In this document: positions 1 through 32,000 of the stretch, one piece after another
How the letters are laid out: every line of letters begins with the position of its first letter
Numbering within the stretch: position 1 is the first letter of the stretch
Assembly: GCA_021650915.1 (NCBI GenBank)
Contig: CP091279.1
Coordinates: 2,970,001-3,002,000, forward strand
Origin: Candidatus Brocadia sp.
GTDB taxonomy: Bacteria; Planctomycetota; Brocadiia; Brocadiales; Brocadiaceae
DNA: 32,000 nt
Direction of reading: 5' to 3'
Made by a program: the position numbers and the translations under genes
Notes under the pieces: model-generated
What the model was told of the DNA's origin: nothing
Database searches by the model: none
What the model saw: the letters and a program-made list of their open reading frames with translations, nothing else

Positions 1-1107
1 ATAGGTATCCAATTCATAACACGTGAGCGTTCTGCCTGGAGGAATTACCTGAAGAAATTCTGTCTACTGCTCGTTGGATTTTTTATCTTTTCAAGCCCGT
101 ATTTATTATACCTGAGAGATTATACAAATTCCTGGACACTCACGCAAAAAAAGCAGATATCTGATATGAGCGGCATTACCGCTATGAGTGATATGGTGCA
201 TAATTTCCAACAATGGAAAATTAATGAGGTGAATAACACACCATGGGATGATTTTTCCTATGATAAAGTGGTTCCTGAACGCGATGCTGGCAAACAAGGT
301 CTTCATCCCGTCCACACGACAACCGTTAAGCATACATCAGGTACGAAATACTTCCAATCACTCTGTTCGGTCTTAAACGAATTTATTATTACTATCCATT
401 ACCCATTCGTGATCTTTTTCATAATTGGCATTATGTACGTAATAAAAAATAAGAGAAAGAAAACGGTAAACTTCTATATCGCATCGTATCTGGTCCTTTT
501 TTTATTGATATTGTATTTTCTGAAGTTAACGACTGGTTATGCTGGTCACCGGCATCTTTTAAATGTGATACTGATTACGCTCTTCTGGACGGGAATAGGA
601 ATAAGCAATACCTATTCATGGCTCATAAAAAAGATACCACTATGGCAACCCGCACAAGCAGAGAATATTCTTTCCCGAAGCGGCATTATTTTTTTGTGTC
701 TGATTGTCACTTTCTTTCTGCCAAAGACGTTAAAGTCTTTTAAATCCGAAGGCATTTACAAAGATGCAGGCCTATGGATCAAGACCTTTTACTCCAATGT
801 TCCTGCGGTTCTCACAGACGATTCGATAATCACATTTTATGCAGGTGTTCAAAGGCTGAAGATACCAAAAAAGAATACGTACGAAGAAATCGTAGCATAT
901 GCCAGGGCAAACAAAGTAGACCTTATTGCCGTAACAGATGATATTGTTGAGTATGATCAGGATTTCTTTTCAAAAATAAATCCCCATGATTTAAAAGAGC
1001 TGTATCGCGGAACGGCCAAAACGGAAAAGGTGGTTATCTATCAGGTTCTCCGTATAAATGAACAGCGAAGCAGTGCAAAACTTCATACCGATGAAAAAGA
1101 GGAATAG
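1..1107 (+). CDS. Polytopic membrane protein, 5'-truncated by the window edge (possibly the C-terminal part of a GT39/ArnT-like glycosyltransferase)
   Basis: Frame 1 is open from base 1 (IGIQFITRERSAWRNYLKKFCLLLVGFFIF...) and continuous with the 166..1107 ORF. There are several hydrophobic helices (FVIFFIIGIMYVI, FYIASYLVLFLLILYFL, LLNVILITLFWTGIGI, GIIFLCLIVTFFL) followed by a soluble tail of about 130 aa. The family guess is weak and memory-based. Confidence 0.6.
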   Translation: MGIQFITRERSAWRNYLKKFCLLLVGFFIFSSPYLLYLRDYTNSWTLTQKKQISDMSGITAMSDMVHNFQQWKINEVNNTPWDDFSYDKVVPERDAGKQGLHPVHTTTVKHTSGTKYFQSLCSVLNEFIITIHYPFVIFFIIGIMYVIKNKRKKTVNFYIASYLVLFLLILYFLKLTTGYAGHRHLLNVILITLFWTGIGISNTYSWLIKKIPLWQPAQAENILSRSGIIFLCLIVTFFLPKTLKSFKSEGIYKDAGLWIKTFYSNVPAVLTDDSIITFYAGVQRLKIPKKNTYEEIVAYARANKVDLIAVTDDIVEYDQDFFSKINPHDLKELYRGTAKTEKVVIYQVLRINEQRSSAKLHTDEKEE

Positions 1108-1289
1108 CGTTTTCTTGTTGTAATAAAGACACGCAGAGTATCAATCAAATATTGATAAAGTCTGATATCGACAATTTTTACGGTGTCGGTTATTTGCTTT
1201 GCTGTAAGAGGACGTGATTCTTTTATTATGAAAAAAATCGGGGCGGAAGGTTATTGATAGGTAAAGATACCGTGAAATGGTGGAAAAAG

Positions 1290-2171
1290 TTACTTCTTGA
1301 TATTGAGTTCGTCCAGTATCTCCTGCGCAAGCTCTCTGACGGAACCATCTTCATCGTTGAGTGCATGTTTTATAAACTCAATGGCCGCCTCATTACCCAC
1401 CTCGCCTAATGCTTCAACGGCGCTTTCACGCACCCAGGGATCCCGATCATTGAGCGCTACGGAAAGCACGTCGGCAACATTTTTGTCGCCAATATCCAGC
1501 AAGGCATCAATAGCGCTTAATCGAACATCTTCGATAGGGTCGCTTGCAAGCGCCTTCGAGAGAATTTCTACCGCTCGTATGTCTTTGCTTTCTCCTAACG
1601 CTATAATGGCATCCTCCCTTTTCCCCGGGTCTTCACTCTCTGCGGCGTCTTTTGCCAGGGTTTCAAAGGCAATCGGCTCCTTTTTTGCGTTGCTTTTTTT
1701 GGCGACGGGCAATCCGGGTTTTGGGGTAAGTTTTCTGGAAGGTTCCTCCTTTCCTTTGGTAAATATTTCTTTCGATTTGCTGGCGCTTACGATGGAAAGT
1801 TTTCCTTCTTTTCCATCATTGTGGGAAAAAACAAAGGCATAATTTTTATCTCTCAGAATTCTTCGAACCCCCTCTCTGATCGGTAAACTTTGGAATTCTA
1901 TGGTAATGGTTCCATCAATTGAGTCATTGAGCCATATCCTGGCTCCGCTTTGTGACATGATTTCTTTTAATACCGCTTCCAGCGGAGAGTTCTTCAGTTT
2001 TGCTGATAATTGCCCGTTGCTGTACTTAATATCAAGAGAGCCATCCCCGGCCGGAGTCTCTGCCCAAAGCATTTGATGTCCGCTCATGGTGGAAACAAGC
2101 AGCAACGCGGCGATAGCCATGAACAAGCTGCTTTTCGAACGCCGGATAATGCAATGGGAAAAAGAAATCAT
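1290..2171 (-). CDS. Secreted HEAT-repeat (PBS-lyase HEAT-like) protein
   Basis: The C-terminal half has tandem HEAT-like repeats (EDAIIALGESKDIRAVEILSKAL, DVRLSAIDALLDIGD, DPWVRESAVEALGEVGNEAAIEFIKHAL, DGSVRELAQEIL). The ORF is open up to 2270, but the Met at 2171 gives a signal-peptide-like N-terminus (MISFSHCIIRRSKSSLFMAIAALLLVSTMSGHQMLWA/E). The start is uncertain. Confidence 0.7.
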   Translation of the reverse strand: MISFSHCIIRRSKSSLFMAIAALLLVSTMSGHQMLWAETPAGDGSLDIKYSNGQLSAKLKNSPLEAVLKEIMSQSGARIWLNDSIDGTITIEFQSLPIREGVRRILRDKNYAFVFSHNDGKEGKLSIVSASKSKEIFTKGKEEPSRKLTPKPGLPVAKKSNAKKEPIAFETLAKDAAESEDPGKREDAIIALGESKDIRAVEILSKALASDPIEDVRLSAIDALLDIGDKNVADVLSVALNDRDPWVRESAVEALGEVGNEAAIEFIKHALNDEDGSVRELAQEILDELNIKK

Positions 2172-2289
2172 ACGGTGTCGAGAAGCGATCCGGGAAAGGC
2201 GTCCCAGGAAACACTCAGACCATAAAGGCCGACGCCCGCCGCGAGATGACATATTGAACGGAATGTTCATAGCGAAACCGCAATCAATT

Positions 2290-2356
2290 CCCCCTTACCA
2301 AAGAGGGATACAGGGGGTTGTAAAAAACTTACCGAAAAAAATTTTGTACCGTAATG
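2290..2356 (+). repeat. Partial copy (3' module) of the dispersed modular repeat family, preceded by a C5...G5 hairpin
   Basis: CCCCCTTACCAAAGAGGGATACAGGGGG is followed by TTGTAAAAAACTTACCGAAAAAAATTTTGTACCGTAAT. This aligns by eye with the 3' ends of the repeats at 11356-11405, 19059-19109 and 19271-19334 (GGTTGcGAAAAAACTTACAAAAAAAGAAGTTTTTAcACAGTAAT). Confidence 0.6.
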
Positions 2357-2362
2357 CTCTCA

Positions 2363-3895
2363 TCATGCACTTTTGCCGTGAATGATACTGATTAATAATT
2401 TTTTCCCCTTCTCCATGATTTCTGGTGTTTTTCCCTCTACATTTAACCGGAGCAGGGGTTCCGTATTTGACTTTCTGACGTTGAACCACCAGTCTTGATA
2501 CTCCACGGTTACTCCATCCAGATAGTCTACGTTTCCATCTGAAAATTTTCTGGCAATTTCTGCAATTTTTTCATCCTTATCATCTACCTCAAAATTTATT
2601 TCGCCGGTAGAATAATATCGCCTGAGCGGTGATACAATATTTGAGAAGGGGACGCGTTTTGCGCTCAGGATATCCAAAACCATAAGGAAGGCGATCATTC
2701 CTGAATCAGAATAGTAATTATTTTTAAAGTAGTAGTGTCCGGAAAGCTCTCCGCCAAAAAAAGCATTTTTTTCCCGAAGGGTTGCCTTCATATATGCGTG
2801 GCCAACACGTTCGCGGTACGGCACGCCGCCACCGGCCTTTATTTCTTCGGGAACAACCCAGCTTGAGCGGAGATCATAAAGAATTGTAGCTCCCTTTTCA
2901 CGCTCAAGAACCTGTCGTGCGATCAGCGCTGTAATAATATCGCATCCAATGATTCGCCCTGTTTCGTCCACAAAAAAACACCGATCCGCATCTCCGTCAA
3001 AGGCCACTCCAAGATGAGCCCTCGTCTCGCGCACCTTTTTTTGTAAATCAACCATGTTTTCAGGGTTCAATGGATTTGCCTCGTGATTAGGAAAGGTTCC
3101 GTCCAGTTCAAAGTAGAGGGGGATAATTTCAAGAGGAAGTCCTTCACAAACGACCGGAATGGTTTTCCCTGCCATTCCATTTCCCGCATCGACGACGATC
3201 CGAAGATGTCTGAGGTTGCCGGCAAATTTCAGGACGTGCTTCTTATAATCTCCAAAAATATCGTTCTGGACAACCTTGCCAAGTTGTTCCCCGCGCGGGG
3301 GATGATACTGACTTGTCAGCTTTGAAATACGGCTAATCCCGGTCTCAAAACTGACGGGGATCGCCTGTTTTCTGCATATCTTGAATCCGTTGTATTCGGC
3401 GGGATTGTGCGAAGCAGTCACCATTATCCCACCATCATATTGGTAATGACCCACCGCAAAATACGTCATCTCCGTTGAAACGACACCCAAATTAACCACG
3501 TTGAGTCCGGCCGTGCATAACCCTTCGATCAGGGCGTTGGCAAGCGATTTTGAAGAGGTCCTCATATCTCTCCCCACGGCAATGTTTTTTACCCCAGGGT
3601 CTTGCTCCTTAAAAAACTGGGCTATGGATGTTCCAATCTTGTGAGCTGCTGTGTCATTTAATTCTGCGGGATACTTCCCGCGAATATCATAACTCTTAAA
3701 GATATCTCTCGATAGTTTGGGTTCCGTATGGGATTGGCTGGAATTTCTCATCTCAACCCTCTCCAGACATACATTGCATTTCGGATAATTTACCCGCTGT
3801 CTGCCCTTGCACACCGAATCGGTAATAGTATAAGACTCACCGGGACAACGGTACTGTCTCTCGTCTGCCTTTTCACTTATGAATCCTTTTTTCAT
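2363..3895 (-). CDS. Phosphomannomutase/phosphoglucomutase (alpha-D-phosphohexomutase family)
   Basis: It has the active-site loop TASHNPAEYNGFK, the metal-binding loop FDGDADR, GGELSGH, and an N-terminal core IFKSYDIRGKYP typical of ManB/Pgm. The longest ORF adds a Cys-containing extension of about 48 aa. The alternative start is Met49 at 3751. Confidence 0.9.
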   Translation of the reverse strand: MKKGFISEKADERQYRCPGESYTITDSVCKGRQRVNYPKCNVCLERVEMRNSSQSHTEPKLSRDIFKSYDIRGKYPAELNDTAAHKIGTSIAQFFKEQDPGVKNIAVGRDMRTSSKSLANALIEGLCTAGLNVVNLGVVSTEMTYFAVGHYQYDGGIMVTASHNPAEYNGFKICRKQAIPVSFETGISRISKLTSQYHPPRGEQLGKVVQNDIFGDYKKHVLKFAGNLRHLRIVVDAGNGMAGKTIPVVCEGLPLEIIPLYFELDGTFPNHEANPLNPENMVDLQKKVRETRAHLGVAFDGDADRCFFVDETGRIIGCDIITALIARQVLEREKGATILYDLRSSWVVPEEIKAGGGVPYRERVGHAYMKATLREKNAFFGGELSGHYYFKNNYYSDSGMIAFLMVLDILSAKRVPFSNIVSPLRRYYSTGEINFEVDDKDEKIAEIARKFSDGNVDYLDGVTVEYQDWWFNVRKSNTEPLLRLNVEGKTPEIMEKGKKLLISIIHGKSA

Positions 3896-3920
3896 ACCAG
3901 GCTACTTCCTTAAGAAATCG

Positions 3921-4499
3921 TTACCATATAAGCAACTGTTTGCCAGCATCAAATGCCTTTTCTAACAAGTGGCGTTTCGTGGATACCATGCCTTTTTCTT
4001 CCAGCCCGCAACACAATAAATCTCCTACATATTTTGTGTCTAACACATGGAAAAAGGCCTTCATGGTTTTTATCGCGCCGGTAAATAATTCCTCTCCGGA
4101 ACTCCGCGCCGCGGTTGCAATGAAAAACCCGTTTGCCGTTCTTGCTCCTTCTCTGACAGGAAGATGTAAAATATATTTTCTTGCCCAAAAGGCCTGGCAC
4201 CGGTCAATAAGGGCCTTCAGCTGAGCGCTTACCCCCATAAAATAGATCGGGGAAGCAATGATAATGCCATCGGCTTCAACAAAGAATGAATACAGTTGTT
4301 GCATATCATCGCGGATCACGCATACCCCTTTTTCAAAACAACCACCGCAAGAATTGCACGGAGCAATGTGCAAATCGCGGACGACAATCTTTTGCACCTC
4401 AACGCCGTCTGACACTGCTCCCTGTATGGCATGATTCAGCAATATATCCGAGTTTCCATCTGCACGCGGACTGCCAAAGATGGCAACTATCTTTTTCAT
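3921..4499 (-). CDS. Iron-sulfur flavoprotein-like NADPH-dependent FMN reductase / flavodoxin-fold protein
   Basis: The N-terminus [17 protein letters not shown] is the FMN-reductase fold signature. The compact cysteine motif [13 protein letters not shown] (C-x2-C-x2-C-x5-C) matches that described for archaeal Isf-type 4Fe-4S flavoproteins. Its start overlaps the upstream gene's stop by 4 bp (ATGA). Confidence 0.7.
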
Positions 4500-5446
4500 G
4501 CATCCTTTCCGGCGGGAATTAACTCGTCCCTGAAATATGCCAGGGTCTTTTGCAGCCCTTCCGTCCGCGACACCTTTGGTTCCCAGCGTAAGACCTTTTT
4601 TGCTTTAGAAATGTCAGGTTGCCGGACCTTTGGGTCATCAACAGGAAGGGGCTTAAATATCATTTTGCTTTTGCTTTTGGTAAGGGTAAGTATCTCACTG
4701 GCTAACTGGTGGATGGTGATCTCTTCAGGATTTCCGATATTTACCGGATCACGCTCCTCTGAAAGAAGCAACTGATAGATACCCGCCACGAGATCAGAAA
4801 TATAGCAGAAACTTCGTGTCTGCAGGCCATTCCCAAATATGGTGATATCCTCGCCCTTCAATGCCTGGCACATAAAGTTAGGGAGGGCGCGCCCATCCCT
4901 CACGCGCATTCGTGGACCATAAGTATTAAATATCCTCGCGATTCTGGTATCTACGTTGTGGTATCGGTAATATGCCATGGTCATTGCTTCTGCAAACCGC
5001 TTTGCTTCATCATAAACCCCTCTGGGGCCGACGGGATTGACGTGTCCCCAATAATCCTCCGGTTGTGGGTGAATTTGCGGATCACCATATACTTCAGAGG
5101 TAGAGGCCAGAAGAAACCTGGCCTTCTTTGCCTTGGCAAGCCCCAGGCTGTTTAGCGTACCGAGCGAACCGACTTTTAACGTTTGTATCGGAAATTCCAG
5201 ATAGTCAAAAGGGCTGGCGGGCGACGCAAAATGGAGTATATTATCCACCTGTCCGTCTACATAAATGTAATCGCTTACGTTGTGTTTTATAAACCGGAAT
5301 TGACCGTTCCCCATTAAGTGAGCGATATTATCCGTTTTACCGGTTAACAGGTTGTCAATACATACAACTTCATGCCCCTTTTCTATTAGATAATCGCACA
5401 GATGCGAGCCAATAAAACCCGCACCACCCGTAATTACTGTTCTCAT
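4496..5446 (-). CDS. UDP-glucuronate decarboxylase (UDP-xylose synthase)-type NAD-dependent epimerase/dehydratase
   Basis: It has a Rossmann motif ([16 protein letters not shown]) and the SDR catalytic motif YDEAKR. The overall sequence ([40 protein letters not shown]) is characteristic of the UXS/ArnA-decarboxylase-like subfamily. Confidence 0.85.
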
Positions 5447-5821
5447 AGAGGAGTATTGTTTTCAAATATGATACATACCAAGGTTTCTCACGATCTGAGG
5501 ATTAGAGTGAATTTTACAAAATTTTCATTAATATTCAAGAACATAGTGTCTTTCATAACTAACTGATTTCGTATCTGTTATGACTGTCGCATTTTATCAC
5601 AAAATATGATGCAATACAATTTTAATTCTGGCAATTCTGGCTGCGTTCCTTGGATTCCATGGGAGTCGACGGTAATTTCGCTCCCGTTACTTGCCGAGAT
5701 TTCAGGACGGAACTGGCTTTCGCCGAAACAATCTTGTTTGTGTCTGAACAGTACGTTTTTTCTCTTTATCGCGATGGAATCTTATTATATCATGATAAAT
5801 GAGATCTTATAATTCCCTTAG

Positions 5822-7830
5822 CCCGACTTTCGCAATTCGCGCCCAAAAAAGTTTATTTTTGGGCAAGAGTCGCCAGGAAACCCGTGATATTCAAGGGGTG
5901 AATTTTCAAAACGGCTTGTAGTGCCGACCTACCCTCTTGACGCATGCAGGAGGAAGTGCGAAAATGCTCGCATGTTTCTCCGGGAAAAGACACGAACGAA
6001 AGATGGGAAAACCCACCGTTATTGGAGCGTGGTAGAGAACCGCCGGGTCAGCGGAAGAAGGGTGGTGCAACGGCAGGTTCTCTATTTGGGAGAACTCAAT
6101 GACAATCAACGGGCTGGGTGGATTCGGACGATAGAGGCGGTGTCGGGTAAAGAACCGAAACCAAGACAACTGGCATTGTTTCCGGATGACCGGGAAGCCA
6201 TGCCGATACCGGATGGTGAGACAGTTCGGGTGAGGTTGGACAAAATAGAGCTGCGCCATCCACGGGAGTGGGGAGCAAGCTGGTTGGGATTGTATGTATG
6301 GAATATGCTGGAACTGGACACATTCTGGAGGATGCGTCTGCCGTCAAGCCGGAAGGGGACAAGCTGGTTGAATATACTGAAGGCGCTTGTCTGTTACCGG
6401 TTGATCGATCCGGGAAGCGAATTTCGTTTTCACCGTGAGTGGTACGTGCGGAGCGCAACAGGCGATCTGCTGGGAGAGGATTATTCCCTGGCGCAGAAGG
6501 ACAAGGCGTATCGTTGTTTGGATTTGTTGCTTGAGCATCGGGACGAGCTGTTTGCCTATTTAAAGGAGAAGTGGGGCAAGCTCTTTGGGGCGAAGTACGA
6601 TGTGCTGCTGTATGATTTGACGAGTACGTATTTTGAAAGTGACCCACCTCCGACTGGATCGGGGAGTAAGAAGCGGTTTGGATATAGCCGGGACAAACGT
6701 TCGGATTGCGTGCAGGTGGTAGTGTGGCGTTGGTGTTGACGCCGGAAGGATTTCCCGTGGCCTACGAAGTGTATCCGGGCAATACCAGAGACACCGCAAC
6801 GCTGGAGGAATTTCTGGATCGGATTGAAAAGCAGTATGGGAAATTCCGGCGCACCTGGCTTATGGATCGCGGTATTCCAACGGAGGAGATGTTGGAAAAG
6901 ATGCGTGAGCGCGGGATTGATTATTTGGTTGGGACTCCGAAGGGGCATTTGACGAGAGTAGAAAAACCGCTACTCGAACAAACCTGGATGCAGGCGAGGG
7001 AGAGCATCCGCGTGAAAGTTCTTCGGCAGGAATCGGAGTTTTACGTTTACGTGGAAAGCCAGGACCGGGTGTCTAAGGAGCGTGCCATGCGTAGGCGAAG
7101 ACTCAGACGTTTGTGGATGGGTTTGCGCGAACTTCGCAATCGAAAAGCCCTCACGCGCGATGACCTGCTCATGCATATTGGCGCGTTAAAGAAAGAAGCC
7201 GGACGCGACTACAGACTGGCCGCTATCTCCATTCCCAAACCGCAGGAACCGGTCAATGAGAATACGTTCCGGTTCAGTTTGGATCGGGAACGCCTGAGGC
7301 AGGCGTATCGGCGCGAGGGGCGTTATTTGCTTCGTTCCAACATGCAGGCCACCGCGCCAGAAACCGTCTGGGAAAATTATTTGCTGTTGACACGGATAGA
7401 ACAGGCATTTAAGGACTTGAAGGGGTCTCTTTCCGTCCGCCCCCTATGGCATCAATTGGAACGGAGAATTGAAGCCCATATCTTTGTTTCCTTTTTGGCT
7501 TTTTGTCTCCACACGACACTGCGCAATCTTGCGCGGGGGAGGGCCGGAGGGCTGACGTCTGAAGCGATTTTGGAAAAACTGTCGGGCATTCAAATGATAG
7601 ACGTTCATTTACCGACCACGGATGGCCGTCATATTGTCATGAGCCGTTATACCCAGCCGGAGAAGGACGTTTTACTCCTTTTGGCGCAGTTGGGATTAAC
7701 GCTTCCTGAACAACCGCCGCCCAAGGTTTACGTATCCGGGCAGGTCGGCCTGTAGTGCCGACCTTTTTACATGACCCCTTGATTTTCCTGGCTTAGCGGG
7801 TTGTATACCCCTCGAATTGCGAAAGTCGGG
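5822..7830 (+). mobile_element. IS element, IS1634-like (IS4 superfamily), 2,009 bp, with perfect 18-bp terminal inverted repeats and a 4-bp TTAG target-site duplication
   Basis: IRL CCCGACTTTCGCAATTCG lies at 5822-5839 and IRR CGAATTGCGAAAGTCGGG at 7813-7830; they are exact reverse complements. TTAG directly abuts both ends (5818-5821 and 7831-7834). Looser subterminal inverted similarity also exists (GCCAGGAAA...TCAAGGGGT near 5871-5899 versus 7770-7793). The element encodes a DDE transposase. Confidence 0.85.
5972..7755 (+). pseudogene. IS1634-family DDE transposase, split by a single frameshift near 6716-6727
   Basis: The two ORFs (5921..6739 and 6706..7755) together read as one transposase of about 594 aa: MFLREKTRTKDGKTHRYWSVVENRR...GYSRDKRSDCVQVVV / ALVLTPEGFPVAYEVYPGNTRD. 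DDE-type motifs are YDLTSTYFE, WLMDRGI and YLLLTRIEQAFKDLKG. Frame continuity needs a -1 shift in GTGGTAGTGTGG, and no slippery heptamer is present. The likely true start is MFLREK at 5972. Confidence 0.8.
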
Positions 7831-8005
7831 TTAGCTTACTATGCATGGGCTTCACCCCTGCTATCTCCTCATAACCTTTCAGACTTCAAGGTTAAAGCAA
7901 AGTCTGTGTTTATTGCCTGATTGTGTTTGCTCAGAACGGTAGTGTCTGAAGATATGCTGAATCGTTATTAATTTCTGAAACCGTTAACCAAAAAGGAGGT
8001 ACAAA

Positions 8006-8761
8006 ATGCTTCGCTGTTCATGCAGAACAATAGTGAATACCCTGGCGTTTGTTGCGGGTATTGCGTTTCTCAGTTTGCTGTTCGTTCCAGGAAAAGGTGC
8101 TGGGGCAGAAAAGGAAGAACACGGCGTTGAAAATGTTAATAAGCTCAAGTATGCCGACCCCATTAAGGACATCCATCTCTATTTATGTGCTTTTCATATA
8201 GCCAAGGATAACCCGAAATTTGAGATTGAGGCCCATCATTATTGTTCCATGCGGAATCTCAGTGTTAAGGGTAGCGATATCCACCAGTGTGTTATATATG
8301 ACTCCAGGGAAGCGCCCGCAAGGCTCCTTGGTATCGAATACATCATCAGCAACGAGGCCTATCAAACGCTTCCTGCCGAGGAAAAGAAGTATTGGCATCC
8401 CCATGCGTATGAGATCATATCCGGACAACTCATCGTGCCTGATTTAGCTGACATGGGCGATAAGGCCCTTGGAGGCTTTTTAACCAGTTGGGGCAAGACG
8501 TTCCATACCTGGCCCGATCCAACTACGGAGATTCCGATGGGTGAACCCCTCCTCATGTGGTCCGCCGGCGCCGATGGGCAGATCAGTAAAGGGATGATAG
8601 ACAAACGCGATAAGCAGTTCGGTATTTCTTCCGATGAACTTCGGGAACGGAGGAAGAGCTATGGATACCAGGTACCAAAGGTGGCTGTGCCAAAGTCAAT
8701 TGATGAGATTGGCCGGCAATGGACGAGTAAGGGGTCAGATAAGCCGGAGAAATTAAAGTAA
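8006..8761 (+). CDS. Secreted DUF1264 (OBAP-like) domain protein
   Basis: A strong SD (AAGGAGG) lies 7 nt upstream. It has a signal-peptide-like N-terminus (LAFVAGIAFLSLLFVPGKGAGA). The core HLYLCAFHIAKDNP..EAHHYCS...HQCVIYDS..ARLLGIEYIIS...YWHPHAYEI.SGQLIVP...GKTFHTWP...GEPLLMWS matches my memory of DUF1264/oil-body-associated-protein family conservation. Confidence 0.7.
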   Translation: MLRCSCRTIVNTLAFVAGIAFLSLLFVPGKGAGAEKEEHGVENVNKLKYADPIKDIHLYLCAFHIAKDNPKFEIEAHHYCSMRNLSVKGSDIHQCVIYDSREAPARLLGIEYIISNEAYQTLPAEEKKYWHPHAYEIISGQLIVPDLADMGDKALGGFLTSWGKTFHTWPDPTTEIPMGEPLLMWSAGADGQISKGMIDKRDKQFGISSDELRERRKSYGYQVPKVAVPKSIDEIGRQWTSKGSDKPEKLK

Positions 8762-8796
8762 AATTCAATAATGCTAATTATGGTAAGGAGAACCTC

Positions 8797-9615
8797 ATGA
8801 GGATACCAGGGGAAGAGGCGAATCTGTTTTACAAGTTAATATGGGGGCTGCAATTTTACGTCAATCAACAGCACCAAATCTTGCCAAACATCAAATCAGC
8901 TAATGAATATGCGGAACTGCCGATGTCAGAAAAACTTGAAGTGCGTGATGCACTGTGGAAAAACCCGAACCTGATTGACGTCTATGTAGAAAAGAACCCT
9001 GACAGTTTATCAACTCAGGAACTGGATATCGTCAGCAAGTGGAAACGATTTGTCGCCGGAGGATTTCAGATTTTCCGTTACTTAAAGAACTACACGATCT
9101 TTATCAATGAAAATTCACAGGTATATGGTGTATTGGGATTATACGATAATCTGGAAGACCTGTTTCCCGGAAGGCCTCTGCCAATGATGGTTGCGGCTGT
9201 ACTTTTGCCGTTCAAAGGGAAGATTGTGTATGATGGGGTGCTGAAGGGATACAACATTTCTTTTGGAGGCAGTATTCGGTCCGGTTTAAATGAGAAGTAC
9301 ATGGCAGCCAAACAGAACGATCGTATTATTACTACCCTGGAACCGGAGGCTGCGCCACCGATACAAGCCAGGCATCAACAGAAGCCCGGCAAAGACTGGA
9401 AGCCAGTGGTAGAGGAGATCGTGCGAGCAAGTGAAAAGATGCGGGGAAGTTCTCCTGTCCAGAATGCTGCTTTTGCCCTGCTACGGGACAGTGCAAGAAC
9501 AGCACAATTGGTAGTGCAGCAACCGGATGATTTGGAAGAGATTTGGCGTCTGAAAGAACAGGTGCAAAAGGCATTGAATCAGCTACAAAGAGTTCTGGAG
9601 CGCGCCGAACAATAA
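8797..9615 (+). CDS. Hypothetical protein (272 aa), no recognisable catalytic motif
   Basis: It has a good SD (AAGGAG) 8 nt upstream and lies 35 nt after the DUF1264 stop. Coding-like composition holds throughout. The C-terminal third (roughly the last 90 aa) is predicted helical and charged. I saw no Walker, nuclease or HTH motif. Confidence 0.6.
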   Translation: MRIPGEEANLFYKLIWGLQFYVNQQHQILPNIKSANEYAELPMSEKLEVRDALWKNPNLIDVYVEKNPDSLSTQELDIVSKWKRFVAGGFQIFRYLKNYTIFINENSQVYGVLGLYDNLEDLFPGRPLPMMVAAVLLPFKGKIVYDGVLKGYNISFGGSIRSGLNEKYMAAKQNDRIITTLEPEAAPPIQARHQQKPGKDWKPVVEEIVRASEKMRGSSPVQNAAFALLRDSARTAQLVVQQPDDLEEIWRLKEQVQKALNQLQRVLERAEQ

Positions 9616-9693
9616 GGGGCTTAGTGCAATGGACGTATCTGAAAACGGATAAAGCAGAAAATTGATAACATTACATGAAAAGGGTTATTTCCC

Positions 9694-10815
9694 ATGAGTG
9701 AGTATCAGTATTATGAATTTCGGGCAATTGACCGTCCCTTAACAGAAGCTCAGAAATCAAAGATTTCAGCGCTTTCCAGCCGGGCGCATGTCACCTCTCA
9801 CACGGCCTCGTTTGTTTACAACTACGGAGATTTTCGGGGAAATCCAGAACAACTCATGAGCGACTATTTTGATGCCATGGTGTATGTGAGCGATTGGGGT
9901 TCAAGGCGTTTAATGTTTCGTATCCCTCTATCCCTGATTGACACGAAAAAACTTGGACGGTATTGTATTTCAGAAGAAATCAATGCAAGAGAGACAAAAC
10001 AGGGCGTAGTTTTAGACATGAACTTTCATGATGAGGAACTGGCAGACTGGACCGAAGGCGAAGGGTGGTTAGACGAACTTGTTGAAATGAGAGCGGAACT
10101 GATTCGGGGAGATTCTCGGGTTCTCTATCTGGCATGGCTGAAGGCTGCCGAAAATGCGTTGAGAGCAGAAGATATTGATGACGATACCCTGGAACCTCCT
10201 GTCCCACCGGGATTAAATCAACTCTCTGGTGCACAAAATGTCTTCGTCAGGTTTTTAGAAATTGATGAAGCAATGCTTGTGGTAGCGGCCCAAAAGAGCG
10301 AGGAGCAAAAAGAGGATCATCTGCAACTCGAAAATTGGGTAGAAAAATTATCCATCGAAGAACAACATGAGTTTCTCAGACGCTTAAGTCGGGGAGAGCC
10401 TAATCTATCAGTACTCATGAATAGGCGTCTTCATGAGTTAGCGAATAAGACGCAATGTTCTGCGGACGGAGGAGGCATAGGGCAAAGAACGATTGCCGGG
10501 TTGATTCAGGCCGCAGAGGAATGGCGAAGCCGTAAACAAGAAGACGAGCGCCGCAAAGAGGAACTTGCACGAAAACGAAGGCTGGAGGAGTTCGCAGTGA
10601 AAGAAAACGATGCCTGGCAGCAGGTTGAGATCCTGATCAACGAGAAAAAGCCCAAGTCGTATGATAGCGCCATTGGCCTGCTCAAGGAACTCCGGGAACT
10701 TGCGGAATACCAGGGAAGACTGGAAGGATTTAAAAAGCGCGTTGCAGAAATTCAACAGACGTATTCGAACCGGCCGGCGTTACGAGACCGGATACTTCAT
10801 GCCAGTTTGATTTGA
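9694..10815 (+). CDS. Hypothetical protein (373 aa) with a conserved-looking N-terminal domain and a charged coiled-coil C-terminus
   Basis: The N-terminus is MSEYQYYEFRAIDRPLTEAQKSKISALSSRAHVTSHTASFVYNYGDFRGNP. I recall similar N-termini in uncharacterised bacterial proteins but cannot name a family. The C-terminus is Lys/Arg/Glu-rich (RSRKQEDERRKEELARKRRLEEFAVKEND). No enzymatic motif was recognised. Confidence 0.6.
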   Translation: MSEYQYYEFRAIDRPLTEAQKSKISALSSRAHVTSHTASFVYNYGDFRGNPEQLMSDYFDAMVYVSDWGSRRLMFRIPLSLIDTKKLGRYCISEEINARETKQGVVLDMNFHDEELADWTEGEGWLDELVEMRAELIRGDSRVLYLAWLKAAENALRAEDIDDDTLEPPVPPGLNQLSGAQNVFVRFLEIDEAMLVVAAQKSEEQKEDHLQLENWVEKLSIEEQHEFLRRLSRGEPNLSVLMNRRLHELANKTQCSADGGGIGQRTIAGLIQAAEEWRSRKQEDERRKEELARKRRLEEFAVKENDAWQQVEILINEKKPKSYDSAIGLLKELRELAEYQGRLEGFKKRVAEIQQTYSNRPALRDRILHASLI

Positions 10816-11186
10816 GAAGGATGAAAGCCCACTCTGGTTTTCACAAATACAGTGCGGACCCGATTACATGGTTCTGTTGATTTCACTTGATAGTTACTAT
10901 GCCACACAATAGTATGCTGATAATTATATACTCAAGATGCTCATAAAATGTGAATTTTAAATTGATAATAAGGTGGCATGGACAAACTCTGTTTGTCCGT
11001 GTTGAACTACTATAAATCATAAATTGTGAGCCTGTGGAGTATAGAATAAAGGTAACTATTCAACAAAAATTGGCAGAGAATATTTTCTTTGTATAGTTAA
11101 GAGCCAACAGGGAAAATGGACAGACTGAAAAATCCCGAAGGGATGACATGATTATAGGATAAGGCACACCACCATATTTAACCCCC

Positions 11187-11405
11187 TAGCGCAGCACAGC
11201 CGCAACCAAATTTCCTTTATGAAAGCGGGGAGATTGCTTCGGAAAAGGCCCTCGCAATGACAGCGACCATGCACTTTGATGGCACACTGCACGTTGTCAT
11301 TGCGAGTGAAGCGAAGCAATCTTTCACTCATAAAAAACGGCACCTCCTGAAAGAGGTTTGTGAAAAAACTTACAGAAAAAAGAAGTTTTTATGAAGTAAT
11401 ACTAT
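11187..11405 (+). repeat. Modular hairpin repeat, copy A (219 bp), immediately upstream of hsdM
   Basis: It is near-identical to 18890-19109: by eye, about 6 substitutions plus one 1-bp indel. It contains a nested inverted repeat: AGATTGCTTCG (11231-11241) and CTCGCAATGAC (11251-11261) pair with GTCATTGCGAG (11296-11306) and CGAAGCAATCT (11312-11322). Confidence 0.9.
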
Positions 11406-11469
11406 CGTGAAGATGGCTATTTTGTAACACGGAGTGGCAGGAGCAGGAGAGAGTAAACCTGGAGAAGAT

Positions 11470-13437
11470 ATGGATTTAGCACAGCACAATATGATCGTAA
11501 ATTTTATTTGGAGTATTGCAGATGACTGTCTGCGCGATGTTTACGTACGTGGCAAATATCGCGATGTAATTCTTCCCATGACGGTAATCCGCAGAATTGA
11601 CGCCTTGCTTGAACCTGCCAAACAGGCTGTTCTAAAGATGAAGGAACAACTTGATGCCGCAAAGGTCACCAACCAGCATCCGGCGCTTTGCCAGGCGGCA
11701 GGGCAGGCTTTTTACAATACAAGTCCCTTTGTCCTGCGTGACTTAAAATCCCGTAGCTCACAGCAAAAGCTGAAAGCCGACTTTGAATCCTATCTCGATG
11801 GTTTCTCTCCGAATGTCCAGGAGATTCTGGAAAAGTTTAAGTTCAGGAATCAGATCCCCACCATGATTGAATCGGATATTCTCGGATTGGTTATAGAGAA
11901 ATTCACCAACACGGAAATCAACCTGAGCCCTAACCCGGCGCTTGATGTCAATGGCAATGTTCGCCTCCCTGCGCTGGATAACCATTCTATGGGGATGATT
12001 TTTGAAGAGCTGATCCGCCGTTTCAACGAAGAAAACAACGAAGAGGCGGGAGAACATTTTACCCCGCGCGATGTAGTCAAGCTGATGGCAAAGCTCATAT
12101 TTTTGCCGGTTGCCGATAAAATTGAGTCAGGCACCTATCTGGTGTATGACGGCGCTTGCGGAACCGGTGGTATGCTGACCGTGGCGGAAGATACGCTCTT
12201 GCAGCTTGCCAAAGAACACGGAAAAGAAGTTGCGATTCACCTTTACGGGCAGGAATCTCAGCCTGAAACCTACGCCATTCTCAAGGCAGACCTTTTATTG
12301 AAAGGCGAAGGCGCTGAAGCCGAAAACATGAAGTTCGGCTCAACGCTCTCCGCCGATGGCCATTCGTCAAGGGAATTTGACTTTATGCTCTCCAATCCAC
12401 CCTACGGCAAAAGCTGGAAGACCGACCAGGAACGCATGGGCGGCAAAGGGGAAATAAAAGACCATCGATTTGTCATCAACTATAGCGGTGATCCCGAATA
12501 CAAGATGATCACCCGTTCGAGCGACGGGCAGATGTTGTTCCTTGTAAACAAGCTGTCCAAAATGAAAGGCAATACTGCCCTTGGAAGCCGTATCGCGGAG
12601 GTTCATAATGGTTCTTCTTTATTCACCGGAGATGCCGGACAGGGGGAAAGCAATATCCGCCGCTGGATTATTGAAAACGACTGGCTGGAAGCGATCGTTG
12701 CCCTGCCGGAAAACATGTTCTACAACACCGGTATTGCCACCTATATCTGGCTTTTGTCTAACCGGAAAAGTTTAGAGCGAAAAGGCAAGGTTCAACTCAT
12801 TGACGCCAGCGGCTGGTTTGTGCCGCTTCGCAAAAACCTCGGCAAGAAAAACTGCGAGTTTTCCGAAGAACAGATACGGCAGATTGCCGACTTGATTGTG
12901 AATCCCAGGGAAACCGAGCAGTCCAAAATCTTCCCTAATGAGACCTTTGGCTATCACAAAATTACGGTTGAACGCCCTTTGAAGCTGAAGGATATTGACC
13001 CTGAGAAAGCCTACTTACCAAAAGAGATCAAGGCTTTTGTGGCAGAAGGAAAGGCAGATGAAAACGGCATTCCGGCAATCAGGAAAATCCACAAATCAGG
13101 CAGGGCCGATCCTCTGCACGGCCTGTTTGCGCGGACTATTGGTGGTAAAAAATGCGTGGTAGAGTATGAGCCGGATACCAACCTTCGAGATACGGAACAG
13201 GTTCCTTTATTGGAAGATGGAGGCATAGAAGCCTTTTTCAAGCGAGAAGTGCTGCCCTATGTGCCAGACGCATGGATTGACGGGAACAAAACCCAGATTG
13301 GCTATGAAGTTTCCTTTACCCGGTACTTTTACAAACCAGTGCAGATGCGGACGCTTGATGAAATCATGGCGGATATTCGTGCTATTGAAAAAGAGACGGA
13401 TGGACTGTTAAATGAGATTGTAGGGGATGGAAAATGA
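11470..13437 (+). CDS. hsdM: Type I restriction-modification system, DNA methyltransferase subunit M
   Basis: The N-terminal HsdM domain is [41 protein letters not shown]. The SAM motif is [11 protein letters not shown] and the catalytic motif is [13 protein letters not shown] 11470 has GGAGA 5 nt upstream; the ORF is also open from GTG 11434. Confidence 0.92.
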
Positions 13438-13916
13438 ATCCGCGGATAACGCAGATGGACGCAGATAAGAAAGATTCAGAGACCTACTTAATCATTGGCG
13501 CGGCAATGGCTGTTCACCGTGAATTAGGCAACGGTTTTTTAGAGGCTGTTTATCAAGAAGCTTTAGAAAAGGAGTTTTCCAGGCAAGGGATTTCGTATGT
13601 TCGGGAACAAGAGCTTAAGATATGTTATCGTGGTCAAGAGCTGAAGACATGCTATAAGGCGGATTTTGTTTGTTTTGGCAATATAATCGTTGAACTGAAA
13701 GCCCTGCAGCAATTATCCGGCAATGAAGAATCACAAATTATCAATTATTTAAAGGCCTCCGGCTTAAACAAGGGACTTTTGCTTAATTTTGGAACCAGGC
13801 AGTTGCAATATAAAAGATTTGTCTTTAATCTGCGAGAATCTGCGTCATCTGCGGATGGAGGAAAAGGCATGAGTCCGCAGATGACGCAGATTCTCGCAGA
13901 TAAAAGAACAAAATAG
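13434..13916 (+). CDS. GxxExxY protein (PD-(D/E)xK nuclease fold, PDDEXK_3/TIGR04256-type), copy 1
   Basis: It has the GFLEAVY motif (GxxExxY) and a nuclease-like D...ELK ([16 protein letters not shown]). Its start overlaps the hsdM stop (ATGA). The ORF reads through its own 3' inverted terminus and the adjacent palindrome ([29 protein letters not shown]), so the last 20 aa or so may not be native. Confidence 0.85.
13828..13901. repeat. Perfect 28-bp inverted repeat (palindrome) with an 18-nt spacer
   Basis: ATCTGCGAGAATCTGCGTCATCTGCGGA (13828-13855) is the exact reverse complement of TCCGCAGATGACGCAGATTCTCGCAGAT (13874-13901). The left arm is the 3' terminus of GxxExxY copy 1. The right arm resembles the 5' terminus of copy 2. 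Confidence 0.95.
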
Positions 13917-13954
13917 AATTGTTTTAAAGACGCTCATTTGCGCAATCCGCGGAT
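13874..13954 (+). repeat. Gene-less mini derivative of the GxxExxY cassette (5'-terminus-like and 3'-terminus-like sequences about 25 bp apart)
   Basis: The 5' part ATGAGTCCGCAGATGACGCAGATTCTCGCAGATAAAAG parallels the copy 2 start ATGCATCCGCAGATGACGCAGAGGGACGCAGAGAGAAG. The 3' part GCGCAATCCGCGGATAAAGG parallels the copy 2 end GTGCAATCTGCGGATAAAGA. It lies 14 nt upstream of the hsdS ATG, the same spacing as copy 2 to hsdR. Confidence 0.6.
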
Positions 13955-13968
13955 AAAGGTAGTGAACA

Positions 13969-15327
13969 ATGAATTTGAAACCATACCCAGAATATAAAGA
14001 CTCCGGTGTTGCGTGGCTGGGGGATGTGCCGAGGCATTGGGCGGTGCATCCGTTGAAACGATATGCAAAAAATATAATCAATAATGTTATATCGAAAAAC
14101 AGTGAGGAACTTTATATTGCATTAGAACATATTGAAGGTTGGACTGGTAGATTTAAAAAAAACAGAGAGGCAAAATTCACAGGGCAGGTAAAAAGATTCT
14201 CTGAAACTGATGTCCTTTTGGGAAAATTACGCCCATATTTGGCGAAAGTAGCTTTTCCAAAAGAAAAAGGCGTATGTGTAGGAGAAATACTTTCTATTAG
14301 GCCAAATGTAAACTATTTACTGGGGACATTTTTAGAAAAATCATTTTTGTCTTTTCCTTTTATAGGGATAGTAAATGGTTCAACTTATGGTTCTAAAATG
14401 CCACGGACAGAATGGGATTTTATCGGAAATCTTGGATTCCCAATCATCCCTCTCCCCGAACAAAACCAAATTGCCCGTTTCCTCGATTACAAAACCGCCC
14501 AGATTGCCCGCTTCATCAAGGCCAAAAAGCGGATGATTGAACTCTTGAAAGAGCAGAAGCAGGTGATCATCAACGATGCAGTAACGGGAAAGATTGATGT
14601 CGCCACTGGCAAACCTTATCCGAAATACAAAGACTCCGGCATGGAATGGCTGGGGCAGGTGCCGGAGGGATGGGAGGTGTTGCCATTAAGGTGGCACATA
14701 TTGATTGGCTCTGGAGAGTTCCGTTCTGGAAATTTAATTAGAACTGAAAAATCATCTGATTACCAGTATCCAGTTATCGGTGGAAACGGTGTATTGGGTT
14801 ATACTAATTCAAATAACTCAGAAGATAATTTGATTATAATTGGTAGAGTTGGCGCTCTTTGTGGAAATGTTCATTATGTAAAAGAATCTGCTTGGATTAC
14901 AGATAATGCATTACGAATTGATGATATTAGGAAATTCCAACCTGAATTTCTGGCTTTACAATTAAAAGCAATGAACCTTAATAAACTATCAAATGCGAAT
15001 GCACAGCCGCTTATTACTGGTGGTATTATTAAGTCGCAAAAAGTTGTCTTTCCACCTCTTAATGAACAACTTGAAATTCTGAAATACATCGAACACAAAA
15101 CCGCCGCCATTGGCAAAACCATCTCCCGCACTGAGCGGGAAATCGCTCTGATGCAGGAATACCGCACACGGCTCATCTCCGATGTGGTAACGGGAAAAAT
15201 AGATGTGCGAGGTATTGAAATACCTGACATTGCCGACATTGATGATACACTTGACGAAGCAATGGAAGAAACCGAAGGTAAAGATGAATGGGAAACAGAG
15301 GAGGCGGAAGAATGCATCCGCAGATGA
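13969..15327 (+). CDS. hsdS: Type I restriction-modification system, specificity subunit S (two target-recognition domains)
   Basis: It has a duplicated architecture. Each half starts with PYP.YKDSG..WLG.VP..W (aa 5-25 and about 216-236). Each half ends with the conserved helical spacer: PLPEQNQIARFLDYKTAQIARFIKAKKRMIELLKEQKQVIINDAVTGKIDV and PPLNEQLEILKYIEHKTAAIGKTISRTEREIALMQEYRTRLISDVVTGKIDV. The TRD segments are visibly more AT-rich. Confidence 0.92.
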   Translation: MNLKPYPEYKDSGVAWLGDVPRHWAVHPLKRYAKNIINNVISKNSEELYIALEHIEGWTGRFKKNREAKFTGQVKRFSETDVLLGKLRPYLAKVAFPKEKGVCVGEILSIRPNVNYLLGTFLEKSFLSFPFIGIVNGSTYGSKMPRTEWDFIGNLGFPIIPLPEQNQIARFLDYKTAQIARFIKAKKRMIELLKEQKQVIINDAVTGKIDVATGKPYPKYKDSGMEWLGQVPEGWEVLPLRWHILIGSGEFRSGNLIRTEKSSDYQYPVIGGNGVLGYTNSNNSEDNLIIIGRVGALCGNVHYVKESAWITDNALRIDDIRKFQPEFLALQLKAMNLNKLSNANAQPLITGGIIKSQKVVFPPLNEQLEILKYIEHKTAAIGKTISRTEREIALMQEYRTRLISDVVTGKIDVRGIEIPDIADIDDTLDEAMEETEGKDEWETEEAEECIRR

Positions 15328-15752
15328 CGCAGAGGGACGCAGAGAGAAGAGATCCTCAGACATACACGATTATTGGTGCGGCAATGCAGGTTCATAAAGA
15401 ACTGGGACACGGTTTCTTGGAGGCTGTGTATCAGGAAGCTTTAGAAAGAGAGTTTTCTAAACAGGGAATTCCTTATGTTCGGGAACAGGAGCTTAAGATA
15501 TTTTATTGTGGTCAAGAATTGAAGACATTTTACAAAGCGGATTTTGTTTGCTTTAGTAGTATAATCGTTGAATTGAAAGCTGTACAAAATATTACAGGAG
15601 TAGACGAGGCTCAGGTTATCAACTACCTGAAAGCATCTAATCTGAATAAAGCACTTTTGATTAATTTTGGTAGCTTGAGCTTACAGTACAAACGACTGGT
15701 CTTTAATCTGCGTGAATCTGTGCAATCTGCGGATAAAGAGAGGGAAGCATGA
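15312..15752 (+). CDS. GxxExxY protein (PD-(D/E)xK nuclease fold), copy 2
   Basis: It is a paralogue of 13434..13916 ([57 protein letters not shown]). ATG 15312 aligns with the copy 1 start (MHPQMTQRDAERRD versus [14 protein letters not shown]); the ORF is open from 15288. The start lies inside the last 16 nt of hsdS, and the stop overlaps the hsdR start (ATGA). Confidence 0.85.
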   Translation: MHPQMTQRDAERRDPQTYTIIGAAMQVHKELGHGFLEAVYQEALEREFSKQGIPYVREQELKIFYCGQELKTFYKADFVCFSSIIVELKAVQNITGVDEAQVINYLKASNLNKALLINFGSLSLQYKRLVFNLRESVQSADKEREA

Positions 15753-18709
15753 ATCCAACTGACATGTCTGAAAAAGGTTTAGAAACCCTCATAGTCAATT
15801 CTCTAATAAACGATGCAGGCTATGTGCCGGGCGATCCCAAAGACTACGACCGCGAACATGCCGTTGACCTTGCCAAACTGATGGAGTTTGCAAAGGTAAC
15901 CCAGCCCAAGGCCTTTGAGGCGCTTTCGCTGGGTGAGGACACACCCAAACGCACCAAGTTTCTGCACCGCTTGCAGGGTGAGATTGCCAGACGGGGAGTG
16001 ATTGATGTGTTAAGGCTTGGCGTTAACGACGGACATATAAAGCTGGAACTGTTTTACGGAACGCCTTCTGAGCAAAACCCAAAGGCGCAGGAGCTGTACA
16101 AACAGAACATTTTCAGCGTTACGCGCCAGTTGCAATACAGTATGGATAATACGAAGCTTGCCCTGGATATGGCGATTTTTATTAACGGCCTGCCGGTAAT
16201 CACTTTTGAGTTGAAAAACAAAATCACCAAGCAGACCGTGGAAGATGCGGTTCAGCAGTACAAGTGCGATCGGGATTCCCGCGAGCTTTTGTTTCAATTC
16301 GGGCGCTGTGCGGTGCACTTTGCCGTTGACGACCATGAAGTGCGGATGTGCACCCATCTGAAAGACAAGGCGTCATGGTTCCTGCCGTTCAACAAAGGCT
16401 ATAACGACGGCGCCGGAAATCCTCCAAACCCCAACGGCATTGCCACTGATTATCTCTGGAAAGAGACGCTGCAGAAAGACAGCCTTACGAATATCCTGGA
16501 AAACTACGCCCAAATCGTAGAAAAGAAAGACGAGAAAACCGGCAGGAAAAAACATGAACAGATATTCCCACGTTACCACCAGCTTGATGTGGTGCGAAAA
16601 CTCCTTGCTTCGGCACCAGTTGATGGAGTCGGGAAGCGGTACCTTATTCAGCATTCTGCCGGAAGCGGCAAGAGTAATTCCATAAGCTGGCTTGCGCATC
16701 AGTTTGTAGGACTGGAAAAAGACGGCAAAGCCCTTTTTGACACGATTATCGTCGTTACCGACCGCCGGGTGCTGGACAAGCAGCTTCGCGATAACATCAA
16801 ACGCTTTGCGCAGGTCTCATCCATTGTTGGAGCGGTTACCGAAGGGTCTCAACAGCTTCGCTCGTTTTTGGAGCAGGGCAAGAAGGTGATCATTACCACA
16901 GTGCAGAAATTCCCCTTTGTGCTGGATCAGATCGGCGACCATCATCGCAACAGTAAATTTGCCATTATTATCGACGAAGCACACTCCAGCCAGGGCGGGC
17001 GCACCGCATCAAAAATGAATATGGTGCTGGCGGAATCTACTGCTCAATACGGCGAACCTGAACCGGAAGAGGATATTGAAGATGCTATCAACAAGATTAT
17101 GACCTCCCGCAAGATGCTGTCCAACGCGAGCTATTTTGCCTTCACCGCTACGCCCAAAAACAAGACTCTGGAAATATTCGGCGAACCCTATTCTGAAGGT
17201 GATACGGTCAAACACCGTCCGTTCCATGCCTACACCATGAAACAGGCAATTCAGGAAGGCTTTATTCTTGATGTTTTACAGAACTATACACCGGTTGACA
17301 GTTATTACCGTTTGATAAAATCAGTTGAAAATGATCCTGAGTTTGATACCAGGCGCGCCAGGAAGAAACTCCGCCGCTATGTAGAATCTCACAATTACGC
17401 TATTCGCCAGAAGGCGGAAATCATGATTGACCATTTCCATGATGAGGTGATCGCCCGTCATAAAATCGGCGGTAATGCCCGCGCCATGGTGGTATGCAGT
17501 GGCATTGAACGGGCAATTCAGTATTACCATGCTTTTTGCGCTTATCTGACAGAACGGAAATCGCCGTATAAGGCAATCGTGGCCTTTTCCGGTGAATACG
17601 ATTACGGCGGCAAGCATCTCACCGAATCGAATTTAAACGGTTTCCCAGGCAATACGATTCCGGACACCTTTCAGCATGACCCCTATCGGTTTCTTATTGT
17701 TGCTGATAAATTTCAGACAGGTTACGACGAGCCGCTCTTGCATACCATGTACGTGGATAAACAACTGTCGGGAATTAAGGCTGTACAGACCTTGTCGCGC
17801 CTGAACCGGGCGCATCCCCTCAAAACGGATACCTTCATATTGGATTTCATGAATGATGCTGAAGTCATTCAATATGCCTTTTCCGATTACTACAGGACGA
17901 CCATACTGAGCAATGAAACAAATCCCAACAAACTCCATGATTTAAAGTCTGCACTTGATGGTTATCAGGTGTACACGCAGTTACAAATTAACGACGTTGT
18001 ATCGCTCTTTCTGAAGGGTGAAGCGAGAGAAAAAATTGATCCGGTTCTCGATGCGTGTGTGGCTAATTACCATGCTGAACTTGATGAAGATGGGCAAGTG
18101 GATTTTAAGGGCAAGGCAAAGGCGTTTGTAAGAATGTATAACTTCCTCGCATCCATTCTCCCCTATGCCAATGCTCAATGGGAAAGGCTTTCGATATTCC
18201 TCAACTTTTTGATCCCAAAACTGCCTGCTCCAAAAGAAGATGATTTGTCCAAAGGGATCCTTGAAACGATAGATATGGACAGTTATCGCGTAGAGATACA
18301 AGCTGTCCATAAAATCCAGTTGGTCGATGACAATGCAGAGATTGATCCCATTTTGATTGGGAGCGGCGGTAAAAAAGCAGAACCGGAACTGGACCATTTG
18401 AGCAACATTATCAAGGCATTTAACGAACAATTTGGAAACATAGACTGGAAAGACGCCGATAAAATCAGAAAAATTATAGCCGAAGAACTTCCGGGAAAGG
18501 TTTCTGCAGATAAGGCCTATCAAAACGCCATGAATCAAAATGATAAGCAAAATGCAAGAATCGAACACGACAAGGCCCTTGAGCGGGTCATTGTAGAGAT
18601 GCTCACCGACCACACGGAGCTGTTCAAACAATTTATGGATAATCAGAGTTTCAAGAAATGGCTGGCAGATACAATATTCAATGAAACCTATAAAAAGAAG
18701 TTGGCCTGA
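15749..18709 (+). CDS. hsdR: Type I restriction endonuclease subunit R (helicase/nuclease)
   Basis: The N-terminal PD-(D/E)xK motif is LDMAIFINGLPVITFELKN. SF2 helicase motifs are QHSAGSGKSNS (I), IIIDEAHSSQ (II, DEAH), FAFTATP (III) and QTLSRLNR (VI). Its length is 986 aa. Confidence 0.93.
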   Translation: MNPTDMSEKGLETLIVNSLINDAGYVPGDPKDYDREHAVDLAKLMEFAKVTQPKAFEALSLGEDTPKRTKFLHRLQGEIARRGVIDVLRLGVNDGHIKLELFYGTPSEQNPKAQELYKQNIFSVTRQLQYSMDNTKLALDMAIFINGLPVITFELKNKITKQTVEDAVQQYKCDRDSRELLFQFGRCAVHFAVDDHEVRMCTHLKDKASWFLPFNKGYNDGAGNPPNPNGIATDYLWKETLQKDSLTNILENYAQIVEKKDEKTGRKKHEQIFPRYHQLDVVRKLLASAPVDGVGKRYLIQHSAGSGKSNSISWLAHQFVGLEKDGKALFDTIIVVTDRRVLDKQLRDNIKRFAQVSSIVGAVTEGSQQLRSFLEQGKKVIITTVQKFPFVLDQIGDHHRNSKFAIIIDEAHSSQGGRTASKMNMVLAESTAQYGEPEPEEDIEDAINKIMTSRKMLSNASYFAFTATPKNKTLEIFGEPYSEGDTVKHRPFHAYTMKQAIQEGFILDVLQNYTPVDSYYRLIKSVENDPEFDTRRARKKLRRYVESHNYAIRQKAEIMIDHFHDEVIARHKIGGNARAMVVCSGIERAIQYYHAFCAYLTERKSPYKAIVAFSGEYDYGGKHLTESNLNGFPGNTIPDTFQHDPYRFLIVADKFQTGYDEPLLHTMYVDKQLSGIKAVQTLSRLNRAHPLKTDTFILDFMNDAEVIQYAFSDYYRTTILSNETNPNKLHDLKSALDGYQVYTQLQINDVVSLFLKGEAREKIDPVLDACVANYHAELDEDGQVDFKGKAKAFVRMYNFLASILPYANAQWERLSIFLNFLIPKLPAPKEDDLSKGILETIDMDSYRVEIQAVHKIQLVDDNAEIDPILIGSGGKKAEPELDHLSNIIKAFNEQFGNIDWKDADKIRKIIAEELPGKVSADKAYQNAMNQNDKQNARIEHDKALERVIVEMLTDHTELFKQFMDNQSFKKWLADTIFNETYKKKLA

Positions 18710-18889
18710 TAGGAAAACGGGTTTGACAAGGAGCTCCACCGGAAGAGGATTCCGCTATCGGCTCACCCTTGCCAGCGAACTTGGGCGGTGAACTATTGAT
18801 TGATACCTGTTCCCTTTAGAAATCTCCGCTCGTGCATCGTATAAGCTTACTAATTCATGCTCATAAAAAAGACGGCCACCCATTATTCA

Positions 18890-19109
18890 TAGCGCGGCAA
18901 AGCCGCAACCAAATTTCCTTTATGAAAGCGGGGAGATTGCTTCGGAAAAGGCCCCTCGCAATGACAGCGACCATGCACTTTGATGGCACACTGCACGTTG
19001 TCATTGCGAGTGAAGCGAAGCAATCTTTCACTCATAAGAAACGGCACCTCCTGAAAGAGGTTTGTGAAAAAACTTACAAAAAAAAGAAGTTTTTATACAG
19101 TAATACTAT
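18890..19109 (+). repeat. Modular hairpin repeat, copy B (220 bp), downstream of hsdR
   Basis: It is a near-identical direct repeat of 11187-11405, with the same nested hairpin (AGATTGCTTCG / CTCGCAATGAC ... GTCATTGCGAG / CGAAGCAATCT). Confidence 0.9.
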
Positions 19110-19334
19110 AGCGCAGCAAGGCCGCAACCAATTCACCGTTGTGAAAGCGGGAGATTGCTTCGGACAAGACCCTCGCAATGACACTGGCTATGCCTTTGAT
19201 GACATACGGTACGTTGTCATTGCGAGCAAAGCGAAGCAATCCTTCCCTCGCAAACAAACGGTACCTTCTGATAAGGGATAAACAGGGTTGCGAAAAAACT
19301 TACAAAAAAAGAAGTTTTTACACAGTAATATTAT
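19109..19334 (+). repeat. Modular hairpin repeat, copy C (diverged, in tandem with copy B), ending 17 nt before the radical SAM start
   Basis: It has the same module order as copies A and B. All four stem arms are conserved exactly, while the loops and flanks diverge (apical loop ACTGGCTATGCCTTTGATGACATACGGTACGTT versus AGCGACCATGCACTTTGATGGCACACTGCACGTT). Confidence 0.85.
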
Positions 19335-19350
19335 AAAGAATCTTCGGGAT

Positions 19351-22230
19351 ATGCAAACGAACATGCTGCCTATTAAACCTTATGACTGCCTGCGATCCTC
19401 GCAGGAGATCAGGTTGTGGTATGAAAAGAATTATCATCTCCTTTCCCGGGCGGGATTATGGTTAAAGGGAGAGGAACCCAATACCATGGACCCCGCCTTG
19501 TTTTATCAGGCCGAACTGCGATTCCTGATTTGCAGGCTGTCAACCTATCGTGATGTATCGGTTTCAATTTCCCACCCCCTCGTAGCCCAGATTGCTCAGG
19601 AGGTTGCAGGCGTCTTTACCGATTTTGCCTTCCTGCCCCCTCCCAAAGATCTCGGTGTAATGACGGACGCCCACATACCCCTTTGGGTTGGCACAACCAC
19701 AAAGGAACCCCCAGGCGCCTTTGACGTGCTCGGGATCAGCAATTCTTTTGTCCTGGAATTGCTGAACTTGCCAAAACTGCTTCATTTTTCAGGTATTCCC
19801 CTCTTTAAAAATGAACGCATGATGCGCTCAGACATTCCCTTGATTGTGCTTGGTGGTGCAAGCGCAGCGGTTACCTCGGTATTGCATGGTCCGACACAGG
19901 AACAGGATTTTGGAAATACTTGTGGCCTCGTCGATGCTGTGTTTCTTGGGGAAGGGGAATATTCCTTAAAACAATTTCTGGAGATAGTGAAAAGAGGAAA
20001 ATCTGCCGGCCTGAGTAAAAGTGAAATTTTACAGGCGTGTCATGGAAAGGTCGATGGGTTCTATGAGCCGGATAAATATGAGCATCGGTATCAAATCGTT
20101 GTCCAAAATCCTGCAGGGACGCCGATGGAAGCAGAAATAACGCAGGGCAATTTGCTGGAAATTTCGCCAAAAGAGCCGTACGTGTCATATCCGGTAAGGA
20201 GTGCTGTAGTGTACGACCTTGATCAGGTGAAAACCCTGGAAACCGGCCCGATATGGTACGAAACCGAAGGACTCGGTGCGGGAAGTCTGCAAATCAGTAG
20301 CGGATGTCCGTGCTTCTGCTCTTTCTGTGCCGAAAGCTGGGAGAGAAAACCATACCGGGAACGATCCTTATTAAAACTTTTAGAGGCGTTGAAGGCGGCA
20401 AAGGCGCAGCAAGGGCTTGATACGGTCGCGCTCTTCAGTTTTAATTTTAATACCCACTCGGAGCTGTACCCTATGATTTTGTCTTTTTATCGCGAAATGG
20501 ACAGTGTCAGCCTGAAAAGTCAGCGATTTGACCTGCTGTCTGCCGACCGCTTCCTTGCTGAAGTGCAGCAGGTCATTGGAAAGACGACGGTGAGCTGCGG
20601 GATGGAGGGTATTAGCGAGCGATTGAGACGTTTCCTGCACAAGAATCTTACCGAAGAGCAGATCTATAAGGCCTGCGAATACCTCCTGGAGAGGGGCATC
20701 CGGGAACTGAAGATATTTTTGATCTGCACGGGGCTGGAGCAAGCGGAAGATTTTGAGGAATTCGGAAGATTTGTAAAGCGACTGGATGATCTGAAAGGCA
20801 TGTCGGGCAGTAACGTGCGCATAATCTTCAGCCTCACACCGCTCTATTATCCGCCGCATACCCCGCTGCAATTTCACGAGTGCTTAACAGCAATTGCAGA
20901 CATAAAGAAGATCAGCCGGGCAATTGAGCGTATCTGCAAATTACAGAATATGGAATTCCGGGAAAGCGCCACGCATGAGGAAATATGGATGACCCAGTTG
21001 CTGGCGATGGGAGACAGACGATTAACCGCCGCCCTTATCCGCTCGTCGATTACCGATGGGTTTGTGTATTACAATGCTATACCAAAGCAGATACTCAGGA
21101 ATTGGCGCGCCTATCTGATGGAATTAGGGCTATCCGAAGAAAATTACTTTTGTGCAAAAGGAAAAGACCACGTCTTTCCCTGGAACGATATCGATTTGGG
21201 TATCTCAAAGAAATTTTTATGGGAAGAGCATGAACGTTCAATCCATTTTCAGGAGCGGGAATATTGCCTGGGACGCCCGCACGTTGAGGCGCGCTGTCTG
21301 GGATGCGGGGCGTGTCCAACTCCGGCGCAGATAAAAAAACTTACCCATCACACGATCTCTCAGCCATTTCTTATGGAAGAGATTCTCCGGATAACAGCAA
21401 GCAAACGCAACAAACGTATCCTGCGGGCCGTGGTGGAGATTGAATCCACCTTGCGCTTGGCCCCAAAACGATTTGTTGGAGTGGCCATTGCGCGTGCCCT
21501 TATGCTCGCCATACCGGAAGTTGTGCCGTATTATCAGGCGGTGTCTTCATCCATGCAGTACCTTGAAGAAGAATCGGCCATTGCTGATTTTACTCATGGT
21601 ATGAATGTTTATCACCTGTCATTTCTCTCGCATGATACAACAAAAAAACTGCTGGACAATGAATCCCTTTCCCTGCGGCTCAATCACATCCAGGAACATT
21701 GCCGGGGATTCCGGATCAGGGAATGTATGGTGGATCCAGGTGATATGCCGGAGGTGCACGGTATCCTCTATAAGATATGTCTCCCTGCGGAATTTACGGC
21801 CCCTTTTCTGCAACAAAAACTCGGTGCATATCTGCACGCAAATTACGTCCGGCATACCTTGTTAAAAAGGGAAGGGCAGACAATTTTTCAGGTAGATCCG
21901 AAACACAGGAAAAATGCCGTCGTTCTTTATGCACGAATTGATAAAACCCACCGGACGAAAGAGGCAGATACAGAATTTTCCCTTTACATGCTGGCATCAA
22001 GGCGTTTTCGTATGCAGGAATTTCTGGAGGCCTGTTACGGTTTTGAGAGAAGGAAGGAAATCGTCCGGACGCAGATAGAAGCCCTGGGATATTACGGAAA
22101 AAATCCTGTCTTGCAGCAGGGTGCACAATGTACATCGTGTCATACCCCTATCTCTGAAGCCTTTCTCTTTAGCCAATCTTCCGGGGAAAATCGATGCCTG
22201 TTCTGCAGCACACAGCCAAATCCTCATTAA
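19351..22230 (+). CDS. Large radical SAM protein: a B12-binding-like/radical SAM core (TIGR03960-like) fused to a DUF2344 (TIGR03936-like) C-terminal region, with a terminal Cys4 motif
   Basis: The radical SAM cluster motif is SGCPCFCSFCAE (CxxxCxxC). The N-terminal pattern FDVLGISNSFVLELLNLPKLLHFSGIPLFKNER...PLIVLGGA...DAVFLGEGE fits my memory of TIGR03960. The C-terminal 300 aa or so are consistent with the linked DUF2344 domain, which is often a separate gene. The protein ends with CTSC-x21-CLFC. The TTG at 19288 lies inside repeat C, so ATG 19351 is preferred. Confidence 0.75.
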   Translation: MQTNMLPIKPYDCLRSSQEIRLWYEKNYHLLSRAGLWLKGEEPNTMDPALFYQAELRFLICRLSTYRDVSVSISHPLVAQIAQEVAGVFTDFAFLPPPKDLGVMTDAHIPLWVGTTTKEPPGAFDVLGISNSFVLELLNLPKLLHFSGIPLFKNERMMRSDIPLIVLGGASAAVTSVLHGPTQEQDFGNTCGLVDAVFLGEGEYSLKQFLEIVKRGKSAGLSKSEILQACHGKVDGFYEPDKYEHRYQIVVQNPAGTPMEAEITQGNLLEISPKEPYVSYPVRSAVVYDLDQVKTLETGPIWYETEGLGAGSLQISSGCPCFCSFCAESWERKPYRERSLLKLLEALKAAKAQQGLDTVALFSFNFNTHSELYPMILSFYREMDSVSLKSQRFDLLSADRFLAEVQQVIGKTTVSCGMEGISERLRRFLHKNLTEEQIYKACEYLLERGIRELKIFLICTGLEQAEDFEEFGRFVKRLDDLKGMSGSNVRIIFSLTPLYYPPHTPLQFHECLTAIADIKKISRAIERICKLQNMEFRESATHEEIWMTQLLAMGDRRLTAALIRSSITDGFVYYNAIPKQILRNWRAYLMELGLSEENYFCAKGKDHVFPWNDIDLGISKKFLWEEHERSIHFQEREYCLGRPHVEARCLGCGACPTPAQIKKLTHHTISQPFLMEEILRITASKRNKRILRAVVEIESTLRLAPKRFVGVAIARALMLAIPEVVPYYQAVSSSMQYLEEESAIADFTHGMNVYHLSFLSHDTTKKLLDNESLSLRLNHIQEHCRGFRIRECMVDPGDMPEVHGILYKICLPAEFTAPFLQQKLGAYLHANYVRHTLLKREGQTIFQVDPKHRKNAVVLYARIDKTHRTKEADTEFSLYMLASRRFRMQEFLEACYGFERRKEIVRTQIEALGYYGKNPVLQQGAQCTSCHTPISEAFLFSQSSGENRCLFCSTQPNPH

Positions 22231-22249
22231 AAATGGGGACAGAAGCGGC

Positions 22250-22290
22250 ACAAGAGGCAAAAATTTTCAGAGAATTATGCCTCTTGTTTC
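22250..22290 (+). terminator. Candidate intrinsic terminator after the radical SAM gene
   Basis: A perfect 10-bp stem joins ACAAGAGGCA (22250-22259) and TGCCTCTTGT (22278-22287) around an 18-nt loop. It is followed by TTCGT, which is only a weak U-tract. Confidence 0.4.
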
Positions 22291-22536
22291 GTATATAACC
22301 GGAATAACGGAATAACACCATACCATGAAATGATAAAATCAAAAAGAAAAGTCCGATATACATGGTGTATTGCGTCATGCCCGTTCACTGACCATCTGTC
22401 ATTGAAAAAGGGAAAAAAATCTATCGCAATTTTTCAAAATTCTATTGAATTTCATCCAGAAATTTGTTTCACTAAGCAACCTGAATTAACTTATTCCGAT
22501 TTATGGTTTTTACCTATTTAAGGGAGCCAATCAATT

Positions 22537-23082
22537 ATGATGATACCGAGGTTGGTATTCTTTACCAAAGGCGTTGGAAAACACAAAGACAAGTTACAAT
22601 CATTTGAGCTTTCCCTGCGAAAGGCAGGGATTGAAAAATGCAATCTGGTAAGGGTATCAAGCATCTTCCCTCCTAACTGCAAAATTGTGACCAAAGAACA
22701 GGGCACTGCCATGTTAAAGGGAGGACAGGTGATTTTTTGCGTGATGAGCGAAAACTCTACCAATGAGCCAAACCGAATGATCTCCGCCTCTGTGGGAATG
22801 GCCGCTCCCGCCGAGCACGAACACTATGGCTATCTGAGTGAACACCACGCTTTTGGTGAAACCGAGGAAAAATCAGGCGACTATGCAGAAGACCTTGCCG
22901 CAACCATGCTGGCTACCACTCTGGGTATTGAATTCGACTCTGCAAAAAATTATGATGAGCGGAAAGAAATTTACCGGATGAGCGGTAAGATCGTAAAGAC
23001 CAGAAACATCACACAAGCCGCCCGCGGAGATAAGAACGGGTTGTGGACGACGGTAGTTGCCGCTGCCGTATTCATTTTATAG
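22537..23082 (+). CDS. pdaD: Pyruvoyl-dependent arginine decarboxylase
   Basis: [44 protein letters not shown] contains the family's self-cleavage Ser-Ser site (V-S-S-I-x-P-P). The size of 181 aa is typical. Confidence 0.85.
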
Positions 23083-23391
23083 CCTGTCAGCCCTTGAGAG
23101 ATTTATTGGGATGCGGTATCTCTGCATGTACGGCGCCATGCATAAACATTAGTCCTGTAGCGGTGTTGTTTCCTGAGGCGCTGGAAGCAAGATGCGGCGG
23201 GTTCTGAATAACCGGGAGAAAGCCAGGATTAAGGGTGGAGAAATAGCATCTCTGCTTTAGTAAATGCCCTGCCGGGCTGTATGATGATGATCGCAGCAGG
23301 TATAAAACCATGATAAAATCGCCAGACATTCATTCGGATATCCTGCCTTCGTTATCCTGTCTTCAGCACACCAAAAAAGGAATTCTGTAAC

Positions 23392-24609
23392 GTGGAAATA
23401 ATGACCACCGGATGTATTGTTGCCCCCCTAGGATTCCAGGCCGGTTCCACCTATTGTGGGATAAAAATTGCAAAAGACAGCCTCGACCTGGGAATCATCT
23501 TTTCAGCATATCCATCAACGGGCGCCGCCTTGTTCACCACAAACCAAATTTATGCCGCTCCGGTAAAGCTCAGCAGAAAAATCATCCAAAAGGGGATGGG
23601 GTGTGTCCGCGCCTTTGTTATTAACAGCGGCAATGCCAATGCCTGCACGGGAGAACAGGGCTATAAAGACGCCGCAGAAATGGTGAGCACCGCCGCAGCA
23701 TGTTTGAAAATTTCCGAGGACGAACTCCTGATAGCCTCGACGGGAATTATCGGAAGGCCTCTCCCTATGGAAAAGATTACTGCTGGTATTCAGACTGCCG
23801 TTAATTCCCTTGGAAACACTCAGGCGCATGGCGATGCCATGGCGCGCGCCATCATGACAACCGATACGAAACAAAAGTCCGTTGCCATCAGAATAAAAAT
23901 AAATGGCAAGGAAGTGTCTGTCGGTGGAATTGCAAAAGGGGCGGGAATGATTGCCCCAAACCTTGCAACCATGCTCTGTTTCCTTACGACAGACGTCTCC
24001 ATGCCTGCAGAGCTTCTCAGCGAATGCCTCAGAAATTCCGCAGAATCCTCTTTTAATCGTATTACGATCGATGGTCATATGAGCACCAACGATACCATTG
24101 CCATAATCGCCAATGGCGCCTCCGGAGTAACAATCGCTGAAAAAAATAATGATCTCCGGACTTTTCAGCAAGGATTGGATTATGTAACCAGCACGCTGGC
24201 AAAGGCCATTGTGATGGATGGGGAAGGCGCAACCAAATTTGTGCAAATCGATGTAATTGGCGCCAGATCACGGAACGAGGCAACGCGGATCGCCAGGTCA
24301 ATCGCCGATTCCCCGCTGGTAAAAACGGCGCTGAACGGAGAAGACCCCAACTGGGGACGCATCGTCTCTGCCGCCGGTTATGCAGGGGTAGAACTCGATG
24401 AATCAAAGACCACCCTTTACATCAACGATATCCTCATCTTTGCGAAGGGAATGCCCGCACAGTGTGACCTGAATACCCTGAGCGCATCCATGAAGAACAA
24501 GGACATTATGATCCGGCTGGAACTGGGGTTGGGGAACTACAGGGACACCGTCTGGACGTGCGACCTGTCCCATGAATACGTAACCATTAATGCAGAGTAT
24601 CACACATAA
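23392..24609 (+). CDS. argJ: Bifunctional glutamate N-acetyltransferase / amino-acid acetyltransferase (ornithine acetyltransferase)
   Basis: It has VAPLGFQAGSTYCGIK, NSGNANACTG, the KGAGMIAPNLATMLCFLTTD autoprocessing site (A/TML), and a C-terminal DLSHEYVTINAEY. The start is GTG 23392 or ATG 23401. Confidence 0.92.
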   Translation: MEIMTTGCIVAPLGFQAGSTYCGIKIAKDSLDLGIIFSAYPSTGAALFTTNQIYAAPVKLSRKIIQKGMGCVRAFVINSGNANACTGEQGYKDAAEMVSTAAACLKISEDELLIASTGIIGRPLPMEKITAGIQTAVNSLGNTQAHGDAMARAIMTTDTKQKSVAIRIKINGKEVSVGGIAKGAGMIAPNLATMLCFLTTDVSMPAELLSECLRNSAESSFNRITIDGHMSTNDTIAIIANGASGVTIAEKNNDLRTFQQGLDYVTSTLAKAIVMDGEGATKFVQIDVIGARSRNEATRIARSIADSPLVKTALNGEDPNWGRIVSAAGYAGVELDESKTTLYINDILIFAKGMPAQCDLNTLSASMKNKDIMIRLELGLGNYRDTVWTCDLSHEYVTINAEYHT

Positions 24610-24638
24610 CCCTTTCGTGTTTTTGTGCAAATAAGAAC

Positions 24639-24669
24639 GCATTCGTTTCCGGTGCGGATGCCTTTTTTT
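24639..24669 (+). terminator. Rho-independent terminator after argJ
   Basis: The stem pairs GCATTCG (24639-24645) with CGGATGC (24655-24661): 7 bp including one G-U. The loop is 9 nt and is followed by a run of 7 T (24663-24669). Confidence 0.6.
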
Positions 24670-24674
24670 GTGGC

Positions 24675-25748
24675 TCATGCATCAGCTTCTTCGATTTGCT
24701 TAGAATGGCAGATGGCGCCATGCACCTTTTCTAACCCTCCCACCCTTACTCCTACCAGCCTGACCTTCTTTTTTAGTTCAAACCTCCTGAGGCAATCAAA
24801 GGCAGCCGTCCTTATTTCATCCGCTGAATTCACGGGTTTTCCAAGGGTTTTGGCTCTTGTGTGGGTCTCAAAATCACTGAACCGTATCTTTACGGTAACG
24901 GTTCTGCCCTTGTAACCTGACCGCTTCATATCCGTTGCAATTTCCCTGGTCAGTTCCGCAAGGGTCCTGGCTATTTCCTGCCACTTGTTACTATCCCGCT
25001 GAAAGGTAACTTCTCTGCTGGTGGACTTCGGTTCCCAATGGGTAATGAGAGGGCTGTCATCGATTCCCCTTGATGCCTCGTAGAGATATTTTCCGTAAGA
25101 ATTTCCAAATTTCTCAATGAGTTTTTCCCGGGATAATGAAGCGAGCGCCCCGACGGTCTCAATCCCCATCTCCTTTAACGCTGCCTCAGTTTTTGGCCCT
25201 ACTCCCCAGAGTTTTCTTACCGGCAACGGCCATATCCGGTTTTCTCTATCCTCTTCCGTGATCATGGTAAGCCCGTCTGGCTTTTGCAGGTCTGAGGCAA
25301 TCTTTGCCAAAAGCTTATTGGGCGCTATTCCTATGGAACAGGTAAGGCCGGTTTCTTGCCTTATCGTCATCTTGATCTCCTTTGCGATCTCTTCCGGCGG
25401 TTTGTCTATCTGGGATACATCGAGGAATGCTTCATCAATTCCAACGTCCTGCATGAGGGGACAGAATCGTTTCAGGATATGCTTGATCTTCTCGGATATC
25501 CGCGCGTATTCCCGGTAATCAACAGGGAGGAAGATAGCATGGGGACAGAGTTTGTATGCCGTTCTTAATGGCATTGCAGAGTGTATCCCAAACTTCCTGG
25601 CTTCATATGATGCCGTTGATACGACGCCGCGTTGGGTGGGATCGCCACTTCCGCCAATGACAAGGGCCTTGCCGGTCAGGTCCGGATTTCTCTTTTGCTC
25701 AACTGCGGCAAAGAATGCATCCATGTCGAGGTGAAGGATTCTCCTCAT
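24675..25748 (-). CDS. dinB: DNA polymerase IV (Y-family translesion polymerase)
   Basis: MRRILHLDMDAFFAAVEQ, the SIGIAPNKLLAKIASD motif, and LPVRKLWGVGPKT are characteristic of DinB. Confidence 0.93.
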   Translation of the reverse strand: MRRILHLDMDAFFAAVEQKRNPDLTGKALVIGGSGDPTQRGVVSTASYEARKFGIHSAMPLRTAYKLCPHAIFLPVDYREYARISEKIKHILKRFCPLMQDVGIDEAFLDVSQIDKPPEEIAKEIKMTIRQETGLTCSIGIAPNKLLAKIASDLQKPDGLTMITEEDRENRIWPLPVRKLWGVGPKTEAALKEMGIETVGALASLSREKLIEKFGNSYGKYLYEASRGIDDSPLITHWEPKSTSREVTFQRDSNKWQEIARTLAELTREIATDMKRSGYKGRTVTVKIRFSDFETHTRAKTLGKPVNSADEIRTAAFDCLRRFELKKKVRLVGVRVGGLEKVHGAICHSKQIEEADA

Positions 25749-25867
25749 GGCAGTAGTACTTTCAGCAAAGGAACAGGCCTTTCTGTGAGCAAGGAAAGAC
25801 TTACCAAATGCGCAAAGCGAAACGTGAATGCTCCCCGCTCAGTACCCGGCATGCCACGCGTCCCGGT

Positions 25868-26737
25868 CTAGCGAAGTAACTTCGCTACGGTTTCACCGAT
25901 ATCGGCGGGACTGTCTGCTATCGTAACACCTGCATTTTTCAATGCGGAAACCTTTGACGCTGCCGTGCCTTTGCCGCCAGTAATGATTGCCCCGGCGTGT
26001 CCCATGCGCTTGCCCTGGGGCGCCGTTCTGCCGGCGACAAAACCGATAACCGGCCTGGTAATCTCTTTCTGGATTATCGCGGCAGCCTCTTCCTCTGCAC
26101 TGCCTCCGATTTCTCCAATCATTACGATCGCTTGGGTTTCCGGGTCGTTCTGGAATAACCTCATCACCTCCACAAAACCGGTCCCTACGATGGGGTCGCC
26201 TCCAATCCCAAGGCATGTGGATTGGCCTATGCCTCGCCGGGTCAGTTGCCAGACGGCCTCGTATGTGAGCGTTCCGCTGCGTGAAACAACTCCCACATGC
26301 CCGGGCCTGTGGATATACCCTGGCATGATGCCGATTTTGCACGCACCGGGCGTAATGATTCCGGGACAATTCGGCCCGATAAGGCGAGTTTGCTTATGCG
26401 AGAGATATTTTTTTACCTTGACCATATCCATGGTGGGGATGCCTTCCGTGATACAGACTACCAGCTCAATTCCGGCGTCAGCTGCCTCGATGATAGCATC
26501 TGCTGCGAAAGGGGCAGGTACGTAGATAACAGAGGCATTCGCTCCGGTCTTTGTCACTGCGTCGAGGACATTGTCGAAAACAGGAACGTTATGGTGCATG
26601 GTACCGCCTTTACCGGGAGTGACACCGGCAACCAGTCTGGTACCATACTCAAGCATGCGTTCGGCGTGAAAACTGCCTGCATGTCCCGTGATGCCCTGGC
26701 ACAGAACCCGTGTATCCTTATTGATTAATATCCCCAT
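25868..26737 (-). CDS. sucD: Succinyl-CoA synthetase subunit alpha
   Basis: [43 protein letters not shown], the SRSGTLTYE context, and the catalytic His region MGHAGAII. Confidence 0.93.
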
Positions 26738-26762
26738 CTTTTTTCAGGAATCCTGCAAAATA

Positions 26763-27923
26763 CTACCGAACCTTTGACACCACGAGGTTCGCAGCCTCTT
26801 TCATATCGCTGGCAGAGGTAATTTTTAGGCCAGAGGCCTCCAGGATTTTTTTTGCAATTTCAACATTGGTCCCCTCCAGCCGGATAACTAAGGGGATGTG
26901 AATGCCTATTTCATGAATGGCTTGAATAATACCGGATGCAATTACGTCACACTTCATAATTCCCCCGAAGATATTGATCAGGACTGCCTTCACCTTCGGG
27001 TCGGACAAAATGATCTTGAATGCCTGCGTAACCTGCTCCGGGGACGCATCGCCACCCACATCCAAAAAATTGGCTGGTTCACCACCGTACAACTTGATGA
27101 TGTCCATGGTGGCCATGGCCAGACCTGCGCCATTTACGAGGCAACCAATGTTTCCTTCAAGGCCTATATAACTCAGCCGGTACTCCCTTGCCAAAGCCTC
27201 TGCCGGAGAGATATCCTGACAGGGGATAAATTGATTGAATTCGGGGTGACGGTAAAGGGCATTATCGTCAATATCCATCTTTGCATCCAGGGCGCATAGT
27301 TCATCATGTACTGTTACTGCCAGCGGATTGATCTCTAATAACGAGCAATCTTTCTCCATAAAGGCGTCAAACAGATTTACGATAAGGGCATGCAACTTTG
27401 TAGCAAGCGTCCCGGATATGCTTAATTGAGAGGCAATACGACGTACCTGGAATGGATGGATACCAAAGAATACGTCGATTGGTTCTTTGATAATTTTCCC
27501 GGGCGTTTTTTTTGCAACTTCTTCGATTTCCATCCCCCCTTCGGCGCTGACAATCAGCACCGGTGATTGGAGGCAACGGTCGATCGTTATGGCAAGATAC
27601 AACTCCCTTTTTATGGAAAGGGCTTCTTCTATGAGAACATATTTAATTTCGGTGCCCCGCTGACCGGTTTGATGCGTTACAAGACGTGAACCCAGCATGC
27701 CAGCCACATATATCTTTGCTTCTTCAGGGGAGTTTGCAAATTGAACTCCCCCGCTTTTTCCTCTGCCACCGGCAAGTATCTGTGCCTTTATGACACAACG
27801 GTTGCAGCCTATTTCCTGAAATATTTTTGCGACATCATCACCCTGGGATATGACTTTGCCACGAGGGATACAAACACCGTACGCTTCTAAAATATTTTTT
27901 GCCTGAAACTCAAATAACTTCAA
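26763..27923 (-). CDS. sucC: Succinyl-CoA synthetase subunit beta (ATP-grasp)
   Basis: [62 protein letters not shown] and INIFGGI closely parallel the E. coli SucC layout. Confidence 0.93.
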
Positions 27924-27928
27924 AGCGC

Positions 27929-29338
27929 CTATTTCGTCTTATTCGTTCCGGATGTTTGCAATTTATCGGATTTGATACTATCCCGAAAATAGATCCGCAC
28001 CTGTTCTACCATTTCTTCGTCAGAAATAGAAGTAATACGGCCTTCGATGTATTGCTTTTCTACCCATTCCTTTATTTTGGTAACTCCTTCATGGGTTTTG
28101 AGAATTTGCGCATCGCCTTTGAGCTCGAAAAAGATATTAATCCACTGAGCAATTCCAGCCACGCCAGATTTGTCAGTTACCGCAACGCCAAGAGGTCTGT
28201 TTAAGAGTTTCCTCGTATCAAAGATATTATAGATTTCTTCATTCTTCAATAACCCATCCGAATGAATGCCGGCGCGGGTGACATTGAACTCAGAGCCCAC
28301 AAAGGGCTGTGTCGGCGGGATAGGATATCCGATTTCATTACGATAATAATCTGCAATTTCCGTTATCACCGTCGTGTCGATCTGTTCATCGCTGCCTCTC
28401 AGGGCAAGATATTCGATGATAAGCGCCTCAATGGGTGTATTTCCCGTACGCTCTCCTAAGCCTAACAAGGTACCATTGATGACGCTGCATCCATAAAGCC
28501 ATGCGGTCGTAGCATTGCTTACCGCAAGATAAAAATCATTGTGGCCATGCCACTCCATATATTCCGATGGGACACCGGCAAAATGGTTCAGTCCGTAAAT
28601 AATTCCGGGCACACTGCGCGGCAGGGCAGCGCCGGGGTAGCTTACCCCCATCCCCATGGTGTCACAGGCACGGATCTTTACCGGGAGTTTGCTTTCTTTC
28701 GATAATTTCATGAGTTCCTTGGCAAAGGGCACAACGAAACCATAAAAATCAGATCGGGTGATGTCCTCAAAATGGCATCGCGGTATAATCCCCTCTTCGA
28801 GTGCAGCCCGCACAATATCCAGGTACATGTCCATCGCCTGTTTTCTTGTCTTGTTTAATTTCAAATAGATATGGTAATCCGATGACGAGCACAGGATTCC
28901 CGTCTCCTTGAGTCCCATTTCCTTAACCAGCTTGAAATCGCTCTTTACCGCCCTGATCCAACCGGTAATTTCCGGATACTTATAGCCCCGTTCCATGCAT
29001 TTTCTCACCGCCTGCTGATCCTTTTCATTATACAGGAAAAATTCGCACTGGCGAATAAGGCCATTCTTACCCCCGAGTTTGTGAATCAGGTCATAGAGAT
29101 CAACAATCTGTTTAACGGTATAAGGTGGACGGGATTGCTGCCCGTCCCGAAACGTGGTATCGGTAATCCATATTTCATCCGGTGGGTTCATCGGGTTAAG
29201 CCGGTAATTAAATGATATTTTCGGTATTTTGTTATAGGGGAAAACATCCCGAAAGAGATTGGGTTCCGGTGAATCCTGTAATTGAAAAATATACTCTTCA
29301 GGTTCCAAGGTATTGCGGCGTTTATTAAATCGAAACAT
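27929..29338 (-). CDS. Homocitrate/2-isopropylmalate synthase-family (DRE-TIM) enzyme; candidate Re-citrate synthase
   Basis: It has the DRE-TIM signature IWITDTTFRDGQQ and the metal-binding region EWHGHNDFYLAVSNATTA. An N-terminal region of about 80 aa (PEPNLFRDVFPYNKIPKI) precedes the barrel. Its stop lies 5 nt upstream of the sucC start. The ORF is open to 29410, but MFRFNKRR at 29338 is the more plausible start. Confidence 0.75.
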   Translation of the reverse strand: MFRFNKRRNTLEPEEYIFQLQDSPEPNLFRDVFPYNKIPKISFNYRLNPMNPPDEIWITDTTFRDGQQSRPPYTVKQIVDLYDLIHKLGGKNGLIRQCEFFLYNEKDQQAVRKCMERGYKYPEITGWIRAVKSDFKLVKEMGLKETGILCSSSDYHIYLKLNKTRKQAMDMYLDIVRAALEEGIIPRCHFEDITRSDFYGFVVPFAKELMKLSKESKLPVKIRACDTMGMGVSYPGAALPRSVPGIIYGLNHFAGVPSEYMEWHGHNDFYLAVSNATTAWLYGCSVINGTLLGLGERTGNTPIEALIIEYLALRGSDEQIDTTVITEIADYYRNEIGYPIPPTQPFVGSEFNVTRAGIHSDGLLKNEEIYNIFDTRKLLNRPLGVAVTDKSGVAGIAQWINIFFELKGDAQILKTHEGVTKIKEWVEKQYIEGRITSISDEEMVEQVRIYFRDSIKSDKLQTSGTNKTK

Positions 29339-29623
29339 CTTCAATCCCCCCGATTGATATTTATATGTATCAATACATGACAGAAAAATCCAATTTAGGA
29401 TTAATCCCAAATTTTAATGGAATATTTCAACAAGTCAAGCGAAATGATCGGAAAGTCAGATTTTGCCCGTTTGGCATTTTACCTGTTTGGCTATTGAATT
29501 TTCATCCCATACGTGGTAGGGTAATGCTTTAGGACACAGGAATAAACCCTGTTTGTTCATGCTTCCTTATGAAGGAGAATTGGTTTATTTGGTTGTGGTG
29601 TTGCCGCACCAGGAGTATTTGCC

Positions 29624-30634
29624 ATGATCCGGGAAAACGAGTTTTCCAGAAACGTAGCCGTCGCCTGTGGCCTGGAAACGGCGGAGGCCTTTCGTCTGCA
29701 GAGCCGCATTCATCGGCTGCGCTGGTTTGACCGGTCTGATATATGGGTCAAACGGGACGATGAACTGGGCCTTGGCGTATCGGGAACCAAGCTGCGTAAG
29801 CATGCGTCCATAATCCCTTTTCTGAAACAACAGGGGATTGAGGAAGTGGTGGTGATCGGCGGGGCGCATTCAAATAATGTCCTTTCCGCAGCGCAGACCC
29901 TCACGGAAAACAATATCAGGATAACCCCTTTTTTACTCGGGCCACCCTCTCAAAGACGTGGTAATGCACGGTTGCTTTCTCTGTTTGTTGATGACCGCGG
30001 AATTCATTGGATTTCTCGCGCCCAATGGGCTGATTGCGAAGTCCTGGCCAACGACTACGCAGAGAAAAGAAGGGCTGAGGGAGTGAAGATTTTCGTGCTT
30101 CCCGAGGGGGCGCATCACCCGTTGGCAGTGCCGGGGTCCCTGAGTCTTCTCGTTGATATTCTTCGCAATGAGCGGGAAGCTGGTGTTCGGTTTGACCACA
30201 TTTTTATCGACTCCGGCACCGGTATGGTTGCACAATCTTTGCTGGCAGGGGCTACCGCCCTTGAAAAGAAATCACGGTTTCATGTCGTGGTCCTGGCGGG
30301 TTCGTTTGATGATTTTCGGGCAGGATTATCCAGGGTTATGCAGTATGCCGAGTCGTTTCTTGGGGTGTCGCTCCGTTCTTTGCCTGATTATCGTATCTAC
30401 TATCCTGCCAGCGCCCGATCATTTGGTAGCGCCAATAAGACGATCTTCAAGGAGATACAACGTATTGCAAGAGAGGATGGTATTCTTACCGACCCCGTAT
30501 ACTCCGCCAAACTGTTTCTTACGGCACGTCACGTAATTCTCAACAGCCAATTGAAAGGGAATATCCTCCTCATTCACTCCGGTGGCGGATTGGCCCTAAC
30601 GGGTTTTATGGATCATCCTCTGTTCACGGTATAG
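29624..30634 (+). CDS. PLP-dependent enzyme of the 1-aminocyclopropane-1-carboxylate deaminase / D-cysteine desulfhydrase family
   Basis: IWVKRDDELGLGVSGTKLRKHASIIPFLKQQGIEEVVVIGGAHSNNVLSAAQ carries the family's KRDD...G.K.RK lysine region and GGA.SN. An AGGAG sits 9 nt upstream of the ATG. Confidence 0.75.
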   Translation: MIRENEFSRNVAVACGLETAEAFRLQSRIHRLRWFDRSDIWVKRDDELGLGVSGTKLRKHASIIPFLKQQGIEEVVVIGGAHSNNVLSAAQTLTENNIRITPFLLGPPSQRRGNARLLSLFVDDRGIHWISRAQWADCEVLANDYAEKRRAEGVKIFVLPEGAHHPLAVPGSLSLLVDILRNEREAGVRFDHIFIDSGTGMVAQSLLAGATALEKKSRFHVVVLAGSFDDFRAGLSRVMQYAESFLGVSLRSLPDYRIYYPASARSFGSANKTIFKEIQRIAREDGILTDPVYSAKLFLTARHVILNSQLKGNILLIHSGGGLALTGFMDHPLFTV

Positions 30635-30853
30635 AGAGGGCGCCTGAGGCCAGACCTTCACAGGCCGTCTGAGATGCAATCGGCAAATGAAATAGCAAAG
30701 AAAGGAACTTGTGTGCAACTTAACTGCGATTGACAAACAAGTCAAGGAAAGGTTGCAATGTTTTCGTCAAAAGTATAATTTTGTATTTCAATAGTAGCGC
30801 AAACACGTGGAGCAGATAGCACCAAAAGTAGGTCTCCATTATTAATGGTATGG

Positions 30854-31019
30854 GAATTTCGTAACACTTTAGTTTTTTGAAAAAGTAGGGGCGAAGCATT
30901 TGCCGGCTTGGGGTGTGAATACATTTATGCCAATTTATGGCAAATGCTTCGCCCCTACACCGTGCGGTAACATCGTTATTATGGTAATTTTTCAAAAAAC
31001 TAAAGTGTTGCGGAATTTC
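30854..31019. repeat. Composite palindromic repeat (two-tier inverted repeat)
   Basis: The inner arms are perfect 20-mers: GTAGGGGCGAAGCATTTGCC (30885-30904) and GGCAAATGCTTCGCCCCTAC (30939-30958), with a 34-nt loop. The outer arms are about 31 bp: GAATTTCGTAACACTTTAGTTTTTTGAAAAA (30854-30884) and TTTTTCAAAAAACTAAAGTGTTGCGGAATTTC (30988-31019). A 29-nt insertion is present on the right side only. Confidence 0.85.
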
Positions 31020-31119
31020 AAAGTGACGCTTTTCTCTCAAAGAATAAAGGGTGCTCCATTGAAAACATTCTTTTTCTCATGTCCCGCTGAAAATAAAAAC
31101 ATTACGAGGGACTTTCCCC

Positions 31120-31149
31120 TTGACATTTCATAAAGATTAACCGTATAAT
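31120..31149 (+). promoter_or_regulatory. Consensus sigma70-type promoter candidate facing mreB
   Basis: TTGACA (31120-31125), an 18-nt spacer, then TATAAT (31144-31149). Both hexamers match the E. coli consensus perfectly, about 200 nt upstream of the mreB ATG. Confidence 0.5.
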
Positions 31150-31206
31150 TTTGCCGTTATTGTATTACCAAGTAACATCTTCCTTACTTTTAGCAAGTTT
31201 TTTTCA

Positions 31207-31262
31207 CCCCCCCTTAGCCCGCCTTTGATAGGGGGGGAAGGATTTGGTTGTGGCTTTGCTGC
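31207..31262 (-). repeat. C7/G7 hairpin plus an inverted partial copy of the 5' module of the modular repeat family
   Basis: CCCCCCC (31207-31213) and GGGGGGG (31231-31237) flank a 17-nt loop. The following ATTTGGTTGTGGCTTTGCTGC (31242-31262) is the reverse complement of GCAGCAAAGCCACAACCAAAT. Compare GCAGCACAGCCGCAACCAAAT at 11191-11211. Confidence 0.6.
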
Positions 31263-31355
31263 CATTATGGTCTTCAGTTACTAACTATAAAACTTCAGCA
31301 CGTGTGAAAAACTGACCCTTAACAAAAAAATGCCCTCAAAAGAGAAAAGATCCGA

Positions 31356-32000
31356 ATGCACCCATTAGATTTTATATTAGGTTTCGTTTCCACAGACATG
31401 GGAATCGATCTTGGCACGGCAAACACCCTTGTTTGTATACCGGGACAAGGGATCGTGCTGTCGGAACCCTCGGTTGTTGCCGTGAAGCCAGGTACAAACA
31501 AAGTGCTTTTAAACGGGAATGCCGTGGGAAACGTTGCGAAGGCCATGCTGGAAAAGGCACCGAGCAGCATCTCCGTTATCCGCCCGCTCAAAAACGGCGT
31601 TATTGCGGACTTTGACATCACCGAGGCGATGCTCAAATATTTTATCACCCGGGTGCATAAACGGAAATGGGGTGTCCGACCCAGGGTACTGATTGCAATC
31701 CCGTCCGGTATTACCGCCGTGGAGAAACGGGCAGTCGTCAACTCCGCTGAGCGCGCCGGCGCAAGGGAGGTCTACCTGGTTTCCGAACCAAAGGCAGCGG
31801 CAATCGGCGTCGGCCTTCCGGTAGGTGAGCCAATAGCCAGTATGATTGTGGACATCGGGGGTGGAACCACCGAGGTGGCGGTTCTATCACTCGGTGATAT
31901 TTTTACTCATGAGAGTCTCAGGATTGCGGGAGATGAATTTGACGAATCGATCCTCCAATACATACGAAAAACCTACAACCTCGACATCGGGCACCGCACG
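31356..32000 (+). CDS. mreB: Rod shape-determining protein MreB (actin-like ATPase), 3'-truncated by the window edge
   Basis: The frame is open from 31323 to the window end, with the first ATG at 31356. The translation is MHPLDFILGFVSTDMGIDLGTANTLV...VIRPLKNGVIADFDITEAMLKYFI...VLIAIPSGITAVEKRAVVNSAERAGAREVYLVSEPKAAAIGVGLPV...MIVDIGGGTTEVAVLSLG, which carries the classic MreB phosphate-1, connect-1 and phosphate-2 motifs. It is absent from the ORF track because there is no stop inside the window. Confidence 0.9.
   Translation, partial: MHPLDFILGFVSTDMGIDLGTANTLVCIPGQGIVLSEPSVVAVKPGTNKVLLNGNAVGNVAKAMLEKAPSSISVIRPLKNGVIADFDITEAMLKYFITRVHKRKWGVRPRVLIAIPSGITAVEKRAVVNSAERAGAREVYLVSEPKAAAIGVGLPVGEPIASMIVDIGGGTTEVAVLSLGDIFTHESLRIAGDEFDESILQYIRKTYNLDIGHRT

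Follow-up and report, generated by a model that had tools for sequence, protein, structure and literature searches.

The two GxxExxY genes in the type I restriction-modification (RM) operon of the window (the whole 32-kb stretch of DNA analysed) are, on balance, probably parts of promoterless, operon-riding selfish cassettes, each consisting of a nuclease gene enclosed by mirror-image arrays of three heptamers. The same gene-plus-arrays unit is present in more than 15 bacterial phyla, between neighbouring genes of ordinary operons, and has the appearance of a form of selfish DNA not described before. Two hypotheses were put forward in a sequence-only reading of this DNA, a selfish nuclease cassette and an RNA-processing element, and the former is the better-supported direction.

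GxxExxY gene 1 lies between hsdM and hsdS and gene 2 between hsdS and hsdR (Table 1; the TIGR04256 cut-off is 35 bits). The PF13366/TIGR04256 domain covers just residues 16–130 of gene 1 (nucleotides 13479–13823) and 17–130 of gene 2, so that both termini of each gene fall outside it. The two paralogues are 73% identical, and the gene 2 product has a counterpart in Candidatus Brocadia with 100% identity. The core is predicted to be a RecB/Cas4-like PD-(D/E)xK nuclease of roughly 115 residues: in structure it matches Cas4 SSO0001 and RecB-family domains best, and the E, D, ExK and QxxxY residues are invariant in the core alignment of the family. In the AF2 model of the gene 2 product (pLDDT 87) the array-encoded tail is disordered. 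Known families of transposases, recombinases and homing endonucleases are absent, and no promoter-like site was found inside the cassettes of the window.

Table 1. Features of the hsd operon and its two GxxExxY cassettes (window coordinates).
Feature	Position	Strand	Evidence or content
hsdM, type I methylase subunit	11434..13437	+	PF02384, PF12161
GxxExxY gene 1	13434..13916	+	PF13366, E 6e-39; TIGR04256, 142 bits; ORF list
5' terminal array, cassette 1	13438..13466	+	CGCGGAT, CGCAGAT, CGCAGAT; spacing 9 and 10 nt; inverted repeat I5
3' terminal array, cassette 1	13822..13856	+	ATCTGCG three times; spacing 10 and 9 nt; inverted repeats I1, I5
Hairpin loop	13857..13873	+	GGAGG-N7-ATG; sequence, fold
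5' array of gene-less mini unit	13874..13907	+	97% complementary to 13822-13855; inverted repeat I1, direct repeat D2
3' tip of mini unit	13935..13958	+	TTTGCGCAATCCGCGGAT; inverted repeat I8, direct repeat D6
hsdS, specificity subunit	13969..15327	+	PF01420; internal repeat D3
GxxExxY gene 2	15312..15752	+	PF13366, E 1.5e-39; TIGR04256, 144 bits
5' terminal array, cassette 2	15316..15350	+	CGCAGAT, CGCAGAG, CGCAGAG; spacing 9 and 10 nt; inverted repeat I4
3' terminal array, cassette 2	15700..15734	+	ATCTGCG, ATCTGTG, ATCTGCG; spacing 10 and 9 nt; inverted repeat I4
hsdR, restriction subunit	15749..18709	+	PF04313, PF18766, PF04851, PF22679

The sequence-only reading had described discrete cassettes with inverted termini, each built from three hexamers 9–10 bp apart. 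Both observations hold: the ends form inverted repeats I5 (13438–13466 with 13828–13856; 29 nt, 83% complementary) and I4 (35 nt, 74% complementary), and each terminus contains three CGCAGAT/ATCTGCG heptamers 9–10 nt apart, with the spacing of 9 and 10 nt at one cassette end mirrored at the other. The 5' array of cassette 1 is translated. ATCTGCG occurs 13 times in the window against 3.7 expected, a count reached in none of 100 shuffles, and 11 of these occurrences fall in the termini. All five heptamer clusters of the window belong to the units described here, with no cluster elsewhere in the 32 kb.

The cassettes are fitted closely to the host genes. As had been noted, their ATGs overlap or lie within the end of the upstream gene: the ATG at 13434 opens an ATGA whose last three bases are the hsdM stop codon (junction sequence GGAAAATGA followed by ATCC), and that at 15312 falls within the final stretch of hsdS, a gene of two repeated halves whose final five codons and stop codon fall within the 5' array of cassette 2. 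The hsdS orthologue of locus L083 ends in GAAGAATGA followed by ATCCGCAGAT, with its stop intact, at the point where the window has ATGC. The gene 2 stop codon in turn overlaps the hsdR start as ATGA. All genes of these hsd operons share this start/stop overlap, unrelated cargo included, and the proposed start-codon-targeted insertion with an ATGAAT duplication is not general. The M-x-P-T-D N-terminus of HsdR is host sequence in orthologues (91–97% identity) with other cargo upstream or with an unexamined upstream region, and no target duplication was found. The junctions of this operon are a general cargo hot spot, and the two cassettes are best explained as its old residents.

A third 5'-type terminus, overlooked in the sequence-only reading, follows cassette 1, and owing to it the ORF of gene 1 runs across the 3' array and this next 5' array before reaching a stop at 13916. 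This terminus and the tip at 13935–13958 make up a mini unit that carries no gene and separates cassette 1 from hsdS; between its tip and the hsdS ATG lie 10 purine-rich nucleotides that belong to a 14-nt linker. The earlier statement that a GGAT tip stands exactly 14 nt before the next host start is correct for cassette 2, where the linker AAAGAGAGGGAAGC leads to the hsdR ATG, but not for the cassette 1 tip at 13856, which is followed by 12 nt and the mini unit's own ATG; the tip 14 nt upstream of hsdS is that of the mini unit at 13958. The distance is also local to the window, as across 41 cassettes it ranges from 4 to 73 nt (median 22) between the last heptamer and the next gene start. The 3' array of cassette 1 doubles as the 5' arm of a 34-bp hairpin with 13874–13907 (97% complementary; predicted ΔG −63.8 kcal/mol, z −13.5), and its loop holds GGAGG-N7-ATG, a ribosome-binding-site-like motif with the start codon of the mini unit. 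In comparison with strain B188, the hairpin has become nearly perfect through two changes of several bases, in each of which the other arm served as template. The orthologous locus L084 lacks the roughly 102-nt mini unit and is otherwise identical in its flanks.

Closely related genomes differ in the presence or absence of units, gene-less remnants, pseudogenes and tandem arrays. Strain B188 (HsdR 96% identical) carries a gene-less cassette 2 that retains both arrays, the linker and identical flanks, the gene having been lost while hsdMSR remained intact. All that L083 and L084 retain is a stump of the 5' array, ahead of DarT/Macro or Y1_Tnp/Macro cargo, the hsdM–hsdS junction of L003 is empty, and sister operons hold PDC-S02 (DUF1016/YhcG), a defence candidate, or DarTG at the same junctions. 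Elsewhere, L097 is frameshifted, L090 is partly duplicated and L023 contains three units in tandem; there are also tandem arrays in the same orientation, and genes whose flanking arrays stand in reversed order. Gene-less minis, of which 26 were found, can arise by decay in place and thus need not be mobile. The occupied sdhA–sdhB sites throughout Gallionellaceae and gltB–gltD sites in several Verrucomicrobia look vertically inherited within families, so that many copies may have been settled in place for long and not be active elements. Neither a target-site duplication nor an excision footprint or circular junction was detected.

A search with an alignment of the core domain alone (A1), termini left out, produced 80 loci in Geobacteraceae, Hydrogenedentota, Nitrospirales, Verrucomicrobiota, Acidobacteriota, Treponema, Prevotella, Gallionella and others. 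Inverted termini are not peculiar to the window: in 64 of 81 cassettes the true partner ends score higher as an inverted repeat than any of the shuffles, true partners score above non-partners (p = 1e-10), and the reverse-complement relation extends to distant relatives. The arrays occur essentially only beside GxxExxY genes, since GxxExxY loci totalling 454 kb hold 193 triple-heptamer clusters and control sdhB loci totalling 212 kb hold four, every one of them in the two loci that contain a GxxExxY gene. Identity across phyla (66–75%) is comparable to that between the two paralogues of the window, suggesting horizontal spread of the family. The family is all but missing from plasmids (eight of 72,556 records), and the phage collection searched contains no member.

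What is conserved in the arrays is a DNA motif, neither a helix nor a peptide. The heptamer columns are 90–100% invariant, the third positions of Pro, Gln, Thr, Ala and Asp codons included, and the 5' array is out of the reading frame, and so untranslated, in 12 of 55 cassettes; in Bacteroides and Bernardetia it lies wholly outside the ORF. The termini are consequently more than conserved coding sequence. Translated variants include PITPITPI...IGVIGVIGG. The heptamer varies with the protein lineage, and its two ends always show the same change: it is CACAGAT in Treponema, CACAGAG(G) in Bacteroides and Bernardetia, CGCGAAG in Sphingomonas and CGCAGAGG in Gemmatirosa, and in distant relatives CACAGAG, CGCGAAG and CGCAGAG are mirrored at both ends. 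Two of eight more distant family members examined (27–54% identity) have no detectable arrays. The array period is 8, 9 or 9/10 nt depending on the lineage, which makes an arrangement with one binding site for every helical turn less convincing.

These properties bear on the alternative RNA hypothesis, in which the arrays of an IVS-like element would pair in the polycistronic mRNA to form a stem cut by RNase III or a similar enzyme, excising or separating the GxxExxY message and tuning expression of the flanking genes. Folding of both cassette transcripts does pair the ends, with predicted stabilities above those of shuffles (z −6.5 and −4.9), the cassettes point the same way as their operons, and the hairpin after cassette 1 is a near-perfect stem. 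However, the spacer columns are mostly unpaired, leaving three 7–8 bp blocks with internal loops between them; pairing is 81.4% in true partners versus 79.9% in shuffles and is explained by column composition; and G:U mismatches (75) show no excess over A:C (81). Heptamer conservation far exceeds what pairing needs, the same-orientation and reversed-order arrays do not suit a stem, none of the 80 loci adjoins an rRNA gene, there is no Rfam family match, and the hairpin is explained by the two template-switch-type changes relative to B188. The RNase III stem thus fails the tests available, and the RNA reading is unlikely.

Cassettes occupy sites such as sdhA–sdhB, gltB–gltD, pheT–yebC, fabD–fabG and radA–FAD protein. 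The upstream gene shares their strand at 57 of 70 loci (p = 1e-7), the downstream gene at 43 of 61. The median distance from the end of the upstream frame to the array is 7 nt, which together with the median of 22 nt to the next start bears out the tight fit at gene junctions that leaves the operon unbroken. That the GxxExxY gene is an accessory or guardian of type I restriction of the PrrC/Rlo type, with the arrays as regulatory sites, is suggested by the position of both window copies, by the defence-related genes at the same junctions of sister operons and by precedent, accessory genes embedded in type I loci being known (PMC12707154). An hsdM-like gene lies upstream in about 10 of 80 loci, and some others adjoin MmeI/Eco57I-type or RhuM genes. 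The link to type I RM that had been drawn is nevertheless not defining, as most other neighbours checked are genes of housekeeping operons (sdh, glt, fab, pheT). GxxExxY matches no PADLOC model, and B188 dispensed with gene 2 while keeping hsdMSR; a guardian function is very unlikely. A domesticated, host-maintained system passed on by vertical descent, as argued for RAYTs, would treat the arrays as operators or structural elements instead of transposon ends and could benefit the host through differences in mRNA stability or stoichiometry among the genes of an operon, or through recombination or repair. The family-wide occupation of sdhA–sdhB and gltB–gltD and the strict conservation of catalytic residues are consistent with it, as is the parallel of REPIN-RAYT systems, described as mostly vertically inherited (10.1101/2022.05.22.493013). 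Host operons share no functional theme, however, identity is near-equal across phyla, and close relatives show gene loss with array remnants, frameshifts and unrelated cargo, making domestication rather unlikely. Extremely improbable is that the arrays serve a host-encoded recombinase, like integron attC or Xer sites, with the GxxExxY gene as mere cargo. Units are promoterless, share a single orientation, are sometimes tandem and, at points where a 3' array directly meets the following 5' array, have junctions that are imperfect palindromes; yet nearly every bracketed unit examined holds a GxxExxY gene or nothing (the exception, L061, has no recognisable gene), the heptamer follows the GxxExxY lineage, and the loci examined contain no linked integrase.

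In the favoured selfish cassette, expression would depend on read-through from the host operon, which would keep working thanks to arrays that contain no stops and to the purine-rich linker at the 3' end. The nuclease would bind the heptamers at both ends as double-stranded DNA sites and may cut at or near the array tips. Such a cut could move or copy the cassette or stimulate recombination that does so, the chemistry of mobility being speculation. The proposed binding of heptamers at both ends resembles that of a transposase to its own terminal repeats, and recognition by the nuclease of its own terminal arrays would be analogous to the REPIN/RAYT system, in which the RAYT acts on its own REP sequences. 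A bona fide RAYT with REP hairpins sits in the sdhA–sdhB spacer of L085; this known selfish system thus occupies the same niche as GxxExxY cassettes.

In this region of the window lies a Candidatus Brocadia type I restriction-modification operon, with one GxxExxY gene at the hsdM|hsdS junction (cassette 1) and a second at the hsdS|hsdR junction (cassette 2). The two GxxExxY proteins are 73% identical, and a Brocadia protein matches the product of ORF 15312-15752 at 100% identity. Each terminus consists of three heptamers, CGCAGAT in the 5' array and ATCTGCG in the 3' array, at 9 and 10 nt spacing, with the opposite end mirrored. The window contains 13 copies of ATCTGCG where 3.7 are expected, and none of 100 shuffles reached that count; 11 of the 13 copies are in the cassette termini and no heptamer cluster was found elsewhere in the 32 kb. 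Together with the paired arms returned by a repeat finder, this excess bears out the inverted termini described in the sequence-only reading. No promoter matching the sigma-70 consensus was found within the window's cassettes. Three ORFs (272, 373 and 149 residues) flank the operon and have no Pfam match, the 149-residue ORF having no NCBIfam match either, and a B12-binding radical SAM protein follows the operon flank.

Location of the features discussed, in the window and in loci from other genomes or metagenomes (L numbers; L169 is from the related strain B188)
Feature	Source	Positions	Remarks
RM-flanking ORFs	window	8797-10815 and 18832-19281	
hsdM	window	11434-13437	
GxxExxY-1	window	13434-13916	
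Terminal repeat arms, cassette 1	window	13438-13466 / 13828-13856	29 nt, 83% complementary
Third 5'-type array	window	13874-13907	
Hairpin segments differing from B188	window	13838-13856 / 13885-13897	
Corresponding segments in B188	L169	3314-3332 / 3361-3373	
Copy of 3' tip	window	13935-13958	
hsdS	window	13969-15327	
GxxExxY-2	window	15312-15752	
Terminal repeat arms, cassette 2	window	15316-15350 / 15700-15734	35 nt, 74% complementary
hsdR	window	15749-18709	
B12-binding radical SAM protein	window	19288-22230	980 residues
Tandem array units at hsdS|hsdR	L003	2550-3440	
tRNA gene adjoining solo mini	L019	247-319	
Three tandem cassettes	L023	2064-3375	period 443 nt
In-frame mini in hsdS	L028	4040-4112	
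tRNA gene within ~300 nt of cassette	L048	2663-2736	
In-frame mini in hsdS	L054	4175-4265	
Arrays, no recognisable gene	L061	1310-1783	
tRNA gene directly 5' of cassette	L066	2858-2931	
Remnants past hsdM stop	L082	205-300	
RAYT with REP hairpins, sdhA|sdhB	L085	500-1200	
Solo REP doublet, sdhA|sdhB	L086	260-380	
ORF between sdhA and sdhB	L092	381-1184	268 residues
Other-heptamer hairpins, sdhA|sdhB	L088, L112, L118, L129, L139, L145, L150	~100 nt upstream of 1201	

Both window proteins match TIGR04256 (142.4 and 144.1 bits, cut-off 35) and PF13366 (PDDEXK_3; 133.5 and 135.4 bits, cut-off 22). These matches span residues 16/17-130 only, so that the first ~15 and the last ~15 residues lie outside the domain. 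Residues Glu37, Asp77, Glu87, Lys89 and Gln101/Tyr105 (E...D...ExK followed by QxxxY) are invariant or nearly so in the A2 alignment. The AF2 model has a pLDDT of 87, with disorder at residues 1-3 and 135-146, the latter being most of the array-encoded C-terminal tail. A sequence search found no relative in the PDB; by fold, the best PDB match is Cas4 SSO0001 (E-value 1.3 × 10−4, TM score 0.54), followed by AdnAB, AddAB, MGME1 and exonuclease domains. Taken together, the motif and the modelled fold identify the GxxExxY protein as a predicted minimal RecB/Cas4-type PD-(D/E)xK nuclease. PF13366 is the sole domain in the two window proteins, which match no DDE, HUH, serine or tyrosine transposase family, including the RAYT models PF01797 and NF047646, and no PADLOC defence model. 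The family comprises 14,453 clusters at 50% identity (E ≤ 10−3), and the TIGR04256 curators are said to have remarked on its large paralogous families and sporadic distribution. The searchable literature contains almost nothing on GxxExxY/PDDEXK_3 proteins, giving their function as unknown, and no description of inverted heptamer arrays around the nuclease was found there.

As a guard against circularity, homologues were trimmed to the core domain (alignment A1), one genome per species was scanned and the best 80 loci were kept. These span Geobacteraceae, Hydrogenedentota, Desulfobacteraceae, Nitrococcus, Latescibacterota, Akkermansia and other Verrucomicrobiota, Pirellulales, Acidobacteriota, Treponema, Nitrospirales, Gallionella, Gemmatimonadaceae, Chloroflexia, Prevotella, Flavobacteriales and others. 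In the printed flanks, three copies of C(G/A)CAGAT lie ~41-60 nt ahead of the core and three of ATCTG(C/T)G lie 6-16 nt behind it. The expectation that GxxExxY genes of other genomes would also carry inverted termini with heptamer arrays holds: the inverted-repeat score is above the highest shuffle in 64 of 81 cassettes, and true partner ends outscore non-partner ends (p = 10−10, 81 cassettes). Triple-heptamer clusters number 193 in 454 kb of GxxExxY loci versus four in 212 kb of control (sdhB) loci, all four being in the two control loci that bear a GxxExxY gene, which ties the arrays to the gene. The N-terminus NPQITQMDAD and the C-terminus NLRESAQSAD recur in homologues of many phyla. The arrays are widespread in the family, not universal: of eight more distant members at 27-54% identity, two showed no detectable arrays. 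The sole candidate for arrays around a different gene family, in L061, contains no recognisable gene and was rejected.

The pattern of conservation points to the heptamer being maintained as a DNA word, and argues against the encoded peptide or an RNA helix as the conserved entity. Across phyla the heptamer shows 90-100% invariance per column, even at third codon positions (CCG, CAG, ACG, GCA and GAT). In 12 of 55 cassettes, Gallionellaceae units among them, the 5' array falls outside the reading frame or follows a stop codon, and both arrays lie outside the ORF in Bacteroides and Bernardetia. With some arrays untranslated and synonymous sites frozen, conservation of the termini as a peptide was ruled out. 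The sequence-only reading had also proposed an element akin to intervening sequences (IVSs), with termini forming an RNase III stem in the mRNA. Terminal pairing in cassette transcripts is possible by folding, and RNase III cleavage is the prediction of this RNA reading. The inter-heptamer spacers are not complementary, however, with the inner spacer column unpaired in 21 of 25 aligned cassettes, and overall pairing is 81.4% for true partners versus 79.9% for shuffled partners. Among sense-strand mismatches, G:U (75) is not in excess over A:C (81), so that nothing points to selection for an RNA stem. The proposal finds no support in wobble bias, in cognate covariation beyond composition or in rRNA neighbours, since across the 80 loci no rRNA gene flanks a cassette. 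A permissive Rfam scan returned sub-threshold miRNA-hairpin look-alikes only, and a known RNA family was rejected as the identity of the unit on this result.

The heptamer varies with the protein lineage. The 5'/3' words are CACAGAT/ATCTGTG in Treponema, CACAGAGG/CCTCTGTG (period 9) in Bacteroides finegoldii, CACAGAG/CTCTGTG in Bernardetia, CGCGAAG/CTTCGCG (period 8) in Sphingomonas and CGCAGAGG/CCTCTGCG in Gemmatirosa, and further translated variants (e.g. PITPITPI...IGVIGVIGG) occur among representatives at 50% identity. The same heptamer is always present in opposite orientation at both ends of a unit, as expected if one protein recognises both ends as duplex DNA.

Association with type I RM loci is not a defining feature of the cassettes, since an hsdM-like gene lies upstream in only ~10 of the 80 loci and among the other neighbours checked, unrelated operon genes predominate. 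By Pfam or record annotation, cassettes occupy sdhA|sdhB (four Gallionellaceae genomes and metagenome loci), gltB|gltD (five Verrucomicrobia), pheT|yebC, fabD|fabG, radA|FAD protein and ade|guanylyltransferase junctions; others lie ahead of cdsA or beside MmeI/Eco57I-type and RhuM genes. They are co-directional with the upstream gene in 57 of 70 cases (p = 10−7) and with the downstream gene in 43 of 61. The upstream frame ends a median of 7 nt ahead of the first heptamer and the next gene begins a median of 22 nt past the last, with a Shine-Dalgarno-like motif in 21 of 41. Cassettes can also follow tRNA genes, as one does directly in L066. Separately, tRNA genes were noted near the cassette of L048 and beside a solo mini (a gene-less unit of 5' array, loop and 3' array) in L019, and L023 carries tandem GxxExxY cassettes immediately upstream of cdsA. 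Carriage on phages or plasmids is essentially nil.

A third 5'-type array, overlooked in the sequence-only reading, lies downstream of cassette 1. Paired with the cassette 1 3' array, it makes a 34-bp hairpin (97% complementary, ΔG −63.8 kcal/mol, z −13.5) whose 18-nt loop contains GGAGG-N7-ATG. The presence of this array and, behind it, of a copy of the 3' tip defines a mini between cassette 1 and hsdS, across which ORF 1 continues as far as 13916. The tip lying 14 nt ahead of the hsdS start is that of the mini; the gap of exactly 14 nt claimed between tip and start codon is a feature of the window alone. In L084, an orthologous operon, cassette 1 is present and the 102-nt mini is absent. Relative to B188, the window hairpin shows two multi-base differences, GCGCAATC to GCGTCATC and GATGGACG to GATTCTCG, each of which matches the opposite arm. 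Multi-base changes that copy the opposite arm are a textbook mark of template switching in quasi-palindromes, and the differences from B188 are of this type. They account for the near-perfect stem with no need for selection.

Turnover was followed in operons with HsdR orthologues 88-97% identical. Their hsd junctions contain DUF1016/YhcG (the PADLOC candidate PDC-S02, in one to three copies; L081-L084 and L170, HsdR 88-96%), DarT-Macro (DarTG), Y1_Tnp-Macro, GxxExxY or remnants, and by this comparison the junctions are hot spots of cargo exchange. Every gene of these operons overlaps its neighbour by ATGA or TAATG, so that the 'start-codon junction' is a property of the operon and not of the cassette. 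The start-site duplication suggested for cassette insertion (ATGAAT / ATGAATCC) is therefore not a general feature, and at hsdR the M-x-P-T-D in question is the native HsdR N-terminus. No ATG borders the in-frame minis of L028 and L054. At hsdS|hsdR, B188 (HsdR 96%) retains both cassette 2 arrays with identical flanks and lacks the gene. In L083 and L084 only ATGAATCCGCAGAT(A/G)ACGCC is left ahead of unrelated cargo, showing that the ancestral hsdS stop was the TGA of ATGA. A precise empty site would read GAAGAATGA and then hsdR sequence directly, and a circle or tandem junction would join ATCTGCGGAT...ATCCGCAGAT; no excision footprint or circle junction was found. Comparison of the window, RM-orthologue and sdh junctions revealed no consistent target-site duplication, although divergence between filled and empty sites leaves room for one of 2-4 bp.

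In the more distant orthologous operon of L003 the hsdM|hsdS junction is empty. At hsdS|hsdR, five tandem 42-nt 5'-array units run on from the end of hsdS, followed by three tandem 68-nt 3'-array units, each with its own Shine-Dalgarno motif and ATG, a GxxExxY gene and, behind it, a mini. The arrays are highly prone to recombination. The hsdM junction of L082 is littered with remains of small genes: past the hsdM stop, GGATAAAGG resembles the cassette 3' tip and linker, and an N-terminal fragment, MSDLKQRTKLFALSIIRLYSQMP, which by eye only is IVS four-helix-bundle-like, is fused to DUF1016 fragments.

Minis (loop ≤120 nt) number 26 in 506 kb of ~6-kb loci, mostly near cassettes. Those of L028 and L054 lie in frame within hsdS, exactly between its two target-recognition halves and just ahead of a YKPSGVEWLG motif that also opens the protein. 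In the SdhB scan the sdhA-sdhB spacer measures 2-30 nt when empty and in relatives holds GxxExxY cassettes, one frameshifted and one partly duplicated. Several filled sites look vertically inherited. Exact ends could not be derived from the filled and empty sdh sites, since the filled sites represent one old insertion and the empty ones are too diverged. A RAYT gene (NF047646, 91 bits, cut-off 80) with REP hairpins lies between sdhA and sdhB in L085 and a solo REP doublet occupies the same place in L086; the cassette niche is therefore common to the best-known nuclease-plus-repeat system. The ORF in this spacer of L092 has a NucS/Cas4-like PD-(D/E)xK domain and no CGCAGAT arrays. Other sdhA-sdhB spacers contain one of many ~100-nt gene-less hairpins in which tandem heptamers of different sequence form the inverted arrays (GGTAGCT, GACGAGG, GGTGAAT, CGTGGTT, GTGATTC, GTGACTC and GGGACTA); these may be relatives with different specificities. 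They are reminiscent of cyanobacterial STRR heptamer repeats.

What is demonstrated is the anatomy of the units, the specificity of their arrays, conservation at the level of DNA, a motif that varies along with the protein, placement as riders in operons, and turnover. Among the explanations, a selfish cassette is slightly favoured. In such a model the nuclease would bind the heptamers at both ends, expression would come by read-through from the host operon, and the arrays and linker would be tolerated because they are stop-free and give spacing and often a Shine-Dalgarno-like motif; more speculatively, cleavage at the tips might drive movement or recombination. Confidence in the model is limited by the want of a duplication, footprint or circle junction, the vertical-looking sites and the negligible plasmid and phage carriage. 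A domesticated RAYT-like state ranks next, followed by RNA processing, an accessory role in RM and a host recombinase. The larger proposition built on the selfish cassette is put forward only tentatively: that GxxExxY cassettes form an unrecognised mobile or selfish class in which a nuclease of ~115 residues, the only enzyme, reads its own heptamer arrays, lands just after operon stop codons, is expressed by read-through, spares the host operon through stop-free arrays and a built-in linker, and decays into translatable, even in-frame, mini-palindromes, with the other hairpins as its relatives. There is a substantial chance that the unit belongs to a new element class.

With its terminal arrays the GxxExxY family gains a function open to test, namely action on a defined heptamer in a sequence-specific manner, and a frequent origin of odd N- and C-terminal extensions and of spurious small ORFs in annotation (NPQITQMDAD, NLRESAQSAD and ICVHLR-type peptides) is explained. 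The cassettes suggest how selfish DNA can reside within essential operons (sdh, glt and fab) without polar damage, and the operon series shows that type I RM junctions exchange cargo rapidly. If the nuclease reads a lineage-specific 7-base word, the family would be a natural library of small DNA-recognition modules programmable by evolution, possibly with new transposition or recombination chemistry.

Among known systems, accessory genes such as PrrC and RloC are embedded in type I RM loci (PMC12707154). The cassettes share with these the position between hsd genes, where DUF1016/YhcG, DarTG and Y1_Tnp are alternative cargo in orthologous operons, but are not RM-specific, have their own terminal arrays and lack a PADLOC match. 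Like integron cassettes, they are promoterless, co-oriented and read from an upstream promoter, with imperfect palindromes between units and tandem arrays; unlike them, they have no IntI integrase (none in the window operon) or attC core sites and always carry the same gene family. Ralph and McClelland are said to have described, in 1993, 23S rRNA intervening sequences with ORFs, whose 'IVS protein' is a four-helix bundle (TIGR02436/PF05635). The resemblance lies in a small ORF between inverted repeats able to pair in the transcript, in sporadic distribution and in the IVS-protein-like fragment, judged by eye, at the L082 hsdM junction. IVSs, however, lie in rRNA helices, whereas the cassettes occupy mRNA operons and show no sign of RNA-stem selection; an rRNA intervening sequence was ruled out by the hsd mRNA operon and the absence of flanking rRNA from all 80 loci.

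Free-standing homing endonuclease genes between genes are known from the 'intronless homing' of phage T4 seg/mob. Here too conserved neighbours enclose a single nuclease gene that is present or absent among close genomes, and the cassette could plausibly spread by recombination through the conserved genes on either side. Homing endonuclease genes lack terminal repeat arrays, however, and target the empty allele of one site, whereas the cassettes occupy many unrelated junctions, which argues against a single long homing target. As in IS elements and MITEs, the cassettes have terminal inverted repeats (64 of 81 above all shuffles) and gene-less miniatures; unlike these, they encode no transposase of the DDE, serine or tyrosine kind, and at least one mini arose by gene loss in place, while the junctions compared show no consistent target-site duplication. 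Multiple subterminal binding-site repeats occur at the ends of Mu and Tn7, which the multiple repeats of the cassette termini resemble, and Ogata et al. reportedly found in 2000 that Rickettsia palindromic elements insert in frame in genes, as the L028 and L054 minis do in hsdS.

In REPIN/RAYT systems, REP hairpins flank a REP-associated tyrosine transposase (PMC3116915, PMC3337134). The likeness extends to a small nuclease or transposase gene framed by its own short repeat in inverted orientation, palindromic derivatives without the gene, extragenic space within operons, often long-term vertical residence and a RAYT/REP unit (L085) in the sdhA|sdhB spacer that is a GxxExxY site in sister lineages. 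RAYT is an HUH Y1 transposase, whereas GxxExxY is a RecB/Cas4-like PD-(D/E)xK nuclease, and a single REP stem-loop contrasts with cassette ends of three spaced heptamers, usually translated within the ORF. REPINs form many dispersed doublets per genome, and GxxExxY minis are known from ~6-kb loci alone. By analogy, the unit would work most like a REPIN/RAYT system or a terminal-inverted-repeat element with MITE-like derivatives, while standing outside each of these families because its enzyme differs.

Follow-up and report, generated by a model that had tools for sequence, protein, structure and literature searches.

A perfect 28-bp palindrome in a type I restriction-modification operon of Candidatus Brocadia lies at the junction of two cassettes of a GxxExxY-associated repeat family

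The window, a stretch of 32,000 nucleotides of Candidatus Brocadia DNA, carries on its forward strand a type I restriction-modification (R-M) operon interrupted by two GxxExxY genes. The methylase gene hsdM (11470-13437; Pfam HsdM_N and N6_Mtase), whose start was set by the 655-aa gene call in independent contigs and whose native C-terminus is common to many homologues, ends in a TGA that overlaps the ATG of GxxExxY copy 1 (ATGA at 13434-13437). The 5' terminal inverted repeat (TIR) of copy 1 (13438-13468; ATCCGCGGATAACGCAGATGGACGCAGATAA) comprises three heptamer units and is translated within the ORF. This ORF (13434-13916; PF13366 at 5.9e-39, TIGR04256 at 7.6e-42) encodes a PD-(D/E)XK domain at residues 16-130 and reads on through its own 3' TIR (13828-13856, reverse strand; ATCTGCGAGAATCTGCGTCATCTGCGGAT), the junction and the 5' TIR of a gene-less mini cassette to a TAG at 13914-13916. 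The original prediction that the ORF is artificially extended is thereby borne out, the 160-aa product running well past a domain that ends near residue 130. The specificity gene hsdS (13969-15327; Pfam Methylase_S) follows and, because ATGA became ATGC at 15312-15315, its stop codon (15325-15327) falls inside the 5' TIR of GxxExxY copy 2. The copy 2 cassette (15312-15752; PF13366 at 1.8e-39) consists of a 5' TIR (15316-15345), the gene, a 3' TIR (15706-15734), a Shine-Dalgarno (SD)-like tail (15735-15748) and an ATGA (15749-15752) shared with hsdR (15749-18709; Pfam HSDR_N, ResIII and SWI2_SNF2).

The mini cassette occupies 13869-13956 (88 nt) and had been read from the outset as a second, MITE-like cassette without its gene. 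Its anatomy agrees with that reading: a full 5' TIR (13874-13903), a 31-nt loop (13904-13934) that is orthologous in three Brocadia genomes by alignment, and a shortened 3' TIR (13935-13954, reverse strand) reduced to the units CATTTGCGCA and ATCCGCGGAT. In the third Brocadia genome, L127, the orthologous mini still has all three units of its 3' terminus, and by comparison the window has lost one unit of 10 nt. As predicted, the diverged 3' end GCGCAATCCGCGGAT stops at 13954, 14 nt ahead of the hsdS ATG at 13969; the corresponding spacing is 14 nt from copy 2 to the hsdR ATG and 12 nt from copy 1 to the ATG at 13869. The SD-like tail AAAGGTAGTGAACA and the ATGA that opens hsdS were read from the sequence at 13955-13972. 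The start of the mini had been described as a remnant of copy 2, and the first 14 codons from ATG 13869 do match that copy at 31 of 42 nt; copy 1, however, matches equally well (31 of 42), so that the resemblance is not specific to copy 2. The mini and full cassettes are homologous.

A repeat finder returned two arms of 34 nt at 13822-13855 and 13874-13907, 97% complementary and 18 nt apart. Within them, 13828-13855 in the 3' TIR of copy 1 and 13874-13901 in the 5' TIR of the mini are exact reverse complements over 28 bp, as had been claimed; perfect inverted repeats of this length whose loop is no longer than 50 nt are expected about 2e-11 times per random 32-kb sequence. The loop (13857-13873, forward strand; GGAGGAAAAGGCATGAG) consists of the SD-like tail of the first unit followed by the ATGA (13869-13872) heading the second, and the same layout of TIR end, purine-rich tail of 12-14 nt and ATGA is repeated at 13955-13972 and 15735-15752. 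The palindrome is the tail-to-head junction at which the GxxExxY copy 1 cassette meets the gene-less cassette between hsdM and hsdS. Computation of the folding energy upheld the expectation of a very stable RNA stem, with a minimum free energy (MFE) of -63.8 kcal/mol for 13815-13915 against -21.8 ± 3.1 kcal/mol for shuffled sequences (z -13.5). Folded as DNA, the same segment gave -41.7 kcal/mol (z -13.8). In a fold of 561 nt, copy 1 and the mini are also predicted to pair through their outer TIRs, yielding a nested structure.

Assemblers can generate palindromes by collapsing or wrongly joining sequence at an inverted repeat. Such an origin was considered here, where the contigs covering the operon are short and stop within flanking repeats. 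The hsdS protein is present on 19 contigs, six of which, representing independent assemblies of Ca. Brocadia fulgida, were fetched. Five of the six, from different runs, carry 13821-13960 exactly, including the NCBI contig LAQJ01000260.1 (GCA_000987375.1), whose full length matches the window at 100% identity. The sixth (L124), at 99.7% identity, shows natural variation: TC>CA at 13845-13846, two substitutions that break two stem pairs. Imperfect orthologous versions occur in two further genomes, one within a contig of 685 kb, and the contig breaks, at 11363 and 18930, fall within 225-bp flanking repeats away from the palindrome. With five concordant independent assemblies the palindrome is not artefactual, and an assembly origin is regarded as extremely improbable.

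Comparison with relatives revealed both filled and empty sites. In L222, whose hsdM is 87% identical, hsdM and hsdS overlap by a bare ATGA, and in L224 the same is true of hsdS and hsdR. Brocadiaceae B188 (L129) carries a gene-less cassette of about 105 nt at the hsdS/hsdR junction exactly where the window has copy 2, the same site thus holding a full cassette in one genome and a mini in the other. The finished genome of Desulfarculus baarsii has two gene-less cassettes in one type I R-M operon, and its cassette protein is 73% identical to that of copy 1 whereas its hsdM is just 33% identical, which indicates that the cassette is independent of its host. Each unit in the window has an ATGA at either end, and the empty sites of L222 and L224 have a single one. 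The ATGA, however, doubles as a functional stop/start overlap, and solo elements exhibit no consistent target-site duplication; its presence at either end could stem from selected translational coupling and not from a mechanistic duplication. A universally conserved SD and ATGA tail was rejected, since it holds for the nearest clade only and ATGA coupling at the 3' end was found in 9 of 78 metagenome cassettes. The hsd junctions of relatives also hold other passenger genes, including GmrSD and a DUF1016-like gene, which suggests that the slot may simply tolerate insertions.

Both GxxExxY copies scored far above the Pfam and TIGRFAM cut-offs of 22 and 35 bits (133.5 and 142.4 bits for copy 1, 135.2 and 143.8 bits for copy 2), and both belong to PDDEXK_3. 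Residues E37, D77, E87 and K89 are invariant across 61 homologues, and the predicted catalytic residues thus appear intact. An AF2 model had a mean pLDDT of 87.5, with values above 90 in the core and below 50 for residues 1-11 and 134-142; the residues encoded by the TIRs are accordingly predicted to be disordered. The best structural match of the model in the PDB was Cas4 SSO0001 (4ic1; E 9e-5, TM 0.55), followed by lambda exonuclease, AdnAB and MGME1, while a search of the PDB by sequence gave no match. The predicted fold and the E...D...ExK motif are those of Cas4/RecB-family proteins such as SSO0001 and lambda exonuclease, but GxxExxY is some 60-80 residues shorter and lacks both the Fe-S cluster cysteines and a cas or rec gene context. 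We know of no PD-(D/E)XK protein of such size that acts alone as a transposase. The family comprises more than 13,000 sequence clusters annotated just as 'GxxExxY protein'; no transposase activity is known for it and its function is listed as unknown (PMC3424549).

The TIR of about 30 nt consists of three CGCAGAT heptamers 9-10 nt apart, with the consensus TCCGCAGATnnCGCAGATnnnCGCAGAT. The pattern TCCGCRGATNNCNCAGANNNNCGCAGA, scanned over one-genome-per-species contigs, matched at least 120 stretches against about two expected by chance in 596 Gb, and the counts that follow refer to the 120 genome stretches among the matches listed. These represent over a dozen phyla, among them Verrucomicrobiota, Planctomycetota, Nitrospirota, Acidobacteriota, Chloroflexota, cyanobacteria, Spirochaetes and Bacteroidota, and include alpha-, beta-, gamma- and deltaproteobacteria. 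The TIRs mostly form gene-less hairpin pairs: in 51 cases two TIRs in '+ -' orientation lie less than 150 nt apart. Such terminus-only pairs, common elsewhere, support the original structural prediction; seven pairs lie 300-600 nt apart and 11 '- +' junctions are akin to that in the window. The only coding cargo between pairs 300-600 nt apart is GxxExxY. Pairs more than 1 kb apart, tried as candidates for other cargo, just bracket ordinary host genes. Solo pairs elsewhere span 70-200 nt. Three stretches (L053, L047 and L012) hold one full cassette and several minis in arrays, and 113 of the 120 have no GxxExxY gene inside the fetched 8 kb. TIR doublets fall within long open frames in 25% of cases, against 79% for random positions.

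The association is equally evident from the gene. Among the 120 nearest homologues, 97 have a translated 5' TIR (PQ[IM]xQ) and 112 a translated 3' TIR (NLRES-like), and the ORF runs through extra TIRs in 11. Metagenome GxxExxY loci with enough flank had a canonical TIR in the expected place in 56 of 73 cases, the rest having mostly variant heptamers. Between genes, identity is 35% at third codon positions whereas it reaches 90-93% in TIR cores; together with the predicted disorder of the TIR-encoded residues, this points to constraint on the DNA. The literature searched contained mentions of GxxExxY but no description of its function or of the repeat sequence, and the repeat-element family is apparently undescribed. 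The earlier account of this locus did not mention that the termini belong to a multi-phylum family. Plasmid and phage sequences, searched by blastn with the palindrome region, gave no match, to which the low-complexity filter possibly contributed. A DnaA-box reading of TTATCCGCA, at one mismatch from TTATCCACA, accounts for neither the triple heptamers nor the gene association and was set aside.

The arms of the palindrome differ among orthologues in two spacers. The left-arm spacer is CA in L127, B188 and L124 and TC in the window, and the right-arm spacer reads GGG in L127 and GGA in B188, L124 and the window sharing TCT. Both changes produce the exact complement of the opposite arm, and the stem strengthens in step with the changes, the orthologues having MFEs of -45.6, -46.8 and -56.3 kcal/mol against -63.8 kcal/mol for the window. 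The polarity of change was drawn from these four sequences and, as far as they attest, the perfect stem is recent and specific to the B. fulgida lineage. Two multi-nucleotide changes, each making one arm the complement of the other, argue for templated quasipalindrome correction and not for a conserved RNA signal. Quasipalindrome correction by template switching is an established mutational mechanism (PMC7202029), in which an imperfect inverted repeat is likewise perfected by multi-base copying from the opposite arm; that work relied on a reporter assay, whereas here the event is deduced from a natural lineage comparison.

The hairpin could instead be a selected RNA element in the polycistronic hsd transcript, working as an RNase III site, an attenuator or a block to 3'-exonucleases and so fixing how much methylase is made relative to the specificity and restriction subunits; the changes in the two arms would then represent compensatory evolution toward a stronger stem. 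REP and Correia elements influence mRNA stability and processing. The great stability of the stem as RNA, its position between hsdM/GxxExxY and hsdS/hsdR, the gain in pairing with both derived changes and the predicted pairing of the outer TIRs in the 561-nt fold would all suit such a role. The perfect stem is nevertheless lineage-restricted, the co-occurring strain L124 and two related species having 2-5 or more mismatches, and the changes are blocks of three and two adjacent bases with no intermediates, to which templated conversion is a better fit than compensation by single steps. The sequence after the stem, AUAAAAGAACAAAAUA, has no U-tract, and a terminator scan called none at 13822-13907. 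Arms in other genomes pair chiefly by way of the conserved heptamers and less by the spacers: for the 51 solo hairpins, complementarity of the spacers is just 0.57, compared with 0.46 when partners are shuffled, and three hairpins are perfect, so that the heptamers and not the stem are the conserved feature. Conservation thus does not back the original suggestion of a processing site, roadblock or attenuator that uncouples methylase from restriction. No Rfam family was found; 13300-15900 gave generic plant miRNA hairpin matches far below the gathering scores. A selected RNA element is thus considered unlikely.

We favour the view, as the best and a reasonably probable explanation, that the palindrome marks the point where two neighbouring elements of a single repeat family meet tail to head, and that its arms were perfected by templated corrections. 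Full-length members carry one gene, that of a 125-aa GxxExxY PD-(D/E)XK nuclease with a predicted Cas4/RecB-like fold, and short members none. In this operon family the elements occupy exactly the ATGA overlaps of stop and start at which the hsd genes are translationally coupled, and every unit adds a purine-rich SD-like tail and a new ATGA so that the neighbouring genes remain translatable. The tandem arrangement of copy 1 and the 88-nt mini at hsdM/hsdS places a 3' TIR 18 nt from a 5' TIR, and the arms, imperfect initially, were probably perfected in the B. fulgida lineage by two corrections, through either quasipalindrome template switching or conversion within the palindrome. The perfect stem would then be a mutational by-product rather than a selected signal, and the palindrome itself is probably harmless. 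It may serve as a clean natural example of a quasipalindrome perfected by templated mutation.

A different role for the gene itself was weighed, namely that GxxExxY is not selfish but serves the host as an accessory to type I R-M or defence operons, with the heptamer arrays as operators or binding sites for its product or for a host factor and the gene-less hairpins elsewhere as regulatory sites. The gene lies directly after hsdM in three unrelated operons (the window, D. baarsii and L138), relatives have further accessory genes at these junctions, and three direct heptamers at helical spacing resemble protein-binding sites. Yet hsd genes occur in two of the 120 TIR-bearing stretches listed and in none of the six that bear GxxExxY, and neither PADLOC nor PHROG gave a match. 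Tandem arrays of minis, nesting in other repeat types (L074 and L204), truncated copies, frameshifted copies (L091) and variation in unit number are traits of mobile repeats and not of operators, and a host accessory function appears quite unlikely. Recombination sites of a phase-variable system, an hsdS shufflon, could also be imagined, as the inverted repeats adjoin hsdS and the hsdS of B. fulgida and B188 are 38% identical against 96-97% for hsdM and hsdR. The operon nonetheless has a single hsdS without partial duplicates and is free of recombinase genes, the repeats border the GxxExxY genes from positions outside hsdS, and the same repeats are overwhelmingly found away from R-M loci, making a shufflon very improbable.

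The junction of two repeat-family members invites comparison with known elements. Like REP/REPIN-RAYT systems (Bertels and Rainey; PMC3116915, PMC3337134), the repeats are short, palindromic and mostly intergenic, form hairpins as inverted doublets and arrays of alternating orientation, and flank one protein gene in inverted orientation, with gene-less copies far commoner. They differ in that the flanked gene is a GxxExxY PD-(D/E)XK nuclease and not a Y1 HUH transposase, and is multi-copy, with two in this operon; the arms begin (A)TCCGCAGAT without a GTAG head, each contains three heptamers and not a single small hairpin, and the same repeat sequence is common to many phyla whereas REPs are lineage-specific. 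An association with RAYT was rejected, tblastn with a Y1_Tnp protein against 221 loci (1.23 Mb) having matched its own locus only. MITEs such as Correia/NEMIS of Neisseria are likewise non-coding, TIR-bounded and 70-150 bp long, are related to longer TIR-bounded elements and are often co-transcribed with their neighbours, their TIRs forming RNA hairpins. In contrast to MITEs, the present elements have no known IS or transposase partner and their TIRs flank only GxxExxY genes; unlike Correia/NEMIS, they have no clear target-site duplication, their TIRs are internally repetitive and the sequences are unrelated.

Free-standing and PD-(D/E)XK homing endonucleases such as I-Ssp6803I are also lone small nuclease genes between conserved operon genes, better conserved from host to host than their neighbours and present or absent at the same junction, but they are without TIRs and gene-less TIR derivatives, and no cleavage site is known here. 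Intervening sequences such as those of 23S rRNA are marked by flanking inverted repeats that pair in the transcript and are cleaved by RNase III; for the present repeats the pairing is predicted by folding. The core sites of integron cassettes are lacking, the boundaries being ATGA|ATCCGC... and ...GCGGAT|AAAG in place of RYYYAAC ... GTTRRRY, and the elements are dispersed over many loci and not gathered in one array. No Pfam match to an integrase was found in the upstream ORF 9694-10815 or in three downstream ORFs; ORFs 8006-8761 and 8797-9615 were covered by an NCBIfam scan only.

Given their anatomy, empty sites, multi-phylum spread and exclusive GxxExxY cargo among the matches listed, the repeats are likely to constitute a selfish, mobile MITE/REPIN-like family with a Cas4-like nuclease. 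Against this view, the analysis showed neither transposition nor an excision product, and no target-site duplication that is unambiguous; most TIR-bearing stretches, moreover, have no GxxExxY gene in the 8 kb fetched. The nuclease and the repeats are linked by association, and GxxExxY may act on the heptamer arrays. More tentatively, at somewhat short of an even chance, we propose that GxxExxY with triple-heptamer TIRs represents an undescribed multi-phylum class of selfish element, the PD-(D/E)XK counterpart of REPIN-RAYT. Its autonomous form would be a promoterless, operon-compatible cassette of about 0.45 kb with its own Shine-Dalgarno sequence and ATGA, both neighbours staying translated; at least in this clade it would insert at ATGA stop/start overlaps, and gene-less hairpin derivatives would fill intergenic regions of many phyla.

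Were the nuclease to mobilise the repeats, a role would be provided for a very large protein family of unknown function, and MITE/REPIN-like repeats would gain a new enzymatic basis. It would also explain the disordered termini of GxxExxY proteins (MNPQITQMDAD..., ...NLRESAQSAD) and the frequent over-extension of their ORFs. In practical terms, gene callers prolong ORFs through these repeats, and these repeats together with unrelated operon-flanking repeats break short-read assemblies. One stretch, L055, contains six same-strand TIRs with a period of 65 nt; a CRISPR-like array was rejected, as the 'spacers' are identical and indicate tandem duplication. The contig that contains this array comes from long reads and shows a poly-C artefact.

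The palindrome upstream of hsdS was recovered as originally predicted, with 34-nt inverted arms at 13822-13855 and 13874-13907 (97% complementary according to the repeat finder), an 18-nt loop and a perfect 28-bp core at 13828-13855 and 13874-13901. In 32 kb of random sequence, about 2e-11 perfect 28-bp inverted repeats with loops of up to 50 nt would be expected. The extreme stability proposed for the stem was borne out by folding of 13815-13915, which yielded -63.8 kcal/mol as RNA against -21.8 ± 3.1 kcal/mol for shuffled sequences (z -13.5), and -41.7 kcal/mol as DNA. The source of the window is Candidatus Brocadia fulgida, with NCBI contig LAQJ01000260.1 (GCA_000987375.1) exhibiting 100% identity. 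The window hsdS protein is present on 19 contigs. The segment 13821-13960 was exact in five of the six contigs fetched, which derive from different sequencing runs, while the remaining one, L124, is 99.7% identical and represents a natural variant with TC>CA at 13845-13846. An assembly artefact can therefore be excluded as the source of the palindrome.

The palindrome lies within a type I restriction-modification operon comprising hsdM (11470-13437), GxxExxY copy 1 (from 13434), a gene-less mini-cassette (13869-13956), hsdS (13969-15327), GxxExxY copy 2 (15312-15752) and hsdR (15749-18709). Both GxxExxY genes, which encode small PD-(D/E)XK family nucleases, are flanked by inverted repeats of approximately 30 nt, each consisting of three CGCAGAT heptamers with starts 9 and 10 nt apart. 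The terminus pattern CGCAGATNNNCGCAGAT, allowing up to two mismatches, gave five matches across the window where 0.17 were expected, and all five were at cassette termini. The mini-cassette opens with an ATG at 13869, followed by a complete 5' terminus and a 31-nt loop; its 3' terminus has two units and ends at 13954, 14 nt before the hsdS ATG. This arrangement supports its interpretation as a second cassette reduced to solo termini. The remnant start attributed to copy 2 was confirmed as a match (31 of 42 positions over the first 14 codons), although copy 1 matches equally well. The palindrome also lengthens the copy 1 ORF, as had been suggested; the ORF reaches 160 amino acids, with the domain ending near residue 130, because it reads across the copy 1 3' terminus, the junction and the mini-cassette 5' terminus. 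In the predicted fold of 13425-13985, the copy 1 5' terminus (13438-13457) pairs with the mini-cassette 3' terminus (13935-13954) and encloses the perfect inner hairpin, and on this model the two could act as one composite element.

Filled sites in the window read ATGA, terminus to terminus, a purine-rich tail of 12-14 nt, and ATGA. The left ATGA of the hsdS/copy 2 junction is now ATGC (15312-15315); ATGA is kept in Brocadiaceae bacterium B188. The hsdM/hsdS junction comprises two such units with ATGA limits at 13434, 13869 and 13969, and the 18-nt palindrome loop thus contains the Shine-Dalgarno-like tail of unit 1 and the ATGA of unit 2, preceded by the final base of the 3' terminus and followed by a single extra base. 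A coupled ATGA 3' end was observed in 9 of 78 metagenome cassettes, and a GGQQ-type tail, encoded by GGAGGTCAGCAATGA in Desulfarculus baarsii, in 20 of the 120 nearest homologues. Seamless 3' coupling characterizes the nearest clade and not the whole GxxExxY cassette family.

Comparison with related operons revealed both empty and differently occupied junctions. In locus L222 (hsdM 87% identical), no insert separates hsdM from hsdS, the two genes overlapping by ATGA, and the hsdS N-termini are homologous (MKLKPYLEYKDSGVPWLG in L222, MNLKPYPEYKDSGVAWLG in the window). In locus L224 (hsdM 83% identical), an ATGA overlap joins hsdS to hsdR, again with homologous hsdR N-termini (MNTDMSEKGLE and MNPTDMSEKGLE, respectively). 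B188, whose hsdM and hsdR are 97% and 96% identical to those of the window, carries at its hsdS/hsdR junction a gene-less cassette of approximately 105 nt with orthologous termini, exactly at the copy 2 site. The same junctions in relatives hold GmrSD (GmrSD_N in L224), a DUF1016-like gene (L226, in an uncalled region after hsdM, the family being assigned by eye from the translation) and ORFs without known function; passengers also include a 261-aa ORF with no Pfam matches (L222), a 66-aa fragment (L127) and SLFN_AlbA_2 (L138). The hsdM/hsdS and hsdS/hsdR ATGA junctions are general insertion slots. The finished genome of D. baarsii DSM 2075 (CP002085.1) has a full cassette after hsdM and two mini-cassettes at subsequent gene boundaries within that type I operon; identity to the window is 73% for GxxExxY (against copy 1) but only 33% for hsdM. 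Cassette similarity is independent of the host operon. The D. baarsii operon (L135, 2831196-2841651) immediately follows genes for phage capsid, connector and head-closure proteins and includes two hsdM-like genes and a Bro-N gene, and is therefore probably prophage-borne.

A 19-base-specific terminus pattern was scanned against one genome per species (596 Gb), where at least 120 stretches matched against approximately two expected by chance. The matches listed include Verrucomicrobiota, Planctomycetota, Nitrospirota, Acidobacteriota, Chloroflexota, Armatimonadota, cyanobacteria, Spirochaetes, Bacteroidota and Lentisphaerae, together with alpha-, beta-, gamma- and deltaproteobacteria. The window termini are members of a repeat family spread over many phyla. 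A relaxed scan of these loci gave 237 termini. Among the matches listed, 51 pairs of facing termini were less than 150 nt apart, forming gene-less hairpins; seven pairs were 300-600 nt apart, and in 11 window-like junctions a 3' terminus preceded the next 5' terminus by less than 60 nt. Wherever coding cargo was present inside the 300-600-nt pairs it was GxxExxY, in one case a frameshifted pseudogene. One full cassette flanked by several mini-cassettes was found in a Planctomycetota MAG (L053), Ca. Thiosymbion (L047) and a Verrucomicrobia MAG (L012). Solo hairpins fell within long open frames in 25% of cases, against 79% of random positions. Since hsd genes occurred in only 2 of the 120 stretches listed, the repeats are not a restriction-modification feature as such. 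These comparisons establish the anatomy, distribution and turnover of the elements.

Other tandem-heptamer repeats, of the flavours CACAGAG (aaccacagagacacagag) and CGCAAAG (cacgcaaaggcgcaaag), adjoin or nest in CGCAGAT elements in L078, L089, L032, L008, L074 (39-161), L204, L041, L107 and L085. The CGCAGAT hairpin of L074 encloses a CACAGAG hairpin, and in L204 a whole GxxExxY cassette lies inside a CGCAAAG-type inverted repeat. A Flavobacteriales long-read contig (L055:3826-4195) has six same-strand termini at a 65-nt period with identical spacers, a tandem duplication of a 65-nt unit, adjoined by a run of approximately 40 C with the appearance of a sequencing artefact.

The polarity of changes in the palindrome arms was determined by aligning orthologous junctions from L127, B188, L124 and the window with four other assemblies. 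The second spacer of the left arm is CA in L127, B188 and L124 and TC in the window and the four other assemblies; the third spacer of the right arm is GGG in L127, GGA in B188 and TCT in L124 and all the remainder. From this alignment the ancestral arms appear to have been imperfect. The right-arm TCT is the exact complement of left-arm AGA, and the left-arm TC of right-arm GA, so that two block changes of three and two adjacent bases are each a copy of the opposite arm. Predicted junction stability climbs stepwise (-45.6, -46.8, -56.3 and -63.8 kcal/mol). Stepwise compensatory substitution in favour of the stem fits such block changes poorly. Such block copying is the hallmark of template switching at quasipalindromes (PMC7202029) or of conversion within the palindrome. 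Elsewhere, spacer complementarity within hairpins was 0.57 against 0.46 for shuffled partners, the arms pairing mainly through the heptamers, and perfect complementarity was found in 3 of 51 hairpin pairs and 0 of 10 window-like junctions; the stem as such is therefore not the conserved feature. The original prediction proposed that the stem, as RNA, could uncouple methylase from restriction expression. The transcript will fold into the hairpin, so an RNA-level effect may occur as a side effect, but no Rfam family matched and conservation gave no sign of selection for a perfect stem. An intrinsic terminator was rejected, as no terminator-like U-tract follows the hairpin. Most probably the palindrome arose as a by-product of mutation where two cassettes meet, and the interest lies in the element family that it exposes rather than in the palindrome itself.

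GxxExxY homologues numbered at least 8,000 proteins at E ≤1e-10 in a word-indexed search, and 13,724 representatives at E ≤1e-3 in a 50%-clustered library. Of the 120 closest homologues, 97 contained the translated 5' terminus (PQ[IM]xQ), 71 began exactly with M[NSKH]PQ[IM], where the start codon abuts the repeat, and 112 contained the translated 3' terminus (NLRES-like); in 11 the ORF ran on through extra termini as in copy 1. Distant representatives have the same DNA motif in other frames (ADYADFAD, NLRNLRI) or a CACAGAT variant (SVESVQSV). Of 80 metagenome loci taken, 73 had sufficient flank to judge: in 35 the gene was flanked on both sides by canonical termini oriented as expected, in 21 on one side, and the remaining 17 on inspection had mostly variant heptamers (CACAGAT, CGCCGAT, CACTAAT) or reversed arrangements. 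Identity between these genes was 35% at third codon positions and 90-93% in the terminus cores, the latter subject to ascertainment since termini were pre-selected at ≤4 mismatches. AlphaFold modelling gave pLDDT <50 for the residues encoded by the termini (1-11 and 134-142) and >90 for the core. The constraint on the termini acts on the DNA and not on the protein. Catalytic residues E37, D77, E87 and K89 are invariant, and the best structural match of the model was Cas4 SSO0001 (E 9e-5, TM 0.55), with lambda exonuclease, AdnAB and MGME1 next. A 2012 survey of PD-(D/E)XK proteins listed the function of PF13366 as unknown (PMC3424549), and no description of these repeats or of PF13366 function was found in the literature searched. 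The public name of P0001 and P0003, homologues of 13434-13916, is 'NADH:ubiquinone oxidoreductase (subunit 5) / MnhA', apparently an annotation error that has been propagated.

The interpretation with the best support is that the elements are a selfish repeat family similar in kind to MITEs and REPINs, whose full-length members encode a minimal Cas4/RecB-like PD-(D/E)XK nuclease. Each arm, with its three heptamers at near-helical spacing, resembles a set of binding sites for a protein reading both ends; the nuclease would act on the repeats, and element movement would be self-driven. The closest functional analogue is REPIN-RAYT, which likewise has hairpin doublets, arrays that alternate and inverted repeats on either side of a gene, although here the flanked gene is not a Y1 transposase and the GTAG head is absent. 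B188 does have a 114-aa Y1_Tnp (IS200/RAYT-like) gene approximately 2.5 kb upstream of hsdM (L129:1181-1525); no counterpart was present in the other 220 loci and it is therefore not linked to the repeats. Terminal inverted repeats, small size and lack of coding capacity are shared with MITEs, but a known transposase partner is absent. The ATGA at unit ends in the window, present once at the empty junctions of L222 and L224, may represent either a target-site duplication or the functional stop/start overlap. Unlike integron cassettes, the elements lack attC core sites at their boundaries and are dispersed over loci rather than gathered in one array. An hsdS shufflon was tested and rejected. 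The family appears to be a new variant among known kinds of repeat element.

The hsdS of B. fulgida (13969-15327) and that of B188 (L129:6525-7973) are 38% identical, while hsdM and hsdR are 96-97% identical; judged by these identities, the specificity subunit has seemingly been swapped or is fast-diverging within an otherwise conserved operon. The hsd operon is bracketed by direct copies (11187-11412 and 18890-19116) of an unrelated repeat of approximately 225 bp, 95-97% identical and containing the hairpin GTCATTGCGAG...GAAGCAATC, with a third copy in tandem downstream (19109-19335). One possibility is that the operon forms an island between copies of a dispersed Brocadia repeat. Short-read assemblies made independently end precisely at these repeats, contig L121 spanning 11363-18930.
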